From: Patescibacteria group bacterium
Lineage (GTDB): Bacteria; Patescibacteriota; Microgenomatia; 2-02-FULL-39-11
Assembly: GCA_023379265.1 (NCBI GenBank)
Contig: JAMCUI010000010.1
Span: 200 to 64,199, forward strand
Direction of reading: 5' to 3'
Length of the DNA stretch: 64,000 bases
The translations under genes and the position numbers were made by a program. Shown in pieces: positions 1-64,000 of this stretch. The notes under the pieces are model-generated. The model was not told the origin of the DNA. It made no database searches and saw only the letters and a list, made by a program, of their open reading frames with translations. Numbering within the stretch: the first letter of the stretch is position 1; the number at the start of each line of letters is the position of its first letter.

Positions 1-110
1 GGCGTATTATGTTCTCGCTCTACCACTGAGCCATCCAGGCGTATTATGTTCTCGCTCTAACTGAGCCATCCAGGCGTATTATGTTCTCGCTCTACCACTG
101 AGCCATCAAG
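1..110. repeat. Tandem direct repeat array, ~37-38 bp unit x about 3 copies (1-38, 39-73, 74-110), plus a degenerate partial copy near 161-186. The unit is the reverse complement of a tRNA 5' half (acceptor + D-arm GCTCAGTGGTAGAGC).
   Basis: Direct reading: ggcgtattatgttctcgctctaccactgagccatccag is repeated head-to-tail. Reverse complement gives GCCTGGATGGCTCAGTGGTAGAGCGAG, a tRNA-like acceptor/D-arm. There are no spacers, so this is not a CRISPR array. Confidence 0.6.
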
Positions 111-367
111 CCACATAATATATTAAATCTGCTGTTCAATTATTTAGGTAAATTAATATTTGTTCTACCACTGAGTCATCCAGGCAGGTGTTAACTTCGA
201 CGATTTACTATTCTACCTAATTTCTCCAATTTCCTCAATAATCAGCTGGAAATAGGGTCTGGAAAGTGTTAAAGAAAGGATTATCAGATTTAACATTTGG
301 ATTTGACATTATTATTTGACAGTAAATATTCATTAGGTAACAATGATATTGGAAGGGGGTGATTATC

Positions 368-580
368 GTGTATAAGTCATACCTGAAACTCAGGCAGAAT
401 TCCATAAAGTATTTTGAGAAACACATAGACTACAATTCTTTTATCCATATCTTAGGTGGTATAGGGATAGGGGTAATTATCACTTATCCGTTTATCGGTA
501 TACATCCGATACGTTGGGGACTGGTTTTTATAGGATTGGCAATATTGGGCCATATCTATGCCATGACAGGAAAAAAGTAA
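368..580 (+). CDS. Small hydrophobic (2-TM) hypothetical protein. The likely start is GTG 368, after a GGAAGGGGG Shine-Dalgarno sequence.
   Basis: ORF 359..580 in the track. A strong SD (ggaaggggg) sits at 351-359. The product has two hydrophobic helices. Confidence 0.3.
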   Translation: MYKSYLKLRQNSIKYFEKHIDYNSFIHILGGIGIGVIITYPFIGIHPIRWGLVFIGLAILGHIYAMTGKK

Positions 581-595
581 ATGAAATCTAGAAAA

Positions 596-1231
596 TCAGG
601 AGCTGAGTTTTTTGAGATTGTTTATGATTAAAAATCTTCTAGTATAGGATACTATCCCTTTTTTCTTCATTTCCTCAAGTTGCAGGCTGGCTGTTTCCCG
701 CGTAGTGCCTATCCAGGATGCGACCTCCTTATGTGTGAAGGGTAGGGCAATTTTTATCCCTTCCCCGTTTTTCTCCCCGAATTTCTCAGCTAAATAGACA
801 AGAAGTGCTGCCGTTCTGTTGTAAGCAGGTTCAAGCATAAGGCTCTCAAGTCGCAGGGTTAAACCGTGGACTCCCCTTAGTAGACGCTTAGTAAAGTCAT
901 AGAGAAGTGCTGGTTGCTTGTCAAAAAATTCCCGGACATCCTCAAGAGGAGCAAGGTAAGCTTCGACGGTGGATAAGGTATCAAAATAAGTGGAGTTTGG
1001 GGAGCCGTTCATAGCCCACGTCATACAAAAAAAAGATCCGGGTTGAAAGATATTTATGACAAAAATCTCTCCCTTTTGTGAAATGATATATTGTCGTATA
1101 TAACCTTTTTTTAGATAAAAGATACCAGGAGCAGGATCGTCCGCCTGCAGTATACTTTCCCCCTTTTTATAGACGACACGGTCATATTTTTCGAAAAATT
1201 TCTCTATTTTTTTCAGATCTTCCTTTTGCAT
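596..1231 (-). CDS. Crp/Fnr-family transcriptional regulator (cNMP-binding domain plus C-terminal HTH)
   Basis: 211 aa. N-terminal beta-roll region (GESILQADDPAPGIFYLKKGYIRQY) and C-terminal HTH (HKEVASWIGTTRETASLQLEEMKKKGIV), typical of Crp/Fnr. Confidence 0.75.
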   Translation of the reverse strand: MQKEDLKKIEKFFEKYDRVVYKKGESILQADDPAPGIFYLKKGYIRQYIISQKGEIFVINIFQPGSFFCMTWAMNGSPNSTYFDTLSTVEAYLAPLEDVREFFDKQPALLYDFTKRLLRGVHGLTLRLESLMLEPAYNRTAALLVYLAEKFGEKNGEGIKIALPFTHKEVASWIGTTRETASLQLEEMKKKGIVSYTRRFLIINNLKKLSS

Positions 1232-1453
1232 ATTTTTGAAAAAGGGTATACATAGCCACTTATATCCTATTCTTTATCCTGTGTCAAATACTTATTTTCA
1301 TGAATTTCCCACAATTTTCTCATTGATAAGTTTATATTGCCACAAAGGTGAGTTTTATATACTTCTCAAACTCGGGTTTGAGTCAGTATATACCACACTA
1401 ATCAGTTTTTCTGTAATAAAAATTTGCAAACCTGAGTAAGACTGGTACGCATA

Positions 1454-2302
1454 CTAAAGTTGCGAAAGTGTGGAAATAATTTTTATCCCTTCAGGAATAT
1501 TTTCCGTTTGATTGTGCCGTCTCAGGAGTATAAGTTTTTCAAATCCCGCTTTTTTTGCCGGTAAAAGATCGCTTTTGACAGAGTCACCAATCATGACAGA
1601 TAGGAAGGAACTGTCCAATTTTTTCCTCGCAAAATTCAAGGCTTCCGAAAAAATCTGAGGGTTTGGTTTATCATAAGGATCCGCAATAAAGATATGATCA
1701 GTTGGTATGCCAAGTTTGGTAAACTTGTCGAGTCTTTCCATCTTGAGTTTTTTGGAATATTGGGGATCGTAATGGAATAATCCCGTAGTGTCTGATAAGG
1801 TCAGTCGGTTGTCGGAAGAAGTGATGAGATAAAAGGGTTTTTTTATGACAAGTAGTTTTTTGAGAAAGGGGAGAGCATCAGGATAAAAGTCCGCATGGGT
1901 GGTAATCTCATCCCACAACGCTTTTACAGATGATTGCAATTGTGCATTATTCAGTTTGGTGTCCACTCTCTCAGCGGCAATATAAAGTATGGCCTCGCGG
2001 CTCCAACGCTTTATATCTCCATACCGGTCTATAATCGGTTTTTCTACCTCGTTCAGCCGGGAAAGATAAAAATCGGCAATTGACTGTTCCATTTTGCCCA
2101 ATATTTTTCCCTGATGCCGGGAAAATAGGATATTAAATGAAAGGCCGAATTCCTGTGTAATTTGACTATAGTTTTGTATTCCATTTTGTCTCAAACTAAT
2201 ACTTAGTCTATCAAAATGAGTTTTCCCTAAAAGGCTGGTTTTTATAAGACAATCATCAATGTCGAGGAAATAAACTGACTTTTGCATGCCTTTATTATAC
2301 AC
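1454..2302 (-). CDS. HAD-superfamily hydrolase-like protein
   Basis: Motif I-like FLDIDDCLIKT near the N-terminus, and KPNPQIF / MIGDSVKSD motifs near the C-terminus. 282 aa. Confidence 0.55.
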   Translation of the reverse strand: MYNKGMQKSVYFLDIDDCLIKTSLLGKTHFDRLSISLRQNGIQNYSQITQEFGLSFNILFSRHQGKILGKMEQSIADFYLSRLNEVEKPIIDRYGDIKRWSREAILYIAAERVDTKLNNAQLQSSVKALWDEITTHADFYPDALPFLKKLLVIKKPFYLITSSDNRLTLSDTTGLFHYDPQYSKKLKMERLDKFTKLGIPTDHIFIADPYDKPNPQIFSEALNFARKKLDSSFLSVMIGDSVKSDLLPAKKAGFEKLILLRRHNQTENIPEGIKIISTLSQL

Positions 2303-2449
2303 GAGGTAAATTCTGGTAATAATTATGACAGTTATAACCGGTCATCTTACACCAGACAGTTCAGGAGGAATACTAAGCCCAAAGAGAGTGCATGTTGGGA
2401 ATAAGGCTTTGGTTGGACGGGTAAGAGATTAATAAATGGACGCTATTTA

Positions 2450-3403
2450 TTATTGTAAATATTCCTCAATATTTTTCAAATGTTCCTCGTAAGTCTTGGC
2501 ACAGTGGATTTGCTTATTGTGGTCGTGAAGATAAAAAAGACAGTCTGTTTGAGCAGGGTAGATAGCGGCTTTGATTGAAGAAAGGCCCGGGCTGTCAATA
2601 GGGCCTGGAGGAAGTTTTCTTATAATGTATGTGTTATATAGCGAGTTAACAGTCAGATCTTGCGGTGTAACATGCGGCCACCAGTCGGCGGGAGTGCCGA
2701 TAGCATACTGGACTGTAGCGTCTATCTGCAGTTTCATATTCTGATCAAGTCTGTTCCAGATTATGCCTGCGATAAGAGCTTTATCACTGTCACCTCCGCT
2801 TTCCCGCTCGATAAGAGATGCTATTTTTACCGCAGTGTCGATCCTGACGTTTTGGGAAAGAAGATCTTTTTGCATTTGAGGTATTAGGTGGTCGTTAAAG
2901 TTGGAAATAAGCCGCTGCGCAACCTCTTTTCCGGTATAGTCAACATTTAATAAATATGTGTCAGGATACATATAACCCTCATTTGCGTTTTTGAGAAAAT
3001 CCTGAAGATGAGTTTTGTCCCAGTTAAATTTTTTAGCCAGGCGTTCGGCTGTCTGGTCAAGACGCAGCCCCGGAACAAGCACTATCCATTTCTGGTATGG
3101 GTGAAAAAGTAGCGTGTTGGTTATCTGAAGAGCATTCATATTGTGGGATAATAAGTATGAGCCTGGTTCGACAGTACCGGGAAAATTGGTAAGTCCTGAG
3201 ACTATGTTAAATACTTTTTCGGAGTGGATAAAGTTGTCTTTTCTCAACATGTGTACTATTGTGTCTTGTTCGGTATTAAGTGGAATTGTGAAAATGATTT
3301 GTTTACTGGAGAGGCCTGTAGGGGAAAGATAATAGATCAAAAGTATGGTCAGAATAATGAAGAAAAGAAAAAAGAGCTTGATTATGCCTTTGAAAATAGA
3401 CAT
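2450..3403 (-). CDS. mltG: Endolytic murein transglycosylase MltG (YceG-like)
   Basis: N-terminal TM anchor followed by a YceG-like domain. The C-terminal LPPGPI.SPG...AA region is typical of MltG. 317 aa. Confidence 0.7.
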   Translation of the reverse strand: MSIFKGIIKLFFLFFIILTILLIYYLSPTGLSSKQIIFTIPLNTEQDTIVHMLRKDNFIHSEKVFNIVSGLTNFPGTVEPGSYLLSHNMNALQITNTLLFHPYQKWIVLVPGLRLDQTAERLAKKFNWDKTHLQDFLKNANEGYMYPDTYLLNVDYTGKEVAQRLISNFNDHLIPQMQKDLLSQNVRIDTAVKIASLIERESGGDSDKALIAGIIWNRLDQNMKLQIDATVQYAIGTPADWWPHVTPQDLTVNSLYNTYIIRKLPPGPIDSPGLSSIKAAIYPAQTDCLFYLHDHNKQIHCAKTYEEHLKNIEEYLQ

Positions 3404-3488
3404 AGAAAATTAGTATATCACAACAAATTTGAGAGATTGGTTTCATCATATTTTCATAACCGTAGAATAAATTCAAATAACTTCCTGT

Positions 3489-4040
3489 ATGGAGAATAAT
3501 CCTGAAAAGAAAATGAAAAGCAGGGGAGAACTGCATAAAATATTTGTTATATTATTTTTTAATATTGTCTTCGGTCTGGATGAGGCGGTGGTAGTAGTTT
3601 ATCTGCGGGAGATGTTGCAAAGAGGTAAGACAGACTTTTTTATGCATCTCTTGGCTCTGGGACAGCATGCAGAGCTTTTTTCCCTGGGCATTATCGCCTT
3701 TCTGACTCCGCAGTCTTTTGCCGGATGGGCTAATTACAATATTGAGCAGCTGCGGGAGGTAGGGACAATGGTGATGCTTCTGGCATTAGGATACGTAGCC
3801 GGCAGAAACCTGAAGGAAAAAGCGGCCTATTTCTTTTTGAGTTTCGGGGTGTGGGATATTTTTTATTATATCTGGCTTTATATTCTAATCGGATGGCCAA
3901 AATCATTGTCTGACTTGGATATTCTTTTCCTTTTGCCTGTGCCGTGGGTGGCTCCTGTAGTATTGCCTGTGTTTATATCTTTGTTTATGGTGATAATATC
4001 GATTTATTACTTAAAGAAAGCGACTGATATTACTGAATGA
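3489..4040 (+). CDS. Hypothetical polytopic membrane protein
   Basis: 183 aa ORF with about four hydrophobic segments. No recognisable catalytic motif. Confidence 0.4.
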   Translation: MENNPEKKMKSRGELHKIFVILFFNIVFGLDEAVVVVYLREMLQRGKTDFFMHLLALGQHAELFSLGIIAFLTPQSFAGWANYNIEQLREVGTMVMLLALGYVAGRNLKEKAAYFFLSFGVWDIFYYIWLYILIGWPKSLSDLDILFLLPVPWVAPVVLPVFISLFMVIISIYYLKKATDITE

Positions 4041-5796
4041 ATACGGGAGAGGTAGAAATCTGTATCTCTTGAGGATCAACTAAAGTTGAATTCCCGTTTA
4101 TATCAGTTTCCGTTGCCGAACTTTTATTTAGAGGCAGATTAATGGTTGTTGATCCTGTGCTCCAAACTACATATATATTTTTATCGTTCTTGGTAAATTC
4201 ATATCCATAAACATTGTTTCCCAGATTTAGGGATTGGGAAAAGGTGGTGCCATACAGTTTCTCTGACGTTATTTTATAGGCAGTGGCCGCGGGTCTGGGA
4301 TTGTTTTGGCTGTCTACCAGACCGACATGTCCTTCACTCTCAAGAGCAAAATCGTCAAACAGCCAGTAGTTGTAAACAGTGACGTTTCCACCAAGGGCAA
4401 CAATCATTTGTTTGGTCAGGTCTTGGGCCTGAGTATTTGGGTCAAAACCATTGCCCGGAGCACCCCACCAGCTATACCAGCCTTCCCATAGATCTAGAGG
4501 TTTATCATCATTTTGTGCTTTAAGATTGGTGTGTATGTAATCAAGGACGATGGCAAGATCCTGCCAAGGAGCGCCGTTATGTATCTGCATATGGTCATAC
4601 CAATTATGATTTTGAAAAAGCAGGTTTTCCCACTGCAGGAGTTTCTGAATTCCCGGATCATCAACTAGAGTTTGGAATTGTGAAAGATTAGTAATATGGA
4701 GTGACTGGCTGTTTCTTTGGAAATGCTCATCATAGCTTTTGGCAAAATTCATAGCCTCCTGAGTTTTGCCCTGTTGGTAAAGCCAGATAGCTGTCAGATA
4801 CCCAAGTCCTTCATGTGACATAGCAGCGTCTTCAACAATCGCGTCCGGATCAGCAGCGTGTATGGCTTTGTAGGCTGTCTGAAGCTGCGTGAAGTACTCC
4901 TCTGGCGTCCCACCCCAGTTCTGGCTGGCGTGAGCCTCGTTTTCTATGGAGTATCTTTTGATCTTACCCTTATAATGGGAAGCTACCTGATAGACAAAGT
5001 TGTAGTAATCGTCAGAGCTCACTGCCGGCATGGAAGGTTTGTGACGGGAATTGGTGGATGCTGTTGGGACCGGTTGTGTTGCCCAGGGCGCATCAGAGAG
5101 AATATGGACGGCTACTTGTTGGCCGCAATTGCGGAAGCTATCCACCCAGTTGTCAAACTGGCTCCAGCTCCAGACGTCTTTTTGCGGCTCTAATCTTTGC
5201 CAGGAAAGGGTGAGCCAGTTGAAATGCGAACCATAGTGTTGTATTTCACTGCAAAATTGCGGAAGGTCCTGAATCATAACTCCTGTGCCAAAAGTGATAC
5301 CGTTGGTATACGCAATATTGGAATTATTGGTGTTTGAAAGACCTTCACCGGTAGGAATACTGATATAACCAGGTGGTAGAGGCATATTGTTTCCATTTGG
5401 GAAGCATAGTTTAATTTTATCCCAGACGTCTGGAGTTAGCCCGCCGTTTTGTTGTACTTCCTTTACCAGATTTTCTGATTCTGTCATGCCTAGTTTTTTT
5501 AGGATACACTGTTTTACCTGAGAGGTTAATTCGTTTCTCAGTTCCTGAAGTGAAAGTATTGATTTGTTTGATGAAGAAGTCTTTGAGGAGTTGGAAGTGC
5601 GTATACCAACTTTTTGTTCTATTTGTGCAAACGTTTCCTCATGCGTCTTCATGTATGCACCGATACCAATTCCGATAGCGGTGAGTCCGGCCACAAAGAG
5701 AATAAGGAGAGGAATAAATCCTTTACTTGACTTGTGATTTACCATACAAATGGAATGATACTTCGAATTATATGATAATTTGATGGAAAAAGACAA
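4030..5796 (-). CDS. Secreted/membrane-anchored glycoside-hydrolase-like protein (TIM-barrel, clan GH-A-like; NEA acid/base motif). The probable true start is Met at 5745.
   Basis: N-terminal signal anchor (FIPLLILFVAGLTAIGIGIGAY) and an STS-rich linker. A YSIENEAHASQNWGG motif resembles the clan GH-A catalytic NEP region. 588 aa. Confidence 0.45.
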   Translation of the reverse strand: MSFSIKLSYNSKYHSICMVNHKSSKGFIPLLILFVAGLTAIGIGIGAYMKTHEETFAQIEQKVGIRTSNSSKTSSSNKSILSLQELRNELTSQVKQCILKKLGMTESENLVKEVQQNGGLTPDVWDKIKLCFPNGNNMPLPPGYISIPTGEGLSNTNNSNIAYTNGITFGTGVMIQDLPQFCSEIQHYGSHFNWLTLSWQRLEPQKDVWSWSQFDNWVDSFRNCGQQVAVHILSDAPWATQPVPTASTNSRHKPSMPAVSSDDYYNFVYQVASHYKGKIKRYSIENEAHASQNWGGTPEEYFTQLQTAYKAIHAADPDAIVEDAAMSHEGLGYLTAIWLYQQGKTQEAMNFAKSYDEHFQRNSQSLHITNLSQFQTLVDDPGIQKLLQWENLLFQNHNWYDHMQIHNGAPWQDLAIVLDYIHTNLKAQNDDKPLDLWEGWYSWWGAPGNGFDPNTQAQDLTKQMIVALGGNVTVYNYWLFDDFALESEGHVGLVDSQNNPRPAATAYKITSEKLYGTTFSQSLNLGNNVYGYEFTKNDKNIYVVWSTGSTTINLPLNKSSATETDINGNSTLVDPQEIQISTSPVFIQ

Positions 5797-5826
5797 TTTA
5801 CTTTGACAAGCCGTAATTTAGATTAG

Positions 5827-5909
5827 TGCTGAGGCCAGGATTCGAACCTGGGAAGGCGTGAGCCAGCAGTTTTACAGACTGCCCCGTTTGGCCGCTTCGG
5901 TACCTCAGC
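5827..5909 (-). tRNA. tRNA-Tyr (anticodon GTA), type II with long variable arm
   Basis: Reverse complement GCTGAGGTACCGAAGCGGCCAAACGGGGCAGTCTGTAAAACTGC...GGTTCGAATCCTGGCCTCAGCA. The anticodon loop is CTGTAAA, there is a long variable arm, and the T-loop is GGTTCGAATCC. Confidence 0.8.
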
Positions 5910-6011
5910 GATATTTAGTTTGCATTTAGTGGTTGTTTGTTGATTGTTAGTTATTTTTTTGCTTAGATTAACTTCTGATTACAAACAACCAACTAGCAAC
6001 AAGATTTTTTG

Positions 6012-6082
6012 AGCCCTTTGTCAGAATCGAACTGACGTCAACAGTTTACAAAACTGCCGCTTTACCACTAAGCTAAAAGGGC
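6012..6082 (-). tRNA. tRNA-Thr (anticodon TGT)
   Basis: Reverse complement GCCCTTTTAGCTTAGTGGTAAAGCGGCAGTTTTGTAAACTGTTGACGTCAGTTCGATTCTGACAAAGGGCT. It folds as a cloverleaf with anticodon loop TTTGTAA. Confidence 0.75.
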
Positions 6083-6371
6083 CTATTTATCCCGACATCC
6101 GCCTGATGGCGGGGTCGGGACTAACTGGCAGTAAAACTCACTTTGTTCGTTAATTGCCAGTTGAGCAAAACCGTCGCTTTTACTCAGTAAAATTCCTCAG
6201 GATTTTTAATGAGCTGCCACTGAGCTAAGGAGGCAGTTTCTTCAGAATGTTTTCATATTTTACAATTCTTTTTTCAGCCTGTCTACTTGACACATCATGA
6301 TCAATTTGTAACACTGAGATTAGACCGACAGTAATTTCGTTAATTCGTAAAATACTGGTGGTCAGGATTTT

Positions 6372-8225
6372 GTGAATAGAAGAAGATATTTAAGCGTATT
6401 TTCTTTTCTTTTCCTGTTTTGTATTCTTTATCAGGGATTGTTTCTTGCGCCTTTCAAAAACACTGTTTTTGCAGCAGATACCTTAGATTTAAACTCAACT
6501 TCTGGAACAAACCAGATTATAGTAGTCTTTAATTCCTCTCCGACATCTACTACTCTAATGAATTTTGTGATGAATAATAATCAGCTACAGCCTAAATACG
6601 GGTTGACCGCCTCAAATTCTATGGTTTTTGGGCTTTCTACAGGAACTGTTTCAGCTCAGCTTTTGACAACAATCCGTCAGCAGTCGAACGTGAAGGCTGT
6701 ATTTCCCAATTACCATATGACACTCATGGGTACTCCAAATGATACGTATGTTGGTCAGCAGTGGAACTTGCAATCGTTGAAACTGGTAGGGAGCGCTCAA
6801 AGTGCTTGGGATGTGACTCATGGTTCCTCATCTATAGTGGTCGGAGTAATTGATTCAGGTATAGACTCGGCAAATCCCGATCTTGCAGGAAAGATTGATT
6901 CCATGGCTGATTGCAGTACAGGGACGTGTACAACTGTTTCTTCAATGACAGATAGTCTGACAGAACCTCATGGCACACATGTATCAGGACTTATAGGTGC
7001 AGTCACGAATAATGGACAGGGGATCGCAAGTTCAGGTTTCGACACTAAAGTAATGATGGTAAAAGTGGCGGATGCCGGAGGACAAATAATGATTTCAAAC
7101 GTAATAAACGGTATTAAATGGGCGGCTGACCATGGGGCTAAAGTGATAAATATGAGTTTGGGACAATTGGCTGACAATCTGGACGCAAATGCAATTTCCC
7201 AGATAAACGATGCTGTTTCATATGCGTGGGGAAAAGGGATCGTGCTTGTGGCCTCAGCCGGTAACTGCGGTGGAAATACCAACGGTGATAATTCGTGTGC
7301 TTTGACCGATGCGCAGGGAAATCCGACCGGGCAGTTTTTAATAAACAAAAAGGTATATCCGGCTGCTTCTCCCAACGTTATTTCCGTTGCTGCCATAACC
7401 CGTGACGGGACGTTGGCTCCTTATTCTGAACACAATGATGCAACTGATTCTTCTATAGGTAACTGGATAGATGTGGTTGCACCAGGCGGCCTCTGCAGCA
7501 GTCAGAATGATGCTCAGAACTGTATTCTGTCCACATTTTATTCCACACAGGGAGACTATGGGTATATGGCGGGGACTTCTATGGCCTCTCCGCAGGTTGC
7601 AGGTATTGCTGCCTTACTTTTTGCCGTTAACCCTCACCTGACCAATGCTCAAATAAAAGGAATGATTGAATCAACAGCTGATAAAAGCATTGCGTCAGGA
7701 GCATCTGTCAATGGAGAACCAAACGCTTTATCTGCAGTAAATGCGGCCTCAGCAGCAGTGACTCCTGGTGCTCCAACGGTAACACCGGGAGGAGACACTC
7801 CGACCCCCAGCCTGACAAATGCAGCAGATACTCCTACACCGACTCCGGTTGTTCCCAATGTAACACCTTCAGTTACTCCAACTCCAAGTCCCTCTCCTTA
7901 TCCGACCGTGCCGCCGAAGCTGCCGCATACTTACCCTTCCCCGATGCCCTCCGGACCATATTGTCCGGCGATCACCAACTGTTCCCATAAAGAAGTCGGT
8001 GACGCCAATTGTGACGGGGTAGTAGATGAAAGCGATTTTAAGCTGTGGTGGGAAGAGTTTGACACGATACCTCCGGCATCCCCAGCTAACCAGAATGCAA
8101 ATTTTGCCTGTGTTGAAGGAAACAAAAGTTCATATTTTGCCGATCTGGTCAGTTTTGAGATTTGGAGAAGAAATTCTATAAGCGGTTTGATGTCTACAGC
8201 GCCTGGTAACAACTCGAACCAATAA
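6372..8225 (+). CDS. Secreted subtilisin-like serine protease (peptidase S8) with Pro/Thr-rich linker and C-terminal dockerin-like Ca-binding module
   Basis: Signal peptide present. Catalytic triad motifs are VIDSGID (Asp), HGTHVSG (His) and GTSMASPQVAG (Ser). The linker is TPTPTPVVPNVTPSVTPTPSPSP. The C-terminal GDANCDGVVDESDF matches the dockerin DxNxDGxxDxxD pattern. Confidence 0.85.
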   Translation: MNRRRYLSVFSFLFLFCILYQGLFLAPFKNTVFAADTLDLNSTSGTNQIIVVFNSSPTSTTLMNFVMNNNQLQPKYGLTASNSMVFGLSTGTVSAQLLTTIRQQSNVKAVFPNYHMTLMGTPNDTYVGQQWNLQSLKLVGSAQSAWDVTHGSSSIVVGVIDSGIDSANPDLAGKIDSMADCSTGTCTTVSSMTDSLTEPHGTHVSGLIGAVTNNGQGIASSGFDTKVMMVKVADAGGQIMISNVINGIKWAADHGAKVINMSLGQLADNLDANAISQINDAVSYAWGKGIVLVASAGNCGGNTNGDNSCALTDAQGNPTGQFLINKKVYPAASPNVISVAAITRDGTLAPYSEHNDATDSSIGNWIDVVAPGGLCSSQNDAQNCILSTFYSTQGDYGYMAGTSMASPQVAGIAALLFAVNPHLTNAQIKGMIESTADKSIASGASVNGEPNALSAVNAASAAVTPGAPTVTPGGDTPTPSLTNAADTPTPTPVVPNVTPSVTPTPSPSPYPTVPPKLPHTYPSPMPSGPYCPAITNCSHKEVGDANCDGVVDESDFKLWWEEFDTIPPASPANQNANFACVEGNKSSYFADLVSFEIWRRNSISGLMSTAPGNNSNQ

Positions 8226-8269
8226 GTAGAGAAAGCCACAGGTGAAGACTATATAGTGCAATAATTTCA

Positions 8270-8298
8270 TTGACATCCTGAAGATATATTCGTATATT
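8270..8298 (+). promoter_or_regulatory. Sigma-70-like promoter (TTGACA-17 bp-TATATT) upstream of the PGT-ligase fusion gene
   Basis: TTGACA at 8270-8275, a 17-nt spacer, and TATATT at 8293-8298. The ATG lies at 8313. Confidence 0.45.
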
Positions 8299-8312
8299 GT
8301 CGTTTATCGGCT

Positions 8313-11081
8313 ATGGACAGAATTTCCGCACTTGCTTTACTTATTTTTCTTTCTCCCTTTTTACTCTTTTTCTTTCTTCTGGTAAAGCTTACTTCTCGCG
8401 GATCTTTCATTTTTAGGCAAACTAGGATTGGAAAAGATAAAAAACCTTTTGAAATCTACAAGATCCGCACTATGGTAAAGGATGCAGAAAATTTAAGAGC
8501 GAAACTGAGAAATCTAAACGAAGCGGATGGTCCTGTTTTTAAGATAAACAATGATCCGAGATTTACCGGAATTGGGAAAGTAATAGCATATATTGGTCTT
8601 GATGAGGTTTTGCAACTTGTAAATATTGTTAAAGGTGAGATGACATATGTCGGTCCCAGGCCTTTGCCGGTATATGAAGCGGTAAACGTTCCGAGAGAAT
8701 ACCAGGAAAGATTTTCGGTCAAGCCGGGTATTACTTCACTTGGAATAGTTAGAGGAACATACAACAACAGTTTTAAGAAATGGATGGAATCTGATCTAGA
8801 ATACATAAAAAAAAGAAACTTATTTCTAGATATATACATCCTGATCTTTACCGTACTTTATATATTGAAATGGTCAACAAAAAATATCTTTTTAGTTTTT
8901 TACCCTTTTGTACTTCTTTTTTATGCTTTTTCTCCTGATTCAGTCTGGTGGTTTCAGATACTCACGTTTTTCTCGGTGGTAATTTTCCTAGGGTTGAATT
9001 TGAGCAAAAAAGTATCCCTTCTTTTCCTTTTACTTATAGTTCTTCTTTTCTTTTCTACATTATTCTCAATAAATAAAATCAGTTCTGTGCCTTTGTTTTT
9101 TTCTTATCTTTTGGTGTTTATTCTCAGTTCTTTCTTTTTTGAAGAAGCAAAAGGTATATTGGTAAAGAGTTATATTCTGGGCACACTTATGATGGGCTTA
9201 TTCTCCTTTTTATATTCAGCAAGCGGGATCATAAGTGGAAAGCCGCATTCCATCTTTGGATTTTTAGACAGAGGCACTAATTTAATCGTACCTTATTTTG
9301 GTTATGCTTTTTATGCAATATTCCTTGTTGCTACGTTTCCTTTCATTCTTGAAAAAATGACCAGCCATAAATCTACTGTTTGGAAACTGATGCTGTTAGT
9401 GTACATTTTATTTTTCGTGACTTCTTTTTCTAAACTGGCACTTTTAGTAGCGGGTTTTGAAGGATTTGTATATTTAATGATCTATAAACCCAAAGACAAA
9501 GTGAAAGTGATAAGTATTTATACCGCTATGGCATTTTTTCTTTTGGCAGTGGTTTATTTCATGAATTTTTTTGTCCTGAATAACCAATGGTTGAAGGGTA
9601 GAATTTATAAACAATCAGTTACTTCAAGAATTGAATATTGGAATCAAAGTATGAAAGCGATACGAGGAAGTAGTATAGATAGGTTGATTGCCGGATATGG
9701 TCTGGATAATTTTTTTGAGCTGTCAAATGTGTATCAGAATAAACCAAATAACTGGACTAGATTTTCGCACAATTATTTTGTTCAATTCTTCATAGAAAAC
9801 GGATTGTTAAGCCTTATTATTCTCATGTTATTTTTATATACTACTGTGAGGAAAAATTTCAGTAAGTATACTATACCCGAGAAACTTTCTTTACTTTCAA
9901 TAACCCTTTTTTCTCTAGCAGGTACTTATGATTTAGGTACAACACCAATACTACTTTTTTTCTTTGTATTGCTTATTAAGGAAATATCCAAAGAGGATGT
10001 AAATAATGTTTTCTTGGGAATAAAAAGCAACATTTCTCGCTTGCCGTTTTTAATCATTTTGGTATTGTTAGTTCTATTCTGGTCACAGTATTTTTATGTT
10101 TATACAAATATTTACTTACAAGTCCATCCCATGATCCAAACAATTGATGTATTTCCCTACGAATCAGCTTTTTGGACACGACTAGTGGACACATCAGTGA
10201 ATTCTCCGGAAAGACTGGTGGAACTGAATAATAAATTAGGTCGGTACTCATCGATGAACGCCGATCTTTATAAGTATGTGCTGCAAACTTTATATACGTC
10301 AGGAGATTACTGCGATATAGTGAATTTGTCCAAACAATATCTGTCAAAAATTCCTTTTGATCTGGATATTCAAAAGGACTTTATAGTAAGTTATTCTAAT
10401 TGTCAATCGCCTCAAAAACAGAATCTGGATGGTTTTTGGGGGACGATCGAGCCTAAATTTGATATTCCCAGCAGCACTCTTTTTCAAATGAGGGATTTCT
10501 TAAATTTTGCCGCAATGTATTATTACAAGGAAAATAAATTAAGCCAGTATCAAAGATGGTTTTCTAAAGCATGGACTATAAAGACAGACAATGCGAATGA
10601 TTCATGGTATGAGCAAATCCTTGACCAGCCTTTCCAGGCACTTCCTGTTGAGCGAGGATTAAAAATCGAGTTATCTATGAAATCGGAAGGGGGTTTTTCA
10701 GCAATTGAACTACTAGGAAAATTTAATAGTGACACAAGGATGAAATGGGATGGGAGAAAGATGCTAATTGGGTTTACAGATAATGGAAAGATTTTTTATA
10801 TAGATATGTATACTGGGGATTCCAATAAACCGCTAGTCTTGTTAAACCAAAAAATTGAAGAAAAAGCCAGTCATTTGATTTTTTTAATTAACGAGGCAGG
10901 AAATAATATTTGGATTACTGATAAATCTGGTATCAGCATAGCAAATATTGATATCAAAAAAATGACTAATAACAGTCTTTGGGAAGGAATATTTCCAGAT
11001 AAAAAGATATATTTGGGTTATGGGATATCTCCACATTCATCTTTAAGCATAAATAAATTTATCATACTGCCTACAAAATAG
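8313..11081 (+). CDS. Fusion protein: N-terminal polyprenyl-phosphate sugar-phosphate transferase (bacterial sugar transferase, WbaP/PglC-type), then a polytopic O-antigen-ligase/Wzy_C-like membrane domain, then a C-terminal soluble domain
   Basis: The N-terminal ~170 aa match Bac_transf: KPFEIYKIRTM, DPRFTGIGK, LDEVLQLVNIVKGEMTYVGPRP, KPGITSL. These are followed by more than 12 hydrophobic helices and the ligase-type motif RLIAGYGLDNFF. 922 aa. Confidence 0.7.
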   Translation: MDRISALALLIFLSPFLLFFFLLVKLTSRGSFIFRQTRIGKDKKPFEIYKIRTMVKDAENLRAKLRNLNEADGPVFKINNDPRFTGIGKVIAYIGLDEVLQLVNIVKGEMTYVGPRPLPVYEAVNVPREYQERFSVKPGITSLGIVRGTYNNSFKKWMESDLEYIKKRNLFLDIYILIFTVLYILKWSTKNIFLVFYPFVLLFYAFSPDSVWWFQILTFFSVVIFLGLNLSKKVSLLFLLLIVLLFFSTLFSINKISSVPLFFSYLLVFILSSFFFEEAKGILVKSYILGTLMMGLFSFLYSASGIISGKPHSIFGFLDRGTNLIVPYFGYAFYAIFLVATFPFILEKMTSHKSTVWKLMLLVYILFFVTSFSKLALLVAGFEGFVYLMIYKPKDKVKVISIYTAMAFFLLAVVYFMNFFVLNNQWLKGRIYKQSVTSRIEYWNQSMKAIRGSSIDRLIAGYGLDNFFELSNVYQNKPNNWTRFSHNYFVQFFIENGLLSLIILMLFLYTTVRKNFSKYTIPEKLSLLSITLFSLAGTYDLGTTPILLFFFVLLIKEISKEDVNNVFLGIKSNISRLPFLIILVLLVLFWSQYFYVYTNIYLQVHPMIQTIDVFPYESAFWTRLVDTSVNSPERLVELNNKLGRYSSMNADLYKYVLQTLYTSGDYCDIVNLSKQYLSKIPFDLDIQKDFIVSYSNCQSPQKQNLDGFWGTIEPKFDIPSSTLFQMRDFLNFAAMYYYKENKLSQYQRWFSKAWTIKTDNANDSWYEQILDQPFQALPVERGLKIELSMKSEGGFSAIELLGKFNSDTRMKWDGRKMLIGFTDNGKIFYIDMYTGDSNKPLVLLNQKIEEKASHLIFLINEAGNNIWITDKSGISIANIDIKKMTNNSLWEGIFPDKKIYLGYGISPHSSLSINKFIILPTK

Positions 11082-11087
11082 TTTTAT

Positions 11088-12194
11088 ATGGTAAACATCC
11101 TTTTTCTTCTAAATGAGTTGGATGATATCTCCCATACCAGGATGACGCTTGATATTGTTTCCAGCCTGGACAAAAGAAAATACAATCCATATGTGTATAG
11201 TTTGAAAAGAAAAGGCAGTTTAGAGAAAGAATTTAAGAGCCTAGTGAAGGAACATTTTTATATTTCCTCAGAGAATGTAATTGGGGATGTATTGAGTATA
11301 AAAAATATTATTTCAAAATCAGAAATAAGCATAGTGCAAACCCCAGCTTTACGAAGTGACTTTACGATTTTTGCAGTGAGATTGTTGTATTTCGGCCGAC
11401 GGCCGTTTTTTCATATTGCAGTACGCTTCAATTATCTTTTTAAAAATATTTCTCTTTACCACATTGCTAAAAAAATATTGTATCTAATATCTATCCGTAT
11501 AGCTGACTTAAACGTGTGTGTAGGGAAACATATCCGGAATAGATTAATAGAAAACTTAAAAATACCCTCCAAAAAAGTTTGTTTTATTCCCAATGTAATT
11601 TCATTCGGGTCAGAAAAGTTGGTAGAGGACAATTTGGGAAAGAATTTTAACTTAAAAAGAGATATACCAATAATTTTATATACAGGGTCGTTAATTGAAA
11701 GGAAAAATACTGTTTTCCTTGTTAAATGCTTGGCTTTAGTAAAACGTCCTTATTACTGTTTCTTAGTTGGAGAGGGTCCTGAAAGGAAAAAAATCGCAGG
11801 TTTAATAGATCAATTGAATTTGAAAGGAAAGATTATTCTTACCGGTTATTTCCGGCATATCAGTAGTTTCCTGAAAATTGCTGATATATTTGTGATGCCA
11901 TCAAAAGACGAGGGTCTATCTTTGAGCGTAATTGAGGCGATGCACGCAGGTGTACCGTCCATAGTCAGTGATATTGAAGGAAACAGGGAACTAATTGGCA
12001 ATCTGAAGGAGGGTTTGGTGTTTCCACTACAAGACAGCAAGAAGTTCACGTCAGAAATCTCTCTGCTTTTGGAGAATCAGGAATTAAGAAGGAAACTAGG
12101 TGAAAATGCAATAAGAAAAGCTAGGAAATTATATAATTTTAAGAAAATGTTGAATGAATATGATGATTTATACCAGAATGTTTTAAAAGAGTGA
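11088..12194 (+). CDS. Glycosyltransferase family 4 (GT-B)
   Basis: C-terminal EGLSLSVIEAMHAGVPSIVSDIEGNRELI (E-x7-E GT4 motif). 368 aa. Confidence 0.8.
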   Translation: MVNILFLLNELDDISHTRMTLDIVSSLDKRKYNPYVYSLKRKGSLEKEFKSLVKEHFYISSENVIGDVLSIKNIISKSEISIVQTPALRSDFTIFAVRLLYFGRRPFFHIAVRFNYLFKNISLYHIAKKILYLISIRIADLNVCVGKHIRNRLIENLKIPSKKVCFIPNVISFGSEKLVEDNLGKNFNLKRDIPIILYTGSLIERKNTVFLVKCLALVKRPYYCFLVGEGPERKKIAGLIDQLNLKGKIILTGYFRHISSFLKIADIFVMPSKDEGLSLSVIEAMHAGVPSIVSDIEGNRELIGNLKEGLVFPLQDSKKFTSEISLLLENQELRRKLGENAIRKARKLYNFKKMLNEYDDLYQNVLKE

Positions 12195-12306
12195 ATAAAT
12201 AATTGAATCTTTTCCTAAGTAGGTATTAGAACTTATATCAACATTATTATTTTGAATCAAAACCATCACAGACTGTCAAGCTAAATTTGAGGTTTTGATA
12301 CTAGTT

Positions 12307-13164
12307 TTAGTTCAGGACGTTGATAATTCTCCATCCGTAATCATATTTTGATGTAGTAACATAGATTGTCTGGTTTATTTTAACCTTTTCATTATCTTTA
12401 AAGTAATAAATACCTTTTTCTTTAATAGTTAAAAGGTCCATAGTAACATATAAATCAACCAGATAAGGATCCTGGACAAGATGAGCATTTCCATTGGCGT
12501 CTACAGTGATTCTTTTTGCAGGAGCAGTCTTTTTATCTAAAACTTTCGCTATCGTGTTTCCAGCAAAATCTTTAGTTATGTCTCCTATGTTGATTGAATC
12601 AGCTATCCATGGTTCTACTCCATTAGTAATATAATCAGGACCTCCAACCATCTGAAGAAGAACCTTTTTATGGACTTTTTTCCTGTTATCGGAGATGCCT
12701 TGGATTGCTGTAACAACACCTTCAATAAGAATTCCGTTGGGTTTTACGCTTATTGGTCCTCCTATAGTTAAATCTTTTGATGCGTAAGTATATTTGTGTT
12801 GGTTTTTATTATAAAGGGTATTCAGATGTAACTTGATGTAAGTTTCCTTATAATTTCCATTGGTTTCGTAGGTTTGAATGTCTTTAACTTCGGCGACTGG
12901 TCTACCGAATCCGTCATATTCTGTATTTCCCTTTTTGACAGTATCTATTAGCCACGGAGGCACACTTCGCCATTCACTTAATAATGTGGGATCAGTTGTC
13001 ACTTTCATTTCCACCTCAATCCATTTTTTGGTGTTATGGAAATAGAGAAAGATAAAGAGGAATATTGAGAGGAAAAATAGAATAAAAAGTATTTCAGTAA
13101 ATCCTATACGTTTCCTCAGAGATTGAAATTGATTATTTTTGAGCATAATTATATAGCGTTGCAA
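12307..13164 (-). CDS. Hypothetical N-terminally membrane-anchored protein
   Basis: One N-terminal TM (ILFILFFLSIFLFIFLYF) followed by a ~230-aa soluble domain with no recognised motif. Confidence 0.4.
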   Translation of the reverse strand: MQRYIIMLKNNQFQSLRKRIGFTEILFILFFLSIFLFIFLYFHNTKKWIEVEMKVTTDPTLLSEWRSVPPWLIDTVKKGNTEYDGFGRPVAEVKDIQTYETNGNYKETYIKLHLNTLYNKNQHKYTYASKDLTIGGPISVKPNGILIEGVVTAIQGISDNRKKVHKKVLLQMVGGPDYITNGVEPWIADSINIGDITKDFAGNTIAKVLDKKTAPAKRITVDANGNAHLVQDPYLVDLYVTMDLLTIKEKGIYYFKDNEKVKINQTIYVTTSKYDYGWRIINVLN

Positions 13165-14587
13165 ATATTAGTAAGTATAACATAGTCGTAGAATAAACCG
13201 GTTGAAACAACCCATTTAACAAAATACTAATTAGGCTTGAGAGAAAAATATTTCCCTGAATTGTGTTATTCAACAATTTGTTACCTGCGGGCTTTATTTT
13301 TTGAGACAAAAGTGAGAAGAGAAATACAAAAAAGAAGAAAAAAGGTACAAGTCCTATTTCCTCAGCAAGATTAAGATACATATTGTGGGAAGGTGTGGGG
13401 AAATAATACATTTCGCCTTTAGGATTTTCCAGGAACATACCCAGTACACTCATTCCTTGTCCTACTCCAAACAGGGGATATTTCATAACAAGATTTACTG
13501 ATTCACTGAGCTGATTTATGCGGAATAAACCGCTGCCACCTTCGGCAAAAGTAATATCACTTTTTTGCAGTCTCGGCAGTACGAGAAATATTCCTATTGG
13601 TATGAATAAAATAATTGTACAAAAAATTACTTTCATGTATTCCCAGTCAAAAGATAATCTATATTTTTTTTCAAAAATAAAAGTTAGGGGCAAGGTGACG
13701 AGAAACAATACCAGCCAGGATGATCTGCTGAGGCTTAGGAGTATTCCAGTTAGACCGAATATAAATCCAGGAATAATAAACTTATTGTTTATTGTTTGTT
13801 TCAGGAAGCCGTGAAGGAAAAAGGCAATAGTCAACGGCAGAAGAAAATTGGCCAAATCATTTGGGTGGTTAAATGTACCCCAGGGCCTAAACCAGTTTTG
13901 GCTAAGATCTGTTCCTTCAATGAGAATATTGTGGAAAAAGACTAGACTGGGAAAGAGGGAAGATTTGGTAATGTATTGAAAAAGTGCCCAGATTCCTTCA
14001 TAAACAACTAAAATTGAGAAAAAGTTGAGGAGATCCGTAATGAAATTTTTGTTATTTACCACTTCCTTCCTGAGGAGCAAAAAAAAGGGCAATAAGAGTG
14101 CAAAATAAATCCAATAGACTATTGAGATTCTAGGATTTAGTGAGATCAGTGCTGAGATAAAGGATAGAAGGAGGAAGACAAGAAAAATCTTTGTGTATTT
14201 GTCCAAGCTTATGGTATTTCTAAGATAAGAATAAATGGACCAGATAGCAATTAGAAGTCCTATGAAAAAGGATGGTCCAAGGATAATGAAATCCTCATAT
14301 CCCTGATATCCCTGTATCCAATGTCCATAGTATAGGCTTGATAGTGGAATGAGTATAAATTCAAAAGTTTTTCCGACGGAGAACAGGTTAAAGAGGAGAA
14401 AAGTAAAAATGAGGCCTTTTGATAAGGATTTGAGGATATATACGGATAAAAGCAAGTAGGCAAATGCCGCTGCAATTATTGTTTTATTATCGATATTGAA
14501 ACATAAGGCAATCAGAAAAATGATTGTAAAATGGATGAAGTATTTTTCCTGGAAGAATAGACGATATCTTTTTAGAATTTTTATCAT
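13133..14587 (-). CDS. O-antigen ligase/polymerase-like (Wzy_C family) polytopic membrane protein
   Basis: 484 aa with more than 10 TM helices. It contains the Wzy_C-type RSSWLVLFLVTL motif and a periplasmic loop. Confidence 0.6.
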   Translation of the reverse strand: MIKILKRYRLFFQEKYFIHFTIIFLIALCFNIDNKTIIAAAFAYLLLSVYILKSLSKGLIFTFLLFNLFSVGKTFEFILIPLSSLYYGHWIQGYQGYEDFIILGPSFFIGLLIAIWSIYSYLRNTISLDKYTKIFLVFLLLSFISALISLNPRISIVYWIYFALLLPFFLLLRKEVVNNKNFITDLLNFFSILVVYEGIWALFQYITKSSLFPSLVFFHNILIEGTDLSQNWFRPWGTFNHPNDLANFLLPLTIAFFLHGFLKQTINNKFIIPGFIFGLTGILLSLSRSSWLVLFLVTLPLTFIFEKKYRLSFDWEYMKVIFCTIILFIPIGIFLVLPRLQKSDITFAEGGSGLFRINQLSESVNLVMKYPLFGVGQGMSVLGMFLENPKGEMYYFPTPSHNMYLNLAEEIGLVPFFFFFVFLFSLLSQKIKPAGNKLLNNTIQGNIFLSSLISILLNGLFQPVYSTTMLYLLIFATLYNYAQK

Positions 14588-15753
14588 AAAGATTGATAGA
14601 TACTTTTTACTGATCTGGCGATAAACTCCCAGGAAAATTCCTTTTCGGCAAAAAGGCGGCCTCGTGTCGAAATTTTTCGGGCTTTACCTGGATTGCGAAA
14701 AATCTCAAGAATAGTATCTCCTATGGATTTTGGAGAATATTGGCTTAAAAAACCTATTTTATATTTCTGGACAAGATTTCCTACATCACCGACTTTGTTT
14801 GTGACAACCGGAATTCCTGTCGCCAAATAGTCTCCGAATTTCATTGGAAATCTTGCTTTGTTGGTCAAATTATCTGCCATGGGTAATAGTCCTACATCAG
14901 CTGAATTCAAATAAAGCCTTAAAGTTTTCTTGGGTACATTCTCCCTGATGAGTATATCACCTGTATTAACATAAGCTTGATATAGCCTCAAAACTTTCTT
15001 GGAAAATTTTCCCACAAGAATAAGTATTGAGTCTGGATTTCTGGAATGTAGATATACAAAGGAATCAATGACCATTTGGATATCATAGAGGACAAATCCA
15101 GGGAAAATACAAATATTTTTATCCAACGGAAGATTTAGGGCTTTTCTGGCTTTTGTTTTATCGGAAGGAAAAATGTTTCTGATATCAGCTCCGTTTGGAA
15201 GAATTACAATTTTATCTACTTTAATTCCAAGCTTTATAGCTCGTTTCTGGAGTAAACTGCTTGCTACAGTGGTGTAATCAGCAAATTTGCGGAAATACTC
15301 CTCAAAGAAGGTTTCGATAGGGGAAAAGAGAGCGTTGAGTACTTTATTTGGACGCAGTGTGATTGCTCCCCCTTTTCCCCACCAGTCAGACCAATCGATA
15401 ACAAGAGGTATGTTTTTCTTGAATTTCTTATAAAATAATGCAGGAATGATGACTGTCGGCCTAGTATCAAAAGCATGTATCAGGTCATATTGTTTATCCT
15501 TCAAATATGCACATCTTCTGATTACATTTAAGGGGTCCCAACCTGTTCTTAGACTACCCCAGAGCAAATCCGGAGTTTCGACGATTTTCACTTTATCTTC
15601 CGTGTATTGGTGATATCTAATTCTGTTAGTTGGGGAATTGGTAAGGATCGTTACTTCATGACCTAGTAAGACCAGTTCTTTAGCTAGAGAAAAGCATCTG
15701 TGATATGTACTTCTGCCCTTTACATTATGGTTAAGATACAAGATTCTACACAT
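14584..15753 (-). CDS. Glycosyltransferase family 4
   Basis: The GT-B N-terminus is ILYLNHNVKGRSTYHRCFSLAKELVLLGHEV. 389 aa. It overlaps the neighbouring gene by 4 bp, consistent with an operon. Confidence 0.7.
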   Translation of the reverse strand: MCRILYLNHNVKGRSTYHRCFSLAKELVLLGHEVTILTNSPTNRIRYHQYTEDKVKIVETPDLLWGSLRTGWDPLNVIRRCAYLKDKQYDLIHAFDTRPTVIIPALFYKKFKKNIPLVIDWSDWWGKGGAITLRPNKVLNALFSPIETFFEEYFRKFADYTTVASSLLQKRAIKLGIKVDKIVILPNGADIRNIFPSDKTKARKALNLPLDKNICIFPGFVLYDIQMVIDSFVYLHSRNPDSILILVGKFSKKVLRLYQAYVNTGDILIRENVPKKTLRLYLNSADVGLLPMADNLTNKARFPMKFGDYLATGIPVVTNKVGDVGNLVQKYKIGFLSQYSPKSIGDTILEIFRNPGKARKISTRGRLFAEKEFSWEFIARSVKSIYQSL

Positions 15754-15761
15754 GGGTATGT

Positions 15762-16883
15762 TTAGTGGATGTTTGGCAACAATGTTTTAAGATATTTTGA
15801 TATTGCTTTTTCGGAATAATATTTCTTTACATCATTTTGGGCATTTTTGCCAATTTTTGTGCGTAAATTTGGATTTCTCAGTAGTAGTTTGACCCGGTGT
15901 GCATACCCGGAAATAGTGTTTTCAATAAAAGCAGTTTTGCCGTTTAAGAGGTAGTCGTTTGAACCGGGACACCTTTTTACCACGGCGCATAATCCGGCGG
16001 CCATGGCTTCCATTAACACGACAGGCATTCCCTCATAGTCTGAGCTCATAGCAAAGATTTTTACGTTCCTAAAAAAAGGAGAGAGATTTTGCACTCCGTT
16101 TTTTATTTGGACATTTGTTTCCAAATGGTTGTTTTTTATAAATTGTAATACCTCTTCTTTTTGTTTGCCGTCTCCTATGAAACAGGTTTTAATATCAGGG
16201 ATGTCTGCTTTTACGTTTTTAATCACGTTAAGCAAAAAGAGAAGGTTTTTTTGCTTATCGAATCTTCCTGCGTACAGAAAATCAAGTTCCGGTTTAGCAC
16301 CCAGTTTGCCTATACGCATCAGGGTCCAGTTCGGAATGACTACTATTTTATTTTTCGGGACGGAAAAGTTATTCACTAAATCGTCTTTTGATGCGTGAGT
16401 AGGTGAAATAATGACATCTGCGATGGGATAAAAAAAGGGAATAAGGTACCATTTTATTTTTGAGTCTACATAAGGCGAGGTCAGTATATCTTCATTTAGG
16501 ACGATACGAGTTTTTTGCCAAAAGAGAACTTTTGCCGCAATAATTGACAGGAAGGAGGTATAATCCAGAAAAGTTAAGAGAGTAGTTGGTTTTAGACTGA
16601 AGATCTTCCAGATCATATAGAGAGTGAAGGGAATATGGAGTTTTCCGTTGAAAAATTGGGGTCTGTAATATATTTTTGAGTTCGAGTTATCTAATTGATT
16701 GTCCATTCTGAACCTGGTTTTGTCCCTAAGCAGTATATGGAAACGGCAATTCTTATACCGGCCATTTTTACAATAGTGGGACATATCGACAATTTTTTTC
16801 TGTATGCCTCCGATCCCAAAATTCCAGAAAACTATTAACACATTAGTGATTTTTGTTGCGTCATTCATAAAAAACCATTCCAC
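15762..16883 (-). CDS. Glycosyltransferase family 4
   Basis: SSDYEGMPVVLMEAMAAGLCAVV motif. 373 aa. Confidence 0.75.
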   Translation of the reverse strand: MEWFFMNDATKITNVLIVFWNFGIGGIQKKIVDMSHYCKNGRYKNCRFHILLRDKTRFRMDNQLDNSNSKIYYRPQFFNGKLHIPFTLYMIWKIFSLKPTTLLTFLDYTSFLSIIAAKVLFWQKTRIVLNEDILTSPYVDSKIKWYLIPFFYPIADVIISPTHASKDDLVNNFSVPKNKIVVIPNWTLMRIGKLGAKPELDFLYAGRFDKQKNLLFLLNVIKNVKADIPDIKTCFIGDGKQKEEVLQFIKNNHLETNVQIKNGVQNLSPFFRNVKIFAMSSDYEGMPVVLMEAMAAGLCAVVKRCPGSNDYLLNGKTAFIENTISGYAHRVKLLLRNPNLRTKIGKNAQNDVKKYYSEKAISKYLKTLLPNIH

Positions 16884-16947
16884 AATAAGCGGAATAATTG
16901 TTAGAATTATATAATGTTTTCACTAAAAAGAAATTAAAGGAACTGTT

Positions 16948-18111
16948 ATGAGCAATAATAGTAATTTTCTTTTTATATTGCCATTTTATAACAGGGAAAA
17001 CTGGACTGCAGATTACCAAAAGCAGACAGTAAATAAACTCTCTAAGAGATATTCTGTCGTGGTTTATTGTGAATACAATAAGACCTATGTGAAAGAATTA
17101 ATCAGTTTAAGAAAAAAGCCAATCAGGCTTTTATACAAGTCTAAAGGGGTATATTATTACTCACAGGTAGACTTGTTACCCTTTATACGTTTTGAGACGG
17201 TAAAGAGAATAAATGCTTTTATAAACGCTCTTTTATTATTTCTGTTGATCCGCAAAAATCTGTTCTCAAAGAAAATAGTGGTCTGGGGTTTTCATCCTGA
17301 AGTGGCTGATTTTCGTAAATATTTCCCATTTCGCAATTATTCCATATATGATTGTGTGGATTTCTTCAGTTCTGTTATTCCCGAACATAGCCGAATAATC
17401 AAACGACAAGAGAAGTATATCATGAACAAGTTTGACCTGGTGACCGTGAATTCAACAATACTTCTTTCCCATCATAAAAAGGTAAGAGAGAATATCAAGC
17501 TTGTTCCCTTGGGATTTTCTCCTCCTTCAAAAAAAATTACGGCTAAACGCAGCCTTCCGGGAGACAGGCCAATTATAGGCTACGCGGGAGCTCTAAATTA
17601 CAGATTGGATTATAAGTTATTAAGAAAGTTAGTTGAGGGAAATAAACAATGGATGTTCGTTTTTTGGGGTCCGCGACAGAAAGATATCCAAGATAGCATG
17701 TTTGATGTGGATAAAGAAATAGAGTATTTATTTTCCCTGCCAAACGTGATTCACGGCCAATCAACTACAAGAGATAATGTTTATTCAATGATTAAACAAT
17801 TTGATATTTGTATAATTCCGTATAATACAAAGTTAGACTTTAATAAGTATTGTTTCCCTATGAAATTATTTGAATATTTTTATGTGGGTAAACCAGTTAT
17901 GTCAACTTCTATTAAGGAACTCGGCCGTTATCCAAAATTTATTAAAATAGGTGATAGCGTAAAGGAATGGGAAGATGGTATAAAGATGTTACTAGGGCGG
18001 TCATGGCCGGCGGATAGTAAAATGGAAGAAAGGCTGATTGCAGAGGAAAACAGATGGGAGAAAAAAATAAACGAAATTATAGAATTAATCAATAATGGAA
18101 AAAAATTTTAA
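16948..18111 (+). CDS. Glycosyltransferase (GT-B, GT4-like)
   Basis: 387 aa. The C-terminal GT-B nucleotide-sugar binding region is present (IGYAGALNYRLDY...FDICIIPY). Confidence 0.6.
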   Translation: MSNNSNFLFILPFYNRENWTADYQKQTVNKLSKRYSVVVYCEYNKTYVKELISLRKKPIRLLYKSKGVYYYSQVDLLPFIRFETVKRINAFINALLLFLLIRKNLFSKKIVVWGFHPEVADFRKYFPFRNYSIYDCVDFFSSVIPEHSRIIKRQEKYIMNKFDLVTVNSTILLSHHKKVRENIKLVPLGFSPPSKKITAKRSLPGDRPIIGYAGALNYRLDYKLLRKLVEGNKQWMFVFWGPRQKDIQDSMFDVDKEIEYLFSLPNVIHGQSTTRDNVYSMIKQFDICIIPYNTKLDFNKYCFPMKLFEYFYVGKPVMSTSIKELGRYPKFIKIGDSVKEWEDGIKMLLGRSWPADSKMEERLIAEENRWEKKINEIIELINNGKKF

Positions 18112-18229
18112 AACTTTGGATGAATTTTTATAGTAAATAGATTTCCGTAGTCAATAAGTTCTTTTTTTACCCCTTTTAAACCAAAATTATAATTGATATA
18201 AAAATACATAGAATTAACGAATTAATAAA

Positions 18230-19015
18230 ATGAAGATGAGAGATAAAGTAACAAGATATTTTGATTTTCTTTTAGTGATGACTATTAAAGAAATAAAAGC
18301 AAGATACAAGAGTGCTGTTTTGGGATTTCTCTGGATGTTTCTTAATCCATTGCTTCAAATGATTATTATAGGTCTAATTTTTTCGAATTTTATTAAAGTT
18401 CCTATTAATAATTACTTTCTTTTTTTATTTCCAGGTCTTTTAGCTTGGAATTTTTTTTCTTATTCAATTACAAAAGCAACTCCATCAATTGTTTATGAAA
18501 GAACTTTGATTCAGAAGTCTAATTTTCCTCGCGAAGCGATTCCATTATCTATAGTACTATCAAATTTTTTTCATTTTTTAATTTCTATCTGCTTGTTTAT
18601 TTTTTTTCTAATAATAATAGGAAATTTTAAGAATGGTAATATTTTGAGCTCAAGTATCTATTTGTTTTTTTCGATATTTTGGCTTCTAATTTTCACATGT
18701 GGAGTATCATTATTGTCCTCGTCTCTTAACGTGAGGTTTCGCGATGTAAATTTTTTTATTCAAGCCTTGGTTTTACTCTGGTTTTATGCTACTCCTGTTA
18801 TTTTTTCTCTAAGGGTACTCCCTAGCAATTATTTGTGGATTTTTCAATTTAACCCCTTAACGTATATTTTCGAAATCATACACAATAGTTTAATTAATAC
18901 CCCTTTTCCTCAAAAAGATATCCTCTTAAGTAATTTAGTTCTTTCAATTATTATTGTTATTTTGGGATTTATTGTATTTATGAAAAATAGTCAAAATTTT
19001 TCTGATTGGTTATAA
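18230..19015 (+). CDS. wzm: ABC-2 type polysaccharide/O-antigen export permease (Wzm/TagG-like)
   Basis: 261 aa with 6 TM helices. The N-terminus is typical of ABC-2 permeases (IKARYKSAVLGFLWMFLNPL). Confidence 0.8.
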   Translation: MKMRDKVTRYFDFLLVMTIKEIKARYKSAVLGFLWMFLNPLLQMIIIGLIFSNFIKVPINNYFLFLFPGLLAWNFFSYSITKATPSIVYERTLIQKSNFPREAIPLSIVLSNFFHFLISICLFIFFLIIIGNFKNGNILSSSIYLFFSIFWLLIFTCGVSLLSSSLNVRFRDVNFFIQALVLLWFYATPVIFSLRVLPSNYLWIFQFNPLTYIFEIIHNSLINTPFPQKDILLSNLVLSIIIVILGFIVFMKNSQNFSDWL

Positions 19016-19059
19016 TAATCATTTTTAAATTTCTAAATTCCATTTTAATAGCATAAAAA

Positions 19060-19827
19060 ATGAAAATAGATTCAGGTATTAATAATATAGTTATTAAATT
19101 AGATCAAGTTTCGAAAGAATATATTCTACATCATCAAAAACCTACTTTAGTGGAAAATATTTTTAAATTGGGTCATAGTGAATCAATTTTGGCACTGAAA
19201 AATATTAATCTTGAAATTAAGAGAGGTGAAAAAATAGGAATAATCGGTGATAACGGTTCAGGAAAAACTACACTTCTTAAAATAATCTCCGGAATTACTA
19301 CTCCAACAAAAGGCCGAGTTGTTGTGAAAGGGAGAATTGCAACATTGGTAGATTTGGAAGCAGGTTTTCACCCTGATTTAACCGGTGAAGAAAATATTTT
19401 CATAAACGGGATGTTACTTGGAATGAGTAAAAAAGAAATTAATAATCAATTTTATAAGATTATTGAATATTCAGGTTTGAGTAAATTTATAGACGCACCT
19501 TTTTATACTTATTCAAGTGGTATGAGATTACGTTTGGGTTTTGCTATTGCTATTCATTCAAATCCAGATATTCTTTTACTTGATGAAGTTTTAGCAGTTG
19601 GAGATGGAGAATTTCAAGAGAAGACTTATACAACTATTCAAAATTTAATAAATGAAAAAAAGACAATTATATACATCTCACACATTTTACCGGTTATAAC
19701 TAAACTTTGTCAAAAAGTTATTTGGATAAATAAAGGCACAATTCAAGATATTGGCAGAAGCGACAAAATGGTTAAGAACTATCAAGTTGGATTGAATATA
19801 CTGACAAAAAGTATTTTGATCGGATAA
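19060..19827 (+). CDS. wzt: ABC transporter ATP-binding protein for polysaccharide export (Wzt/TagH-like)
   Basis: Walker A GDNGSGKTT, signature YSSGMRLRLGFA, Walker B LLLDEVLAVGD. Confidence 0.85.
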   Translation: MKIDSGINNIVIKLDQVSKEYILHHQKPTLVENIFKLGHSESILALKNINLEIKRGEKIGIIGDNGSGKTTLLKIISGITTPTKGRVVVKGRIATLVDLEAGFHPDLTGEENIFINGMLLGMSKKEINNQFYKIIEYSGLSKFIDAPFYTYSSGMRLRLGFAIAIHSNPDILLLDEVLAVGDGEFQEKTYTTIQNLINEKKTIIYISHILPVITKLCQKVIWINKGTIQDIGRSDKMVKNYQVGLNILTKSILIG

Positions 19828-20092
19828 AAAAGCAAGATAATCTTGAAATTCGTAATTAATTTCCCGGAAAAATCAACTAAAGATATATTAAAAAAAATTT
19901 TGGCTTGACCTCCTTAAATTATTGAATTTATGCAATAAATTTATTTTTTTAGGTTTAATGGTATAAATATGTTGGTATAAACGATGGTTTATTTCCTTGT
20001 AATCCACTAATACCTCTGTTAAATTCTCATCATATGAAAACATTAGCCAAAAACATGCGATTCTGCCTATCCTGTAGTGGAAAAATGATTAA

Positions 20093-20686
20093 GTGGGGGA
20101 AAACCTCAGCAGGCATTCCCAGATACTATTGTTCCCACGTCGTAAATCTTCCTCCTCAACCAAAGAGTATTGTTTAATGCTCTATAGGCACCCGCATAGG
20201 AGACTTCTTATCCGCGCTTCTTTTATTGCCAGAGAGAGTGGATCGGTAATTGTCAAAGAATTGAAAATCCTCAAGAAGAAATACCGGTTTACCGGTGTGG
20301 TTTCAGATGGAGGAATAGGTATCGGTAATGCAATCTTGGATGAATTTGGCAATATTCCTCCCCAGATTTGCCTGGTTCACCTTCACAGGGATGTGGTCAA
20401 CGCTATAGGTAGATTCCCCAAGGATGAGAAAGTCAAGCAACTTAAAAAGATAGCAGACTACGTCTGACTGATTGAATCTAAAGAAGCTCTAAACTGGTGG
20501 AAAGGTAAACTGAGGACTGGATTGACCGAAACTGGGATTTCTTAAGGGAAACCAAACATCAGAAAAACGGTGGTTGGTATTATGTCCACAAGGGGTCAGA
20601 AAAGCTGTTAGAATTCTTACTTCCATTCCTGATACAAGCTTTAATCCTTCGCAGAAATCTCCGGGCTTTAGCCAGGGGAGCTTCAC
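20093..20686 (+). pseudogene. Remnant of an IS256/Mutator-family transposase (C-terminal half only, frameshifted/stopped)
   Basis: VSDGGIGIGNAILDEFGNIPPQICLVHLHRDVVN resembles the IS256 D..G...QRCxVHxxRN motif. After a stop/frameshift, a downstream frame continues EALNWWKGKL, like the IS256 C-terminus. The N-terminal catalytic half is missing. Confidence 0.45.
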
Positions 20687-21654
20687 TTCATGCCGATTGA
20701 ATTTTTAATTATCTGTCTTAATTTATTGTTAGGGATAAATATTTTTGTGATCTTTCTTAAGCGGTGTAATCTTGATGTATTAAGATAGTTTGTTTTATCC
20801 TGTATTCCTGCGTTTTTAAATGATTTTTGACGTATATAACATATTAAGCAGCGTCCACAATGTTGATCAGATTTCGCCCGACAGCTACTGCGAGTTTTTT
20901 CAAGAGGAATATTATGTTTTGTTGCCCATTTAATAAAATAATCCTTATCGTAAAAAAATCCAATCTCTTTTTCTAAAGGTAAAGAGGTAATTTGCCAGTT
21001 CATGTCATGCGTGACTAAGCATACTCCTAACATTATTCCTCTCATTGTTGTTAAAGTCATATCTAGTTTTCCCTCTCCATCACTTTTCATATAAGCAGTA
21101 AAAATAGTTCTGATTTTAAAATTTTTGATAATTTGTAAAAAATAGGCACATTGGGCTCCAAAAGTAACCAGTAAATTGCTATAAAAATAATCCCCCCAAA
21201 GTTGATTGGAATTCTTATTGATGGGTTTATTTTCTACTTTTTCATAGGCCCAACGAATTTCAGTCGGGGGAAAAGATGTATTAATTTTAATTAGGTCATG
21301 AAATTGGCCTGGATAACGATTCTGGAAAAACTTAGTAAAATAATCTGCTGCTTTTTCTTCCGCATGCTGGTAAGGGTGACCGCGACGAGTAAAAACGGGA
21401 TAAATTTCTAATTTATATATTTCCATTAAAATGGCGGCAACGATGGATGTATCCAACCCTCCAGAGAAAAGTAAAATAACTTGTTCACCTTGATTTGGCA
21501 TTTTAAAAATATACCCACGTTCTTTTCTGAAAAAATCCTCCACATATGAAATTAGTTTCATATTTTCCAGCTTTCTTGATTTTAAGATAGTAATAATTAA
21601 TTTTTTATTTAATCTGGGTAAATCATTCATTGTTTTCAAATATTTAATTAACAA
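20683..21654 (-). CDS. PP-loop ATP-pyrophosphatase superfamily protein (QueC/WbpG-like N-acetyl-sugar amidotransferase-like)
   Basis: ILLFSGGLDTSIVAAI is a PP-loop SGGxDS motif. The C-terminus carries a Cys cluster (CRAKSDQHCGRCLICY). 323 aa. Confidence 0.55.
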   Translation of the reverse strand: MLIKYLKTMNDLPRLNKKLIITILKSRKLENMKLISYVEDFFRKERGYIFKMPNQGEQVILLFSGGLDTSIVAAILMEIYKLEIYPVFTRRGHPYQHAEEKAADYFTKFFQNRYPGQFHDLIKINTSFPPTEIRWAYEKVENKPINKNSNQLWGDYFYSNLLVTFGAQCAYFLQIIKNFKIRTIFTAYMKSDGEGKLDMTLTTMRGIMLGVCLVTHDMNWQITSLPLEKEIGFFYDKDYFIKWATKHNIPLEKTRSSCRAKSDQHCGRCLICYIRQKSFKNAGIQDKTNYLNTSRLHRLRKITKIFIPNNKLRQIIKNSIGMK

Positions 21655-23101
21655 CAGTTTTTAAAAAATTCAATACACCTTGGTCAAAGTGAAATATTTT
21701 TTGGCAGAATACATAAAAATTATTACTTGGTGGCTTCGATAATAAATATAATAATAGTCGTCGATGAATACCCTTTATTCCAGAACCCTTGTTCCTGCTC
21801 AATTCTACAAGTTGCATAAAGTTTCGATAATAATATAATATGTCTTTCCTCGGAAACTCCGGAATATTTAGAATCGTGTCAAATCTCTCTCTGAAGTTTT
21901 TCCTTTGTTTTCCAATAATTTTTCTTTTCTTGCAAATCTGCCATAGTTTTGTTTTTGGATAAGGATAAAAAATATTTAGAAAATGTTGGTTTGGATTAAT
22001 ATGGGCAAACAATTTTACCGTTTGTAAAAAAATTTCTGGTGTTTCGTCAGGAAATCCCATCATGATGAATGCTAATGTTTGGAGATTAAATTTCTTAGCT
22101 AATCTAAAGGCATTTATAATTGATTCATTGCTCATTCTACGGTCTAAGAGATGTTTTCTTAGATATTCATCACCGCATTCAACTCCTATAAATACTGCTC
22201 GACAGCCAGCATTTTTAAGTTTTGACATTATTATTCCGTCAACCGTGTCTGCCCTAATATTGCAAATAAAAGGTAAATTTATTTTCTGATAGTATTCTAG
22301 AAAGGTGTTCAACCATATTCTGTTTAGAGTAAAAGTATCATCATGGAAAAGAAGGAAATCAGCGCCATATTTTTTCACGGCTAACTCAATCTCTTTTATA
22401 GCCCTTTTAGGGCTCTTAAATCTTACATAAAGAGAATTATTGAAATTATTGTAAAATTTTTTTAAAGCATGATTGGAACAATAAGTACAATTAAAAGGAC
22501 ATCCACGAGAAAGAATAAACTCTAGCCCTTTTTCCTCATTGAGTCCATATGGAAGACTGTTTAACCATAAATGGCCGTTTCTCACGAATAAATCTCTATC
22601 CGGAAACGGTAAACTGTCTAAGTTTTTGATTATTTCTCTATTTGAATTCTTAATAATTTTTCTACCTTTTCTTAGCCAAAGACCTTTTATGGAATAATAA
22701 TTTTTCCCCTTTTGTAGTTTATCCGCCAATTCAGCTAATGCATATTCTCCCTCGCCTAAACAAATTGCATCTAGAGAGTAAGCGTGAGAGAATTCTTCAG
22801 GAGCTAACGTTGTATGTACTCCGCCGCAAATAGTAAAAATATGAGGGAATTTTTTTTTAATTAACCGGGAGATTTTTTTTATTTCATGAAAAATTGCAGT
22901 TACTGCTGAAAATGCAATGATATCAGGATGAAACTTAAGAATTTCCGTTTCTATCTGTGAGTAACTCTCAGTATTAAAATAATAGATTAAACAGGTTTGA
23001 TGACCTCTCTTTTTTAATACGGCTGATATAGATGCTATACCCTCTAAATATGACAACGAACCTTGCCCTCTAATGAAACCATGTATAAAAAGTACCTTCA
23101 T
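21644..23101 (-). CDS. B12-binding-domain radical SAM enzyme (class B-like)
   Basis: N-terminal Rossmann-like B12-binding region, then the CPFNCTYCSNH radical-SAM CxxxCxxC motif. 485 aa. Confidence 0.8.
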   Translation of the reverse strand: MKVLFIHGFIRGQGSLSYLEGIASISAVLKKRGHQTCLIYYFNTESYSQIETEILKFHPDIIAFSAVTAIFHEIKKISRLIKKKFPHIFTICGGVHTTLAPEEFSHAYSLDAICLGEGEYALAELADKLQKGKNYYSIKGLWLRKGRKIIKNSNREIIKNLDSLPFPDRDLFVRNGHLWLNSLPYGLNEEKGLEFILSRGCPFNCTYCSNHALKKFYNNFNNSLYVRFKSPKRAIKEIELAVKKYGADFLLFHDDTFTLNRIWLNTFLEYYQKINLPFICNIRADTVDGIIMSKLKNAGCRAVFIGVECGDEYLRKHLLDRRMSNESIINAFRLAKKFNLQTLAFIMMGFPDETPEIFLQTVKLFAHINPNQHFLNIFYPYPKTKLWQICKKRKIIGKQRKNFRERFDTILNIPEFPRKDILYYYRNFMQLVELSRNKGSGIKGIHRRLLLYLLSKPPSNNFYVFCQKIFHFDQGVLNFLKTVVN

Positions 23102-23111
23102 AAATTTTAAG

Positions 23112-24353
23112 TTAATGATTAAGAAAATGAATTTTTGCTCGAAGAATATTTTTCTTTCCAGAGTTAAATAATATATTTTCTGATTTAAAATTTAATCCGT
23201 AGACTTCAGATAACCATTTGAATTTATAAGATTTGTTTTCAACGACGATTGCGCAGGTCAAACTATTATCATTAGTTATTATTTGCAGGTTTTGGTTATT
23301 TTTAATCTTATTAATAAATTGATATTTATATTTCAAATTTTCGTATATTTTTCTTTTAAATCCATTTTTCCCCCATAGATTGATAATTGCCCAACATGCG
23401 ACTGGTGCAATACCACTTCTACTACCTAAGAGTGTGTTATCTTTTTCTTCCAAATAGGTAATAGGTTTTTCTATTAACTGTCTCAGCTCTTTTCTGTATA
23501 GAATTATTCCTGCAGGTAGTGGGGTAAAACCGAATTTATGAAAGTCCGTTAAAAAAGTTTGTATTTCACAAAAAGAAAATGGCTTAAATTCATTATTTAA
23601 AAAAGGTTCTATAAGTCCATTAAGTGCAGCATCAAACCAGATAAAAAATTCAACCCTGTGTTTCTTTTTTATTTTTTCTATCGACCGGCTGATTTTTTTA
23701 ATTGGATCATTTGTTCCTGTAACTGTATAACCCAGAGTAAGAGGGACCAGAAAACCCTTTTTGCCTTTTTTTATTGAGTTTTCTACTTCTTTCTCAAAAC
23801 CCCAAGCGTCCATATTCCAGGTTTTATCATTAAGCGGCACAATAAAAGTTGGTACACCAACAATATCGGCTGCTTTCTCAATTGAATAATGGGTTAGACT
23901 TGTTTTTATAAGACATATTTTGTCTCTTTCTATTCCTCTCTTTTCTATATATTTAATTCCTAGCCAAGCTGAAAAAATGTTAGCTTCCGTTCCACCAGTT
24001 GTAACGTAACCCTCAAGTTCATTTTTATTCCCATGGTAGAGATCAATCATCTGTAAAATTAAGTCTCTTTCGACTTTGGCAGTTTCGTGATTGGGCTCCA
24101 AATTTTTTATTGACCAATTGCCTAAATTGTTGGGATTATATGGCAGTAGCATTTTCCAGGCGTTAGCAGCTACTTTCTCAGGATAAGTTACGAGATGACC
24201 ATATCCTGTGTACTTTTTCTGGTTTTTCACTTTATTTAATATACCCCATAGTCCAGCTTTAATCTTAATTTTTGATACTGGTCTGTCTGGAAATTTATTA
24301 TTCCTTTTTGGATATAGAATATTATTTTTAATATAGGTTTTAATAGCGAACAT
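23112..24353 (-). CDS. Group II pyridoxal-phosphate-dependent decarboxylase-like protein
   Basis: TTGGTEANIFSAW matches the group II decarboxylase motif (cf. MfnA TSGGTEANL). DFHKFGF carries the PLP lysine. 413 aa. Confidence 0.6.
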   Translation of the reverse strand: MFAIKTYIKNNILYPKRNNKFPDRPVSKIKIKAGLWGILNKVKNQKKYTGYGHLVTYPEKVAANAWKMLLPYNPNNLGNWSIKNLEPNHETAKVERDLILQMIDLYHGNKNELEGYVTTGGTEANIFSAWLGIKYIEKRGIERDKICLIKTSLTHYSIEKAADIVGVPTFIVPLNDKTWNMDAWGFEKEVENSIKKGKKGFLVPLTLGYTVTGTNDPIKKISRSIEKIKKKHRVEFFIWFDAALNGLIEPFLNNEFKPFSFCEIQTFLTDFHKFGFTPLPAGIILYRKELRQLIEKPITYLEEKDNTLLGSRSGIAPVACWAIINLWGKNGFKRKIYENLKYKYQFINKIKNNQNLQIITNDNSLTCAIVVENKSYKFKWLSEVYGLNFKSENILFNSGKKNILRAKIHFLNH

Positions 24354-24358
24354 AAAAT

Positions 24359-25090
24359 TTACTTTTGAATTATACCCAATCCTGAATCTTTAGGAAAAGG
24401 GAAAATAAAAGTGTGTTTATACTCAATTTCTCTCCAAAATCTCCAAATGCCGAAAAGCCCTTTATCCAGATACCCGCGAGCTACAACGTCATGGAAAGCC
24501 ATAAACCCACCTTTATCCAGTCTTGGCCAGAATAAACTGTAATCCCTTTTTACCCCCTCATATGAATGGTCTCCGTCTATATATATGTATTGGTATTTAT
24601 GTTTATATCTTTTAGCAAATTCTGATGTTGTCATTACGTGTGTGGTTAAATTTTTTTTTACGTCAAGAAAAGAAAAATGCTTATTCGGGTTCACTTCTTT
24701 CCACCAGCCGATACCGCTCCAATTGTTTGGGTCATCCGGTCCAAATCCCGCGTCGACAAAATCAACATCACCAAAACCGTTTTCCTGGCAGGCTAAAGCG
24801 CAAATGGCTGGAATAAAACCTTTTCTTGATCCCACACAAAGTACTCTTTTGGGTTTTAAGTTTAATATTAATGAGTAGTGAATAAATCCATAGCCTAAGT
24901 TGCCAGTGGTAAGATTTGTCTGGTGTCCCTTGTCACCGTTATAATATTTGGCTAGTTGTCTGGTGACAGATCGGTTAAATATGATGGACCTGTTTTGACC
25001 GAAGAGGTTTTTGCTAACAGAGTTTGTGGAAAGAAAGAATCCTACTTTGTCTCTAAGGTGCGAATTAATATTTAGACCGAAGAGTTTCAT
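24359..25090 (-). CDS. Class I SAM-dependent (sugar) O-methyltransferase, TylF/MycF-like
   Basis: LCVGSRKGF (glycine-rich SAM site), DFVDAGF and YIYIDGDHSYEGV, typical of the TylF/Methyltransf_24 family. 243 aa. Confidence 0.55.
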   Translation of the reverse strand: MKLFGLNINSHLRDKVGFFLSTNSVSKNLFGQNRSIIFNRSVTRQLAKYYNGDKGHQTNLTTGNLGYGFIHYSLILNLKPKRVLCVGSRKGFIPAICALACQENGFGDVDFVDAGFGPDDPNNWSGIGWWKEVNPNKHFSFLDVKKNLTTHVMTTSEFAKRYKHKYQYIYIDGDHSYEGVKRDYSLFWPRLDKGGFMAFHDVVARGYLDKGLFGIWRFWREIEYKHTFIFPFPKDSGLGIIQK

Positions 25091-25097
25091 AATTTCT

Positions 25098-26084
25098 TTA
25101 GCGGAAAAGTTTAACCCAAATTTTCATGGCAGTTCTAAGGTCCTTAAAATAATCATCTTTCGGAAATTTTACTTTTTCTACCAACTCTTCATAACAATCT
25201 ACTAAAGCGGTAGATTTAAGTATCAGATGTGCCAATTGAGAGTTGAGAAATTCATTTGTTTCTATACCTTTGGCCTCTTTTTTTAAGTTCTGGAAAACAT
25301 CTGAAGCTTTTTTGTGATCAACAAATGGAGAACCATTTACTACGGCCATTCCCAAGTGGTCGATGATTTTTTTGGCAAACATCCCGGCCCAGATATCGTC
25401 AAACCTGTCGTATCCCCAATGGTTTCCTAGAGGGTCGTATCCCATAAGCGGAAAGTACATAAGGGGAGTAATTTTTGACTTGAAAGCCAAATTCATCGAA
25501 CACATAGGGAAAAGATAGCCTTTAGGAACAAATTCGATAAAAGGGAAACTGTCAGGTATAGAGAGATCTTGATGCAATAATTGCGTTGGAGCGTCAAAAT
25601 CAAGGATATTTTTCCATAGGCCATGGCTTACGACGACTTCCCTTTTACCTCTTATGGCATAGGGGATACCACGAGTATAGTAATATTGTCTGTGCGGATA
25701 GGTGGGATGCCAGCCGTCGGGTGCAGAAAGTGAAAGGTTTTCCACATGCTCATTTATGAAATTTTGTCCGGTGACAGGGTAACAATCGTCGTCAAGAGTG
25801 ATGACAATATCCGCTTTTAACTGAAAAGCTTTCAGAAATCCAAATGAGCGTATACCGGCGTTTTTCCGGGATATTATCCATGAGTTTTTACCCAATTCAT
25901 TGTCTATATCCTGCCAAGTGTAGTGATAGACTTTCTGAAAATATTTTTTAGGTGTGTTTATCTCTTTTGACTTATGGTCTTCGATGATAAAACCTGCACA
26001 ATTGTAAAAGTGGTTTTTCCAATATTTGAGGAAATCCAGGTTTCTGATTGTGGGAATGACAATGGCTATTTTTTTCTGTCGCAT
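25098..26084 (-). CDS. GT75 / reversibly-glycosylated-polypeptide (UDP-arabinopyranose mutase)-like protein
   Basis: The N-terminal [22 protein letters not shown] closely matches the plant RGP signature [20 protein letters not shown]. Followed by [12 protein letters not shown]. 328 aa. Confidence 0.5.
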   Translation of the reverse strand: [328 protein letters not shown]

Positions 26085-26199
26085 AAAATCGCTTCATTAT
26101 AATCAATAAAAATATCAAATACAATTATGGTTGAACGGATGAATATTTATATTCAAATTCTATCTTGACAAGAGTGGTAGGTATGTTATTCTGGATTTA

Positions 26200-26916
26200 A
26201 TGGTAGGGAATCAAAATAAACATTTGGGTGTTGCTCTGGGCTTTTTTGTGGTCATGGGTGTACTATTGGGTATAGCTGTAATCGGCGCTGAAACATACAA
26301 TAATTACCGTTCCAAAGCTTACGCCCCTCCTCCCAATCCCATACCCAATTGTACCAGTCTCACAGGTCCTTCTTCAGTTACCGTAGGTCAAAGCGCCACG
26401 TATACCGCAAGCTTTTCTTCGGAACAGGGGAATCTTGGCGGGGAAATTGATGCTGGACAAGGCGGGGCGTTTAAGTGGACACCTGGGAATAAACCAATTT
26501 CCGGAACTTCCGGATCTTTGTCGTTTACCTGGACTCCTACTGTAGTCGGAACATACGATGTGTTCTGTCGTTCATGGAATGATGCAGTTGCCGAATGCCG
26601 TGGCAAAGCAAATTACGTGGATGGGCCACCAAGATACGCTTGTGCAGGACCAACTAGCTCAATGTCTGTCACTGTTGTGGCGGCAGTGACGCCGACGGTA
26701 ACTCAGGCAGCCTGTAACAATAAGACTAAAGGTGATGCCAATTGTGACGGAACAACCGATCTTATCGATTACTCCATCTGGCTTAACCACCAGTGTAACA
26801 AGCAAGCCGCAGGTACAGCTTGTACTGATCTGCGGGCAGATTTTAATGGAGACGGCAGCGTAGATGATGCAGATTTACAAGTGTGGAAAAATAATTACTT
26901 AAGCGATACGCATTGA
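26200..26916 (+). CDS. Secreted Cys-rich protein with a C-terminal double dockerin-like module
   Basis: Signal anchor present, 8 Cys. The C-terminal GDANCDGTTDLIDYSIWLNH and ADFNGDGSVDDADLQVWKNNY form two DxNxDGxxD segments. Confidence 0.55.
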   Translation: MVGNQNKHLGVALGFFVVMGVLLGIAVIGAETYNNYRSKAYAPPPNPIPNCTSLTGPSSVTVGQSATYTASFSSEQGNLGGEIDAGQGGAFKWTPGNKPISGTSGSLSFTWTPTVVGTYDVFCRSWNDAVAECRGKANYVDGPPRYACAGPTSSMSVTVVAAVTPTVTQAACNNKTKGDANCDGTTDLIDYSIWLNHQCNKQAAGTACTDLRADFNGDGSVDDADLQVWKNNYLSDTH

Positions 26917-26928
26917 TACTCGTGAATA

Positions 26929-27975
26929 ATGAGTCCAAAAATACAACTAACCAAAAACCAGACGTTTTCTCTTGTTTTTCTGGCGGTACTTTTCTTTTCC
27001 TTATTTGTAGGACTTATACTGGTACAACAAAGGCAAGAGATTAGGCCAAAGGCCAGTTCCACATCTGTAGTGCTATCCCTTTTACCGGCCACACAGAATT
27101 TTAATCTAAACGATACCAATACTTTTGACCTGGTTGCGACTTTTACGGGAGGTTCGTCTACGGAAAAAATTGACGGTATTCAAACCGAAGTGGATTTTTC
27201 TTCCCAATATTTAAACATACCGGCAAATCACTATATTATAACAGCTCAATCTGGTCTTTCCGTTCTTAGAGTTGATGGACCTACTATCAGTAATCAAAAT
27301 AATAAAGCCCTCATACGGTTGGTTGCAACAACCCCCGGCAGCGGACCTTCAACAGATAAACCAATCGTTGTCGCGAAGATTGATTTTCAAGGTATTGCGG
27401 CTACCCCAAGACCGCAAATCATATCCCTTGGTACCTCCCAAATAGTAAACAACCTGTCTGTGGCAATACCAGTCACATTGGTAGGCGCAGGATATACGGT
27501 CGGGCAAGGCAATATTACAATAACTCCACCGGGGCCAACCATTCGTCCGGTTATACCAGGTCAGGCTGATTTTCTTTTACAGACAGATTCAAACAGCACC
27601 TCTGTAGGTCAGACTTTTACGGTAAATGTCTCGATGAAACTTACAGATTCAAGCGCAAGAGCATCCGGAGTGGATTTTATACTGCTTTATGATAAGAAAA
27701 TTCTAGATGTGGTAAATACTGTTCCGAATATTACTACAGTTAACTCTCAGGCGCCTTTCACAGATGGCCAAGTTGCATCGGGAGGTTCATTCAACGACCA
27801 ATATAATTTTGTTAGAGTAACTCTATTGTCCAAAAAGCAAACAACAGATCTTCCGTCAGGTACAATCAATCTGGCAAAAGTGACATTTAAGGGCAGCAGT
27901 GTAGGCACCGCTACCATAAAATTCCCTGATGATAATAGTCTGCTACAGGTGTCGGGAATTGCGGTAAGTAATTGA
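26929..27975 (+). CDS. Membrane-anchored protein with two cohesin-like beta-sandwich domains
   Basis: N-terminal TM. Domain 1 contains FDLVATFTGGSSTEKIDGIQTEVDF...ASTPGSGPSTDKPIVVAKIDF. Domain 2 contains VGQTFTVNVSMKLTDSSARASGVDFILLYDKKILDV. It is paralogous to the next three genes. Confidence 0.5.
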   Translation: MSPKIQLTKNQTFSLVFLAVLFFSLFVGLILVQQRQEIRPKASSTSVVLSLLPATQNFNLNDTNTFDLVATFTGGSSTEKIDGIQTEVDFSSQYLNIPANHYIITAQSGLSVLRVDGPTISNQNNKALIRLVATTPGSGPSTDKPIVVAKIDFQGIAATPRPQIISLGTSQIVNNLSVAIPVTLVGAGYTVGQGNITITPPGPTIRPVIPGQADFLLQTDSNSTSVGQTFTVNVSMKLTDSSARASGVDFILLYDKKILDVVNTVPNITTVNSQAPFTDGQVASGGSFNDQYNFVRVTLLSKKQTTDLPSGTINLAKVTFKGSSVGTATIKFPDDNSLLQVSGIAVSN

Positions 27976-28063
27976 GAATTAAAGTTCAAAGTTTGCGGAA
28001 TATAAAATAAATTTAGCGAGGATAAAAAATCCGACAAATAAAAATTATACTGGTTCAGTCAAG

Positions 28064-30010
28064 ATGAGAAATATTTCGGGAGGAAAAGGTAAATCTATAT
28101 TTATACTTTTGCTGCTTCTGGTGGCGCTTTTCGTCGCCGTGGTTTTGGTGCGGCAAAATCAGGAATTAAGGAATAGGGCTGCGGGACTTAGCGTGACTTT
28201 AAGCTTGAATCCGTCTACAGATAATTTGAGTACGAGCAAACCAAAAGAATTTGATATAATCGCTACTTTCCAGAACGGGTCTTCAGGTGAAAAGTTGGAT
28301 GGAATAAGAACAGTCTTAAACTTTCCGGCGGCAAATATCTTCATTCCAGACAGCCCTCTTATAGACACATCGACTTCTGGCCTAAGTCCTTATAAGGTTG
28401 ATAGTCCTGCTGTAGCCAACCAGGCAGGGAAAATGAATATTACATTGATTGCTTCCACTCCGGGTAGCGGTCCGTCTACGGATAAACCTGTTATCATTGC
28501 CAAAGTTTTTCTTCAGGGTAAGGCTCCTATAACTTCAACTTCCGTAACATTTTCAGATACACAAATAGTAAATAACCAATCAGCACAAGTACCTGTCCAA
28601 CTAGAGAGTGCCAATTTGGGAGTGGTAATGGATAACGGAACAAGCTGTCTGACTTATCCGGTGACTGATACCTTCAGCGAATCAAGCTTGAATACGGATT
28701 TGTGGCAAGAATGGAAACAAAACGGCAGTGATTCTCTGACCTCTGGAAGTTTGCGTCTTATGGCAAACGGTGGCGGGTCTTCTGAGTCATATGGAGGTGT
28801 ATTGTCAGCAAAAACTTTGTGTGCAACGACTGGTGATTTTGACACTTCAGTTGACTTCAACCAGTTTACTACAAGCGGTCAATCGGAGGCTGATGCTATT
28901 TTATCTCTTGAGGACCAGACAAACGATTCTCATATATTTATTCAATATGCCAATAAAGGTAACAGTGCTGGTTTTGAAAGTAAACTGGTCATAAAGGGTC
29001 AGGACCAGACTGTGCAGGATAAGTGGACACCCATGTCCGTGACTACTGGAAAACTTCGGATAGTGAGGCAAGGAGGGGTCTTTACTACATATTATGATAC
29101 AGGAAGCGGTTGGATACAGCAGGCTTCATTTATACCCGATTCTTTTGCTACAGCTTTGAATGTGGGATTATTTGCTAAAAGCTGGGGAGAGTATCCTACA
29201 GTCTCCGCCAATTTCGACAACTTTTCTTTTTCCCAAGCCAATCCCGCCCCTTCGTTTACTCCCACTCCGAGCCTGACACCTGTGCCAACCTTGACTCTTA
29301 TACCGACTCCTCCTTTAGGATCCAACCAATACCTTATAAATATAGGAGATAAACAATGGCTTACGATAAATGTGGGTGCTTCGGTGACTCCTCAGATAAG
29401 GTTTAAGGCAAAAGTGGCTTTTCTCCAGAATACACCGGATTTATACTTCAAGCTGAGAGTGAAGGATGAGTTGGCCTTTATGAATAATCCAACTGATCAG
29501 GGAACAACTGATTCATGCAATAATACTCCCGCCGGGGACTACGATTTTTGGGTACCGATGCGGGCGCAAAATGGGATTTATTCTCCAGTACCTTCTATAG
29601 GGACGCCTCCCTCTGGGATGAATATAGCTACAGTTTCGCCTGATGGATGGGTAATCCTTAATAATGTTCAGGCGGGGAAGTATTACTCAATTTTCTTGAA
29701 AGCCCCCAAAACCAGAGGGACACTCATGGTGCAGCATGTACTGCTTGCACCCAACCAGGACCAAAACATACAGGATTTTGACTGGACGACAAATGCATTG
29801 GCACCGGGAGATTTGCCTGACCCCAATAACGGCGGCAAACAGGACTGTACCGTCAATAGTGTGGACCTGTCGCTTATAGAACAGAGGCAAGGAAAGACTG
29901 ACCAGGATAGTCTGAATATAGCCGATGTGAATTATGACGGGGTGGTAAACGGAAATGACATTTCAAAAGTTGTCAATACGCTTTCGACAAAACCTGATGA
30001 CGATAAGTAA
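28064..30010 (+). CDS. Membrane-anchored adaptor protein: cohesin-like domain, ConA/LamG-like lectin domain, PT-linker, beta domain and C-terminal dockerin-like module
   Basis: N-terminus paralogous to 26929 (FDIIATFQNGSSGEKLDGIRTVLNF...ASTPGSGPSTDKPVIIAKV). The middle region is LamG-like. The linker is PAPSFTPTPSLTPVPTLTLIPTPP. The C-terminus is ADVNYDGVVNGNDISKV. Confidence 0.5.
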   Translation: MRNISGGKGKSIFILLLLLVALFVAVVLVRQNQELRNRAAGLSVTLSLNPSTDNLSTSKPKEFDIIATFQNGSSGEKLDGIRTVLNFPAANIFIPDSPLIDTSTSGLSPYKVDSPAVANQAGKMNITLIASTPGSGPSTDKPVIIAKVFLQGKAPITSTSVTFSDTQIVNNQSAQVPVQLESANLGVVMDNGTSCLTYPVTDTFSESSLNTDLWQEWKQNGSDSLTSGSLRLMANGGGSSESYGGVLSAKTLCATTGDFDTSVDFNQFTTSGQSEADAILSLEDQTNDSHIFIQYANKGNSAGFESKLVIKGQDQTVQDKWTPMSVTTGKLRIVRQGGVFTTYYDTGSGWIQQASFIPDSFATALNVGLFAKSWGEYPTVSANFDNFSFSQANPAPSFTPTPSLTPVPTLTLIPTPPLGSNQYLINIGDKQWLTINVGASVTPQIRFKAKVAFLQNTPDLYFKLRVKDELAFMNNPTDQGTTDSCNNTPAGDYDFWVPMRAQNGIYSPVPSIGTPPSGMNIATVSPDGWVILNNVQAGKYYSIFLKAPKTRGTLMVQHVLLAPNQDQNIQDFDWTTNALAPGDLPDPNNGGKQDCTVNSVDLSLIEQRQGKTDQDSLNIADVNYDGVVNGNDISKVVNTLSTKPDDDK

Positions 30011-30070
30011 ATTAATGCAGCGAAAAGTTCTTAGAGTTCGTAAAGTTATTAAAGTTAATTTAGTCTATAT

Positions 30071-30676
30071 ATGAACCAACAGGGATCTTCTGATTACAGG
30101 AAAATTTTAGTGGTTGTCTTGGTGCTTGTGATTCTTTTGGGTGCCATAGTTGTCATAAGGGCCCAGAGGAATGCGGCTTTACAAAAAAGCATGGAAGTCC
30201 AAAAAGTTGCACCAACTATTATCTTATCTCCAACAAGTTTGCCTTTGGTAGGAGAGTATTCCTTCTCGGGAGTACCTGTCAGCGTAAAAGTAGGACAGAC
30301 TTTTAACGTAAGCATCGATTTTAAGGCGCCAAAAACGGTATTGGATGGGGCTGATGCTTATGTAAGATTTAATCCGACCTATTTGAAAGCAGATAGCGTC
30401 ACTGAAGGTCCTTATTTTTCCGAGTATCTGAGGAAAACCATAGATAACGAGGAGGGTATGGTAAAAGTGACTGGTTTTAGGTCAAAAACGGGTGATACTC
30501 TTGATAAAAACGTCACTTTCTTTACCCTCTCCCTGACAGCCCAAAAAAGCGGATTGACAAATCTGACTTTTGATTTCCAGAAGGGAAGGACCAACCTTTC
30601 AACATTGGTAGAAAAGGGAACAAGTAGAAACGTATTGGGTACAACTGGTAAAGCAGTCATTACAATAGCTCAATAA
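30071..30676 (+). CDS. Membrane-anchored single cohesin-like domain protein
   Basis: N-terminal TM, then VKVGQTFNVSIDFKAPKTVLDGADAYVRFNPTYLKADSV...VTFFTLSLTAQKSGLTNLTFDF. 201 aa. Confidence 0.5.
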   Translation: MNQQGSSDYRKILVVVLVLVILLGAIVVIRAQRNAALQKSMEVQKVAPTIILSPTSLPLVGEYSFSGVPVSVKVGQTFNVSIDFKAPKTVLDGADAYVRFNPTYLKADSVTEGPYFSEYLRKTIDNEEGMVKVTGFRSKTGDTLDKNVTFFTLSLTAQKSGLTNLTFDFQKGRTNLSTLVEKGTSRNVLGTTGKAVITIAQ

Positions 30677-30678
30677 TT

Positions 30679-31419
30679 ATGAAGAGGAAGCTTATTTTCA
30701 CTTTTTCGCTGGTAGCGTTCCTTTTTTGTATCAAAGGTGTCAAGGCAGAGGAAGTTCATGCACAGGTTTTTAAGATGCAGCTTGCCAACCCTTCACAAAC
30801 GATCAATGTAGGGGATAATTTTGATATACAGATTATGATAAATACCGCCGGTCAGTCTACCATAAACGGAGACGCGCTTATTACATACGATCCCAATGCG
30901 ATTACTATTGATTCAAGTAATGTCAAGACGGGCAATTTCTATACCTATTTCAGCGCCAATCCTTTAGGTGGATACAATAATAAATTTCTTATCTCCAGTT
31001 GGGAGGAAAGTGTTGCTCACGCAAAATCTACTTCTACAGACGCTCTTTTTGCAACCATGACTGTAGCAGCCAAAAATCCTGGTACAACTACACTGTCTTT
31101 TGACTGTACTACCGGAAATGAAGCTGACTCCAATATCAATTTGGCATCCGATTCATCCGACATCATAAAGTGTCCTCTGCAGCCTTTGACAATAAATATA
31201 GGTGGGGCGGCTCAGCCGACTGCCGCGCCAACCTCAGCCGCTCCAACTTCAGCTCCAACTACTGCGCCAGCAGCAACAAGTACGCCAATTCCCTTGCCAA
31301 CCAAAGCTCCTAGGCCAACTGTGGCAGAGTTAAAAAGAGCAGGAGGAGCAGAAATGACAATTTTAGGATTGGGAGTAGGATTTATACTGACCGTAGTGGG
31401 CGTGGTTTTTGCTTTATAA
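30679..31419 (+). CDS. Cohesin-like domain protein with an Ala/Pro/Thr linker and a C-terminal membrane anchor
   Basis: Signal peptide. INVGDNFDIQIMINTAGQSTINGDALITYDPNAITID is cohesin-like. Followed by AAPTSAAPTSAPTTAPAATSTP and a C-terminal TM (ILGLGVGFILTVVGVVFAL). Confidence 0.5.
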   Translation: MKRKLIFTFSLVAFLFCIKGVKAEEVHAQVFKMQLANPSQTINVGDNFDIQIMINTAGQSTINGDALITYDPNAITIDSSNVKTGNFYTYFSANPLGGYNNKFLISSWEESVAHAKSTSTDALFATMTVAAKNPGTTTLSFDCTTGNEADSNINLASDSSDIIKCPLQPLTINIGGAAQPTAAPTSAAPTSAPTTAPAATSTPIPLPTKAPRPTVAELKRAGGAEMTILGLGVGFILTVVGVVFAL

Positions 31420-31470
31420 ATTGTTGAAGATTAATTTTACACTGATAGTATTGAGTTTTGAGATAACATT

Positions 31471-32181
31471 ATGCATCTGACATCTTTCAAAAAATCGCTC
31501 AAAATTGTAGGAATAATCACGGTTTTGGCTGCAGCTCTTGGCGCAACCATAATAGGCGGAAGTCGCGCAGCACAGCAATTTGCCAAAGCCTCTACATGTC
31601 CGGCACAAAAGATTGCCTCTGCTCAAGTGGGAGCCAATAGCGCAGTTGTCGCCTGGGAGACTACTGATGTCAGTCAGGGAAGAGTGGAATATGGAACTGC
31701 TCCAACTAGCCTAAATTTTACCGCACCGGAGGCAACGAGCGGTAAGATACACAATGTGCCTCTGACGCTTTTGACGCCAAATACTGTCTATTATTATCTA
31801 GTGGCCATAGGGGACAATAAATGTGATTCTTCAGGACAGACTTGTACGGATAATTGTGTGCCTTACAGTTTTACCACCGGTGCTATATCGCCTCAGCCGG
31901 AACTGGTCACAACCACTACTCCCACGCCTCCGGTTTCTCCAACTTTAATACCTCCTGTTGGTACGCCAACCGGTGTAGCTACCCCGTCATCCATGATTTC
32001 ACCATCTAGCAGTGTCAGTCCGACAGGAGGACTTAGCAGTTTTTGCGCTCTGGTACAGGCAAATATCGGCCGCAGCAGTAAAGAGACTTCAGTCTGGAGT
32101 ACATTCAAACAGTACGATATTGATGGAAACGGTATAATAAACGGTTTAGACGTCATCAAATGCCAGCAGAGCGGAAAATAA
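31471..32181 (+). CDS. Membrane-anchored FN3/purple-acid-phosphatase-N-like domain protein with a C-terminal dockerin-like segment
   Basis: N-terminal TM. The FN3-like region is VVAWETTDVSQGRVEYGTAP...NTVYYYLV. PT-linker present. The C-terminus is YDIDGNGIINGLDVIKC. Confidence 0.45.
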   Translation: MHLTSFKKSLKIVGIITVLAAALGATIIGGSRAAQQFAKASTCPAQKIASAQVGANSAVVAWETTDVSQGRVEYGTAPTSLNFTAPEATSGKIHNVPLTLLTPNTVYYYLVAIGDNKCDSSGQTCTDNCVPYSFTTGAISPQPELVTTTTPTPPVSPTLIPPVGTPTGVATPSSMISPSSSVSPTGGLSSFCALVQANIGRSSKETSVWSTFKQYDIDGNGIINGLDVIKCQQSGK

Positions 32182-32187
32182 CCTCGA

Positions 32188-34935
32188 TTAACTTAGGGCT
32201 GCTATATCATTTTGGCTGAATGTTTGGAGTGCTACACGCTTATATAGATCGTCGCTAACCACTTTTCCTCTGGGATTTAGAAGAAGGATAAAAGAATTCC
32301 TGCCGCTTGCCGGTCTTACTTTGATTAACCTTCCCCGAAAATATAGAGGATCCTGGACCATTTTCCAGGCATAATAATCAAGGTCTCCGAACTGTATTTC
32401 CTCCAAAGGGCTAGCTACAAAAATATTACCGTCGATATTGACTTCAACATTAGGAGCTTGACGAATCATTTTTTCTCTTATCGTTTTTCTATCTTGAGAA
32501 GAAAGTCTATGGGTTTCGGATCTTTTGTTCCGACTGACTGCCACCTTTTCATAAAATTTAAGCGAAGCCAGTCGTACGGATGCAGCGCTTCTGCCTCTTT
32601 TAGCTTTTTTTTGGATGCCCGCTACCGGTTTTCTTCTTTCTTTTATATATACCTGATTAAGTCTACTTTCAGAAATTTCCTGCATTCTTTTTTCTATGGC
32701 AAGTATAGCTTTTTCCTGCCATTCCTTGAGACTACGATCAAAAAGAAATCCGCCGATAGCTCCACCTGCAGGTGGTTCTGTCCAGACTATAATGTATCTG
32801 GCAAATTCGTCTTCGATTCCGGGACTGCTTGGATCAAGAGTGAGGAACTTTCGGAGTCTTTGCAAAGGATGTTTATCTCTGTCGGTAGTGAAGATATAAA
32901 CGGGTTTGCCGTCAACTGTAAGATCAAGTTTGATTTTTTTCATTACAGCTTCAGGTTTACTGCCGATTGGAGGATTGTCCACGGGATAAAGATTTAATTT
33001 AGGATTGTTAGTATCCCACTCTGTTATTTCATAATAATAATCTTTACCCTTTATTCCTTCCTCGTCTTCACTGCGCATACTTTCAATAATCTTGTCCAGT
33101 TCATCGGTATGAGTCTTCATCTTCAAAAACCACTCCTTGTTTGAGTCGAAAAGATCCATCATAAGGAGTAGTTTGGCCCGGCTGGTCCAAGGCAATTCTT
33201 GTGATTGTTTGCTAGCAGAGATATTCTTCCTGAAAGGGTTTGGCTCGCCTGATGGTAGAAGGCTGCGGTTGGGATGCATGTTGTGCATGAGAAGTATAAG
33301 GTCAAGGAGTCGGGTGGTTTTTACTTCGTCTGAAAGATTGAATCTGGTAGCTTCGCCGCGACTTCCAGTAAAAAATGACAGCGCCTCTTCCTCGATTTCT
33401 CTCATAAAAGTGTTAATATCAAAAGACAGCCGGCTGAATATATCTTCAGTAATTCCCATAACCAATTGGAAATTCTGTTGAAGACGCTGTCGTATTTCTT
33501 CCAGCTCTAAAGTTTCTTTCCCGTCAAGGCTTTCGGTATTGGCTCTTAATCTGCGCGTGTGTTCAAGCGCCTGGATAAGTTTTATGCCAAAATTTTCTTC
33601 AGTGGGATTAATGTTAAAAGTTCTGAATAATACTTCATAGATTTGTATGAGATGATGATTTAGTCTTCCTGTTTCACCAGTATCGACTCCTTCGGATTTG
33701 ACGTGCCTACTTATAAGTTCCTGCCACTCCTGTGGTCCTAAAATACCCAATGCTGGTATGAAATCTGCAGTCATATAAGGTTCCTGCGGACCGGCCTCAG
33801 CAACTGCAGACACGTCTGAGCGGATTGCCATCCGTTGCATTGATTTTGCCATTTCCCAGTCCAGATAGTATCTTCTTGTAAGTTCGAGATGGTTGTCTGT
33901 ACGTGTTTTACTTAATCTTTGGTGGGCTACATTTGTGTCATAATCCACCATTTTGGCCAACAATTCTTTACTTTTGTCGTGTTCTTGTGGCTCAAAATTC
34001 TTTTGGAAAGTTGCTAGCATTTGCTGGTAGGTAAGTGAATCGTCATCAGGGAATGTATAGCTACGAGAAAGTGGATTGAATTTCCCTATCATGGCAGCTA
34101 CATGTTCTGGATTTTCCAAATCAAGTTTCCGGAGAAATTCAAGCCGTTCTCTTTTCCACCGGCTTGATTTTTTCCTGCCATATTTCGGGTGGTCAGAGTT
34201 TGTCAGAAGATCAATTAATATATCCCGGCGTACCTGAGCCTCATATTTTTCGGCCTGTTTTATAACTGCTAAATTATAGTTATCCATCATCTGCTGGTTG
34301 GCAACAACACCGGCTCTTTGGCGAGCTGCACCTGGTCGCATCGAATCGACAATTGTAATTATTCTTTGAGCTCCTTTTTTATCACTGACGGTTACCGTGC
34401 CTCTTTCTAAAAGGTATCTGACTTGTAAGGGGGATAGAGCCACAGTATCATCTATCTTATCTTGTGGGTTGATTGAAAGAGGTTTAAAAGATGCCGGCAA
34501 CTCGGTAATAGTCAGCGATTCCCTGTGTGTTTGTCTGCCATTACCATGGTTAAAAGAATATTCACGCTGGTTTTGTATAATTCTGATATCATTAGGCGTT
34601 ATAGTATAGTCATGTAATTTCTCGCATACTGATATTGCTGCAGTTTCCAATAAATCATCTCTAGAAAATTCATAGGGTTTCGGCAGGTGTTTTCCCGGGA
34701 GCATCGTCTGTCCTTGCTCTTCGGATGAAATACTTTTTATAACCCAGTAAGATTTTGTCAGCCAAGTCTGGGAAGGATTGGGAGGGTTTGCTTTTTGACT
34801 TAATACATCTGACCAATTGAAGCTAAGTTGGCCTCTAAGTTCATTTGGTGAAATTTGCTGCAATGGCATTACCCGAACCACATTTTCTGCAGGCGGTTCG
34901 TGTTCGGCAGGTAACATTTCTCTAGCTTGAGCCAT
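32188..34935 (-). CDS. Large (915 aa) uncharacterised soluble protein, divergently transcribed from the Rel/SpoT-like gene
   Basis: Long uninterrupted ORF with GC-richer codon usage than the glycan island. A strong SD (AGGGAGG) sits 10 nt before the ATG. No recognised catalytic motifs. Confidence 0.55.
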   Translation of the reverse strand: MAQAREMLPAEHEPPAENVVRVMPLQQISPNELRGQLSFNWSDVLSQKANPPNPSQTWLTKSYWVIKSISSEEQGQTMLPGKHLPKPYEFSRDDLLETAAISVCEKLHDYTITPNDIRIIQNQREYSFNHGNGRQTHRESLTITELPASFKPLSINPQDKIDDTVALSPLQVRYLLERGTVTVSDKKGAQRIITIVDSMRPGAARQRAGVVANQQMMDNYNLAVIKQAEKYEAQVRRDILIDLLTNSDHPKYGRKKSSRWKRERLEFLRKLDLENPEHVAAMIGKFNPLSRSYTFPDDDSLTYQQMLATFQKNFEPQEHDKSKELLAKMVDYDTNVAHQRLSKTRTDNHLELTRRYYLDWEMAKSMQRMAIRSDVSAVAEAGPQEPYMTADFIPALGILGPQEWQELISRHVKSEGVDTGETGRLNHHLIQIYEVLFRTFNINPTEENFGIKLIQALEHTRRLRANTESLDGKETLELEEIRQRLQQNFQLVMGITEDIFSRLSFDINTFMREIEEEALSFFTGSRGEATRFNLSDEVKTTRLLDLILLMHNMHPNRSLLPSGEPNPFRKNISASKQSQELPWTSRAKLLLMMDLFDSNKEWFLKMKTHTDELDKIIESMRSEDEEGIKGKDYYYEITEWDTNNPKLNLYPVDNPPIGSKPEAVMKKIKLDLTVDGKPVYIFTTDRDKHPLQRLRKFLTLDPSSPGIEDEFARYIIVWTEPPAGGAIGGFLFDRSLKEWQEKAILAIEKRMQEISESRLNQVYIKERRKPVAGIQKKAKRGRSAASVRLASLKFYEKVAVSRNKRSETHRLSSQDRKTIREKMIRQAPNVEVNIDGNIFVASPLEEIQFGDLDYYAWKMVQDPLYFRGRLIKVRPASGRNSFILLLNPRGKVVSDDLYKRVALQTFSQNDIAALS

Positions 34936-34939
34936 CTTA

Positions 34940-34972
34940 AAAAAACCTCCCTTTATATTTGGGAGGTCTCTA
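34940..34972 (-). promoter_or_regulatory. Start-proximal hairpin pairing an anti-SD (ACCTCCC) with the SD (GGGAGGT), followed by a U7 run, directly upstream of the 915-aa gene ATG
   Basis: The minus-strand mRNA reads acctccc-aaatataaa-gggaggt-ttttttt-aag-AUG. A 7-bp perfect stem contains the SD. Confidence 0.4.
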
Positions 34973-35210
34973 AATTTTTTAAGCTTATAACAAAGATTTT
35001 ACCACTGACCTCCCATATAGGCAAAGTGCCAATTTCGGACAATAAGGAGGCAGATGGAATGTATTCTACTTAACATACGTTGGTATTTTAAGCCCGAGGC
35101 CTATATAAGTCAAGTCTACAAGATTTGCCTTTTATAGCTATAAAGCCTATAATACCAATCCAATTATTTGGTAGTTATACTTGAGAATTTAATAGCGTCT
35201 TTTTAATTTC

Positions 35211-37526
35211 ATGCCGCAAGAAACACTGCAATCAATTCCGTACACTGAAATAGCAAAATTGGGTGAACTTATAGGAGGGAGGCAAAACACATCAGGTAGA
35301 ATTCCCTTTGGTGAAGTGCCCGATCCGGTGACCCATCTTTTTCCTTCGGAAGAGCAATTGTGCGATCAAATTTCCTTAAAATGTCGGGAGTATATGTCTC
35401 CTGGTGATCTTGGATTGACATATCTGTCTCTTGTTACCGCTTTGGCAGTTCATCAGAATAAATATAGATATACCCATGATCCTTCTTTCCTACACGTAGG
35501 AGGTGTAGCTAAGGATTTAGCCGATGACGAGATGGATTCGATCACGGTTAGTGCTGGAGGGATTCACGATACTTTCGAGGATACGCAATTTGATAAAGAG
35601 CCTTTCAACGAAAATAGCGCCCGGGAAATTTATGCCGCAGCAGGCATACCTAATGAGATCGTTGATGAATTGGTAACAACAGTCGGCAGACTAAGTATAT
35701 TTACAGGAGAGATGAAGAAATCAATGGCTATGGAATTGGGAAGGATGAGCCAGATCGGATCGCTGCTTGATGATCCCCGAGTAATAATAATCAAATTGAA
35801 GGATAGGCTGCGCAATATGCAAAAAAGAGATTTACAGGCACTGCCTGATCCACGCAGGATTGCAAGAAATATCAAAGAAACAGAGGAATTCTACCGACCC
35901 CTGGCAATGATGGTGGGGATGTATAAAGAAGGGGAAGAATTGGATGAACTGTGTTTGCGAAACAGGAGTGAAATCCATGATCAGTTTGCTAATTTATTGG
36001 TATTGACAAAAGAGGTGTTTTTCCAGACTCATGATCCTGAACAGGTGCGTCAGGAATTGGCGGATTTGGGCAGTCTAGATAAAGAAGTGGTACATACAAG
36101 AACTCCGGGACTAAATGATATTTATAGGAGAATGGGAGGAAGAATAGTTGATGACGTGGGAAAATTGAGAATCGCGACTGACAATGATTTTTATCTCAAT
36201 GTCGATATATCTCTAAACGGTATGTCCACAAGCGACCCATTAAGGTGGAGTGAGGCAGCCATGAATTTAGCGACAAAATATACCTTTTTACAAAACGGTG
36301 AGTACGAACTTATAGAACCGATAAACGAAATCAGGTTTAGAAATGATGTGTTAAACGATAGAACAGACGTATTACTTTTTGAATTGAGAAGGAAAAGTGA
36401 CGGACTGAGGGTAGTTGTCCGTATTTATCCTCAGGATAACTTTGAGCTATCAAGAGTTTCTCTCAAGGATATGTATTGGAAGAGGGCGCCTTTACCAAGT
36501 GATGATATTAGTACCGTAGTAAACGGGGGAGACGAAATTGCCAAACGGCATTACTGGGCGTTACAGAGATATAAGCAATTACGGCGGAGATATAAACGTA
36601 TTATGTCTGAATATAACCAAACAAATGTACTTTCGTCTTCCCAGGTCATCAGGTTAATGGAAAAAATACCCGTGGGTAAGATTATTGTGAAAGGCATTGA
36701 TGATAAAGGTGAAGGTTTGTCTTGGGTAATTGATCAGAATGCAACAGTGATGGATTATGTAAGGGATATATTTAGGGGAAGGGGAGGATTGCGCGGAAGT
36801 TGGCCCACCGTTATAGGTGCAACAATAAATGGCAGGCCGGTAGCACTCAATCAGAAGTTACAGCCGGGTGACGAAATCCATATCATCCGGGACAAGAAAA
36901 AAATAGAACATTGGTCACCCCATTGGATACACTATTTTCATACTGACAAGGAGGGTTCACAGATTGTGAGGGATAAAATAAGAAGACTGCTGGAGAAAAC
37001 AACTGGGAAGGAACGGAAGCTTCTCGAAACAGACGTGGCCAGTGCCGGAAAATGGGTGATAGGGCAGGCCATGCATGACAACAGAATACCTTTGCGTATA
37101 GGAATTGATAGGGCAATGCATCTGGTACACCAACATTTTCCGGATATGGACGAAAGAGAATTTCTTTTCAATATAGGGATGGGAGATCCCAGAATAACCA
37201 CTCAGTTGATAAGAGAGGTCGCAACGGAACTGGAAATTCCGAACCAGCAGGCAGGAGTAATGGAAATTGTTTTTGGGAAAGACCAGCGGGGTTTGGTGAG
37301 AGCGGTCTCAAGCACTCTTGATGATCTGCAAATCAGCTTGACTGATGTTGAGTCAGAGATATTAGCTGATAACGTCCCAGTAGTTGTCCGTGTGTATCTT
37401 GATCCAAGTGTACTGGAGGAGTACGGTTATGATAAGTTAAAGCAGATAATAAAAAGCAGCAATAGATGTATAGGCAAAGGATTAATCGATGTCAGACCTC
37501 TAAGAAGGGCATATGAAATGGTCTAA
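35211..37526 (+). CDS. RelA/SpoT-homologue (long RSH) with HD hydrolase domain, a degenerate synthetase-like region, TGS and C-terminal ACT domains
   Basis: HD domain: IHDTFEDT (HDxxED) and IIKLKDRLRNMQ...RPLAMMVGMYKEGEELDELCL. Degenerate synthetase region: HTRTPGLNDIYRRM, LRVVVRIY, AKRHYWALQRYK. TGS: NATVMDYVRDIFRG...ATINGRPVALNQKLQPGDEIHII. ACT: MEIVFGKDQRGLVRAVSSTLDDLQISL. Confidence 0.7.
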   Translation: MPQETLQSIPYTEIAKLGELIGGRQNTSGRIPFGEVPDPVTHLFPSEEQLCDQISLKCREYMSPGDLGLTYLSLVTALAVHQNKYRYTHDPSFLHVGGVAKDLADDEMDSITVSAGGIHDTFEDTQFDKEPFNENSAREIYAAAGIPNEIVDELVTTVGRLSIFTGEMKKSMAMELGRMSQIGSLLDDPRVIIIKLKDRLRNMQKRDLQALPDPRRIARNIKETEEFYRPLAMMVGMYKEGEELDELCLRNRSEIHDQFANLLVLTKEVFFQTHDPEQVRQELADLGSLDKEVVHTRTPGLNDIYRRMGGRIVDDVGKLRIATDNDFYLNVDISLNGMSTSDPLRWSEAAMNLATKYTFLQNGEYELIEPINEIRFRNDVLNDRTDVLLFELRRKSDGLRVVVRIYPQDNFELSRVSLKDMYWKRAPLPSDDISTVVNGGDEIAKRHYWALQRYKQLRRRYKRIMSEYNQTNVLSSSQVIRLMEKIPVGKIIVKGIDDKGEGLSWVIDQNATVMDYVRDIFRGRGGLRGSWPTVIGATINGRPVALNQKLQPGDEIHIIRDKKKIEHWSPHWIHYFHTDKEGSQIVRDKIRRLLEKTTGKERKLLETDVASAGKWVIGQAMHDNRIPLRIGIDRAMHLVHQHFPDMDEREFLFNIGMGDPRITTQLIREVATELEIPNQQAGVMEIVFGKDQRGLVRAVSSTLDDLQISLTDVESEILADNVPVVVRVYLDPSVLEEYGYDKLKQIIKSSNRCIGKGLIDVRPLRRAYEMV

Positions 37527-37671
37527 TAGGTAATCATTTTTTAGTCACAAACCAGTTCTTCCGTTCAAAAAGCGAAAGTTGACGTTGTTCTTGATTTTTT
37601 ACATAAAATGCTTATAATATCAATCTTAAATTAAGATTTGAAGCTGTTTTATAAATTTATTAAAAAATACT

Positions 37672-37998
37672 ATGCGAGAACGAGATCTGGAGTTTTCTCA
37701 AGGATTTAGTGATTTTGGCGATATGCCATTACCGGGAATTCCAACTTATAAACAACCATTCCACTGTTATGGAGTCGTGAGAAGAGGAGGAGGAAATGTG
37801 AAGGCAATTGCCAGTTTTCATGGCAAAAATGAGGTAGCTGCCAGAAAAGCAGCAAACGCTATATCTGGAAATGGCGCTGATGTGGATTGGATTGATCCGG
37901 GTACATCATATGTTAATGATAAGGGTCAGTTGCGTACACATGGAAATGGAGGTTCCGCTCACTATGCGTATAAGGCTGATGGAGCTAAATGTGGTTAA
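37672..37998 (+). CDS. Small Gly-rich hypothetical protein (108 aa)
   Basis: Isolated ORF between two RSH-like genes, with no signal peptide. It carries GGGN / GNGG repeats. Coding status is uncertain. Confidence 0.3.
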   Translation: MRERDLEFSQGFSDFGDMPLPGIPTYKQPFHCYGVVRRGGGNVKAIASFHGKNEVAARKAANAISGNGADVDWIDPGTSYVNDKGQLRTHGNGGSAHYAYKADGAKCG

Positions 37999-38082
37999 TC
38001 AAATGGTTGAAATAGAAATGAATATACTTCTTCAAAATTAAAATACTGTATAATCCGCTTATCCCGCCCTATATCCCCATTT

Positions 38083-40140
38083 TTGGAATTTATTTTCTTT
38101 ATGCCGAAAGCCGAACTTGTTGGTGCATTGGGACTGGACAAATACATAAGAACATCCGGATATGAAACCTTCAGGAAAGAGTCTGTACCGGAGCTTATTA
38201 CGCTTGACAGAATGCACCATAGGAAACCAGCAAGAGCTGGAGTCATATACACTTTTAATCAAGACCAGCTTCCCGGCACGCGACTTTTTCCCCTTGAAGC
38301 AGAAAAAAAGGACGAGTTTTTCCAAAATATCAGTTATTTGAATTCCGAGGAAAGAGAAAAAGTCCAGGTAGCATACAATCTCTGCCTTGCCGGACACCAG
38401 CTGAAATTCCGTTTCACGGGAGAACCTTATACACTTCATCCACTTGAAATGGCGGCAAAAGCAGCCAGTGAGTATCAGGCTGATTGGAAGACACTTGCAT
38501 TGTGTTTCTTGCATGATTTGGCGGAGGATTCGCCGGCCGACGGCACGCCAGTCTTGCCTTTCAAGGTGGAAGAAATTTACACCAATCTCTTTAAGGGGAA
38601 AAATAATGAAAACTTATCTCAGGCAAAAGCCGATGCGCAATTTTTGGCCCGCGGTATGAGGGCAATGAAGAAAATCTCAAGTCCAGATATACCCCACAAC
38701 GTCGATGTGGAAACAGAGATAAAGTTTAGAAAAAGAGAACATGTTGCGGAGGTTTTGACGGCCAAGAAAATGTACGAGACGATGGAGCATGAGGGTATAG
38801 AAAGGGGTGACGTCAGAGTGCTTTTTGTTAAACTCCTTGACAGGTGGCATAATCTCAAAACCATCGGCGGCATGAATGAGGAAGAAAAAGAGAGGAAAAC
38901 CAAAGAGACTTTGGCAGTACACGTACCCCTTGCAGAAGCGCTGAGGCTTTATCGCCTGAGAGATGAACTGGCGGAAATGTCTCTTGCGCAGTTGTATCCC
39001 AAAGAATACAGACTTTTGTCCCAAGCGGAATTAAAGAGTATTGAGGTTGTACAAGTGCTAAATGAGTTCGTAAAAAGCAGTGATTCAGATGTTTTTCTCT
39101 ATTTCAAAGCGCCTTCCGTATACGATTACTATAAACAAGTCGGAACACAAACCCAAAATATCAGTCCGTACGTATCCGTGTCAGTCGTAGGGGATATGGT
39201 AAAAATGGAAAAGATGTGGGGAGACTTGAGTAAAAATATTTTGGATACGCTTGACAGGGTTTCTCCTTTTAAGATGGAGGGTGTACCTCCGGCCAGGGTG
39301 GAGTTGAATGTAAGTCCTACAACTATAGGGGAGTTTATATCCCAAAATGCTTCTCTTTCCGACATAGTCAGTGTAAGGGGTAGGGGGAGCGAAGCAAAAT
39401 CTGCCTGGCAAGCGCAAGCCGTCTCCCACCTCCTGAAAATTCGTGAAGGGTTTATACGGGCAAAGGAGGAGGGGATGTTTTCGATATTTGTCCAGACAGT
39501 TTCAGGAGATAAGACAGGGGCCATAGCTTTACGAAGGAAGGGGTTAAATGTAAGCAGGCGGCATGAAGTGGTATTGTCTACACACGGGAATATGGTTGAT
39601 CTTTTGGGGTCGGGAGGAATAAAAATGTCGAAATTGGCCAGAGTCAAGAAAGTTACAGTGGAGTATATTGATAAATACGGCCAGCGTGAAAGACAAGACA
39701 TACGGTCAAATAAGTTTAATGATCCAATACCGGCAGGTTGTGTAGTAAGAGAAATAGAGTATTTCCCTAAGGGTAGCGCTATCTATTCCGGATCTTTAAG
39801 ATGGAGACCGACATTAACTGAAGTAAACAGACGGTTAAACTCATTTTGGGAAAATCTTTATTCTAAAGATGAACGAGCCCGAAAGGAAATCCAGCATCAC
39901 GGCAGGATGAGATTTTATAACTCGGTATTGCAGGAGGAAAGCAAATTTGGAAGAAATAATATTGATTATTTGCCTTCCGAACTTTTCCATCTAGCCTATT
40001 TATCTTCAAAGAAATTCGGGGGTTTCTATTGGCCCAACGAAGATGCTCTTATGAAAGATTTTGCTTTTGGAAGACGCCAAGTGTTATTCCGGATTATGAT
40101 GAAAAATTATAGCGATATAATAAATAGAAAAAATGTTTAG
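38083..40140 (+). CDS. RSH-type HD (alarmone hydrolase-like) domain protein with a ~450-aa uncharacterised C-terminal extension
   Basis: EPYTLHPLEMAAKAA...LALCFLHDLAEDS (HDxxED) and VKLLDRWHNLKTIGGM...ETLAVHVPLAEALRLYRLRDELAEMSL match the Rel/SpoT hydrolase domain. No synthetase, TGS or ACT motifs were found. Confidence 0.65.
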   Translation: MEFIFFMPKAELVGALGLDKYIRTSGYETFRKESVPELITLDRMHHRKPARAGVIYTFNQDQLPGTRLFPLEAEKKDEFFQNISYLNSEEREKVQVAYNLCLAGHQLKFRFTGEPYTLHPLEMAAKAASEYQADWKTLALCFLHDLAEDSPADGTPVLPFKVEEIYTNLFKGKNNENLSQAKADAQFLARGMRAMKKISSPDIPHNVDVETEIKFRKREHVAEVLTAKKMYETMEHEGIERGDVRVLFVKLLDRWHNLKTIGGMNEEEKERKTKETLAVHVPLAEALRLYRLRDELAEMSLAQLYPKEYRLLSQAELKSIEVVQVLNEFVKSSDSDVFLYFKAPSVYDYYKQVGTQTQNISPYVSVSVVGDMVKMEKMWGDLSKNILDTLDRVSPFKMEGVPPARVELNVSPTTIGEFISQNASLSDIVSVRGRGSEAKSAWQAQAVSHLLKIREGFIRAKEEGMFSIFVQTVSGDKTGAIALRRKGLNVSRRHEVVLSTHGNMVDLLGSGGIKMSKLARVKKVTVEYIDKYGQRERQDIRSNKFNDPIPAGCVVREIEYFPKGSAIYSGSLRWRPTLTEVNRRLNSFWENLYSKDERARKEIQHHGRMRFYNSVLQEESKFGRNNIDYLPSELFHLAYLSSKKFGGFYWPNEDALMKDFAFGRRQVLFRIMMKNYSDIINRKNV

Positions 40141-40161
40141 GAGAACTTTTTGTTTGGTTTA

Positions 40162-42822
40162 TCACGGCAATATTCTAAATCTCAGCTGTTTTTTGGTTTC
40201 GACAACGACAAAAGGAATAAGCGATACCAATCCGACAATCAACCAGTTATAAGAGTTCAAATTGCTTGTCTGAAATACAAGATTTCCCCAATAAGTCTGG
40301 ATGACCAGGATTTGAAGGATAACTGAAACAATTGCTGTTACCACTAGATATTTATTGGTAAAGATTCCCAGTGAAAAAAGAGATTTCCTGGTACTTCTAT
40401 TGTTGAAAGCGTGAACCAGTTGGGAGAGGGCCAGGGCGGCAAAAGTCATGGTTTGGGCAACAGTGTAGGAGAAATGCGAGAGAGAAAAAAGGAATAGGCC
40501 AAAAACGGCAATTCCCATAATGCTACCCTCAACAAGCATATAAATCCAGCGTTTTTTGTACAGAATTCCTCTATCTATATCTCTGGGTGGCTTTTTCATG
40601 ACGTCAAACTCAGGCGGGTCAAGTCCCAAGGCAAGAGCAGGCATGCCGTCTGTGATAAGATTTATCCAAAGTATCTGTATAGGTAAAAGAGGAAGTGGTG
40701 TCCCAAAAAGGACACCTCCTGTTACCACGATGACTTCAGAGAGGTTGCAGGAAATAAGATAGCGGATGAACTTTACCAGATTGGCAAAAATCACTCTTCC
40801 TTCCCTGACAGCATCTACAATTGTCGCGTAATTGTCGTCTGTAATGACCATGTCGGCCACCTCCCGGGTGAGGTCGGTGCCTGTCATGCCCATGGCAATG
40901 CCGATGTGGCTGGCAGAAATGGCAGGAGCATCGTTTACACCGTCGCCAGTGACTGCCACCTGAGTATTTGGAATGCTTTTTATGGCCTCCACAATTTTCA
41001 GCTTGCCCATAGGGGAGATACGGGCAAAGACATGGACGCCTTCCTGTATCGCTTTTGCCAGTTTTTGGCGGCTATAAAATTCTATTTCATCTTCTGTCAG
41101 TACTTTACCGCTTTGGGAAATGATCCCCGCCGCCAGGGCAATTGAGGCGGCGGTATCCCGGTGGTCTCCGGTAATCATGACGGTTGTAATACCGGCTATT
41201 TTGGCCTGATTGAGAGCGTTTCTTATTTCAGGACGAAGAGGATCCTGCATGCCGACTAACCCCAAAAACTCCATTCCTTTCTCATTGAGTTTGTCCTCTT
41301 CAAGAGCTTTTTTTACCTCATAAGCTGTCATCTTTTTTCTTGCGACAGCCAGACTGCGAAGTCCCTTTTTGGCCATAGCAAGAGTTTGCTCAAGAATTTT
41401 CTTTTTGTCCTTCGCGGTGAGTGTTGAGTTTGACATGATGACTTCGGGAGCGCCTTTGGCATAAAGCAGATGGTCTCCGGTGTCGTTTATTTTGACTACA
41501 ACGCTCATCATTTTGCGCTCGGCTGAGAAAGGCACTTCATAAAGCCTGGGTTGGCTGGTTTTTATTTCGTCCACTTTTAGTTTGGCCCTTTGGGCGGCTA
41601 CTAGAAGCGCCGCTTCAGTAGTGTCGCCGATAATTTTATCTAAGCCGGATATAGTCGCGTCATTTGCCAAGACACCGGCGGTCAAGAGTCTTTCCAGAGC
41701 CGATTTTTCCAGGGGGTTAACAATCTTTCCGTTGTAAATAAACTCGCCGTTGGGATTATATCCTTCTCCTGTCAACGTAAAATTTTCACCATCGGAAAGA
41801 GCAATTTGGACAACATTTATTTTATTTTGGGTCAGCGTCCCAGTCTTGTCGGTAGCAATTATACGTACTGCCCCCAGCGTTTCTACTGCTGGCAGTTTTT
41901 TCACTATTGTCTTTTTTTCTGCGAGCCTCTTGACGCCAATGGAAAGCACTATTGTCACGATAGCCGGAAGACCCTCTGGAATGGCAGCTACAGCAAGAGA
42001 TATGGCTACAAGGAGGCTTTCAACAAATGGAAGATTATTTAGATAGTTGAGTATGAAGACCAGTACAGCAATTATTCCGATGACAAAAGTTAGCGTTTTC
42101 CCAACTTTCTGCAATTCAAGCGTCAAAGGGGTTTTCTCATTTTTTACTTCCCCCAAAAACTGGGCGATTTTGCCGATTTCCGTATTTTTACCCGTGGCAA
42201 ATACGACAGCTTTGCCGCGTCCGGCAATGATTTCCGTATCTTTGAAAATGATATTTTTGCGGTCTGCAAGAAGAACTGATTTTCCTTCAATCGGTTTTGC
42301 ATTTTTGCTTGTGGGTTTGGATTCACCGGTCAAAATACTTTCGTCTGTCCGAAGAGAGAAAGACTCGACGATACGGGCGTCGGCAGGCACTTTTGACCCT
42401 TCTTCTAAAATAAGAATGTCTCCGGGAACAAGCTGGGGAAAAAGGATTTTTTCCACATTCCCATCGCGCAAAACCAGTGCATAAATGACATCTTTTTCCT
42501 TCAGAGATTCCAGAGTTTTTTCAGCCTGAATTTCCTGTATGAAGCCGATGGTTGAGTTGAGTATGACGATAGCCAGTATGGCTATAGCATCAACCGTTTC
42601 TCCCAAAAGAAGAGAGATCGCTGTGGCAAAAAGCAGAATAAGAATGAGTATGTCCCGGAATTGGTCAATAAACTTAGATAAGAGCGATGGTTTGGGTTTC
42701 TCCGGGAGCAAGTTTTGTCCGTATTCATTGAGTCTTCTTTCCGCTTCCTTTTTTGTCAGGCCGGACAACGGGTTGGTTCTAAGTTCAGCAAAAACTTCCT
42801 GGACAGTTTTTTGGTACCACAT
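40162..42822 (-). CDS. Cation-transporting P-type ATPase (type IIA/IIB Ca2+-ATPase-like)
   Basis: DKTGTLT phosphorylation motif and TGDGVNDAPA hinge. N-terminus typical of Ca-ATPases and 10 TM helices. 886 aa. Confidence 0.9.
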   Translation of the reverse strand: MWYQKTVQEVFAELRTNPLSGLTKKEAERRLNEYGQNLLPEKPKPSLLSKFIDQFRDILILILLFATAISLLLGETVDAIAILAIVILNSTIGFIQEIQAEKTLESLKEKDVIYALVLRDGNVEKILFPQLVPGDILILEEGSKVPADARIVESFSLRTDESILTGESKPTSKNAKPIEGKSVLLADRKNIIFKDTEIIAGRGKAVVFATGKNTEIGKIAQFLGEVKNEKTPLTLELQKVGKTLTFVIGIIAVLVFILNYLNNLPFVESLLVAISLAVAAIPEGLPAIVTIVLSIGVKRLAEKKTIVKKLPAVETLGAVRIIATDKTGTLTQNKINVVQIALSDGENFTLTGEGYNPNGEFIYNGKIVNPLEKSALERLLTAGVLANDATISGLDKIIGDTTEAALLVAAQRAKLKVDEIKTSQPRLYEVPFSAERKMMSVVVKINDTGDHLLYAKGAPEVIMSNSTLTAKDKKKILEQTLAMAKKGLRSLAVARKKMTAYEVKKALEEDKLNEKGMEFLGLVGMQDPLRPEIRNALNQAKIAGITTVMITGDHRDTAASIALAAGIISQSGKVLTEDEIEFYSRQKLAKAIQEGVHVFARISPMGKLKIVEAIKSIPNTQVAVTGDGVNDAPAISASHIGIAMGMTGTDLTREVADMVITDDNYATIVDAVREGRVIFANLVKFIRYLISCNLSEVIVVTGGVLFGTPLPLLPIQILWINLITDGMPALALGLDPPEFDVMKKPPRDIDRGILYKKRWIYMLVEGSIMGIAVFGLFLFSLSHFSYTVAQTMTFAALALSQLVHAFNNRSTRKSLFSLGIFTNKYLVVTAIVSVILQILVIQTYWGNLVFQTSNLNSYNWLIVGLVSLIPFVVVETKKQLRFRILP

Positions 42823-42825
42823 GGG

Positions 42826-43533
42826 TTATATTATCCCGCCCAAATGAGAGGCAGGCAACAATAACGATACCAGAAAATTGATGATAGGTGAAATAAGGGC
42901 GATGACTGGGGAGGAGCCGAAAAAAGGAAAGATAAGAAGTATCAAAAAGATTATCCCGTATTTCTCCAAAGACAGCCAGTCGTAATAATATTTTTTGGGC
43001 AAAAGTCCGGCGACCACCTTAAATCCGTCCAAAGGATGAACTGGAATGAGGTTAAAAATTGCCAAAAGGACATTGAAGTAGACAAAAAGGCTAAGAACGT
43101 CCGTGACTAGAGGCAGGAGGAATACAAAAGGGATGTAGATTGCTACTCGAAGTATGATGCTTGTTAATATAGCCATAACGAGATTAGAACCCGGTCCGGC
43201 AAAAGAGATGAGTGCCGCGTCTCTTTTAGGCTCGCGTAGATTGAATGGGTCAAATGGTACCGGTTTGCCCCAGCCAAAGCCCACAAAAAGAAGAAGCAGT
43301 GTGCCTATGGGATCAATGTGGGCGGCAGGGTTGAGGGTGAGCCGTCCAGAGAGGCGGGCGGTTGGATCACCAAGATGGTCAGCGATCAGAGCGTGGGAAA
43401 ATTCATGTACGGAGATAGCCAGCAAAAGTAATATTGCGATAATGATAAATTCAACCGGATTTTGGGTAAAAAGTCCGAACATATAACGATTTATTAATTG
43501 AAAAGCTTGCAGTAAAAATTTTCTAGCTCGCAA
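42826..43533 (-). CDS. Site-2 protease family (peptidase M50) membrane metalloprotease
   Basis: HEFSHALIA HExxH within a TM segment, and LDG motif (PVHPLDGFKV). 235 aa. Confidence 0.75.
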   Translation of the reverse strand: MRARKFLLQAFQLINRYMFGLFTQNPVEFIIIAILLLLAISVHEFSHALIADHLGDPTARLSGRLTLNPAAHIDPIGTLLLLFVGFGWGKPVPFDPFNLREPKRDAALISFAGPGSNLVMAILTSIILRVAIYIPFVFLLPLVTDVLSLFVYFNVLLAIFNLIPVHPLDGFKVVAGLLPKKYYYDWLSLEKYGIIFLILLIFPFFGSSPVIALISPIINFLVSLLLPASHLGGII

Positions 43534-43652
43534 GGATGGGAGGTGTTGTTAGTGCGTTTTTATTATAGACATTCCGTATGCGATCTGCAAAAAAAATTTT
43601 ACATGCTTCACTTTTCTCTGCTTGTTTACTTTTAAGTGTTTATACTCTCTTC

Positions 43653-43681
43653 TTGTCTAACACGGTTGTTTCTGATATAGT
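43653..43681 (+). promoter_or_regulatory. Sigma-70-like promoter upstream of rpmB (TTGTCT-17-TATAGT)
   Basis: TTGTCT at 43653-43658, a 17-nt spacer, and TATAGT at 43676-43681. Confidence 0.35.
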
Positions 43682-43719
43682 ATAACAATTATTTGAAGGT
43701 AAGTATAGCAAGTCAGCTT

Positions 43720-44064
43720 ATGAAAATGTCAAAATGTCAGAATTGCCATAAAGGTATAGCCATAGGTCATGCAGTTTCTCATGCCAAGAATCGCATAAGG
43801 CGTATATTTAAGCCCAATTTGCAGAAGCTTAAGGTTTTGAGAAACGGGGTAGCTGTAAAAGTGATTCTTTGTACAAGTTGCATAAAAAGACTGAGAAAAG
43901 ATGGTAAGATCGGAGCCTATTTTATCTGGAAGCCGCAGTTGGTAAAGGAAACAGTAAAAGCAGCAAAAAGGACTAAAATTGAAGCTCCCGCTGAAAAAAA
44001 AGTAAAAGAAGAAAAAGCCAGCCAGTCTCTAAATATTGAGTCTATTGTAGGAAAAAAAGAATAA
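43720..44064 (+). CDS. rpmB: 50S ribosomal protein L28 (bL28) with a Lys-rich C-terminal extension
   Basis: MKMSKCQNCHKGIAIGHAVSHAKNRIRRIFKPNLQK...LCTSCIK matches bL28. The track ORF begins at an upstream TTG at 43693; ATG 43720 or 43726 is more likely. Confidence 0.75.
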   Translation: MKMSKCQNCHKGIAIGHAVSHAKNRIRRIFKPNLQKLKVLRNGVAVKVILCTSCIKRLRKDGKIGAYFIWKPQLVKETVKAAKRTKIEAPAEKKVKEEKASQSLNIESIVGKKE

Positions 44065-44076
44065 TCTCCAACAACC

Positions 44077-45075
44077 TCAAAAGTAGGTAAACCAGTATTT
44101 ACCGATTATCAATCTTTCAGGTACAAACCCGAAGTTGCGGCTGTCAATACTTACAGTCCGATTGTCTGCAAGGACAAAGTATGAGCCGGTGGGGACACGC
44201 ATGTCGATATTTGTAGGAACAAAGCCACCTGGCACCGTATTTGTTACCATGCTGGTGGGAATATACGGCTCATTTAGTTGTATATCGTTTATATATACTT
44301 TCCCAAAAACAATTTTAACCTTTTCTTGGGGTAGTGCGATTATTCTCCTGATATAAACATTTTGTATATCCTGGGGTACCCTGAAAAGGATAATATCGCC
44401 TCTTTTAGGGTGTTGCCACTGATAACTGAATTTCTGGGTCAGTATGTAGTTTCCGCTTGTGACTGTCGGAGCCATAGAGTCTCCGACCACCTTAAATGGT
44501 GAACCTACCATAAGGTTTAGTAGAATGACTACAGGTGACAATATAAAAGCAAACCCCCAGACAAGGAAAAAGAATATGAAGACCATCAATGACTTTTTGG
44601 AAGAATAAGGAGACGTGTCATGCAGGACTTTTCCAGTTTTGTCCACTTTTACGACTAGAGTACCGGCAATTGTATCATGCCAGCCTTGCCTTTTTTTATT
44701 GATAAGTACCCACAAATACCCAAGCTCAAAAACCAATTCGCTTATCCATTTCCCCACGGTTTCTCTTATTACTGCATGAGTGAAATTCACCTTGCCGTAA
44801 TTTACCGTTACCACTTTCAGCCGCATCATTTTTTTACCTATCGTGGCTCCGTCTTTGGCAATAAACAATATATTGTAACCATAAATAAGAATAACCTGTA
44901 GGATGATAGAGATGATATTTCTGGATGGAAAGCTCGTCAGTGTCAAAACCAAATATTGGATTAAAAGAAGAGGGATAAGAAGTACAGCCTCATCAATCAT
45001 AAAGGCTGTTAACCGCTCAACTAATGTTCCTTTGACATAAGCTTCGTGTGCAGCCGAAGCTTCTTTTTTGGGCAT
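44077..45075 (-). CDS. lepB: Fusion of an N-terminal RDD-family membrane domain with signal peptidase I (S26)
   Basis: N-terminal RDD-like region (ERLTAFMIDEAVLLIPLLLIQYLVL). C-terminal SPase I boxes: GDSMAPT (Ser box), GDIILFR, RRIIALPQEKV (Lys box), and GSYFVLADNRTVSIDSRNFGFV. Confidence 0.7.
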   Translation of the reverse strand: MPKKEASAAHEAYVKGTLVERLTAFMIDEAVLLIPLLLIQYLVLTLTSFPSRNIISIILQVILIYGYNILFIAKDGATIGKKMMRLKVVTVNYGKVNFTHAVIRETVGKWISELVFELGYLWVLINKKRQGWHDTIAGTLVVKVDKTGKVLHDTSPYSSKKSLMVFIFFFLVWGFAFILSPVVILLNLMVGSPFKVVGDSMAPTVTSGNYILTQKFSYQWQHPKRGDIILFRVPQDIQNVYIRRIIALPQEKVKIVFGKVYINDIQLNEPYIPTSMVTNTVPGGFVPTNIDMRVPTGSYFVLADNRTVSIDSRNFGFVPERLIIGKYWFTYF

Positions 45076-45289
45076 AGTAAATCCTTTTCCTGTTGCCTGA
45101 TTTCAGGATAACAGGCAAAGTCAGATGGAGTCAATACCATGTTAAGATACACATTGAAGTGATATTCACGAGAATAGGGAATAAGAGGAGAGTCTAAGCG
45201 AATCTCTTTAAAAAATCTAAGTAATGTTTAGGACATTAAAAGGAATTGACTCCCATTGAGTTCACATACTTCCTCTGATATATTTATAC

Positions 45290-45319
45290 TATAGACCACG
45301 GAAGGTCTATATTTTTTTC
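45290..45319 (+). promoter_or_regulatory. Start-proximal SD-sequestering hairpin plus U7 run immediately upstream of the MFS transporter ATG
   Basis: tatagacc-acgga-aggtctata forms an 8-9 bp stem containing GGAAGG, followed by ttttttt-ctc-ATG. Confidence 0.35.
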
Positions 45320-45321
45320 TC

Positions 45322-46500
45322 ATGAAATTCGTCAAATCGCCTAAATTTCTTATTTTTCTTATTGTCTTTGTCAATTTCCTGGGTTACGGGATTGTTTTTC
45401 CTGTATTGCCTCTCATGACCGAGAAATACGGAGGAGATCCATTGATTTCTGGACTTCTTATAGGTGTTTTTTCCCTGATGCAACTGGTGGCTACTCCCGT
45501 ACTGGGTAAGCTTTCGGACCGCTTTGGCCGCCGGCCACTGCTTCTTTATTCTCTTTGGGGAACTGTCGCCTCATTTGCCATCATGGGGTGGACACATTCC
45601 ATTTTCTGGTTGATGGTAGCCAGGGTAATTGACGGAATTTCCGGAGGAAACGTTTCCATCGCCCAGGCTTATATGGCGGATGTTTCGGATAAGAAGGAAA
45701 GGGCTGGCGCGATGGGAGTTCTTACTGCAGGAATCTCATCTGGATTTATACTGGGGCCGATATGGGGTGGTCTTTTTTCCGGCATATCACTTTCTGCTCC
45801 ATTCTTGGCCGCTGCCGGTATTACGTTGGTCAGCGTACTACTGACCCAGTTCTTTCTTCCGGAATCAGAATCGGTAAAAGAAATGGAATACGAGAAAAAA
45901 TATTTCAGTTTCAAAAGCCTTATCCTGGATATGGAGAACAGGCCCATGCTGGTTTTTTTCTTTATCTATATGTTCATTTTCTGGGCTCAGTCCGGGGTTT
46001 TTACCACCATGTCGCTTTTTGGGAAGGATATTCTGAATATATCAGTCGAACAGGTAAGTTTTATTTTCGCCCTGGGAGGAATCGTTTCCACTTTTATACA
46101 GGGCTTTGGTGTGTCCAGACTAGTGAAGAAATTTGAGGAGAAAAAGCTTCTCATAATAAGCATTGTTGCCGCGACCGCCGGATTTGCTGTTATGTCATTT
46201 GCGGGAAGCATGATTTTGTTTATCATTGGCGTGACCGTATACAACATCGGAGGAAGCCTTATTGTGCCTGTGGTAAATGCTTTGGTTTCCGAAAAATCCC
46301 CGGCGCATGATCAGGGCGGCAATCTGGGTTTATTGCAGAGTTTCGGATCAATGGGAAGGTTATTCGGGCCCGTAGCCGCGGGTTTTGTTTATGAGAAAGT
46401 AAACCCTTTTTTCCCGGCCATTATGGGAACTTTTGTAATGATTACTATGTTGTTTCTTTCCTGGCAGTCATTATCCACTGATAAACTCAAAACAGGTTAA
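45322..46500 (+). CDS. Major facilitator superfamily transporter
   Basis: 12 TM helices. MFS signature GKLSDRFGRRPLLL between TM2 and TM3. 392 aa. Confidence 0.8.
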   Translation: MKFVKSPKFLIFLIVFVNFLGYGIVFPVLPLMTEKYGGDPLISGLLIGVFSLMQLVATPVLGKLSDRFGRRPLLLYSLWGTVASFAIMGWTHSIFWLMVARVIDGISGGNVSIAQAYMADVSDKKERAGAMGVLTAGISSGFILGPIWGGLFSGISLSAPFLAAAGITLVSVLLTQFFLPESESVKEMEYEKKYFSFKSLILDMENRPMLVFFFIYMFIFWAQSGVFTTMSLFGKDILNISVEQVSFIFALGGIVSTFIQGFGVSRLVKKFEEKKLLIISIVAATAGFAVMSFAGSMILFIIGVTVYNIGGSLIVPVVNALVSEKSPAHDQGGNLGLLQSFGSMGRLFGPVAAGFVYEKVNPFFPAIMGTFVMITMLFLSWQSLSTDKLKTG

Positions 46501-48030
46501 TTAAACCGTATTTCCCCTTAATCTGCCTTTTGCAACCGATTCAATTCTGACTTCTTCAATAATGTCTCCGGTTTCTTTGTCAGATTTGATATCTACCGGA
46601 ATCTGATTATTGAGAAGACCTTGCCGGTATCCTTTGGACGCTTTGTCAATCAGTAAGACAGGAAAGACAAGACCTATATGTTTTTCCAGAAACATTTGAT
46701 ATTTTCTTTGTGACAGTTCAATAAGCGCTTTTACCCTTTTCTTTTTCTGAGCCGGAGTAGGTTCACTTAGCCTTTTGGCCATAAAATAGGCTGCAGTTTT
46801 TTCTCTCCTGTTAAATCTGAAAACGTGGAATTTTGAAATTGGGGTTTTGGATAGAAAGTTATAAGTATCTTCAAAATCGCGGTCTGTCTCCTCAAGAAAT
46901 CCGGCAATAATATCCGTGCCGATAAAAGTCATAGGATGTATTTTTTCCAGAGTTTTGAGCTTTTCCATGAATTCCTCCCGCGTATAGCCGCGTTTCATGT
47001 ATGACAGGATTTTGTTGGATCCTGATTGCAAAGGGATATGGAAAAACTTTACCAGCCTTTCGTGATTTAAGGCCGATTTGTAGAAGCGGAAAAAGTCGTC
47101 ATCTATGCTCCAGGGGTGGATAGAGCCAAAACTAATGCGGGGAATACGAGTTTTGTCGATGATATTGTTCAAAAGATCAATAAAAGACTGGCCTGTGTCA
47201 TATCCATAGGCTTGAGTGTTTATGGCAGTGAGAATGACTTCTTTAATATGCGGGTCCTGTCGCGCAGGTTTCCCAATTCCAGCTTCAAAATCGTCACGAC
47301 TTGGTCGTGACTCAAGGCCGTGAAGCTTTGATTGGGAACCCTCCTTTGCGCCACCCGCGTTTTCTAGATTGGTGAATTTATTTATCGATTTTACAATTTC
47401 GGCGATCCTGCGAGATTTCGGCTGTCCCCGCAGGTAGGGGACTATGCAGAAAGTGCAAAATCTTTGGCAACCGTCCTGGATTTTGACAAGCAACCGGCCG
47501 GAGTTGATAAATTTGTCGCTTATTTGAGGTTTATATCGCGCTTTATAAGCCTCGATACCGGAATTTTCCGACACTCTTGGTTTTTTTTGAACCCTTTTCT
47601 CCTGCCACAAAGTAGTATCTTTGTTGTTTATCCGGCTCTTGGTTGCATTTATGTCGGTCTCCAAACCCGGTATCTCCGGCTGTAAAAGTTTTGAGTTGAG
47701 TAACTGCGAAATATATTCCTTATTGTTGTTATCAATTATCCAATCAACGCCTTCCACTTTTGTATTTTCGTTTATCCACTTGGTGGCGGCACAGCCAGTG
47801 ACGATGATTCTTGTGTTTGGAAGGAGGCGTTTGAGCCGGTAAACCAGTTGTCTTGCCTCACGTTCAGCCTTTGCCGTCACGGCGCAAGTGTTAATAAGGT
47901 ATAAATGAGGATTTTTAGAGTCATAAGAAAAACCGGATGCAAGAAGCTGCCGGTCAAGCATTTCTTTTTCAGCTTGATTCACACGACAGCCGAAAGCGAA
48001 ACTTGCGAATGTTTTATTTTTCTGGATCAT
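46501..48030 (-). CDS. Radical SAM methylthiotransferase, MiaB/RimO-like (with lineage-specific insertions)
   Basis: N-terminal MTTase domain (FGCRVNQAE...INTCAVT), radical SAM motif CQRFCTFCIVP, and a C-terminal TRAM-like region. 509 aa. Confidence 0.7.
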   Translation of the reverse strand: MIQKNKTFASFAFGCRVNQAEKEMLDRQLLASGFSYDSKNPHLYLINTCAVTAKAEREARQLVYRLKRLLPNTRIIVTGCAATKWINENTKVEGVDWIIDNNNKEYISQLLNSKLLQPEIPGLETDINATKSRINNKDTTLWQEKRVQKKPRVSENSGIEAYKARYKPQISDKFINSGRLLVKIQDGCQRFCTFCIVPYLRGQPKSRRIAEIVKSINKFTNLENAGGAKEGSQSKLHGLESRPSRDDFEAGIGKPARQDPHIKEVILTAINTQAYGYDTGQSFIDLLNNIIDKTRIPRISFGSIHPWSIDDDFFRFYKSALNHERLVKFFHIPLQSGSNKILSYMKRGYTREEFMEKLKTLEKIHPMTFIGTDIIAGFLEETDRDFEDTYNFLSKTPISKFHVFRFNRREKTAAYFMAKRLSEPTPAQKKKRVKALIELSQRKYQMFLEKHIGLVFPVLLIDKASKGYRQGLLNNQIPVDIKSDKETGDIIEEVRIESVAKGRLRGNTV

Positions 48031-48119
48031 AAATTTAATGGCTCAAAAAAGCTGGAAGGATCTTATATTTTATCATTTTGGTTTAATAGCCACTAGGGTG
48101 CTAAAATACAGCCCAAACT

Positions 48120-49151
48120 ATGCAGAAAGAAGCTTTGATATTCAATGGCTATTCCGGAGACGGTAATGGTAGAGAGAAAGCGATGCAAGTTCAATCCGAA
48201 TTGGGTGATCTGGATATAATAAATTTCTTCGATACACCAGACCGGCCTGAATTATTAGGAGGATATACCAGACACTATGTGTTGGCAGGAGATGCTACTT
48301 TTTCATCTGTATACAGGATGTTAACAAGCGGGAATATACATTTTCCCCAGCCATTTTTATTAGTTCCGTTTCCCGGCGGAGGGGAGCAGGTTATTTCACA
48401 AGTATATGGTTGGAAAAAAAGAACTTCCGAAGATGAAATTACAGATTTACTGGAAAAAATATCGGAAGTGCGAGAAGGGAAAATAAAAGCGGTTAGCCCG
48501 TTGACTGCCTCGGGTAAAAGAGTAGGAGATAATACTGGAGATATTTTATATAAAAAAAGCGTATATCCAGTTTTACCAGCAGAATTTCCTTTCTTATGGA
48601 TACTGGACTCCGGTTTTTCGCCGGATGTCTTAAAAACAGTGGATTTATTGGGTAAGCATGGTTTGGGAAACAGGGGTCGAAGGCTTTTGGGCATGACTAT
48701 TGGTGCTTTGAACAATTTGAGGAAAGGTGAGATGGTAAAGTACGAAAAAAACGGAGAAGTGAATTCTGCAATGGGTATGGGATTGGTGTTACCAAGCGTA
48801 CCGTTATACTCAGCCCATGGCCGGATTGATCGTCAGATAGATTTGGCAAATGTTGATTTAGTTATGATGAGGATCATGCCGGAGAAATTGATTGTTGAGC
48901 GAACCAGATTGGGTGCGTTTGCTACATTTCTGAATGATATGGCAGCTTTTGAATTGGGAAAACCGGCTAAAGGAGGAGCGTTAATCTTTGAGCTAATCCC
49001 AAAAGATGCTAAAGTGACTTTTTCCCCACCAGGAGGTTTGGTCGATTTGGATTCGCTTGTGACATACTCACCACAAGAGTCTGTAATATACGACGGTACT
49101 GATAGATATGGAGATAGGAACGGTTCAGTATTAATTGCCCGAAGAATTTGA
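48120..49151 (+). CDS. Hypothetical protein, possibly diacylglycerol-kinase/NAD-kinase-fold lipid kinase-like
   Basis: ALIFNGYSGDGNG and VLAGDATFSSV weakly resemble DAGK_cat motifs. 343 aa. Confidence 0.3.
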   Translation: MQKEALIFNGYSGDGNGREKAMQVQSELGDLDIINFFDTPDRPELLGGYTRHYVLAGDATFSSVYRMLTSGNIHFPQPFLLVPFPGGGEQVISQVYGWKKRTSEDEITDLLEKISEVREGKIKAVSPLTASGKRVGDNTGDILYKKSVYPVLPAEFPFLWILDSGFSPDVLKTVDLLGKHGLGNRGRRLLGMTIGALNNLRKGEMVKYEKNGEVNSAMGMGLVLPSVPLYSAHGRIDRQIDLANVDLVMMRIMPEKLIVERTRLGAFATFLNDMAAFELGKPAKGGALIFELIPKDAKVTFSPPGGLVDLDSLVTYSPQESVIYDGTDRYGDRNGSVLIARRI

Positions 49152-49202
49152 TATGTGGTATATCCTATAATTTGCATTTTTTGCTCATTTGTGGTATTTT
49201 AG

Positions 49203-49559
49203 ATGGTTAAATCAATGTCAACCAATAGTTTTTCCTATTGGTTGTTTTATTTTTATATGGCAGATAAATCCGTATCATCATTAATGTCGTCAGATCCTTT
49301 GGCCGGATTGCCGGGGGCTTTGCGTCTGGAGATGGAGTCATGGGTGGTAAACAGTGTCAAAGTGAAGATGATTAAAAAACTTGACTTACTCTTGGAGGAT
49401 GAAGGTAGGTCAAATGCAAGAAAACTTTTCCTGGTGCCGATTTTTACAATAAACAGTATGGTCAAAAGAGTGGAAGATAATGCACCTGAGCTAAAAACTT
49501 TATTTTATAAAGAATTGGTGCAAGTGATTAAAGAAGCCGGTGATAAAATATCTGGGTAA
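49203..49559 (+). CDS. Hypothetical small protein (118 aa); its 3' end overlaps the convergent fmt gene
   Basis: ORF only, with no recognised motif. The overlap with fmt makes it uncertain. Confidence 0.2.
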   Translation: MVKSMSTNSFSYWLFYFYMADKSVSSLMSSDPLAGLPGALRLEMESWVVNSVKVKMIKKLDLLLEDEGRSNARKLFLVPIFTINSMVKRVEDNAPELKTLFYKELVQVIKEAGDKISG

Positions 49560-50584
49560 CCCTCTGTAAACTGTTTCCAGGAAACCGTATTTTTACCCTC
49601 TAGCTGTACAAGATCTAAAACTAGTTTGGTGGTGGGTGGCGTGTTGTGTGTGATAGATTCTACATGTGCATGAATGATTTTTAATCTTTTTGTTATTTGT
49701 TGTCTGTTTTCTGTTATTTGAATATTTGTCCACATACCAGGCCAGGGAGAAAGGGCACGGAAAGCATTATAAATAATCGTTGTGGGCTGTAGGCTGTAGG
49801 CGGTAAGTGATAGGTGGCGGGTGGTGAGCAACTTCTGGTTGGTCGTTGGGAAGTTTGAGATAATTTCTCTATATAACGGCCAGGAAAGGAGTTTGGATGG
49901 CTCTGGAGATTGTCCGGATATAGCTGGTTTAATAATTGCATAGGGGATGAAGCCGTCGCCCCTTGTAAAAATTTTGGCATAAGTGGCCTTTGAGTGATCT
50001 TGTTTTTGGGGTATGAGTTTATGGTTGTTGAGGCTGTTTATTATTTCTGGAAGTGATAAACCTACAACATTGAACAGTTTTTTATATAATTCTTCAGTTA
50101 TTTCTTTACCATTTAGCTTAACTTCCTTTTGCCAAAGAATATCTCCTGTATCCATTTTCTCATCCATAAGGATAATAGATATCCAACCTGAATTGTCACC
50201 CCGTAAAATCGTATATTGTACAGGGGAGGCGCCGCGAAAATCAGGCAATTTGGAAAAGTGGATATTCAGAGTTTTCAGGCGGGGGAGAGAAAAAATTTCT
50301 TTAGGGATAATTATTCCATAGTCCGCCACAACGGCAATATCAGATTTTAGTTTGGTGATGTCTTCTTTCAGATTTATGAGTTCCTTTTTATTTGCCGGAG
50401 TGAAAACCGGGATTTTGTGAGTCTGTGAATACTTTTTTACTTCAGTGGGAGTGAGTATCTGCCTTCTTCCGACAGGACTGTCTGGTTTGGTTATAATTGC
50501 TTTCAGCTCAAAATTTCTTTTTAGAGAGTCCAGTATGGGCATGCAGTAGTCTGACGAGCCGAAGAATATAATGCGAATGGGCAT
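49505..50584 (-). CDS. fmt: Methionyl-tRNA formyltransferase
   Basis: The N-terminal formyltransferase domain includes LNIHFSKLPDFRGASPVQYTILRGDNSGWISIILMDEKMDTGDIL. It lies immediately downstream of def. 359 aa, with a low-complexity insertion. Confidence 0.8.
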   Translation of the reverse strand: MPIRIIFFGSSDYCMPILDSLKRNFELKAIITKPDSPVGRRQILTPTEVKKYSQTHKIPVFTPANKKELINLKEDITKLKSDIAVVADYGIIIPKEIFSLPRLKTLNIHFSKLPDFRGASPVQYTILRGDNSGWISIILMDEKMDTGDILWQKEVKLNGKEITEELYKKLFNVVGLSLPEIINSLNNHKLIPQKQDHSKATYAKIFTRGDGFIPYAIIKPAISGQSPEPSKLLSWPLYREIISNFPTTNQKLLTTRHLSLTAYSLQPTTIIYNAFRALSPWPGMWTNIQITENRQQITKRLKIIHAHVESITHNTPPTTKLVLDLVQLEGKNTVSWKQFTEGYPDILSPASLITCTNSL

Positions 50585-50689
50585 AAATTTCTAATTCCTA
50601 ATTTCCAATTTCTAATCAATGTTTAAAGATTTATTCTTAGAAATTAATAATTTGGATTTGATTAAAAATTTGAAATTTAAAATTAAAAA

Positions 50690-51247
50690 TTATAATTCAA
50701 TCTCTACCAATTTTTCCTGGCCTTTTTCGTCTTCTTCTATCCGGTATAGTTTTTCCTTTTGTTCCAAAACCCGTTGGGTGAAAAGGACACCACGCAGGTG
50801 GTCGGTCTCGTGTTGGACAATCGTTGCCATAAAGCCTGAGAAATCCTTTTCGTGGGTTTTTCCCTTGATATCCATATATTTCATTTTGACCCGGCTGGCG
50901 CGCTTCAGATGTCCCCAGACATTGTTTATGGATAGACAGCCTTCAAGTTTTTTTTCATCTTTGAGTGATTTATCCTTTTCTTCCCGTTTTATCTCGCTTT
51001 TTTCCTCTGATGTCCAGGTAATCTCTGGGTTTATAAAGACATCAATTTTGGCATCCTCACGGGGACGTGTGATAAATATGCAAAGAGGAACGCCTATTTG
51101 AGGAGCAGCAAGGCCGACACCCTTAGGATGGTTGGCAGCAACAAGGGTATTCTTCATCTGTTTTATGACTGATAGTACTTTTTTATCAACCCTACCTACC
51201 GGTCGACTGGGGGTGGTAAGTACTGGATTTGGTGTTTGAACAATCAT
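50690..51247 (-). CDS. def: Peptide deformylase
   Basis: Carries the three conserved peptide deformylase motifs: GVGLAAPQIG (motif I), a Cys-containing motif II (EGCLS), and HETDHLRGVLF (motif III). Confidence 0.9.
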   Translation of the reverse strand: MIVQTPNPVLTTPSRPVGRVDKKVLSVIKQMKNTLVAANHPKGVGLAAPQIGVPLCIFITRPREDAKIDVFINPEITWTSEEKSEIKREEKDKSLKDEKKLEGCLSINNVWGHLKRASRVKMKYMDIKGKTHEKDFSGFMATIVQHETDHLRGVLFTQRVLEQKEKLYRIEEDEKGQEKLVEIEL

Positions 51248-51257
51248 ATTCTTGTAC

Positions 51258-53543
51258 TTATTTCAGTTCTTCCAGTTTTTTCTTAGCGTCCGCATCATTT
51301 GGATTGAGATGTTGCAGTATAAACTGCAATGCCTCTCGAGCTTTTTGTTCCTCCTTTTCCTTGTCGTACAGGAAAGCCAGGGCATAGTAAGCGTCACGGT
51401 AATCAGGTTTCAGTTTAGTGGTTGCCACAAGTTCATCAATTCCCTTTTTAGTCTGGCTCATCTTGTCATATAAGAGTCCCATATTATATGTGATTTTGGG
51501 ATCAGTCGGTGAGAGCTGGTGAGATACTTTTAGAGCGTCCATAGCGTCTGCCAGGTATTTCTGGTCAATTTGAGAAAGTACATAGTAAACGCGGGTTTTT
51601 GTTTTCCAGAAATTAACATTGTTTGGAGAAATTGATGTAGCCATGGAACTAGCCAAAATCGCCTGATTTTTGAGTGCTCCCGAATACGTACTGTTTTTAT
51701 TGTCAGCAAAAGCCAAAGCCATCTCGGAAGCAGCAAAGGAAAATTCATCAAAATATAATGGCTCGCCGTTATTGAGGGAAATAGCATCCTTTATATCTGT
51801 GTAGGCAGTGGTAAAGTCTTGGCCTTGGGAAGCGCGGTAGCCGCTGGCAAAGACGGTATCTGCATACCACATGACAGTTAGTGTAAAAACCAAATAAAGG
51901 ACTACTCCCATAACGGTAATGATTCCAGCATACTGGAGAATGGAAAGCTGATTTTCCTCATAAGGCATGGATCGCGCTGTTTTTTTCTTTGTTTTGGTGG
52001 ATGCCGTAGAGGGAAAAAGAAAATATGGAAGTGAGCCGTTTTCACCATAATAATAGATAAATGCCATAGCCGGCATAAGGAAAAGAAGTATTTGCATGAT
52101 GACTACAGAAAAGCCAAAGAAGTTGGTGATAAGAATTGAAAGCCAGCCTGAAAATAATGAAAGGACGATTAGTTGCGTGCTGTGGGCTGTGGGCCCGCCT
52201 GTCGGCGAGGCAGGTTGTGGGTTATTATCCAGTCTCAGACTGGATCCCGCTGAGGCGGGATGAGTCGTGGGTTTATCCTGAGCGGCGTCAACAGCGAAGG
52301 GTTGAATCTTAAAAAGACTCCAAAAGATAAATACTCCCAAAATCAAAAGGTAAGTTCCCAAGCCGAAAGCACCAGTAGTCGCTGCGAAATTCAGGTATTC
52401 GTTATGAGCTTTGTTATAAAGAAAATCCCATTCTGAAGTCATATTGTGTTCAACTGGGCGGAATTTGTAGTAGGAAAAAGCAAAAGTTTCAACCCCGGTA
52501 CCAAAAAGCGGATAATGACGGAATATATCAAGTGCACCTTTCCAAACAATCTCCCTGATCTTGCCTGATCCTGTAATTCCTACCTCTATTATCGAACCGC
52601 CGATCGGTTTTTGGATTTTTGGTAAAGGTTGTTTATGCTCAATTTTAGTTTGGAAAGAAGTGTATAAGTCTGGAAGTGTAAATTTACTCAACTGGTCAAA
52701 AGGGATACCCAATATGAATGTAAAAATGATAAACGACAAATTAAAAATGAGTAAAATCCTGACTGTGGCATGCCGGTATTTTAATTTCAGTAGTAGGATA
52801 AGCCAAAAAATAAAGTTGACTACCCAAAAGGCAATAAACCCCGAGCGGGATTTGGTAAAGATGAGTGCGGCATAAAAAAGGATGGCAACAGAGAGATATT
52901 TCCAAAAAGTCCGGTCAGACAACATGTCTTTAGCTTCTTCCCATATATGGGAGATTTGCTGTAGGCTCAAAGCAAAAGTGATTGGAAGAAGGGCAACTAA
53001 ATAGGCTGCCAGCCAGTTGGGCTGGCCGAGTGTGGAAAAAACCCGATCCTGTACATCCTGGACCCAAAGGTCTTTATCTATGCCAAGATGCTCCAGGACG
53101 CCGTAAAATGCAATTAATATTGCGGAAGCTAATGTTACATAAAGAAGCGTTTTGATTTTTCCCCTTGGGAAATTGGTGACAAAAGCGTAGAAAAGCAGAA
53201 TATAGCTAATTGTTGATAATAGCCCGCCATTGAATCTGCTATAGTAACCCCATAATGAAACGTGTTGGTCTATGGAGAGGATTGTAGATATGGTTTGGCT
53301 TATAAGAAAAAGCAGAATAGGTATGTCAAGAGGCGTACGGGCAATCCTGAGTTTTTTTTCTATAAGCATTTTTGCCATCCAAGCGCCCACGATAATGACG
53401 GTTAACCCATATGTCAACATCATTTTGTTATACTCGAAAAGCTCGTAATTGAGAGGTGAAAGTATTATGGGTACTAAGAAAAACAGCAGGAAAAAAGTAT
53501 AGATGATGATATTGTCGAAAAAGTGTCCAAGAGCTTTTTGCAT
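51258..53543 (-). CDS. O-antigen-ligase-like polytopic membrane protein fused to a C-terminal TPR-repeat domain
   Basis: 761 aa. More than 10 TM helices and a Wzy_C-like loop (TKSRSGFIAFWVVNF). The C-terminus has TPR repeats (YNMGLLYDKMSQ...AYYALAFLYDKEK). Confidence 0.6.
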   Translation of the reverse strand: MQKALGHFFDNIIIYTFFLLFFLVPIILSPLNYELFEYNKMMLTYGLTVIIVGAWMAKMLIEKKLRIARTPLDIPILLFLISQTISTILSIDQHVSLWGYYSRFNGGLLSTISYILLFYAFVTNFPRGKIKTLLYVTLASAILIAFYGVLEHLGIDKDLWVQDVQDRVFSTLGQPNWLAAYLVALLPITFALSLQQISHIWEEAKDMLSDRTFWKYLSVAILFYAALIFTKSRSGFIAFWVVNFIFWLILLLKLKYRHATVRILLIFNLSFIIFTFILGIPFDQLSKFTLPDLYTSFQTKIEHKQPLPKIQKPIGGSIIEVGITGSGKIREIVWKGALDIFRHYPLFGTGVETFAFSYYKFRPVEHNMTSEWDFLYNKAHNEYLNFAATTGAFGLGTYLLILGVFIFWSLFKIQPFAVDAAQDKPTTHPASAGSSLRLDNNPQPASPTGGPTAHSTQLIVLSLFSGWLSILITNFFGFSVVIMQILLFLMPAMAFIYYYGENGSLPYFLFPSTASTKTKKKTARSMPYEENQLSILQYAGIITVMGVVLYLVFTLTVMWYADTVFASGYRASQGQDFTTAYTDIKDAISLNNGEPLYFDEFSFAASEMALAFADNKNSTYSGALKNQAILASSMATSISPNNVNFWKTKTRVYYVLSQIDQKYLADAMDALKVSHQLSPTDPKITYNMGLLYDKMSQTKKGIDELVATTKLKPDYRDAYYALAFLYDKEKEEQKAREALQFILQHLNPNDADAKKKLEELK

Positions 53544-53553
53544 GATGACATTT

Positions 53554-53786
53554 TATACTTCTTGTATTTGAAAATGCAATCAGTATGTATCCTTCTAGAA
53601 CTCATCTCGATATACTCACGTAACTTCGGTTTGCAACTAAGTTACTCAGTATATACCCCTCTAATCCGCTTTTTCTCCCGATTAAATCGGGATGCAAACC
53701 GGAGTAAGATGGGTATATCCTGTTTTTAGCTTCGGATTATATTATTCCTTCAGGCTTGAAAATGAGATTTTGAGATAGCTTCTAAA
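53554..53786 (+). repeat. Composite intergenic repeat, copy A (sub-elements X 53554-53590, M ~53645-53700, Y 53701-53786), between the ligase/TPR gene and mreB
   Basis: X recurs in direct orientation at 62919-62958. M plus the start of Y recurs at 55145-55215. Y recurs, inverted and essentially perfect, at 62959-63047. The element contains hairpins gtaactt...aagttac and cccgatt-aaa-tcggg. Confidence 0.7.
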
Positions 53787-53923
53787 CTGAATTGATCCAT
53801 TGTGTCATATCAAGTTAAAATCCAGTTTCTATCACTTGTTTCATATTCCTTTTTGGTCTGATAAAATAGTGCAAGTAGGCCGTATTTTTATGATTTTGAA
53901 AACGAAAATACGGCGATACATTT

Positions 53924-54973
53924 ATGCTTGATTTTCTTTTCGGATTTTTCAGCCACGATTTGGCTATTGACCTTGGTACAGCAAACACACTGGTTTTTGT
54001 CAAAGGGAAAGGGATTGCAATAAGGGAGCCTTCTGTTGTCGCCAGGCATAAAAAAACAAAAAAAATCTTGGCAATTGGGCGTGAAGCCAAAAAAATGGTA
54101 GGGAAAACTCCTACACAGATTGAAGCTTTCAGACCGCTGCGGGGAGGAGTTATAGCCGATTTTGATGCGACAGAGGCAATGCTGAATTATTATATCAATG
54201 TAGTCCATGAAAATCCCAAATCCTTTATACCCAAGATTCCCAGACCGAAAGTAATTCTGGGAATTCCTTCCGGAGTTACTGAAGTGGAAAGAAGAGCGGT
54301 GCAAGATGCGGCTCTTTCTGCAGGCGCCCGGGAAGCATATCTTATCGAAGAGCCTATGGCGGCTGCAATTGGAGCTAATCTTCCTATTGAAGAGGCGCGT
54401 GGGAGCATGGTTGTGGATATTGGAGGAGGGACGACGGAAATTGCAGTAATTTCTCTTGGCGGTATAGTACTCAATAAATCATTAAGGGTTGCCGGAGATC
54501 AGATGGATGACGCGATTGTTTCTTATGTCCGGCTAAAACACTCGCTTCTTTTGGGAGTGACATCTGCTGAGACAGTAAAAATGACTATCGGTAGCGCCTA
54601 CCAGCCTAAAGAGGAAAAACACAGCGTAGTACGAGGAAGGGATTTGGAAAACGGTCTTCCCAAATCAGTCAAGTTGACCGCTAGTGAAGTAAGAGAAGCT
54701 GTTTCACCCACTATAAACCAGATAATTGAATCAATTGATGAAACTGTGGAGGAGATACCCCCGGAGCTTGTAGGTGATGTCCTAGAGCAAGGGATAACGT
54801 TGGCAGGTGGCGGAGCACTTCTTGCAGGCATAGATAAGGTTATTGCTGAGGCTACCAAAATGCCTGTATGGGTGGCTGAAGATCCACTGACCTGTGTCGT
54901 GCGCGGTGCGGCGAAGCTTTTGGATGATGAGAAGTTGCTGGCTAAAGTAAGAGTGACAGGAGGATTAAAATAA
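53924..54973 (+). CDS. mreB: Rod shape-determining protein MreB
   Basis: Actin-fold motifs DLGTANTLVFVKGKG, MVVDIGGGTTEIAVIS and GIVLAGGGALL. 349 aa. Confidence 0.9.
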   Translation: MLDFLFGFFSHDLAIDLGTANTLVFVKGKGIAIREPSVVARHKKTKKILAIGREAKKMVGKTPTQIEAFRPLRGGVIADFDATEAMLNYYINVVHENPKSFIPKIPRPKVILGIPSGVTEVERRAVQDAALSAGAREAYLIEEPMAAAIGANLPIEEARGSMVVDIGGGTTEIAVISLGGIVLNKSLRVAGDQMDDAIVSYVRLKHSLLLGVTSAETVKMTIGSAYQPKEEKHSVVRGRDLENGLPKSVKLTASEVREAVSPTINQIIESIDETVEEIPPELVGDVLEQGITLAGGGALLAGIDKVIAEATKMPVWVAEDPLTCVVRGAAKLLDDEKLLAKVRVTGGLK

Positions 54974-55144
54974 TTTTCCTAAAAAGCTGCTCGTAATGAA
55001 AATTTCCTAAATCGCAAGGACGGGAGATTCTAAAGTATGCTGTTTGAAAAGGAATACCCGCTTTCACTAATCCGGGTTTACAACTGATTATTTTAGTCCT
55101 TCGACTTCGTTTCAGGACTGAGCCTGAGTTTATCGAAGGAAAGT

Positions 55145-55215
55145 ATTTACCCCTCTAATCTGCTTTTTTTCCCGATTAAATCGGGATGCAAACCAGAATA
55201 AGACGGGTATAAAAT
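55145..55215 (+). repeat. Intergenic repeat, copy B (M element plus start of Y), between mreB and mreC
   Basis: acccctctaatctgctttttttcccgattaaatcgggatgcaaaccagaataagacgggtata is about 85% identical to 53652-53718. Confidence 0.65.
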
Positions 55216-55222
55216 ATTTATA

Positions 55223-55990
55223 ATGGTAAAACTTGAACGTATCCATTGGCTTCTTATCATCTCATTTTTCCTTGCTCTTTTTGACTATGCAGGATTTCTG
55301 GTAGGATTGAGGGGGATGACAGTACAGGTGGTATTGCCTGTCAAGCAAAGTGTTTATAATCTGTCATTGGCTGTAAAAAGTCTTGGAGTGGTAATATCGG
55401 AATATCCTCAGATTGCCGATATAGCCCAGAATAATCTAAATCTGAAAAAAACAAACGAAGAGTTAGAGATACAGGTAAAATCATTGACGGATGATAACGC
55501 AAAACTGCGGTCCCAACTAGGCGCGCCGCTACCCCCATCTTTCCAATTTGTGTTAGCGCACGTGGTGTCCGTCTCAAGATATATGGAAGTGGATGTAGGC
55601 ACGAATGAGAATGTAAAACCGGGTATGAGTGTGGTAGACGGTACAAGCCTTGTCGGCCGTGTGTTATCTGTATCCTCAAACCGCAGCCAGATAATATTGC
55701 CGTTTGATCCCGATTTTTCCATACCCGGAAAGACTTCCAGGGCGACAGCCGGACTGGTAGTTGGTCAGGGAAACAATGTGGTAATATTGGATAAAGTGCT
55801 CCAAAAAGATCCTCTTTTTTTGGATGACACTGTTGTGACAAGCGGGGATGGAGGATTGCCGTCAAACCTATTTATAGGAAAAGTTTCCCATATCACTTCT
55901 GATGATGTTTCTCCTTATAAACAGGCTAAAATCAGTCCTGCAATAGATTATTCAAAAGAGACAATGGTGTTTATCATTACTTCCATATGA
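55223..55990 (+). CDS. mreC: Rod shape-determining protein MreC
   Basis: N-terminal TM, coiled-coil (NLKKTNEELEIQVKSLTDDNAKLRSQL), and C-terminal beta domains. Position between mreB and mreD. Confidence 0.7.
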   Translation: MVKLERIHWLLIISFFLALFDYAGFLVGLRGMTVQVVLPVKQSVYNLSLAVKSLGVVISEYPQIADIAQNNLNLKKTNEELEIQVKSLTDDNAKLRSQLGAPLPPSFQFVLAHVVSVSRYMEVDVGTNENVKPGMSVVDGTSLVGRVLSVSSNRSQIILPFDPDFSIPGKTSRATAGLVVGQGNNVVILDKVLQKDPLFLDDTVVTSGDGGLPSNLFIGKVSHITSDDVSPYKQAKISPAIDYSKETMVFIITSI

Positions 55991-56005
55991 GACGATTTAC
56001 TAAAA

Positions 56006-56434
56006 ATGAAAATATTTTTTACTAGCCTGATTCTGTTTCTTGCGATATTGGTGGAATCCGTTCTATTGCCGGTACCAGTTACTCTGATGGCGGTAGTACT
56101 AATTGGTATATTTGTGCCTGAGTTGGCTCCGTTTTATGCCTTTTTTGCTGGACTGGCACTGGATTTATTTCTACCCAGACTTTTGGGAGTCGATGCCGTA
56201 TTTTTTCTCATAGTGATACTGTTGGAACGTCGTTATCAAAGAAAAGTCCATACTGGTCAGATCTTTTTCTATCTAATTTTTCTTCTGGCTACAACCATAG
56301 TTTATAGCATGATATTTTATAAGCAATGGGATCCTGTCAGGTTTGCAGTGATACTGGTTATAAGCGGAGGGTTACTCTATACAGTCTCCAGAATATTGCC
56401 TGAATCAGACAAGCGTAAAAGACTTTCGGTATAA
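56006..56434 (+). CDS. mreD: Rod shape-determining protein MreD
   Basis: 142-aa polytopic membrane protein, positioned between mreC and PBP2. Confidence 0.55.
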   Translation: MKIFFTSLILFLAILVESVLLPVPVTLMAVVLIGIFVPELAPFYAFFAGLALDLFLPRLLGVDAVFFLIVILLERRYQRKVHTGQIFFYLIFLLATTIVYSMIFYKQWDPVRFAVILVISGGLLYTVSRILPESDKRKRLSV

Positions 56435-56437
56435 TTT

Positions 56438-58195
56438 TTGTCAAAACCTATGGCAAATAATCCCTTTGGTAAAATTTTCGGAGAAGAAATAGTCAAAGGC
56501 CAAAAAAGAAGGCTTTACCGGGATAGTTCCCAAAATAGTGAAGCATCTACCGTCGGAAGATATTGGCTTTTTTTAGTGCTTCTTGTTTTATGTCTTGGTT
56601 TGCTGTCGGCGAGACTTTTTAGTCTCACAATTATTGAAGGAAGTCTTTACCGCCGGCTATCTGAAGGTAACCGTATCAGGGAAACGGTGATTGCGGCAGC
56701 GCGAGGCATAATTTATGACCGTAATGGAAACGTCCTGGTACGAAATATCCCGTTTTTCAAAAGCAGAAACGGCCGTGAATTTTTTGAAAACAAGCCTGCG
56801 AGTGTTTCAGGAGGATTGATTGAATCAGTTGCTAGGGATTATGTTTACGGAGATCTCTTTGCCCACGTATTGGGATATACGGGAGAGATAGGAAAAGACG
56901 AACTAGACCAGCTTGCCGACACTGGTAGTTATCAGGTTGGAGACCAGATAGGTAAAATGGGTATTGAGAAGTTTTACGACAGGATACTTCATGGGCGGGA
57001 CGGCAAGGAACTGGTTGAAGTGGACGCAATAGGAAAACCGGTCAGGATTTTGGGAAGGGTAGATCCGGTTGACGGCCAGAATATAAAGCTTGGGTTGGAT
57101 CTGGGACTCCAGCAGGCGGCTTCCGCAAGCATGCAAGGGAAAATCGGAGCAGTAGTAGCAGAAAACCCGCAGACGGGGGAAGTGATGACTCTTTATTCGT
57201 CCCCCACTTTTGACCCCAACGCCTTTGTACGCAACGCCGACTTGTCAAAAATATTTACGGATTCCACACAACCTCTTTTTGACAGAGCAATAGCAGGACA
57301 ATATCCTCCAGGATCCACATTCAAGGTAATTACGGCTTTGTCGGCCCTTGAGACTGGGGCTATTACTCCCCAAACCCAGTTTGAAGATACGGGTATACTG
57401 CAAGTGGGAAAATTCTCTTTCGCCAACTGGTATTTTACACAGTATGGTAAGAAGGAGGGGATGGTAGATGTGGTTAAAGCAATAAAAAGGTCAAACGATA
57501 TATTTTTCTATAAGACGGGGGAGGCAATAGGGATTGAGAGGCTAGCCGATTGGGCCAAAAAAATGGGTTTGGGAAAGCCTCTTGGGATTGACATACCAGG
57601 GGAAATGCCGGGACTTATGCCTGATCCTATGTGGTTGCAGAAGACAAGGGGAGAGGATTGGTATTTGGGCAATTCCTACCATGTGGCTATCGGCCAGGGG
57701 GACATATTGACTACGCCCCTCCAGATTAATGCATGGACGAACATAGTTGCCAACGGAGGCAAACTTTGCACACCTCATATTTTGACCACCGATAAAAATT
57801 CGGGTAAATATTGCAAAGATGTGGGTATAAAAAGCGAATATATAGATCTTGTGCGGGAAGGGATGAAAGAAGCGTGTGCCACTGGCGGCACTGGCTGGCC
57901 TCTTTTTGATTTCAAGGTCCAGTCGGAGAAACTTAAGCCTGATGGGTTGGATTTTTTTGAGGCGCCGGAAGCAACTATATCCGGAAAACCTTGGGTATCC
58001 ATACCGACCGCCTGCAAGACGGGTACTGCTGAATATGGTGATCCACAAGGACGTACCCACGCACTTTTTACCGTATTTGCTCCTGTTAACCATCCGCAAA
58101 TTTCCGTGACAGTGGTGGTGGAGGGTGGAGGCGAGGGTTCAAACGTCGCCGCCCCGGTAGCCAAGAATCTTTTAGAAAACTGGTTTGAAAGATAA
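56438..58195 (+). CDS. mrdA: Penicillin-binding protein 2 (class B transpeptidase)
   Basis: N-terminal TM, dimerisation domain, and transpeptidase motifs STFKVITA (SxxK), SND (SxN) and KTGTA (KTG). 585 aa. Confidence 0.85.
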   Translation: MSKPMANNPFGKIFGEEIVKGQKRRLYRDSSQNSEASTVGRYWLFLVLLVLCLGLLSARLFSLTIIEGSLYRRLSEGNRIRETVIAAARGIIYDRNGNVLVRNIPFFKSRNGREFFENKPASVSGGLIESVARDYVYGDLFAHVLGYTGEIGKDELDQLADTGSYQVGDQIGKMGIEKFYDRILHGRDGKELVEVDAIGKPVRILGRVDPVDGQNIKLGLDLGLQQAASASMQGKIGAVVAENPQTGEVMTLYSSPTFDPNAFVRNADLSKIFTDSTQPLFDRAIAGQYPPGSTFKVITALSALETGAITPQTQFEDTGILQVGKFSFANWYFTQYGKKEGMVDVVKAIKRSNDIFFYKTGEAIGIERLADWAKKMGLGKPLGIDIPGEMPGLMPDPMWLQKTRGEDWYLGNSYHVAIGQGDILTTPLQINAWTNIVANGGKLCTPHILTTDKNSGKYCKDVGIKSEYIDLVREGMKEACATGGTGWPLFDFKVQSEKLKPDGLDFFEAPEATISGKPWVSIPTACKTGTAEYGDPQGRTHALFTVFAPVNHPQISVTVVVEGGGEGSNVAAPVAKNLLENWFER

Positions 58196-58284
58196 AATAC
58201 TTCAATATTTCCTATTCTGACCTATTTTTATACTTTTAGAGCGCTTGTCTAAATCTATAAAATTGTTGTATCCTTTGACCGGCC

Positions 58285-58334
58285 GGACAATTCAGACTAT
58301 AGGCGGTCTGAAACTTGTCCTGACTTTTTCTTTC
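58285..58334 (+). terminator. Rho-independent terminator-like hairpin downstream of mrdA
   Basis: ggacaattcagac / gtctgaaacttgtcc forms a ~13-bp stem, followed by tgactttttctttc. Confidence 0.4.
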
Positions 58335-58490
58335 AATGACAAAAACAGGCAGTTTGCGCCTGTTTATTGTCGGGTGCACATTAAAATTTCGCGGAAAAAG
58401 TGTTTGAGATAACGGGTAGAAAGAAGATCACGGTCTTTTTTCTCTCCGTTATCTCAACGAGAAAAAACTATCACGAAAGGGGTGAGATTG

Positions 58491-58679
58491 ATGAGTTTGC
58501 TGAAGATAGTAAAAGAGTTTTACACAACGGTTGTCGAGGGACATAAATGCGGAAAGGAGGCGATGAGACGTTGTATCATATGTGACCAACCGGTTTGTGC
58601 AGAGCATCTTCGAGGCCAAGTTTATTGCCTCGATTGTGTGCCACGTGCACAGACACCGGCTCCACCATCGGCTGGATAA
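58491..58679 (+). CDS. Small zinc-ribbon-like protein (4 Cys: CIICDQPVC...CLDC)
   Basis: SD aaagggg precedes ATG 58491. The product has a CxxC...CxxC arrangement. The track ORF starts at 58482. Confidence 0.35.
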   Translation: MSLLKIVKEFYTTVVEGHKCGKEAMRRCIICDQPVCAEHLRGQVYCLDCVPRAQTPAPPSAG

Positions 58680-58702
58680 CAAATAAAGAAGGGAGTAGTC
58701 AA

Positions 58703-58912
58703 ATGGCAGTGGAAGATGCAAGAGTAAAAAGGGCTAAGAAAGCCATTGAGGAGTGGTTGAACAGTAAGAGTTACGGCGGGATATCAGACTGGAGTGGAAA
58801 GTTTTCCTACAACCAGTATAGGGAATCTGGTGGTTCTCTAATCTTTGATGCCTCCAATCCCGTCGGCAGTTTCTCTTACAACCTTACATCAGGAGAAGTA
58901 AAGAAACTTTAA
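58703..58912 (+). CDS. Small hypothetical protein (69 aa)
   Basis: SD gaaggga precedes ATG 58703 (MAVEDARVKRAKKAIEEW...). It overlaps the end of the zinc-ribbon ORF in another frame. Confidence 0.3.
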   Translation: MAVEDARVKRAKKAIEEWLNSKSYGGISDWSGKFSYNQYRESGGSLIFDASNPVGSFSYNLTSGEVKKL

Positions 58913-59036
58913 CAAGTGAAACTGCATTTCCGCGAAAACTGAATATTGGTACGTCCGCCGGACAGGTGAGATGAGAGAGTGTGAGTCTTTACTCATGCAA
59001 CAACTTTTTTTATCTGTCCGGCAATTTTCAACCCGG

Positions 59037-59723
59037 CTAATTAATTACGACAACCTTTTCTTCTTGTAGGAAATGTTCGTCAAGTCCTCCATCTCTTCCG
59101 ATTACATCAGCAAAAAAACTGATAAAAAGAGGTGTTGAAAGACGGCTGCCGTAATAAGGAAATCTCCAGTTTCTACTTCTTTCCAGGTCCAGTCTGACCG
59201 GGTCACTCCTAGTTCTGATTTCGTGAGGAATCTGGCCACTAACCATTCCTGATATTCTGTTGGCACTTATCGGATTTTCGGTCTGCCTAGCTTGGTAAAC
59301 TGCGCATGCTTTCAAAGTCTGATATGACTCATCCAATGTCTCCTGACCCCGATTTTGCGTGTGTGTCCTAAGTAACATTTGCTGTCCCAGAAGGGCATCC
59401 TGAGCAAAAAAAGCATTCGCAAATACATTTAATTCATGGGGTTGAGGTTCTTGTAATCCTTCTGTCATTATTGGTGCAGCAGCTGAGGGGAGAAGGGGAA
59501 AGTTTTCAAAACCGGGAATACCTGTCAAATGATGCCTGCAAAAATGCAAGATAAAGTTTGGGGCATACTGTCTGCGTTTTACCGCTGTGGTTAGGTTTCT
59601 ATGCTCCCAAGTATTTAACGCTGTTTCTCCTAATCCCAGCATACTGATTTCATCCAATGATTGGGCAACTGCAGGATAGGCTAATAATTCCTGATATGGC
59701 TTTCTTCTTTCGGGATCGCTCAT
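59037..59723 (-). CDS. Hypothetical protein (228 aa)
   Basis: ORF only, with no recognised motif. It sits between convergent and divergent neighbours. Confidence 0.4.
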   Translation of the reverse strand: MSDPERRKPYQELLAYPAVAQSLDEISMLGLGETALNTWEHRNLTTAVKRRQYAPNFILHFCRHHLTGIPGFENFPLLPSAAAPIMTEGLQEPQPHELNVFANAFFAQDALLGQQMLLRTHTQNRGQETLDESYQTLKACAVYQARQTENPISANRISGMVSGQIPHEIRTRSDPVRLDLERSRNWRFPYYGSRLSTPLFISFFADVIGRDGGLDEHFLQEEKVVVIN

Positions 59724-59852
59724 GAATTAGTTCAAAGACACAGATAATGTTTATTTATGGAGTTATCTTGTAAGACCCATCGGAATAATAATGGCGGGAT
59801 TATACAGCAACTCAGCCGGAAATCAAAAATTTTCCTTTTGGGAGTATGGTTT

Positions 59853-61412
59853 TTAGGGTAAGATGGTTTGTGCCAAATGCAGAAGATTTGTAATGAAAGT
59901 GTTTACCGTTGATTTGGCAGAGTCCACTGTTTTTTTAATATCTATTATGGGGACGGTGGTAGGTATTGGTGATGGGAGGGTGGTTGGTTGATTGGCAGAA
60001 GGTTGTTTGCTGCCGGTATCTGCACCAGATGATGGAGATTGACTGTTGTTTCCTCCATTCTGTGCCGCCGGAATTGTAGGAGGAAGATAGTAGGTGATAG
60101 GAGGATTAAAGCCAACTGCCGGAGGATTGGTTGGTTCGGCAGGATTGGTATAGATGGATGTGGGGGCAGGGCCATTGGGAGGATTAGTGTTATCACCTAC
60201 CCATGGTGTGGGATTCCACGTTGAATTATTATTGTTGTCAGGAGATTGATTATTGTTATTTGGACTTGAGGTGGGTGCCGGCGGTTGTGAATTAAGTTGT
60301 GAAGACATTTGAGTTATGAAGCTTGTGCAGGTTGAAGATGATCCGTCAGCACAGGGACCGCCATATGTCCCCAGGTCTTTTCCGCCGGGAATACTCGGAT
60401 CTCCTGCGCCGATAGCGGGGGAACCTGTTTTCAGACTATAGTTTCCACCCCAGCCGCGCCAGCCTGATTGGTCGTTGGCGGCAACATCAAGCAAGGGGTC
60501 AGCAGCGATTTTTCCCGTAAAATCGGTACAATATTCATGATTATCATAACAGGGATGATTGTTTTTCCACAGTAAATCGTAGGCAATGTGTTGGTTTTTA
60601 AACTGGGTGACAGTATCAGGACAATTGCCGTAAATCCATCCGGCGCCGATTGTCAACTCATCATCAACAACGATATTATTTACAAAATCCATAGGGGGAA
60701 TATTCTGGTTACAGTCGGCGTTTATCGCTTTGGATCCGGAAAAAGTATTGTTGTAAACCATGACTTTTACCGCATTGTCCGTTGTAACACCGATATTGTT
60801 GATCCAGAAATCATTTACTGCCAGGATTGATGATCCTTTTGTGAGGATAAGTCCTCCTTGATCGTTGCCATCTACAAGGCTGTTTTTGAGAATCAGATTA
60901 GTATTTTTTAGTATAAGACCTCTTCCCTGAAATTCCTTGATATGAAGACTATCAATTGTAACTGTTCCTCCTGTACTGCAGATTCCGGCTCGATGGACAT
61001 AATCGTTGGGTTTGCTGTGTCCCTCACCGTAGAGGACAGAGCCGACAAATTCTCCAAACGGACTGCCTTCGCCTTTCAGTGTCAGGCTTTTGCCTCGCAG
61101 ATCCAAAAAACAGCCGGATGTGCCCCATCCCACGGCAACGGGTGTTTCCTGGGGACCGGAATAAGTACCCTTGCCTATTATTATAGTGTCACCGTTTTGG
61201 GCGGCATCCACTGCCTGCTGGAGTCCGGCCGGTCCGGCATAATCGCAGCCTGCTGCGGCTTGCGCACAGACTGTTTTGGTACCGGGGGCGGCGGCTTTGG
61301 AGCGTATTTCGATGCTTTTTTCTTTGGGTAAAAGAATCTGCATAGCAAGAGCAGAGAAGACTATAAGTATCATCGATAAAAAAATAAATTTTGGAGAGTC
61401 AGGATTATGCAT
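59853..61412 (-). CDS. Secreted right-handed parallel beta-helix (pectin-lyase-fold) protein with a Pro/Thr/Asn-rich linker and a conserved C-terminal tail
   Basis: Signal peptide. Beta-helix repeats (NNIGVTTDNAVKVMVYNNTFSGSKAINADCNQNIPP...). The linker is NPPAVGFNPPITYYLPPTIP. The tail is SPIPTTVPIIDIKKTVDSAKSTVNTFITNLLHLAQTILP. Confidence 0.6.
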   Translation of the reverse strand: MHNPDSPKFIFLSMILIVFSALAMQILLPKEKSIEIRSKAAAPGTKTVCAQAAAGCDYAGPAGLQQAVDAAQNGDTIIIGKGTYSGPQETPVAVGWGTSGCFLDLRGKSLTLKGEGSPFGEFVGSVLYGEGHSKPNDYVHRAGICSTGGTVTIDSLHIKEFQGRGLILKNTNLILKNSLVDGNDQGGLILTKGSSILAVNDFWINNIGVTTDNAVKVMVYNNTFSGSKAINADCNQNIPPMDFVNNIVVDDELTIGAGWIYGNCPDTVTQFKNQHIAYDLLWKNNHPCYDNHEYCTDFTGKIAADPLLDVAANDQSGWRGWGGNYSLKTGSPAIGAGDPSIPGGKDLGTYGGPCADGSSSTCTSFITQMSSQLNSQPPAPTSSPNNNNQSPDNNNNSTWNPTPWVGDNTNPPNGPAPTSIYTNPAEPTNPPAVGFNPPITYYLPPTIPAAQNGGNNSQSPSSGADTGSKQPSANQPTTLPSPIPTTVPIIDIKKTVDSAKSTVNTFITNLLHLAQTILP

Positions 61413-61415
61413 GAT

Positions 61416-62861
61416 TTACGGCAATATCACTCTAGTAAATTTTATCAGCGAACTGAATATATCAAAGAGAATCATTCTTGTATTTTTTACTGTCTTGCCG
61501 ATATCTATTATAGGCGCAGGAGTGGGAATAGGAGAAGGAGTGAATGTGGGGGTCTGTGAAGGTTGGGGAGGGATTGTTGCGGCAGGAGCAGTTGTAGGCC
61601 GGATCATTTGGGGCGGGGGAGATAATTGTATGGGTAAAGAAACAACAGGTTGGGGTTGTGGAGTTGGCGATGGTAATACTGAGGTTGGTAAAGGAAGATT
61701 AGTGGGAGCAGGTGGAATGTTGGTAGGTTGCCAAACAACTTGCGTTGGTGGATTTGTGGGAGGTGGAGGTGAGGAGGGAAGTGGATTGTTTGCCGGTTGG
61801 CCACCCAGATAATTTGACAGCCAGGAAGCGATGGGATCTACATTGAAGGATTTCCAGTCGGAGTTGTTTCCAATTTGGAAAAGGGTAACTCCCAAAATAT
61901 ATGGATCCTGTTTTATCTGTCCGTCATACCATTGCAGCCAGTCTTCAAATTTTGACGCATCACCTCTGGCGTTCCAACCGTCAGTTTGACCATTGCCACT
62001 CTTGTCCACTCCGCCTTCAGTCAAAATCATGGGCATATCCGAAAGGTCAGGCGCGTTTTGCCGGAAATAATCATAAAAAGAGCGGTATCTGAGAGACGTC
62101 CAGTTTTCCTGGTTTACATCAGTGGTATAGTCCAGGGAGTAAGCATGATAGCTCCAGACTCCTCCAAGTTGTTTTATCTCCCGAAGGGCTGGTACGAGTG
62201 GTCCGAGAAGGTCCGGCCCCAGGTTGCCGACAGGTATTTCTCCCATATCGGGTTTGAAGCCGTTTTGAGACATAATTTCCGACAGCTTCTCCCAGAATTT
62301 GGCCGTCCAGTCGGCTGTTGTCTGGGAATTGATAATTGGTGTATTGCCGTATTCATTGGGTCCAGCAAGATAGGTAATAAGTTGTTTATCGGCAGATGAG
62401 AGTTTGGCTGTGGCAGGCCCTAAAAGTTTATTCCAAAAATCCTGAGCTGACTCTCCCGGATCGTTTGAAACTCCATAAACAGGTGCATCACCTTCATAGA
62501 CGCGCATAACTACAATCCCGTCCGGATAAGAGTTTTTGTAATCTCTGACTATATTCATTAGTGACGAATCATTTTGTGGGTCTATCACTTTTATGACGCG
62601 CGGTCCGGCGTGAGCAATAGTTTCTCCTCCGCCAGAGGCTCCAAGATAAAAGACGCCGATTTTGCTCGTGGATAGAAGAGAGGTTGAATATGTGTTTAGA
62701 GTTTTTGGTAAGTCTTTTGATTTGGCTTGTGAGGAGGTGAGTTGTGGGTATTGAGCGGCCCAGAATACCAAAGGCAGGAGAAGAAGGGATAATAATGTCA
62801 GGTAAACCTTGAAAAAGCTGCTTCTATGAAAACGGCGTATCTGTTTTTTCTTTTTTCTCAT
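61416..62861 (-). CDS. Secreted glycoside-hydrolase-like (clan GH-A TIM barrel) protein with a long Pro-rich linker and the same conserved C-terminal tail. The true start is probably ATG 62861.
   Basis: Signal peptide (MRKKKKQIRRF...LLSLLLLPLVFWAAQ). GPNEYG (acid/base-like) and ILTEGGVD (nucleophile-like) motifs. The linker is PLPSSPPPPTNPPTQ...PQPSQTPTFTPSPIPTPA. The tail is PIIDIGKTVKNTRMILFDIFSSLIKFTRVILP. The track ORF extends to a TTG at 62945. Confidence 0.55.
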   Translation of the reverse strand: MRKKKKQIRRFHRSSFFKVYLTLLSLLLLPLVFWAAQYPQLTSSQAKSKDLPKTLNTYSTSLLSTSKIGVFYLGASGGGETIAHAGPRVIKVIDPQNDSSLMNIVRDYKNSYPDGIVVMRVYEGDAPVYGVSNDPGESAQDFWNKLLGPATAKLSSADKQLITYLAGPNEYGNTPIINSQTTADWTAKFWEKLSEIMSQNGFKPDMGEIPVGNLGPDLLGPLVPALREIKQLGGVWSYHAYSLDYTTDVNQENWTSLRYRSFYDYFRQNAPDLSDMPMILTEGGVDKSGNGQTDGWNARGDASKFEDWLQWYDGQIKQDPYILGVTLFQIGNNSDWKSFNVDPIASWLSNYLGGQPANNPLPSSPPPPTNPPTQVVWQPTNIPPAPTNLPLPTSVLPSPTPQPQPVVSLPIQLSPPPQMIRPTTAPAATIPPQPSQTPTFTPSPIPTPAPIIDIGKTVKNTRMILFDIFSSLIKFTRVILP

Positions 62862-62918
62862 GTTTGGAAGTACACCTATTAATGTATTTATATATATTAC
62901 TGGGCCTGCAAAGGTAGT

Positions 62919-63047
62919 GTATACTTCTTGCGTTTGAAAATGCAATCATTATATATACTTTTAGAAGCTATCTCAAAATCTCATTTTCAAGCCTGAAGGA
63001 ATAATATAATCCGAAGCTAAAAACAGGATATACCCATCTTACTCCGG
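62919..63047. repeat. Intergenic repeat, copy C: X' (62919-62958, direct) immediately followed by Y in inverted orientation (62959-63047)
   Basis: 62959-63045 is the reverse complement of 53701-53786 with near-perfect identity. X' is about 85% identical to 53554-53590. Confidence 0.75.
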
Positions 63048-63102
63048 AATAGGTTTGTTGTATAAATTACTTACAAAATCCAGTTGGACGGGTATAAATA
63101 AG

Positions 63103-64000
63103 ATAATGGACAATGATGAGAAAAAGTACTGGTTAGGATTTTCCGCTTTCCCTGGAATAGGGCCTCTACGTTTTGCATTGCTTTTGAAATTCTTCAAAAC
63201 CGCCCAGAAAGCTTGGGAAGCCAAAAGGGAAAAACTTTTGGAAATTGGTTTGGGAGAAAAATTGACTGAGTCTTTTTGTGCATTTAGGATGTCATTTTCA
63301 CTGAAGGATTATATTGAATTATTGAATAAGAAAAGTATCCGGGTACTTACGTTAAAAGACAGTACTTATCCCAAGCTTTTGAAAGAGATTGCGGCGGCAC
63401 CTTTCGTCCTTTATATCAGGACAGATGGGGAAATTGCTTTTGATGATGAAAGAAATATCGCTGTTGTTGGTACGAGGAAGATTACAAGCTATGGCAGGGA
63501 AGTGACGGCAAGACTTACGCGTGATTTGGTTGCTTTTGGTTGCACTATTGTTTCCGGCATGGCGTATGGGGTAGATACTGTAGCGCATCATACGGCAATA
63601 GAGTCAGGCGGACGGACAATTGCCGTTTTGGGTTGCGGAGTTGATGTAATACATCCGCAAAGTAACACTCCGCTTTATTGGAATATAGTGAGAAAATACG
63701 GCATGGTGATTTCAGAGTTTCCGGCCGGACAATATGCCTCCAAAGGTCTTTTTCCCGCCAGAAACAGGATCATAAGCGGTTTATCCCGCGGAGTTCTAGT
63801 GACCGAGGGGGCTGAGGACAGTGGGGCGCTTATTACTGCCAGGTGTGCAGTCGAGCAGGGGCGGGAAGTTTTTGCTATACCCGGTCCCATCACATCATCT
63901 CTTTCTGCCGGTCCTGCAAAATTATTAAAGCAGGGCGCAAAGTTGGTGGCAAAAGTGGAAGATATTCTGGAAGAATTAAATATAAGGAATATGCAAATAA
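63103..64000 (+). CDS. dprA: DNA-processing protein DprA/Smf (runs off the window end)
   Basis: MDNDEKKYWLGFSAFPGIGPLRFALL (SAM-like N-terminus), then a Rossmann region (VVGTRKITSYGREVTARL...VSGMAYGVDTVAHHTAIESGGRTIAVLGCGVDVIHP). No stop codon within the window. Confidence 0.8.
   Translation, partial: MMDNDEKKYWLGFSAFPGIGPLRFALLLKFFKTAQKAWEAKREKLLEIGLGEKLTESFCAFRMSFSLKDYIELLNKKSIRVLTLKDSTYPKLLKEIAAAPFVLYIRTDGEIAFDDERNIAVVGTRKITSYGREVTARLTRDLVAFGCTIVSGMAYGVDTVAHHTAIESGGRTIAVLGCGVDVIHPQSNTPLYWNIVRKYGMVISEFPAGQYASKGLFPARNRIISGLSRGVLVTEGAEDSGALITARCAVEQGREVFAIPGPITSSLSAGPAKLLKQGAKLVAKVEDILEELNIRNMQI

Follow-up and report, generated by a model that had tools for sequence, protein, structure and literature searches.

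A putative glycan-decoration operon, partly contained in a strain-variable allele, in a Patescibacteria bacterium

The 64,000-nucleotide stretch of Patescibacteria DNA analysed here (the window) carries, at 20683-26084 of the minus strand, exactly five intact co-directional ORFs, and this cassette closes, at its edge, the low-GC glycan locus of a Microgenomates-like host. We favour, at about an even chance of being right, the reading that the five genes are one operon specifying amine and methyl decorations of an ABC-exported cell-surface glycan. The exporter, decarboxylase, radical SAM and ligase genes form an exchangeable allele between near-identical strains, which would give strain-specific surface chemistry.

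The operon, its glycan locus and its exchangeable allele

The ORF list of the window bears out the tight packing on one strand that an earlier note on this DNA had described; the intergenic gaps are 5-13 nt, which together with the common strand indicates a single operon. The order of transcription is GT75/RGP, Methyltransf_24, group-II PLP decarboxylase, B12-radical SAM and QueC-fold PP-loop ATPase, and catalytic motifs are intact in all five proteins. Independent Logan contigs from SRR10278331 reproduce positions 18644-24539 and 24510-26250 with 100% identity, breaking exactly at the strain-variable junction, and the arrangement is therefore not an assembly artefact. The features are as follows.

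8313..18111, strand not given: glycan assembly genes, comprising a Bac_transf-Wzy_C (PHPT-Wzy_C) fusion, four GT4, DUF4330 and Wzy_C (Pfam)
18068..24486, no strand: strain-variable (allelic) segment (blastn against L002, L003 and L004)
18230-19015, plus strand: Wzm ABC-2 permease, 261 aa (PF01061, 9.8e-17)
19060-19827, plus strand: Wzt ATPase, 255 aa (PF00005, 3.1e-25)
about 20093..20680, plus strand: decayed remnant of a Mutator-family transposase, separating Wzt from the cassette, a 124-aa fragment (PF00872, 2.5e-4)
20683..21654, minus strand: QueC-fold PP-loop ATPase, 323 aa as an ORF with a TTG start (PF06508, 7.3e-09, and PP-loop)
21644..23101, minus strand: cobalamin-binding (class B) radical SAM enzyme, 485 aa (PF02310, 2.1e-18; PF04055, 1.6e-20)
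23112..24353, minus strand: group-II PLP-dependent amino-acid decarboxylase, 413 aa (Pyridoxal_deC PF00282, 3.3e-17)
24359..25090, minus strand: Methyltransf_24 class I SAM methyltransferase, 243 aa (PF13578, 2.5e-15)
25098..26084, minus strand: GT75/RGP-family protein, 328 aa (PF03214, full length, 4.4e-56)

The glycan assembly genes (GC 0.33-0.37) also stand on either side of the cassette in L002 and L017. The description of the cassette as following Wzm and Wzt needs amending, as these two genes lie on the plus strand and converge on it, with the transposase remnant between; the remnant has a broken reading frame and a GC of 0.44 against 0.27-0.32 in the neighbouring genes. Pfam searches of the window ORFs of at least 120 aa gave no Wzx-type flippase, and Wzm/Wzt is the only exporter that Pfam detects for the glycan locus in the window. 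ABC-2 transporters also export small molecules, which counts against a glycan as the cargo. The idea of a terminal cap finds nothing that points to it, Wzt being only 255 aa long and carrying no extra C-terminal cap-binding domain in Pfam searches, and the O-antigen-type frame is unsuitable because the host is a Patescibacteria bacterium.

When L002, L003 and L004 are compared with the window by blastn, both flanks are 97-99% identical, but there is no match inside 18068..24486. This segment, whose GC of 0.27-0.32 is the lowest in the window, contains Wzm, Wzt, the transposase remnant, the QueC-like, radical SAM and decarboxylase genes and the methyltransferase gene's 3' end. The Wzm, Wzt, decarboxylase and QueC-like proteins of the L002 allele are 33-44% identical to those of the window (Wzm 33%, Wzt 44%, the decarboxylase only 42%), against 98-99% in the flanks. 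In the sister-strain allele an HD phosphohydrolase takes the place of the window's radical SAM gene, which both L002 and L017 lack. The GT75 gene lies outside the swapped segment, its product being 99% identical to that of the sister strain L002. The methyltransferase gene is a mosaic with a recombination breakpoint at ~24486, its product being 89% identical to the L002 allele with the final ~40 residues divergent.

Such a history raises the question of whether the five enzymes belong to one pathway at all. The cassette may instead be a horizontal-transfer mosaic in a variable surface island, with, say, the mutase and methyltransferase working on the glycan and the other three on something else. 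This is suggested by the breakpoint within the methyltransferase gene, the transposase remnant at the other end, the near-invariance of the mutase while other genes were replaced, and the presence of the radical SAM gene in only ~13% of the QueC-like family loci. We nevertheless consider it quite unlikely, given that the strand and spacing indicate co-transcription, that the methyltransferase, decarboxylase and QueC-like genes recur jointly and in varied orders across Microgenomates, Saccharibacteria and other CPR lineages, and that L024 has the full set of these three plus the radical SAM gene in an order and orientation unlike those of the window.

The five encoded proteins

Domain searches left the enzyme types named in the earlier note essentially intact and corrected three labels (GT75, PP-loop and methyltransferase). 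The first protein does belong to the GT75/RGP family, and its PDB matches are UDP-arabinopyranose mutase (8cid, 6.5e-26) and MtdL (7xpr/7yua, 5e-13). Aligned with MtdL, whose residue roles are described in PMC9937993, it retains all the catalytic residues of NDP-pyranose/furanose mutases: the DXD (D98-D100), the catalytic Arg in YTRGIPY, the Ser in CSMN, the Arg and Asp in YDRFDD and the His in VDHKK. It is thus predicted to be, most likely, a Mn2+-dependent NDP-pyranose/furanose mutase and not a transferase (PMC9937993).

The methyltransferase had been called TylF/MycF-type. The Pfam domain search gave no match to TylF (PF05711) for the window protein, and within its family all 24 members match PF13578 whereas only 1/24 matches TylF, at 0.0075; the TylF-proper identity was dropped. 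A PDB sequence search gave no match, and the invariant residues are D172-x-D174-H175 and H200-D201. The protein is probably a metal-dependent O-methyltransferase. The decarboxylase, predicted to be the amine source for the decoration, carries TGGTEAN, DAA and DFHK motifs. Its NCBIfam matches are both under cutoff (histidine decarboxylase 1.7e-48, 165 bits against 305; MfnA 4e-40), and its PDB matches are histidine decarboxylase 7eru (4e-26), plant serine decarboxylase 8jij (6e-22) and MfnA (2e-18).

Both domains proposed for the radical SAM enzyme, PF02310 and PF04055, are recovered, together with a CPFNCTYC motif. No NCBIfam equivalog reaches cutoff (the best, BchE, scores 150 bits against 481), the PDB matches are TokK (6e-13) and AprD4 (9e-13), and the closest homologue is only 51% identical. 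We predict that it modifies the glycan by radical chemistry, as a C-methyltransferase or otherwise. Its orthologues lie in glycan loci in all six contexts examined (the window, L022, L023, L024, L105 and L106), co-operonic with Wzm/Wzt in L023 and overlapping Wzt in one of the six. The supply of B12 in a CPR host is a counterpoint to glycan decoration.

The PP-loop protein has a SGGLDTS PP-loop and invariant C258, C266, C269 and C272, its PF06508 match being confined to the zinc motif at the C-terminus. As NCBI models the identical protein, P0121, at 315 aa, translation probably begins at an ATG at ~21630. The WbpG class and its model TIGR03573, put forward in the earlier note, were rejected, the model giving no match at E<=0.01 and the protein falling in a separate, uncharacterised QueC/Cap9-fold clade of ~250 representatives (250 at E<=1e-30 among 1.84 billion proteins). 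Cap9 is the best match of a PDB profile search (9nto_B, 7.5e-9), and the AF2 model (pLDDT 90) has QueC (2pg3/3bl5) and Cap9 as top Foldseek hits, at TMt 0.71-0.75. QueC-fold enzymes form amides from an adenylated carboxylate (bioRxiv 10.1101/2025.04.06.647259; PMC13279940; PMC13329287), and a predicted ATP-dependent carboxylate-amine ligase is more likely here than a WbpG-type amidotransferase.

The Cap9 similarity also brings to mind an anti-phage module related to QatABCD or to type IV CBASS, with the QueC-like protein conjugating deazaguanine to a partner protein. Weak QatC/QueC matches do exist in NCBIfam and PADLOC (4.8e-12 and 2.4e-10), but they are confined to the zinc-motif region and far under cutoff (QatC 45.5 bits against 280). 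The other four proteins match no PADLOC family save for a marginal radical SAM hit (0.0024), and the neighbours are biosynthetic enzymes. With QatA, QatB, QatD, CD-NTase and a Cap10/TGT partner all missing from the window, this highly improbable reading is effectively refuted already.

Genomic context and competing substrates

Among 53 non-redundant QueC-like loci, 35 have ABC or glycan markers and 23 have a decarboxylase, which the methyltransferase directly adjoins in 19. This adjacency holds even with a different decarboxylase family, a non-homologous Orn/Arg-type enzyme standing beside the methyltransferase in L016, L027, L044, L046 and L052. In many relatives the methyltransferase, decarboxylase and QueC-like genes recur beside ABC-2 exporters, Wzy_C, DUF4330 and glycosyltransferases, and the ligase gene of L008 shares an operon with GFO_IDH_MocA, a DegT sugar aminotransferase and GT2. 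Missing glycan synteny and links to unrelated pathways had been named beforehand as grounds for doubt; the synteny is there, and the links appear in part, in relatives, as PqqD-like, YcaO and rSAM-SPASM genes.

These three are hallmarks of RiPP pathways. Of 70 loci, 26 have a PqqD-like (RRE-type) gene immediately downstream of the QueC-like gene, while YcaO occurs in 4 loci and rSAM-SPASM in 9, and in clade C, where the ligase is followed by PqqD, such neighbours point to a peptide substrate and count against a glycan. The window's ligase could adenylate the carboxylate of a peptide or protein (or, in the manner of Cap9/QatC, conjugate to a peptide amine), adding the decarboxylase-derived amine, while the radical SAM enzyme and methyltransferase tailor the peptide, the ABC-2 pump exports it and the glycan genes are mere neighbours. 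The known non-canonical QueC-fold enzymes Cap9 and QatC do modify proteins (bioRxiv 10.1101/2025.04.06.647259), and the radical SAM enzyme has sub-threshold matches to RiPP C-methyltransferases (ApyD 6.9e-37, TIGR03975 1.2e-26). We judge this unlikely, since the window has no PqqD, YcaO or SPASM gene, its own clade B mostly lacks PqqD, and the tightly packed operon, whose first gene is a nucleotide-sugar mutase, leaves no room for a precursor gene. Moreover, radical SAM orthologues accompany Wzm/Wzt and glycosyltransferases in loci without ligase, decarboxylase or PqqD, and the swapped Wzm/Wzt is the only exporter available to the glycan.

A nucleobase or nucleotide substrate would accord with the QueC fold, the NCBI annotation as 7-cyano-7-deazaguanine synthase and certain neighbours in relatives. 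The ligase would act on a deazapurine-like or other nucleobase/nucleotide carboxylate, with the decarboxylase and methyltransferases tailoring a small molecule in salvage, cofactor synthesis or nucleic-acid hypermodification. Clade B genes often neighbour PNP_UDP_1, Pribosyltran (phosphoribosyltransferase), YfbR-like HD and CTP_transf_like (cytidylyltransferase-like) genes, which could mean a nucleotide-linked substrate and count against a glycan, and clade A sits in nucleotide-metabolism clusters (thymidylate-synthase-like, dCTP-deaminase-like, Ham1, kinase and nucleoside deoxyribosyltransferase genes). However, clade A is only distantly related to the window protein, and the PNP and phosphoribosyltransferase could equally provide SAH/5'-deoxyadenosine and adenine salvage for SAM enzymes. 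The canonical model TIGR00364 fails (17.8 bits against a cutoff of 150.3), the substrate motifs YxQxHxxE, VPxRN and YPDC (PMC13329287) are missing from the family's conserved columns, and QueD, QueE, FolE, TGT and nucleotide-type neighbours are all absent from the window. Such chemistry is very unlikely.

Proposed pathway and known counterparts

Decoration of the glycan, the reading we prefer, would proceed in five steps. The GT75/RGP protein would turn an NDP-pyranose (e.g. UDP-L-arabinopyranose or GDP-6-deoxyhexose) into an NDP-furanose donor. The serine/histidine-decarboxylase-like PLP enzyme would convert an amino acid, possibly a phosphorylated or diamino acid, into a primary amine. The QueC-fold enzyme would adenylate a carboxylate on a sugar or the growing chain, belonging to a uronic acid, an ulosonic acid or some other acidic substituent, and attach the amine as an amide. 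Methyltransf_24 would then carry out an O-methylation, with the B12-radical SAM enzyme methylating or otherwise modifying an unactivated carbon, before Wzm/Wzt exports the finished polymer and a Wzy_C-type transferase attaches it. For the core of this scheme, an amine from the decarboxylase, its amide linkage to an acidic residue by the ligase and subsequent methylation, the case is likewise close to evenly balanced. Against an amide-linked glycan, domain searches of the 64-kb window found no UDP-glucose dehydrogenase (uronic-acid-forming) or other obvious acid-sugar pathway.

The earlier interpretation thus keeps its enzyme types and glycan synteny and loses its terminal cap, WbpG class and O-antigen frame. 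The locus is closer in make-up to the ABC-dependent clusters for S-layer or protein O-glycans in monoderms, with PHPT, Wzm/Wzt and Wzy_C-type transferases (PMC2943079). The amide chemistry proposed for the window enzyme and its amine is that which QueC performs with ammonia and Cap9/QatC with protein N-termini. In the ABC-dependent HS:2 capsule of C. jejuni, the decarboxylase Cj1436, the ATP-dependent amidoligase Cj1438C and the phosphatase Cj1435 act on chain-bound GlcA (PMC11800397), and the decarboxylase, QueC-like and HD set of the sister allele parallels Cj1436/Cj1438/Cj1435 by means of unrelated protein families.

A minus-strand operon within a glycan locus

In the episymbiotic Patescibacteria, both attachment to the host and recognition by phages take place through the cell surface. 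To our knowledge, almost nothing is known about the chemistry of this surface, and a literature search on Patescibacteria surface glycosylation found nothing specific. The earlier note had described five minus-strand genes at 20683-26084 as a glycan-modification cassette, and the ORF table gives their exact coordinates.

Genes of the cassette (ORF table)
20683-21654, minus strand, QueC-like PP-loop protein
21644-23101, minus strand, B12-radical SAM enzyme
23112-24353, minus strand, group-II PLP decarboxylase
24359-25090, minus strand, Methyltransf_24 protein
25098-26084, minus strand, RGP/GT75 protein

These genes form an operon with ORFs 5-10 nt apart, except at the last junction, which has an 11-nt overlap, or a 13-nt gap if the ATG of P0121 (315 aa), the NCBI protein identical to the QueC-like protein, is the true start. 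Catalytic signatures are intact in all five proteins, as judged by Pfam, NCBIfam and motif inspection. Across 18000-26400, neither promoter-like sites (29 versus 35.6 expected) nor terminator-like sites (5 versus 4.3 expected) are enriched. The operon is embedded in a glycan locus, with a glycan assembly block (GC 0.33-0.37) upstream of it.

Other features of the glycan locus
8313-11081, Bac_transf-Wzy_C fusion of 922 aa (Pfam)
Further members of the block: four GT4 proteins, DUF4330 and one Wzy_C protein (Pfam)
18230-19827, plus strand, Wzm/Wzt (PF01061, PF00005; GC 0.27-0.29)
About 20093-20680, decayed remnant of a Mutator-family transposase

The 922-aa polypeptide unites a Bac_transf (PHPT) domain with a Wzy_C (O-antigen ligase/OTase-like) domain, so that the first and last glycan steps are fused. 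A third Wzy_C protein of 761 aa with a C-terminal TPR repeat (51258-53543) resembles the PglL/WsfB-type protein O-oligosaccharyltransferases (PMC2943079). Wzt is a bare ATPase of 255 aa with ABC_tran as its sole domain. Unlike the E. coli O9a type, it has no C-terminal carbohydrate-binding domain, and the window has no dedicated terminator enzyme; the terminal cap proposed in the earlier note is therefore unsupported. No Wzx-type flippase was detected among the other window ORFs.

The other edge of the locus is abrupt and is formed by cohesin/dockerin proteins with a GC of 0.42-0.48, four of which lie directly beside the glycan genes.

Cohesin- and dockerin-type proteins
26200-26916, plus strand, dockerin-type protein
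26929-27975, plus strand, cohesin-type protein
28064-30010, plus strand, dockerin-type protein
30071-30676, plus strand, cohesin-type protein

The plus-strand run at 26200-31419 suggests that a Patescibacteria genome encodes a surface assembly of the cohesin-dockerin kind. In each of two neighbouring proteins of 771 aa (35211-37526) and 685 aa (38083-40140), HD_4 is the only recognised domain.

Patescibacteria are monoderm. By analogy, the locus appears closer to the ABC-dependent clusters for S-layer glycans known from Gram-positive bacteria than to an O-antigen cluster of the Gram-negative kind, because it combines a PHPT initiator, cytoplasmic glycosyltransferases, Wzm/Wzt export and a Wzy_C-type transferase.

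The QueC-like protein and its partner enzymes

The QueC-like protein has an SGGLDTS PP-loop, with SGGLDT[ST] invariant in its family. Its four C-terminal cysteines are also invariant and follow the QueC order, but are spaced C(x)7CxxCxxC versus the canonical C(x)8CxxCxxC. It matches only the end of the PF06508 model (7.3e-09) and carries an N-terminal helical extension of ~55 residues. Its AlphaFold model (pLDDT 90) has QueC (2pg3, 3bl5) and Cap9 (9nto_B) as top Foldseek matches at a target-normalised TM of 0.71-0.75, and in a PDB profile search Cap9 comes first (7.5e-9), followed by QatC. Sixteen word-indexed homologues were found, and a search of 1.84 billion proteins at E<=1e-30 gave 250 representatives of the family; the clade was found here almost only in CPR bacteria, apart from a few MAGs that carry other labels.

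Several known functions were considered and rejected for this protein. Canonical QueC has the substrate motifs YxQxHxxE, VPxRN and YPDC (PMC13329287), none of which is conserved in the QueC-like family by inspection of the family and Cap9 alignments: R-R-G-Q/H stands at the YGQ position, and there are no conserved RN or PDC columns. With these motifs missing, no pathway partners and a TIGR00364 score of 17.8 bits against a cutoff of 150.3, canonical QueC function was discarded. Since that score is below the cutoff, the NCBI name of P0121 is probably an over-annotation, and the '7-cyano-7-deazaguanine synthase' label on the whole clade is likely one as well. The earlier note had likened the protein to the WbpG/QueC amidotransferase class. 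Membership of the WbpG class (PF06508 cluster 5), which is marked by SGGxDSxY and CxxC(x)6CxC (PMC13329287), does not hold, as the TIGR03573 model is not matched at E<=0.01 and the cysteine motif is of the QueC type. A role in anti-phage defence of the Qat/CBASS kind is extremely unlikely: matches are partial and sub-threshold, with QatC reaching 45.5 bits against 280 in the zinc-motif region only, and no QatA/B/D, CD-NTase or Cap10 partner occurs among the window ORFs. A 2026 survey of the QueC family makes no mention of Patescibacteria, a decarboxylase or a polysaccharide, and the clade is an undescribed branch of the QueC fold.

The radical SAM protein matches both PF02310 (66.7 bits) and PF04055 (74.4 bits) and contains CPFNCTYC, which bears out the B12-radical SAM identity first proposed for it; judged from these domains, it is assigned to the class B cobalamin-dependent type. 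It scores far below cutoff against all equivalogs, including BchE, HpnJ, ApyD, PhpK and HpnR, with BchE highest at 149.8 against 481. Its solved relatives are distant (TokK and AprD4 are best by sequence), and its nearest homologue shares 51% identity. Orthologues lie in a glycan locus in every context retrieved.

Contexts of radical SAM orthologues in relatives' loci
L022: Bac_transf, RGP, epimerase, GT2/GT4, Wzm/Wzt
L023: stop/start overlap with Wzt, then glycosyltransferases, GLF, Wzy_C
L024: WecG, radical SAM, methyltransferase, decarboxylase, PqqD, QueC-like, in this order
L105: three B12-radical SAM genes, DegT, Wzm/Wzt, RGP, Bac_transf
L106: Woesearchaeota (DPANN) locus with an S-layer protein, GT4 and a Wzx-like gene

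B12-radical SAM enzymes had been called rare in O-antigen-type loci. This stands for characterised systems, as a literature search on cobalamin-radical SAM enzymes in polysaccharide clusters found no characterised example, but not for the CPR loci and the one Woesearchaeota locus analysed here.

The GT75 protein matches PF03214 over its full length (residues 2-327, 190.9 bits against a cutoff of 23.8, 4.4e-56), and its closest solved relatives are UDP-arabinopyranose mutase (8cid, 6.5e-26) and MtdL (5e-13). The key residues of MtdL are DXD, the catalytic, glycosylated R159 (R158 in OsUAM1), S228, R257, D260 and the Mn-binding H287 (PMC9937993). In alignment with MtdL (7yua/7xpr), D98-D99-D100 (DXD), the R of YTRGIPY, the S of CSMN, the R and D of YDRFDD and the H of VDHKK are kept, and the Q229 position is Met. 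Given this conservation of catalytic residues, the protein is most likely an NDP-pyranose/furanose mutase that would supply a furanose donor. GT75 is widespread in Microgenomates, with 913 matches at E<=1e-5; identity is 54-71% among the 120 matches listed, the near-identical strain excluded, and the homologues' names include Patescibacteria, Roizmanbacteria, Gottesmanbacteria and Woesebacteria. Three Roizmanbacteria contigs (L005 at 7187-14304, L006 and L007) have an intact RGP/GT75 gene plus several short RGP fragments, between which lie two AAA_14/DUF4143 ATPase genes and a Fic/MerR gene; it looks as though insertions had split another copy of RGP.

The methyltransferase belongs to Methyltransf_24 (PF13578, 2.5e-15) and has no other Pfam match; sequence and profile searches of the PDB gave nothing usable. 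The DxDH...HD pattern, invariant in its family, presumably resembles the metal site of cation-dependent O-methyltransferases. It had been taken for a TylF/MycF-type enzyme (PF05711), but the window protein has no match to this family and shares only the broad class; among 24 members of its own family, one matches TylF at 0.0075 and three match Methyltransf_3.

The decarboxylase was correctly recognised as a group-II PLP enzyme: it matches PF00282 (62.7 bits against a cutoff of 27, 3.3e-17) and has DFHKFG, with the PLP lysine in xHK, as well as TGGTEAN and FDAAL. No substrate-defined equivalog among the histidine, tyrosine/MfnA and glutamate models was reached; the histidine decarboxylase (165 bits, cutoff 305, 1.7e-48) and MfnA (138 bits, cutoff 299, 4e-40) models both score below cutoff. 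Its nearest PDB entries are histidine decarboxylase and plant serine decarboxylase.

Allelic exchange and recurrent gene association

Four near-identical sister-strain contigs from other samples (L002-L004 and L017) share 97-99% identity with the window on both flanks and have no detectable DNA similarity to 18068-24486. In its place, they carry an allele with the gene order decarboxylase, QueC-like, HD (YfbR-like) phosphohydrolase, 155-aa protein, nucleotidyltransferase-like protein, Wzt and Wzm, and without a radical SAM gene.

Protein identity between sister strains and the window
Decarboxylase, sister allele: 42%
QueC-like protein, sister allele: 40%
Wzt, sister allele: 44%
Wzm, sister allele: 33%
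GT75 mutase, sister strain: 99%
Methyltransferase, sister strain: 89%, mosaic

From this mosaic pattern, the breakpoint maps near 24486, within the methyltransferase gene. The window allele is present at 100% identity in Logan contigs of one more sample, an independent assembly; these contigs end exactly at the strain-variable junction and overlap there by 30 nt, which is how an assembly graph would branch where strains are polymorphic. Because the flanks are 97-99% identical and the allele is replaced, exporter and decoration genes have been swapped together. The exchange amounts to a serotype-like switch, for which selection by phages or hosts is the probable driver, and such a clean allelic replacement between near-identical strains is new for this lineage. 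A second short stretch without a DNA match to L002, at 26321-26713 between flanks of 98-99% identity, covers the 5' part of the gene for a 238-aa dockerin protein.

A genome scan (8 loci), a metagenome scan (80 loci) and contig look-ups gave 70 non-redundant loci of the QueC-like family, 53 of which have at least four neighbours. Neighbour clusters were named from Pfam.

Neighbours of the QueC-like gene
ABC ATPase: 34 loci
PqqD-like protein (~90 aa): 26 loci
Methyltransf_24: 25 loci
Group-II decarboxylase: 19 loci
ABC-2 permease: 18 loci
Thymidylate-synthase-like protein: 14 loci
GT4: 12 loci
HD phosphohydrolase: 11 loci
DUF4330: 11 loci
Wzy_C: 9 loci
rSAM-SPASM: 9 loci
B12-radical SAM: 7 loci

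This synteny supports the general idea of a glycan-modification cassette next to Wzm/Wzt. Of the 53 loci, 23 have a decarboxylase, which in 19 cases directly adjoins the methyltransferase. These include five loci (L016 at 7681-9036, L027, L044, L046 and L052) in which an unrelated decarboxylase of the Orn/Arg type (PF02784) stands beside the PF13578 methyltransferase; the use of a non-orthologous enzyme at this place argues that decarboxylation and the methyltransferase are truly coupled in function. That the cassette genes serve independent functions is improbable. One relative's locus, L008, has the QueC-like gene in an operon with GFO_IDH_MocA, DegT aminotransferase and GT2, a classic amino-sugar set.

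A neighbour-joining tree divides the family into three groups, A, B and C. The distant clade A neighbours TS-like, dCTP-deaminase-like, Ham1, kinase (AAA_17), nucleoside deoxyribosyltransferase and class I/II aminotransferase genes, and given these nucleotide-type neighbours its members probably perform nucleotide chemistry. Clade A-type clusters are conserved in L031, L065, L067, L068 and L070 (metagenome), L018/L033 and L020, where they also carry a second PP-loop paralogue; they look like a modified pyrimidine nucleotide pathway in CPR bacteria. The window protein falls into clade B, whose neighbours are methyltransferase, decarboxylase, HD, PNP_UDP_1, cytidylyltransferase-like, ABC and B12-radical SAM genes; among its 10 loci, 80% have an ABC ATPase, 70% an HD protein and 60% some decarboxylase. 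Clade B thus has nucleotide-type neighbours of its own, which count against glycan decoration. Nucleobase chemistry as the function of the cassette is nonetheless very unlikely in our estimate, and a six-frame search of the window with neighbour-family HMMs found no PqqD, HD, PNP, CTP-transferase, TS-like or YcaO-context family. Speculatively, the nucleotide-type neighbours of clade B would be SAH/5'-deoxyadenosine and adenine salvage for the SAM enzymes, plus a TagD-like activator.

Clade C combines PqqD, methyltransferase, decarboxylase, ABC genes, Wzy_C, DUF4330 and glycosyltransferases, sometimes with YcaO or rSAM-SPASM. A peptide or RiPP-like substrate is suggested by its PqqD, YcaO and SPASM neighbours but is unlikely for the cassette, since these hallmarks (PqqD-like RRE, YcaO and SPASM) are absent from the window in the six-frame HMM search. 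In 26 loci, for example L036, L056, L077 and L089, the QueC-like gene is directly followed by the PqqD-like gene of ~90 aa. In addition, L011 encodes a 1017-aa protein (6181-9234) with several SAM-methyltransferase domains and ABC_tran next to an ABC-2 permease; the protein may be a terminator fused to an exporter. L024 has a 913-aa protein with methyltransferase domains (12226-14967) and a separate 252-aa ABC_tran gene (14943-15701), adjacent to QueC-like/PqqD. These large proteins, absent from the window, hint at methyl-terminated chains elsewhere.

Candidate decoration chemistry and known systems

That the cassette decorates an exported cell-surface glycan is a reading we consider evenly balanced between right and wrong. 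In the proposed mechanism, the GT75 mutase would supply a furanose donor and the decarboxylase an amine, and the QueC-fold enzyme would adenylate a carboxylate on a sugar or on the chain to form an amide. The PF13578 enzyme may then O-methylate, and the B12-radical SAM enzyme may methylate or rearrange an unactivated carbon. Against glycan decoration speaks the lack of an acid-sugar pathway in the window, where no nucleotide-sugar dehydrogenase/epimerase, uronic-acid or other nucleotide-sugar genes were found.

A broader proposal can be offered only tentatively and is rather doubtful as a whole: the QueC-fold clade would be a glycan amide ligase that joins an amine to an acidic sugar, the cobalamin-radical SAM family would C-methylate or rearrange exported polysaccharides of CPR and DPANN, and exporter and decoration genes would be exchanged as an allele. 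If true, a glycan would join ammonia and protein N-termini as the third type of acceptor for the QueC fold, the operon would be a non-homologous counterpart of the amide-decoration pathway of C. jejuni, and B12-radical SAM chemistry would be recurrent in polysaccharide loci of ultra-small prokaryotes. Decoration genes in an ABC-dependent glycan locus and amine-amide decoration are of an already known kind. New here are the coupling of a QueC-fold clade to a decarboxylase and a PF13578 methyltransferase, and a glycan-associated B12-radical SAM family together with a GT75 mutase in a polysaccharide locus.

Cap9 and QatC demonstrate that the QueC fold is not restricted to ammonia but can couple other amines to an adenylated carboxylate (PMC13279940). 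The QueC-like protein shares SGGxD[ST], the four-Cys zinc motif and the QueC/Cap9 fold with QueC, Cap9, QatC and WbpG-type proteins (PF06508; PMC13329287; bioRxiv 10.1101/2025.04.06.647259), and is predicted to share the chemistry of the PF06508 family, from adenylated carboxylate to amide; unlike these relatives, it is partnered with a decarboxylase and a methyltransferase. Likewise, the radical SAM enzyme has the B12-binding N-terminus and CxxxCxxC core of class B enzymes acting on sugars or lipids (GenK/TokK-type C-methyltransferases, AprD4, HpnJ and BchE), whereas its family is tied to CPR polysaccharide export loci and one Woesearchaeota locus. The GT75 protein resembles the NDP-pyranose mutases (plant UDP-arabinopyranose mutase/RGP, MtdL and Hyg20) in its full-length PF03214 domain and catalytic residues, but lies in a polysaccharide locus, whereas MtdL and Hyg20, the sole characterised bacterial GT75 proteins, belong to actinomycete antibiotic pathways (PMC9937993).

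At the level of the locus, the S-layer glycan (slg) clusters of Geobacillus stearothermophilus and Paenibacillus alvei are of low GC and tightly packed (PMC2943079). With these and the E. coli O8/O9a O-polysaccharide, taken as one group, the window shares a PHPT initiator (WsaP-like Bac_transf), Wzm/Wzt export, a Wzy_C-domain transferase (WsaB/WsfB-like), low GC, tight packing and a methyltransferase; the P. alvei cluster even has a PP-loop AsnB homologue (wsfA) and tagD (PMC2943079). Unlike all of these, the window has a QueC-fold ligase, a group-II decarboxylase, a B12-radical SAM enzyme and a GT75 mutase.

The closest worked-out analogue of the cassette would be the ABC-dependent HS:2 capsule of C. 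jejuni, in which the decarboxylase Cj1436, the ATP-dependent amidoligase Cj1438C and the phosphatase Cj1435 decorate chain-bound glucuronate (PMC11800397). Both have an ABC-dependent glycan, and a PLP decarboxylase as amine source and an ATP-dependent ligase amidating a chain-bound carboxylate are predicted here. In contrast to C. jejuni, the window decarboxylase is of group II and not of the Cj1436 type, the ligase is a QueC-fold PP-loop protein and not the C-terminal amidoligase of Cj1438, and the window allele, in a CPR bacterium, has a B12-radical SAM enzyme and no phosphatase. A counterpart of Cj1435, the phosphatase that completes the step, is the HD, not HAD, phosphohydrolase adjoining the ligase in the sister allele and in 70% of clade B. 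The decarboxylase, QueC-like and HD trio of the sister allele thus mirrors Cj1436, Cj1438C and Cj1435 with unrelated folds.

Follow-up and report, generated by a model that had tools for sequence, protein, structure and literature searches.

A candidate non-cellulolytic cohesin-dockerin surface assembly encoded by a conserved operon of a Patescibacteria lineage

The 64-kb stretch of Patescibacteria (CPR) DNA analysed here (the window) contains at 26200-32181 six co-directional open reading frames on the plus strand, p1 to p6, with five cohesin modules and three dockerin-type tails. This raises the question of whether their products assemble on the cell surface and what such an assembly would display. 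An earlier note on this DNA had inferred a modular proteolytic or adhesive surface complex, and the claim is largely supported: the ORFs lie where it placed them, its quoted peptide motifs are found in the sequence, and the anchors, the p3 adaptor, the dockerin tails, and the link to an S8 subtilase are all seen. The profile searches, structure prediction, and gene-order comparison that it had proposed as checks agree with it as well, although the Pfam profiles by themselves recover only some of the modules. The reading favored here, with a probability of about 0.7, is a self-contained non-cellulolytic cohesin-dockerin surface assembly, encoded by a conserved operon of a CPR lineage and displaying a protease and lectins (features in Table 1).

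Table 1. Position of the operon genes, the S8 gene, and their modules in the window (nt, window positions; aa, positions in the protein).
Feature	Position	Strand	Basis or content
S8 subtilase	6372..8225	+	Peptidase_S8 E 2.3e-49; DSG, HGTH, GTSMA triad motifs
S8 dockerin tail, diverged	7980..8177	+	BLASTP to p1 dockerin E 2e-8
Candidate sigma-70-like promoter, best match, directly 5' of p1	26165..26192	+	consensus match only
p1	26200..26916	+	N-terminal TM-length segment, Ig-like Cys-rich domain (weak Big_3_5 match), two-repeat dockerin
p1 dockerin	aa 177-231, nt 26728-26892	+	Dockerin_1
p2, membrane-anchored two-cohesin scaffold	26929..27975	+	Pfam Cohesin, cohA HMM, AF2 model
p2 A-type cohesin (p2-N)	aa 41-193, nt 27049-27507	+	cohA HMM match
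p2 B-type cohesin (p2-C)	aa 211-348, nt 27559-27972	+	Pfam Cohesin
p3, adaptor	28064..30010	+	TM segment, A-type cohesin, ConA-like domain, X module, dockerin
p3 A-type cohesin	aa 38-190, nt 28175-28633	+	predicted fold
p3 ConA-like domain	aa 192-338, nt 28637-29077	+	DUF1583_C 25.6 bits
p3 X module, conserved	nt 29318-29800	+	
p3 dockerin, terminal PDDD	nt 29801-30007	+	Dockerin_1
p4, membrane-anchored single cohesin	30071..30676	+	Pfam Cohesin
p4 C-type cohesin	aa 60-201, nt 30248-30673	+	Pfam Cohesin
p5	30679..31419	+	signal peptide, D-type cohesin, Pro/Thr/Ala linker, C-terminal LKRAG + hydrophobic helix
p5 D-type cohesin	aa 28-175, nt 30760-31203	+	orthologue Cohesin matches
p5 LKRAG motif + hydrophobic helix	nt 31330-31416	+	
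p6	31471..32181	+	TM-length segment, FN3-like domain, linker, single-loop mini-dockerin
p6 FN3-like domain	nt 31588-31875	+	Pur_ac_phosph_N E 6.8e-10
p6 mini-dockerin, two conserved Cys	nt 32026-32178	+	EF-hand_6, Dockerin_1 weak

The six genes are separated by gaps of 12, 88, 60, 2, and 51 nt (from p1 to p6), and minus-strand genes bracket the cluster at either side. The candidate promoter (TTGACA-16-TATTCT, with TG) agrees with the consensus at 10/12 positions.

According to the domain assignments, p2 has two cohesins and p3, p4, and p5 have one each, and these modules belong to four sequence types. The gathering score of Pfam Cohesin (PF00963, 24.1 bits) is exceeded by p2-C (31.8 bits) and p4 (33.7 bits). 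As for p5, the window protein stays under this threshold (18.8-21.3 bits), and 8 of its 16 orthologues match the model, the best at 9e-10. A Pfam search of the A-type domains of p2 and p3 with E up to 10 returns no match, their hhalign probability against the other cohesins is 3%, and within the A-type family only 2 of 69 proteins match Pfam Cohesin. According to the structural models, however, the A-type domain is a cohesin fold that Pfam misses. The p3 domain is modeled with pLDDT 94.6 and every one of its top 42 Foldseek matches in PDB is a cohesin (E down to 1.8e-8, TM 0.46-0.79), with Clostridium perfringens 2jh2 and 2vo8 as the best matches of the A type and Archaeoglobus fulgidus 2xdh also strong. 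For the whole-p2 AF2 model (pLDDT 74.7) cohesins are among the top PDB matches (TMt 0.65-0.75), and the fold matched is thus that of solved cohesins, a nine-stranded beta-sandwich (jelly-roll). Since the p3 domain is predicted to fold as a cohesin, p3 carries both module types, as the earlier note had proposed for an adaptor. The note had also described paralogous N-terminal cohesins on four genes. Cohesins are indeed present on all four, but p2 has a second, C-terminal one (Pfam match at aa 219-333), in which the quoted VGQTFTVNVSMKL motif sits. Close paralogy is limited to p2-N and p3-N (44-45% identity); p2-C, p4, and p5 share 18-24%. Among 1.84 billion representatives, the A-type family accounts for about 90 clusters with E < 1e-10. 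Of the 69 proteins, 20 also have a dockerin recognized by Pfam, and P0022 is a fusion of S8 and cohesin.

Regarding dockerins, a search of all 64 kb in six frames for a stringent F-hand pattern (D.[ND].[DN]G..[DNSTE]..[DE]) gives 5 occurrences, compared with 0.01-0.02 expected by chance, and every occurrence is C-terminal (p1 twice, p3, p6, and S8). The dockerin-like ends claimed for these four proteins are thus present as F-hands, but p6 has one loop only and the second loop of S8 is degenerate. Pfam Dockerin_1 (PF00404, gathering score 22.9 bits) recognizes p1 (25.9 bits), which has two canonical Ca-loops, and p3 (26.9 bits), in which the second loop is canonical and the first repeat retains TVNSVDLSLI; its first loop is read from the sequence as containing an inserted stretch of about 8 residues. 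Together with the X module, this dockerin is the best-conserved part of p3. In the S8 tail the first Ca-loop is intact (GDANCDGVVDESD) and the second repeat is remodeled (NANFACVEGN...FEIWRRN). The tail has no Pfam match of its own in the window protein, shares 32% identity over 81 aa with the p1 dockerin (BLASTP E 2e-8), and aligns to canonical two-repeat dockerins of orthologous S8 proteases elsewhere. The dockerin relationship of the tail is supported, but the protease does not quite end in it, about 15 further residues being present. Among the 14 members of the S8/p1 tail family, 8 match Dockerin_1 (best 9.3e-8), and the family profile matches PDB dockerins. As for p6, its tail scanned alone gives EF-hand_6 at E 0.003 and Dockerin_1 at E 0.12, below the Pfam threshold, and its consensus FC..V..NIG...YDIDGNGIINGLD.IKC is kept in about 20 loci.

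All four cohesin proteins had been described as TM-anchored. They do appear to be envelope-anchored, with N-terminal hydrophobic runs of 21 aa in p2 and 18 aa in p4 (22 aa in the dockerin protein p1), but in p5 the anchor is C-terminal and the signal peptide looks cleavable. Both S8 and p5 have hydrophobic regions of 14-15 aa followed by AxA-like sites; in S8 a region of 15 aa precedes VFA-A, a signal peptide of the cleavable type, and the subtilase is likely a secreted enzyme cargo. In p1, p3, and p6 the hydrophobic segment at the N-terminus (19-22 aa) has no obvious cleavage site, and these proteins may be tethered to the membrane instead of being free cargo. The C-terminal motif of p5, [LM]P[RN][ASTV]G ahead of a hydrophobic helix, is found in 20/23 complete orthologue tails; it reads LKRAG, not LPxxG, in the window and in two related loci (L001 and L002). 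The p5 proteins end at the helix, without a positively charged tail, and a sortase signature (TLxTC) was seen neither in the 64-kb window nor in the fetched loci.

The gene order S8cat-doc, cohB, X-doc, cohC, cohD, FN3-doc is the same in about 25 distinct metagenomic or MAG loci. The comparison covered MAG loci L002-L009 and 24 metagenome loci, and the order holds wherever the locus is long enough; the only relative with a name is a Candidatus Gottesmanbacteria MAG. Cohesin and dockerin carriers stay in one operon down to about 40-50% identity, and p4 is present in 26 related loci. The p1 gene is accessory, occurring only in loci with the A-type cohesin (cohA), namely the window, L002, L010, and L020. 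Two loci (L003 and L006) have three cohesin types and three dockerin carriers each, the window and L007 have one more of both, and the number of cohesin types tracks that of dockerin carriers across loci. In the conserved order p3 is the lectin-X-dockerin gene, and the variable modules seen among orthologues are the lectin-like ConA/LamG, PA14, and CBM96 (in one orthologous locus) as well as DUF1554.

The S8 gene lies directly upstream of the cohesin genes in every other locus extending far enough. This adjacency is lost only in the lineage of the window, where a low-GC glycan-synthesis block of ~18 kb separates the two. In this genome the 18-kb distance weakens the case for co-regulation of the S8 gene with the operon, which counts against the favored reading.

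Co-variation of the partners was measured by a partial Mantel test on distance matrices with multiple-test correction. The p3 dockerin and the p5 cohesin (docP3-cohD) have a partial r of 0.69 (p 0.0002, n=19), followed by the S8 tail and the second cohesin of p2 (docS8-cohB) with 0.62 (p 0.0016, n=9). None of the remaining cohesin-dockerin pairs survives the correction, and the p6 tail co-varies with no cohesin. For the controls within one polypeptide (X-docP3 and S8cat-docS8) the values are about 0.07-0.08, and thus docP3 co-varies more with cohD than with its own X module. As for docS8-cohB, block inheritance could explain the signal in the 9 loci, since the modules are neighbors on the DNA; another source may be one division of the tails into canonical and remodeled forms.

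Taken as a binding system, the operon would likely serve as a surface protease and lectin display complex, a role predicted from sequence. Ca-dependent cohesin-dockerin binding would tether the protease and lectin-like proteins to the surface in a small hierarchy. In it p5, anchored C-terminally in the cell wall or membrane, would hold p3 by its X-dockerin, the S8 protease would sit on the second cohesin of p2, and p1 would sit on the A-type cohesins of p2 and p3; p4 would pair with the p6 mini-dockerin, a partner assigned by elimination only. The complex would bind substrate or host-cell glycans via the ConA-like and other lectin modules, and the subtilase would degrade proteins there. This would fit an organism dependent on scavenging, although the biological target is a guess.

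The modules could also be non-binding homologues, with the cohesins serving as generic Ig-like stalks or wall spacers, the tails as Ca-binding stabilizers or binders of another ligand such as cell-wall glycan, and the operon merely grouping co-regulated surface proteins and a protease. Two of the four tails, those of S8 and p6, are degenerate or reduced to half and are not recognized by Pfam Dockerin_1, the p6 tail lacks co-variation, and most dockerin-bearing proteins have a TM-length segment of their own; dockerins without cohesins were reportedly noted in many genomes by Peer et al. in 2009. Mere co-regulation, however, poorly explains why both kinds of carriers stay together in about 25 loci down to about 40-50% identity, why their numbers track each other, why docP3 follows cohD more closely than its own X module, and why cohesin-dockerin fusions are frequent in the A-type family. 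This explanation is unlikely, though it is the most probable of the alternatives. Ranked after it, and also improbable, is binding in trans, in which membrane-tethered p1, p3, and p6 would dock onto cohesins of a neighboring cell of the same species or of a host; the system would then serve chiefly for adhesion between cells rather than for displaying enzymes. The hydrophobic segments of these proteins, with no obvious cleavage site, are consistent with it, as are the proposal that non-cellulosomal dockerins are adhesins of other ultra-small bacteria (PMC10066038) and the essentiality of the dockerin protein SEML1_0315 in an epibiotic Saccharibacterium (PMC10633639). In contrast, only one carrier, the S8 enzyme, has a signal peptide that is clearly cleavable, which fits the display of secreted cargo, and all partners come from one operon. 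These observations are compatible with binding in cis as well as in trans.

A true cellulosome degrading plant polysaccharide is very hard to reconcile with the cargo. Cohesin and dockerin proteins of a Cand. Shapirobacterales (Microgenomates) MAG, expressed in a groundwater metaproteome, were read in this way by Bell et al. (bioRxiv 10.1101/2021.08.21.457207), a GH10-like protein (4030-5796) adjoins the S8 gene, and CBM96 appears in one orthologous locus. However, the GH10-like protein has no dockerin pattern, nor does any other glycoside hydrolase in the 64 kb, and the operon genes scanned in the window and related loci include no glycoside hydrolase. The earlier statement that cellulases are absent is thus better read as no dockerin-bearing glycoside hydrolase. 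Across all fetched loci only three further ORFs bear the F-hand pattern, all within or adjoining the operon, and the two scanned against Pfam have no match. The tails belong to the subtilase, the lectin-type adaptor p3, the Ig-like p1, and the FN3 protein p6. A multi-cohesin scaffoldin with a CBM is also missing from the window: p2 has two cohesins and no CBM3-type or other CBM, and it is p3, the adaptor with the dockerin, that bears the lectin-like modules instead of the scaffold.

Compared with known systems, the display assembly favored here resembles the cellulosome anchoring of Ruminococcus flavefaciens, in which the sortase-anchored cohesin ScaE binds the X-dockerins of ScaB and CttA. 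Like ScaE, p5 is an anchored single cohesin, with an LPXTG-like C-terminal signal in its orthologues; p3 combines a conserved X module and dockerin on a cohesin-carrying adaptor; and the co-variation of the p3 X-dockerin with the p5 cohesin points to the same kind of pairing. The one-loop tail of p6 recalls the naturally truncated group-2 dockerins, which are functional with a single loop and have the cell-anchoring ScaE cohesin as their partner (PMC12270676). In contrast to R. flavefaciens, the operon has no glycoside hydrolase cargo, its enzyme being a subtilase, its cohesins number only 4-5 and are all in one operon, its anchors are mostly N-terminal TM helices, and p5 has an LPRAG-type motif (LKRAG in the window) with no sortase seen nearby. 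Cohesins and dockerins outside cellulose degradation are likewise found in the toxin/glycosidase complexes of C. perfringens, in A. fulgidus, and in the Ruminococcus bromii amylosome. Those systems, however, tether glycosidases or amylases or have unknown partners, whereas here an S8 protease is conserved and all partners are in one CPR operon. In PDB, the S8/p1 dockerin profile has its best sequence match in 8x39/8x3a (E 6e-9), a tandem dockerin labeled 'Serine protease' and presumably from cellulosomal clostridia. It indicates that a protease is able to carry dockerins, but it has two tandem canonical dockerins, whereas the S8 tail of the window has one intact loop. The Cand. Shapirobacterales and SEML1_0315 reports concern the same superphylum and annotate single domains. 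The module types are known, but neither the operon and its layout nor the protease link, the Pfam-missed A-type family, or the predicted pairing is described in the literature searched.

CPR bacteria are thought to live attached to other cells, and to our knowledge their surface machinery is almost unknown outside Saccharibacteria. The operon is a compact, conserved, and fully encoded candidate for such machinery, with specific partner predictions. A more tentative and rather doubtful extension is a lineage-specific 'proteo-adhesome' of uncultured Microgenomates-type CPR: a minimal hierarchical complex with three or four orthogonal pairs that would attach to the surface glycans of a host or prey and digest the proteins there. 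Among its parts would be a Pfam-invisible cohesin family, a mini-dockerin with one loop and a disulfide clasp, and a cohesin anchored in the wall that holds an X-dockerin. The last of these would follow the logic of ScaE but have arisen in a distant phylum. Current sequence models miss the whole A-type cohesin family. Protein engineering could draw on the cohesin-dockerin pairs of the operon, which are small, divergent, and possibly orthogonal and include a single-loop tail of ~45 residues. The operon also corrects a likely misreading, in which cohesins and dockerins of CPR are taken for cellulose degradation, as the conserved enzyme here is a protease.

The six co-directional ORFs described in the earlier note (p1 to p6) are all present on the forward strand at exactly the positions collected in the table, so that its observation is confirmed, with corrections in detail. 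The intergenic gaps from p1 to p6 are 12, 88, 60, 2, and 51 nt, respectively, minus-strand genes lie on either flank, and no convincing internal terminator was found in the cluster. The top promoter-like site of the region is located immediately 5' of p1. Across all six reading frames of the 64 kb the strict F-hand pattern has 5 matches, compared with a chance level of 0.01–0.02 (simulated sequences and residue-shuffled ORFs). All 5 are C-terminal: two in p1 and one each in p3, p6, and the S8 protease. As for the 3' side, the operon is followed by an ORF of 915 aa without Pfam matches, which is syntenic in the related loci L002 (912 aa) and L007 (882 aa), and then by two paralogous HD_4 (RelA/SpoT-type HD) genes.

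Positions of the operon genes, the S8 gene, and other features of the window
Feature	Position	Strand	Description
Membrane-anchored protein gene	4030-5796	-	just upstream of S8 gene
Second feature upstream of S8	5826-6082	-	just upstream of S8 gene
S8	6372-8225		subtilase gene
Glycan block	8313-26084		glycan-biosynthesis genes
RGP-like gene	25098-26084	-	PF03214 match
Promoter-like site	26165-26192		5' of p1
p1	26200-26916	+	ORF
p2	26929-27975	+	ORF
Post-helix motif, p2	27020-27055		after N-terminal helix
p3	28064-30010	+	ORF
Post-helix motif, p3	28148-28183		after N-terminal helix
p4	30071-30676	+	ORF
p5	30679-31419	+	ORF
p6	31471-32181	+	ORF
915-aa gene	32188-34935	-	ORF 3' of operon
HD_4 gene 1	35211-37526		paralogous pair
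HD_4 gene 2	38083-40140		paralogous pair

The cohesins claimed for p2 to p5 are recognized by different kinds of evidence. According to Pfam, the domains of p2 (residues 219–333, type B) and p4 (type C) exceed the gathering score with 31.8 and 33.7 bits, respectively. The p5 domain (type D) stays below the threshold of 24.1 bits in the window (18.8–21.3), while 8 of 16 orthologues match Cohesin (best E-value 9.4e-10); the p5 family profile finds nothing among PDB sequences. In p2 as well as p3, the A-type domain comprises the 150 residues after the TM helix (44–45% mutual identity). It has no Pfam match even at E-values up to 10, its family profile has no match among PDB sequences, and hhalign against other cohesins gives a probability of 3%; NCBIfam also reports nothing for the p1–p6 proteins. 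Since sequence methods failed, its identity was resolved by structure prediction only. For the model built on a 15-sequence alignment (pLDDT 94.6), the first 42 matches in Foldseek PDB are all cohesins (best E-value 1.8e-8, TM up to 0.79), including C. perfringens 2jh2 and 2vo8, C. acetobutylicum CohA2, C. thermocellum OlpC, and A. fulgidus 2xdh. Hence p2, which was modelled as well, is a membrane-anchored scaffold with two cohesins. A scan of 1.84 billion representatives yields 69 A-type cohesin proteins, 20 of them also with a Pfam dockerin. One of the 69, P0022 (792 aa, JGI name "thermitase"), is an S8 protease fused directly to a C-terminal A-type cohesin (residues 640–788), the reverse of the S8-dockerin arrangement in the window. 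P0004 (555 aa) is a p2 homologue with A-type and B-type cohesins, whose C-terminal domain has a precomputed match to PF13403, which we take to be a Hint-type autoprocessing domain.

Among the claimed dockerin tails, those of p1 and p3 are supported by Dockerin_1 above the gathering score (25.9 and 26.9 bits, respectively). In p3 the dockerin is preceded by the A-type cohesin, a ConA-like domain (DUF1583_C, 25.6 bits), and a conserved module X of ~165 residues with no Pfam or PDB sequence match. The S8 protease is recognized by Peptidase_S8 (E-value 2.3e-49) and has the DSG, HGTH, and GTSMA triad motifs. Its tail alone has no Pfam match. This tail shares 32% identity with the p1 dockerin across 81 residues (E-value 2e-8), with a canonical first loop and a remodelled second one, and the S8 tails of loci L018, L024, and L026 are canonical two-repeat dockerins. 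Since the S8/p1 tail family matches Dockerin_1 in 8 of 14 tails and its profile matches solved dockerins (best 8x39, "Serine protease" tandem dockerin), the S8 tail of the window is, judging by sequence, a diverged dockerin. As for p6, an FN3-like protein (Pur_ac_phosph_N, E-value 6.8e-10), the claimed dockerin is reduced to one Ca-loop between two conserved cysteines. Functional single-loop dockerins of R. flavefaciens bind the cell-anchoring ScaE cohesin (PMC12270676).

Homologues are few: searches of 5.8 billion sequences returned 7 and 11, and the X-dockerin profile had 15 matches in a large protein search. In NCBI the window proteins are named "Patescibacteria group bacterium", and one relative is Candidatus Gottesmanbacteria. 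Contigs around the homologues and 24 metagenome loci obtained with the p3 C-terminal profile were annotated with module HMMs built for this analysis. L008 and L009 come from Hainich groundwater samples. In every locus long enough to reveal it, the module order is identical: S8 catalytic domain with dockerin tail, B cohesin, variable genes, X-dockerin, C cohesin, D cohesin, and FN3 with mini-dockerin. The gene of the B-type cohesin directly follows S8 in L003/4/5, L006, L007/9, L014, L018, L024, L026, L029, and L030; the only exceptions are the window and two close copies of it, L001 and L002, which lack S8 at this position. In the window the S8 gene and the operon are separated by a glycan-biosynthesis block of ~18 kb with a GC content of 27–37%, clearly below that of these two flanks (42–45%). 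Among its products are a sugar transferase (Bac_transf)-Wzy fusion, GT4 enzymes, an O-antigen-ligase-like protein, an ABC-2 exporter, a methyltransferase, a PLP decarboxylase, and an RGP-like protein. Because it occupies the exact spot where other loci have S8 beside the cohesin genes, the block appears to have been inserted into the operon and to have split it. For the RGP-like gene the match to the "reversibly glycosylated polypeptide" family is strong and full-length (PF03214, E-value 4e-56); this is mainly a plant family and unusual in bacteria. In three distant loci a Cys-rich secreted protein is encoded just 5' of S8 (L003 3416–4141, L006 5256–6269, and L007 367–1437), one of the three having a weak TSP_1 match; the S8 gene of the window has no such neighbour. 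The record of L002 (CAZFNL010000090.1) is titled "uncultured Gammaproteobacteria bacterium", which might suggest a wider distribution. Its p3 orthologue, however, is 91% identical to that of the window and its gene order is the same, so this reading was rejected as a binning error and L002 is probably mis-binned.

Module counts and co-variation suggest which cohesin holds which dockerin. L003 and L006 contain three types of cohesin and as many dockerin carriers, both counts being higher by one in the window and in L007, and A-type cohesins are confined to loci with a p1-type dockerin protein. According to partial Mantel tests on pairwise distance matrices, with the mean of all other modules as the control, the p3 dockerin co-varies with the D cohesin (r 0.69, p 0.0002, n = 19 non-redundant loci) and the S8 dockerin with the B cohesin (r 0.62, p 0.0016, n = 9 loci), with the same-chain controls (X with the p3 dockerin, S8 catalytic domain with its tail) at ~0.07–0.08. 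The remaining cohesin-dockerin pairs are lost after multiple-test correction. The S8-B signal is the weaker of the two because of the few loci, DNA adjacency, and the possibility that the tails divided just once into canonical and remodelled forms, which may itself be the source of the signal. Mirror-tree analysis gives no partner signal for the p6 tail and the p4 cohesin, and hence p4 and p6 are paired by elimination only.

Regarding topology, the hydrophobic region is 14–15 residues long in S8 and p5 and precedes VFA|A and VKA|E, respectively, which fits cleavable signal peptides. The hydrophobic runs of p1, p2, p3, p4, and p6 (18–22 residues) fit membrane anchors or long Gram-positive-type signals. 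The C-termini of p5 orthologues show [LM]P[RN][ASTV]G (LPRAG 11, LPRSG 3, LPNVG 2, MPRAG 2, LPRTG 1, MPRSG 1; LKRAG in the window, L001, and L002) and then a hydrophobic helix. This resembles an LPXTG-type sorting signal, but without the charged tail, and a search for the TLxTC signature revealed no convincing sortase in the window or the fetched loci. Directly after the N-terminal helix of p2 and p3, and nowhere else in the 64 kb, lies the motif ...L(V/T/S)xQ(R/K/N)Q(E/D)(I/L)Rx(K/R)A. It occupies the same position in P0002–P0018 and L003–L026, with Q36, I38, R39, and A42 invariant in the alignment, and might function as a processing or sorting signal specific to the lineage.

The system is similar in logic to a cellulosome, which was considered and rejected, since the defining CAZyme cargo is absent: the window and the fetched loci have no dockerin-bearing glycoside hydrolase, and the operon genes scanned in related loci include no glycoside hydrolase. 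A looser dockerin pattern adds just three ORFs across all loci, each within or beside the operon, and the variable modules of the orthologues are ConA/LamG, PA14, CBM96, and DUF1554. The earlier statement that cellulases are missing holds for dockerin-bearing enzymes, but a membrane-anchored protein without dockerin upstream of S8, adjoining tRNA-Tyr and tRNA-Thr, has a partial Glyco_hydro_10 match (E-value 1e-7). Cohesin and dockerin modules have reportedly been known outside cellulosomes since Peer et al. 2009 (cited in PMC10066038). Within the CPR, expressed cohesin and dockerin proteins of a Microgenomates MAG were interpreted as a cellulosome (bioRxiv 10.1101/2021.08.21.457207), and one of the essential proteins of a Saccharibacterium is a dockerin protein (PMC10633639). 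In the literature searched, with most subscription journals outside it, we found no published description of the operon, the protease link, or the A-type cohesin family.

The proteolytic or adhesive surface assembly proposed in the earlier note is supported within the limits of computation. What was observed are the domains, their conservation, and their co-variation; binding, stoichiometry, action in cis or trans, and the biological target are inferences. The envelope-anchored cohesins of p2, p4, and p5 would hold dockerin-tagged proteins: p5 the X-dockerin of the lectin adaptor p3, and p2 the secreted S8 subtilase, with p1 held by the A-type cohesins of p2 and p3. Such a complex would bring a protease and glycan-binding modules together at the cell surface.

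What the first reader, a model, noticed from the sequence alone, without database searches (positions are those of the whole stretch)
59853..62861. Two tandem secreted enzymes sharing a conserved ~30-aa C-terminal tail after long Pro/Thr-rich linkers: a possible novel sorting or anchoring signal
The beta-helix protein and the GH-like protein are unrelated in their catalytic parts. Both end with SPIPTxxPIIDIxKTV(x14-15)ILP-stop. The tails are SPIPTTVPIIDIKKTVDSAKSTVNTFITNLLHLAQTILP and SPIPTPAPIIDIGKTVKNTRMILFDIFSSLIKFTRVILP, of identical length. The tail is not a TM helix and not an LPXTG/PEP-CTERM signal. The placement is reminiscent of C-terminal sorting domains such as T9SS CTDs and exosortase or archaeosortase signals: signal peptide, passenger, low-complexity linker, then a conserved tail at the extreme C-terminus. 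A cognate processing enzyme would be expected elsewhere in the genome.
Basis: seen in the sequence. Interest (0 to 1): 0.55.

Follow-up and report, generated by a model that had tools for sequence, protein, structure and literature searches.

The report
Shared C-terminal helix tail on secreted glycanases
Two neighbouring secreted sugar-degrading enzymes of an uncultivated Gottesmanbacteria-type (CPR) bacterium end in the same conserved, positively charged amphipathic helix; it is undescribed, restricted to one small gene cassette in this lineage, and most likely tethers the enzymes to the cell surface rather than acting as a classical cleaved sorting signal.

Summary
Genes A (59853..61412, -) and B (61416..62861, -) have unrelated catalytic parts: a right-handed beta-helix resembling polysaccharide lyases, and a (beta/alpha)8 clan GH-A glycosidase. 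Both end in a disordered Pro/Thr linker plus the same 32-residue tail.

A tail profile built without the window proteins scores B 52 bits and A 45 bits; the next window ORF scores 6.5. The tail is old and under protein-level selection. It shows no indels across 40 unique tails, and it is the best-conserved segment of the beta-helix orthologues.

An exhaustive search of 1.84 billion proteins found 18 real clusters, all with the tail at the extreme C-terminus. They fall into three passenger families. In all five loci where both flanks are visible, the tail genes sit as 2-3 consecutive genes between dprA and PBP2-mreDCB in Gottesmanbacteria-type contigs.

The tail is one cationic amphipathic alpha-helix, not a transmembrane segment. 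Homologues elsewhere carry dockerins or C-terminal transmembrane anchors at that position.

Best reading: a lineage-specific, non-covalent surface-retention module that works like the C-terminal anchor of PBP5. A sortase- or exosortase-type signal is not supported. No Pfam or NCBIfam model matches the tail. Function is inferred, not shown.

The parts
59853..61412 (-). Gene A (519 aa). Family F1: N-terminal signal/TM, right-handed beta-helix domain, Pro/Thr/Asn-rich linker, C-terminal tail.
   Evidence: ORF. Identical to an NCBI protein named 'right-handed parallel beta-helix repeat-containing protein [Patescibacteria group bacterium]'. AF2 mean pLDDT 78. Best Foldseek hits are pectate lyase Pel9A, PL6 lyases and RbmB.
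59856..59951 (-). Tail of A, aa 488-519: PIIDIKKTVDSAKSTVNTFITNLLHLAQTILP. The stop codon is at 59853..59855.
   Evidence: 45.5 bits against the leave-out tail profile. AF2 predicts a helix at 492-517 that starts directly after Asp491; block-mean pLDDT is 70, 87 and 72 over residues 491-519. Helix net charge +2, muH 0.47.
59952..60293 (-). Linker of A, aa 374-487. Disordered and rich in P/T/S/N/Q. It includes the conserved PT-x-TPT prefix of the tail.
   Evidence: pLDDT below 50 for aa 381-480. Linker length varies from 68 to 119 aa among orthologues, with 38% gapped columns, whereas the tail has no gaps.
60075..60098 (-). ITYYLPPT motif inside the linker of A (aa 439-446).
   Evidence: [IVL][ST]YY[LIF]PPT occurs in 32 proteins. 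All are tail-bearing F1 proteins, and the motif lies 68-87 aa from the C-terminus. No tail-less F1 homologue has it.
60294..61280 (-). Beta-helix catalytic domain of A (aa 45-373).
   Evidence: Pfam Beta_helix hit, weak here (E=6e-5) and clear in orthologues. AF2 pLDDT is mostly above 90. Foldseek matches polysaccharide lyases and hydrolases.
61287..61388 (-). N-terminal hydrophobic segment of A (aa 9-28) followed by the conserved IRSKAA motif (aa 36-41). Probably a signal peptide with an S-x-A cleavage site.
   Evidence: KD 2.58. The RSKA motif is conserved in F1 orthologues (consensus; sequences). Cleavage is inferred, not tested.
61416..62861 (-). Gene B (481 aa). Family F2: N-terminal signal/TM, clan GH-A (beta/alpha)8 glycosidase domain, Pro/Thr linker, C-terminal tail. 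Its stop codon lies 3 nt before the start codon of A, so the two are probably co-transcribed.
   Evidence: ORF. AF2 mean pLDDT 81, with the barrel above 95. Foldseek matches GH5, GH128 and GH1 (E about 1e-6). N169-E170 are nearly invariant and E282 is invariant.
61419..61514 (-). Tail of B, aa 450-481: PIIDIGKTVKNTRMILFDIFSSLIKFTRVILP. The stop codon is at 61416..61418.
   Evidence: 52.1 bits against the leave-out tail profile. AF2 predicts a helix at 454-479 that starts directly after Asp453. Helix net charge +4, muH 0.48.
61515..61802 (-). Pro/Thr-rich linker of B (aa 354-449).
   Evidence: pLDDT below 50 for aa 374-451. P/T-rich stretch detected.
61803..62678 (-). GH-A (beta/alpha)8 catalytic domain of B (aa 62-353).
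62754..62816 (-). N-terminal hydrophobic segment of B (aa 16-36), ending in the W-A-A-Q-x-x-Q motif. A possible S-Q-A cleavage site follows.
   Evidence: KD 2.0. The W[AG]xQxxQ motif is shared by F2 and F3 proteins.
62948..62976 (-). Promoter-like site upstream of B (TTGAGA-17-TATAAT).
   Evidence: 11 of 12 matches. This is a consensus match only.
63220..64000 (+). dprA, divergent from the cassette and running off the window end. It marks the upstream boundary of the conserved cassette.
   Evidence: Translation matches the DprA of L002. The same synteny is seen.
56438..58195 (+). PBP2 (transpeptidase), convergent with the cassette. It marks the downstream boundary and is part of the mreB-mreC-mreD-PBP2 row.
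   Evidence: PF03717, PF00905. The synteny is conserved in L002-L009.

Best explanation
The tail is a lineage-specific, non-covalent surface-retention module: a 26-27-residue cationic amphipathic alpha-helix.

Proposed mechanism:
1. The enzymes are exported by Sec through an N-terminal signal, which is probably cut at a conserved S-x-[AG] site (inferred).
2. The catalytic domain is held away from the cell on a 70-120-residue, probably extended (and possibly O-glycosylated) Pro/Thr stalk.
3. The C-terminal helix lies in the interface of the outer leaflet of the cytoplasmic membrane. Its aromatic and aliphatic face (V/A/W/F/I/F/I/L) is buried and its lysines sit at the boundary.

This keeps 2-3 co-encoded glycan-degrading enzymes on the cell that made them. 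It is the way the C-terminal amphipathic helix tethers E. coli PBP5/PBP6 to the outer face of the inner membrane.

Shown: the module exists, is portable, conserved, helical, amphipathic, cationic and terminal, and it replaces known anchors.
Inferred: that it anchors, and that the target is the membrane rather than a protein receptor.
For: 1. Portability. The same tail is present on three unrelated passenger folds, always at the extreme C-terminus.
2. Constraint. It is the most conserved segment of F1 orthologues: 55% identity against 41% for the catalytic domain, with zero gaps in the 40 canonical tails (P0167 alone carries a 7-residue insertion). Of the identical residues, 54% are encoded by different codons.
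3. Structure. AF2 gives one helix that starts right after the conserved Asp, which fits an N-cap role, in both A and B. The linker is disordered.
4. Physical chemistry in 40 unique tails. Net helix charge is +1 to +5. Mean muH is 0.48, with a sharp 100-degree periodicity, and it exceeds shuffles in 39 of 40 tails. Mean hydrophobicity is 0.13, too low for a TM segment. Conserved Trp, Phe and flanking Lys residues are typical of interfacial helices.
5. Slot equivalence. Beta-helix homologues in other lineages have a cleavable signal peptide plus C-terminal multi-TM anchors, or dockerins, at the same position. F2 homologues carry dockerin, CARDB or nothing.
6. The same genome uses other C-terminal modules after P/T linkers, namely a TM anchor and a dockerin.
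7. One member has an insertion of exactly 7 residues, which preserves the helical phase (P0167).
8. Precedent. [quoted passage not shown]
Against: - There is no experimental or proteomic evidence for localisation or for an intact C-terminus.
- Generic membrane-binding helices usually do not keep an exact length or conserved polar residues. Here the length is invariant, and D14, K17, T18, K23, S32, T37 and the terminal Pro are conserved. That would fit a specific protein partner better.
- The tail occurs only on genes of one cassette, and every locus where the neighbours are visible has at least two tail genes. This could point to mutual assembly rather than simple anchoring.
- If the N-terminal segment is an uncleaved signal anchor, a second anchor would be unnecessary.
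- AF2 helix confidence is only moderate (block means 63-87).
Confidence: 0.45

Rival explanations
1. The tail is a docking or assembly peptide. The helix binds a specific protein: either a surface receptor or scaffold, or the tails of the sister enzymes in a helical bundle. The 2-3 cassette enzymes would then be assembled into one surface complex, functionally like dockerin-cohesin but built from a single helix.
For: - Length is invariant, and polar positions and the terminal Pro are conserved.
- Each passenger family keeps its own tail subtype.
- All five loci where the neighbours are visible have at least two adjacent tail genes: {F2,F1}, {F3,F1}, {F3,F1,F1}, {F3,F2,F1}.
- Hydrophobic positions show heptad-like a/d spacing, and one member has a one-heptad insertion.
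- Homologues carry dockerins in this slot.
- The genome itself has a dockerin protein and a cohesin-like protein.
Against: - No conserved candidate receptor gene lies in the cassette. The gene after F1 differs in every locus and is absent in L009.
- Core positions are rich in Trp and Phe, and the polar face is N/S/T-rich rather than E/K-rich. That is atypical for canonical coiled coils.
- All tails are net cationic, which disfavours tail-tail bundles without an acidic partner.
- I had no multimer prediction tool.
Confidence: 0.25
2. The tail is a cleaved C-terminal sorting signal. The P-[LI]-I-D-x-x-K-T motif would be recognised and cut by a dedicated protease or transpeptidase, which would attach the enzyme covalently to the wall, a lipid or another protein. 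The helix would be the discarded recognition element.
For: - A conserved short motif lies directly N-terminal to a helix at the extreme C-terminus, after a Pro/Thr stalk. That is the general layout of LPXTG and PGF-CTERM substrates.
- Dedicated sorting systems with very few substrates are known (own knowledge, not tested here).
Against: - The helix is not a TM segment and there is no basic C-terminal cluster.
- There are no hits to any NCBIfam or Pfam sorting-signal model.
- Some F2 members lack the motif yet keep the helix and ILP (P0046, P0049).
- In dedicated systems the enzyme gene is usually adjacent. None is conserved next to this cassette.
- No sortase, exosortase, rhomboid or CAAX-protease domain was found among 44 scanned ORFs of the 64-kb window.
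- The conserved Asp is explained as a helix N-cap in the AF2 models.
Confidence: 0.12
3. The tail is a host-directed membrane-active peptide. In an episymbiotic CPR cell, a cationic, Trp-containing amphipathic helix could insert into the envelope of the host bacterium and deliver or hold the glycan-degrading enzymes there, in the manner of a cationic antimicrobial peptide.
For: - The helix is cationic and amphipathic, 26-27 residues long, with net charge +1 to +5.
- The passengers are polysaccharide-degrading enzymes.
- Cultivated Patescibacteria are obligate episymbionts (abstract of PMC11623550, listed).
Against: - There is no evidence that this organism has a host contact apparatus near the cassette.
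- The physical chemistry does not distinguish the cell's own membrane from a host membrane.
- Homologues with C-terminal TM anchors point to the producer's own membrane.
Confidence: 0.06

Closest known systems
C-terminal amphipathic-helix membrane anchor of low-molecular-weight PBPs (E. coli PBP5/DacA, PBP6, DacD)
   Same: A Sec-exported enzyme is tethered by a terminal amphipathic helix of about 18-27 residues that lies on the outer face of the cytoplasmic membrane. There is no TM segment and no covalent attachment. The exact anchor matters for function (PMC2909392).
   Different: - There is no sequence homology.
- Here the helix is longer and follows a 70-120-aa Pro/Thr stalk.
- It has a conserved N-cap motif (P-L-I-D-x-x-K-T) and an invariant terminal Pro.
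- The passengers are glycanases or lyases, not DD-carboxypeptidases.
- Membrane binding is not demonstrated.
Dockerin type I (PF00404) - cohesin docking
   Same: It is a C-terminal module after a Pro/Thr linker on secreted polysaccharide-degrading enzymes. Dockerins occupy exactly this slot in homologues of both A and B. The function would be the same under the docking rival.
   Different: A dockerin is a ~60-70-aa duplicated Ca-binding F-hand. This tail is a single 32-aa helix with no Ca-binding loops and no Pfam match. No receptor is known.
Tripartite C-terminal sorting signals (LPXTG/sortase; PEP-CTERM, PGF-CTERM, GlyGly-CTERM/exosortase-archaeosortase-rhombosortase)
   Same: Both have a short conserved motif near the extreme C-terminus of secreted proteins, often after a Thr/Pro-rich stalk, and both are shared by unrelated passengers.
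   Different: - There is no TM helix, no basic tail and no model match.
- Only 2-3 substrates are seen, all in one cassette.
- The motif is dispensable in some members.
- No cognate enzyme was found.
T9SS C-terminal domain
   Same: Both are conserved C-terminal elements on secreted enzymes.
   Different: The T9SS CTD is a ~70-100-aa beta-sandwich of diderm Bacteroidota and needs an outer membrane translocon (own knowledge). The tail is a 32-aa helix in a Patescibacteria genome.

Membership tests
LPXTG / sortase sorting signal | LPXTG-like pentapeptide | tested here: not met
   No LPXTG-like motif in either tail. The conserved motif is P-[LI]-I-D-[IV]-x-K-T.
LPXTG / sortase sorting signal | Hydrophobic TM segment followed by a basic C-terminal cluster | tested here: not met
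   Mean Eisenberg hydrophobicity of the helix is 0.13. KD for the last 18-19 residues is about 0.3 (consensus) to 1.65 (B, borderline), against 2.0-2.6 for the N-terminal TM segments. The proteins end in I-L-P, not in K/R.
LPXTG / sortase sorting signal | Sortase encoded in the genome | tested here: inconclusive
   No sortase domain among 44 window ORFs scanned or among the precomputed Pfam annotations of the flanking genes. The rest of the genome was not available.
Exosortase / archaeosortase / rhombosortase signals (PEP-CTERM, PGF-CTERM, GlyGly-CTERM and related) | Match to one of the NCBIfam C-terminal sorting-domain models; motif plus TM plus Arg/Lys cluster | tested here: not met
   No NCBIfam hit for the full proteins at E<=0.1 or for the isolated tails at E<=10. 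No TM segment or basic cluster.
Exosortase / archaeosortase / rhombosortase signals (PEP-CTERM, PGF-CTERM, GlyGly-CTERM and related) | Signal shared by many paralogous targets, or processing enzyme adjacent to a dedicated target | tested here: not met
   Only 18 real clusters in 1.84e9 representatives, falling into three passenger families; wherever context is visible they lie in one cassette. No conserved enzyme gene lies beside the cassette.
T9SS C-terminal domain | A beta-sandwich domain of about 70-100 aa | tested here: not met
   The conserved part is 32-42 aa. AF2 predicts a single alpha-helix. No Pfam or NCBIfam match.
Dockerin type I (PF00404) | Duplicated Ca-binding loop-helix motif; Pfam match | tested here: not met
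   No PF00404 hit in A, B or the tails. The same search finds dockerins in homologues P0017 and P0087 and in window ORF 26200..26916.
PBP5-type C-terminal amphipathic membrane anchor (a functional class, not a homology family) | Amphipathic alpha-helix at the extreme C-terminus, too polar to span the membrane | tested here: met
   AF2 helices at A 492-517 and B 454-479. muH 0.48 at 100 degrees, above shuffles in 39 of 40 tails. Mean hydrophobicity 0.13.
PBP5-type C-terminal amphipathic membrane anchor (a functional class, not a homology family) | Protein exported by an N-terminal signal peptide that is removed | tested here: inconclusive
   N-terminal hydrophobic segments are present (KD 2.0-2.6). 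Conserved S-x-[AG] motifs lie about 10 aa downstream. No signal-peptide predictor was available, so cleavage is inferred.
PBP5-type C-terminal amphipathic membrane anchor (a functional class, not a homology family) | Tail-dependent association with the outer face of the cytoplasmic membrane | not testable with these tools
   This needs fractionation or liposome binding experiments.
Type 1 secretion C-terminal signal | Substrate lacks an N-terminal Sec signal; uncleaved C-terminal signal; ABC/MFP/OMP exporter | tested here: not met
   Both proteins and all family members have N-terminal hydrophobic signal segments.
Canonical coiled coil | Heptad a/d hydrophobic core with charged e/g positions | tested here: inconclusive
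   Hydrophobic positions 19, 22, 26, 29/30, 33, 36 and 40 follow 3-4 spacing, and one member has a 7-residue insertion. However, the core is rich in W and F, and the flanks are N/S/T rather than E/K.
Glycoside hydrolase clan GH-A (passenger of B) | (beta/alpha)8 barrel with an N-E acid/base motif on strand 4 and a nucleophile Glu on strand 7 | tested here: met
   AF2 barrel with pLDDT above 95. Foldseek matches GH5, GH128 and GH1 at E about 1e-6. N169-E170 are nearly invariant and E282 (TEGG) is invariant in 120 sequences. Assignment to a specific GH family was not made.
Right-handed parallel beta-helix polysaccharide lyase/hydrolase (passenger of A) | Right-handed beta-helix fold | tested here: met
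   PF13229 is weak in A and clear in orthologues. AF2 shows beta-helix strands. Foldseek matches Pel9A, PL6 lyases and RbmB. Catalytic residues and substrate were not tested.

The most novel reading that the evidence does not exclude
The tail is a new kind of minimal docking or sorting tag specific to Gottesmanbacteria: a single helix recognised by an as yet unidentified surface receptor or processing enzyme, or by the sister tails. It would assemble the 2-3 co-encoded glycan-degrading enzymes into one surface machine. The genes lie beside the elongasome genes, so the machine might remodel the cell's own envelope or attack a host envelope. That would be a CPR-specific protein-targeting system with no homologue among known sorting or docking systems.
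Probability: 0.25. Interest if true: 0.7.

Novelty: new variant of a known kind. Interest (0 to 1): 0.45.

Why it matters
CPR/Patescibacteria are ultra-small, mostly uncultivated, probably host-dependent bacteria, and their cell-surface biology is largely unknown. This is a compact, sharply defined, undescribed C-terminal module. It marks a small set of secreted polysaccharide-degrading enzymes and is better conserved than their catalytic domains.

If it is a surface anchor, it shows how these cells keep costly exo-enzymes attached without sortase-type machinery. It would also supply a 32-residue tag that could be tested directly with a synthetic peptide or a reporter fusion.

If instead it has a dedicated receptor or processing enzyme, it would define a new lineage-specific targeting system.

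The finding also supplies a profile that can annotate these proteins, which are currently labelled 'hypothetical'. The scope is narrow: about 18 protein clusters in 1.84 billion, from one lineage.

Tried and rejected
- **Tail-only search of the word-indexed 5.8-billion protein set** found nothing because of the index, not because of absence. It was replaced by full-length searches and the exhaustive profile search.
- **Genome and metagenome scans** with back-translated tail patterns confirmed only 1 and 2 loci. A 40-tail alignment was too diverse for pattern design. The family is rare, and short-query tblastn confirmation is insensitive.
- **Recent duplication or gene conversion** is rejected. 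Synonymous sites are saturated, and tail subtypes track passenger families.
- **Chance or low-complexity artefact** is rejected.
- **Known family** is rejected for the tail. There are no significant Pfam or NCBIfam hits; only QIL1 and Sgf11_N noise at E about 0.1.
- **A conserved partner gene downstream of A** is rejected. The 228-aa ORF at 59037..59723 has no Pfam hit and no similarity to the genes at the same position in L002. That position holds different genes in L003, L005 and L007 and none in L009.
- **Sequence search of the PDB** with both family profiles gave nothing useful. Fold assignment came from AF2 plus Foldseek.
- **P0171**, the nineteenth hit of the exhaustive search, is a repetitive unrelated protein and a false positive.
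- **The CPR 'Pam' donor-strand pilus paper** was checked for a possible link to the short beta-like PLIDI segment. No connection was found.
- **Cluster look-up for taxonomy** returned no names.
- **Literature searches** for Gottesmanbacteria or Patescibacteria C-terminal anchors and sorting signals returned nothing relevant.

Full report
**1. What is in the sequence**

Two back-to-back ORFs lie on the minus strand.
- A = 59853..61412 (519 aa).
- B = 61416..62861 (481 aa from ATG/MRKKKK). A longer TTG ORF reaches 62945, but a promoter-like site (11 of 12) ends at 62948.
- The stop of B lies 3 nt before the start of A, so the two are probably co-transcribed.

The quoted tails are exact.

Outside the linker and tail, BLASTP finds no similarity between A and B.

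The window comes from a Patescibacteria (CPR) contig. A is identical to an NCBI protein from 'Patescibacteria group bacterium', and its closest named relatives are from Candidatus Gottesmanbacteria.

**2. More than chance, and not a recent duplication**

- In register, 12 of 32 tail residues are identical. The maximum is 7 for 268 other ORF C-termini of the window, and 0 of 100,000 shuffles reach 12.
- A profile built only from tails of other organisms scores B at 52.1 bits and A at 45.5 bits. The next of 798 window ORFs scores 6.5 bits.
- At the DNA level the two tails differ at most synonymous positions.
- Over 12 tails with DNA in hand, 54% of identical residues use different codons.
- Tails of orthologues are 75-88% identical, whereas tails of different families within one genome are 31-56% identical. 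Each passenger family therefore carries its own old tail subtype.

**3. The passengers**

| Protein | AF2 model | Closest structures | Other evidence |
|---|---|---|---|
| A | Confident right-handed beta-helix, mean pLDDT 78 | Pectate lyase Pel9A, PL6 lyases, RbmB | Pfam Beta_helix weak in A, clear in orthologues |
| B | (beta/alpha)8 barrel, pLDDT above 95 | GH5, GH128, GH1 | Clan GH-A signature: N169-E170 nearly invariant, E282 in TEGG invariant across 120 homologues |

Both linkers are predicted disordered: A 381-480 and B 374-451.

In both models the tail is one helix that begins immediately after the conserved Asp: A 492-517 and B 454-479. Block-mean pLDDT over the tail is 63-87.

**4. 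How widespread the tail is**

Of 40 homologues of A, 21 carry the tail, ungapped from the C-terminus. Several close homologues of B also carry it.

An exhaustive HMMER search of 1.84 billion representative proteins with the 42-column tail profile found 19 hits at E<=1e-3.
- 18 are real, and all of them have the tail at the extreme C-terminus.
- One (P0171) is a false positive.
- They fall into three passenger families: F1 (beta-helix), F2 (B-like GH-A) and a third family, F3, of about 250 aa with no Pfam match.

Pfam and NCBIfam have no model for the tail. Scans of 185,579 species genomes and of JGI metagenomes added only three loci. The module is therefore real but rare and lineage-restricted.

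One caveat applies. A 42-column profile can only detect fairly canonical tails at this database size. Divergent variants exist (P0008 and P0054 end in YLP; P0046 and P0049 lack PLIDxxKT).

**5. Genomic context**

In every locus where both flanks are visible, the tail genes are consecutive. They sit between a divergent dprA and a convergent PBP2-mreD-mreC-mreB row, which is followed by a Wzy_C+TPR gene.

| Locus | Tail genes in the cassette |
|---|---|
| Window | F2, F1 |
| L002, L003 | F3, F1 |
| L005 | F3, F1, F1 |
| L007, L009 | F3, F2, F1 |

- F1 is always present.
- Wherever the neighbours are visible there are at least two tail genes.
- The gene between F1 and PBP2 differs in every locus and is absent in L009. 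No extra gene is conserved inside the cassette.
- A permissive profile scan of all six-frame ORFs of the window and of eight related loci found no further tails: real tails score at least 49.8 bits, and everything else scores 6.6 bits or less.

**6. Anatomy of the tail (40 unique sequences)**

The consensus is PT-[IP]-TPTP-[KA]-P-[LI]-I-D-[IV]-x-K-T-[VI]-x-x-[ATV]-K-x-x-[WIL]-x-x-[FIL]-[IVFL]-x-S-Phi-I-x-F-T-[KQR]-x-I-L-P-COOH.

- The terminal Pro is invariant (40 of 40).
- P11 (39), D14 (37), K17 (38), T18 (36) and L41 (38) are nearly invariant.
- There are no indels in these 40 tails. P0167, not among the 40, has an insertion of exactly seven residues.
- Hydrophobic positions follow 3-4 spacing.

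Physical properties of the helix:
- Mean Eisenberg hydrophobicity is 0.13.
- Mean hydrophobic moment is 0.48, with a sharp maximum at 100 degrees. It exceeds shuffles in 39 of 40 tails.
- Net charge is +1 to +5, with a mean of +2.9.

Kyte-Doolittle values over the last 18-19 residues range from about 0.3 (consensus) to 1.65 (B, borderline). The N-terminal TM segments score 2.0-2.6.

Among F1 orthologues the tail is the most conserved part of the protein. Pairwise identity is 55% with no gaps, against 41% for the catalytic domain and a 38%-gapped linker of 68-119 aa.

**7. What sits in the same slot elsewhere**

- Beta-helix homologues outside this lineage have classical cleavable signal peptides. 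After a low-complexity linker they carry either a C-terminal block of TM helices, a type I dockerin, or another small domain.
- F2 homologues end in nothing, in dockerins, or in CARDB or malectin-type domains.
- The window itself encodes a dockerin protein (26200..26916). It also encodes a cohesin-like protein with a P/T/A linker and a C-terminal TM anchor (30679..31419), and further P/T-linker proteins.

The position after the Pro/Thr linker is therefore used for attachment modules in this organism and its relatives.

**8. Interpretation**

*Shown.* The tail is a portable, strongly constrained, terminal, cationic amphipathic helix shared by three unrelated exo-enzyme families of one cassette.

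*Inferred.* It retains these enzymes at the cell surface. I favour binding to the outer face of the cytoplasmic membrane (confidence 0.45) for four reasons:
- the helix is cationic;
- the apolar face contains Trp and Phe, with flanking Lys residues;
- homologues have TM anchors at this position;
- PBP5 and PBP6 provide a precedent (PMC2909392).

The N-terminal segments are followed, about 10 residues downstream, by conserved S-x-[AG] motifs: RSKA in F1, and SQA, SEG or SFG in F2 and F3. These look like signal-peptidase sites. If they are cut, the tail would be the only tether. This is inference only.

*Rivals.*
- **Docking to a protein receptor or to sister tails (0.25).** This explains the exact length, the conserved polar residues and the occurrence of at least two tail genes per visible locus better than lipid binding does.
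- **Cleaved sorting signal (0.12).** This is disfavoured. There is no TM segment and no basic tail, no model match, very few substrates, no adjacent enzyme, and some members lack the motif. The conserved Asp can be explained as a helix N-cap.
- **Host-membrane targeting (0.06).** This cannot be excluded.

**9. Novelty and score**

The tail matches no described family, and I found no literature on it. Functionally it is best seen as a new variant of known C-terminal retention modules.

Its scope is narrow and its function is unproven, so interest is moderate (0.45). If a dedicated receptor or processing enzyme exists (probability 0.25), it would be a new CPR-specific targeting system (interest 0.7).

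Noticed in passing
window 26200..26916 (+), 30679..31419 (+), 31471..32181 (+), 6372..8225 (+): The genome may hold a small cohesin-dockerin system. ORF 26200..26916 has a type I dockerin above the Pfam cutoff (25.9 bits). ORF 30679..31419 has a signal peptide, a weak Cohesin hit (E=0.0019, below cutoff), a P/T/A linker and a C-terminal TM anchor. The neighbouring FN3-like protein (31471..32181) and a subtilase (6372..8225) end, after P/T linkers, in D-x-D/N-G-x-x-D loops that look dockerin-like by eye only.
   Followed up: partly
window 60075..60098 (-), aa 439-446 of A; same motif in P0003-P0040, L002-L007: A conserved [IVL][ST]YY[LIF]PPT motif lies inside the otherwise variable linker, 68-87 aa from the C-terminus. 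It occurs in 32 proteins, all of them tail-bearing beta-helix (F1) proteins. No tail-less F1 homologue has it, and none of the F2 or F3 proteins collected has it. P0164 has two copies. Its role is unknown; it could be a second recognition element or a glycosylation site.
   Followed up: partly
window 61287..61307 (-) in A; 62700..62760 (-) in B; N-termini of P0163-P0169, L002-L007 genes: Conserved motifs follow the N-terminal hydrophobic segment. In F1 it is [IL]RS[KR]AA, about 8-10 aa after the TM. F2 and F3 share W[AG]xQxxQ at the TM end, followed by S-x-[AG]. These may be signal-peptidase sites with unusually long c-regions, or a lineage-specific N-terminal processing motif. In the window, only A carries RS[KR]A.
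   Followed up: partly
P0167 (tail), P0046/P0049, P0008/P0054, P0047/P0048/P0051: Several tail variants exist. P0167 has an exact 7-residue insertion (KEAINKS) in the helix. P0046 and P0049 lack PLIDxxKT but keep the helix and ILP. The proteins from Gottesmanbacteria GW2011_GWC2_39_8 end in a divergent helix plus YLP. Some F2 homologues instead end in a Cys-rich CCFDPIC segment followed by a different amphipathic helix.
   Followed up: partly
window 51258..53543 (-), 8313..11081 (+), 13133..14587 (-): The window encodes three Wzy_C (O-antigen-ligase-like) proteins. One carries TPR repeats and is conserved next to mreB in all related loci. One is fused to a Bac_transf sugar transferase and sits inside a glycosyltransferase/ABC-2 cluster at 8-20 kb. 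Wzy_C-type enzymes include protein O-oligosaccharyltransferases (own knowledge), so they might glycosylate the Pro/Thr linkers. This was not tested.
   Followed up: no
window 44077..45075 (-): A single ORF fuses an RDD-family membrane domain to a type I signal peptidase (Peptidase_S26).
   Followed up: no
window 25098..26084 (-): There is a strong match to the 'reversibly glycosylated polypeptide' family (PF03214, E=4e-56). As far as I know this family comes mainly from plants, so it is unusual in a CPR bacterium. It lies in a cluster with a radical-SAM/B12 enzyme, a PLP decarboxylase and a methyltransferase.
   Followed up: no
window 59037..59723 (-): The 228-aa ORF directly downstream of A has no signal peptide and no Pfam or NCBIfam match. 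It has no similarity to the genes at the same position in related loci. That position is variable across genomes.
   Followed up: partly
L002 10161..11837 (+): In the Gottesmanbacteria MAG JACPZE010000009, the gene after the tail cassette encodes a 558-aa protein. It has an internal TM segment and a C-terminal region with a GH-A-like 'FGNEPN' motif, seen by eye. It has no tail and no Pfam hit.
   Followed up: no
window 4030..5796 (-): A 588-aa protein has a weak GH10 match (E=1e-7). It is another putative secreted glycanase in the same window, and it has no tail.
   Followed up: no
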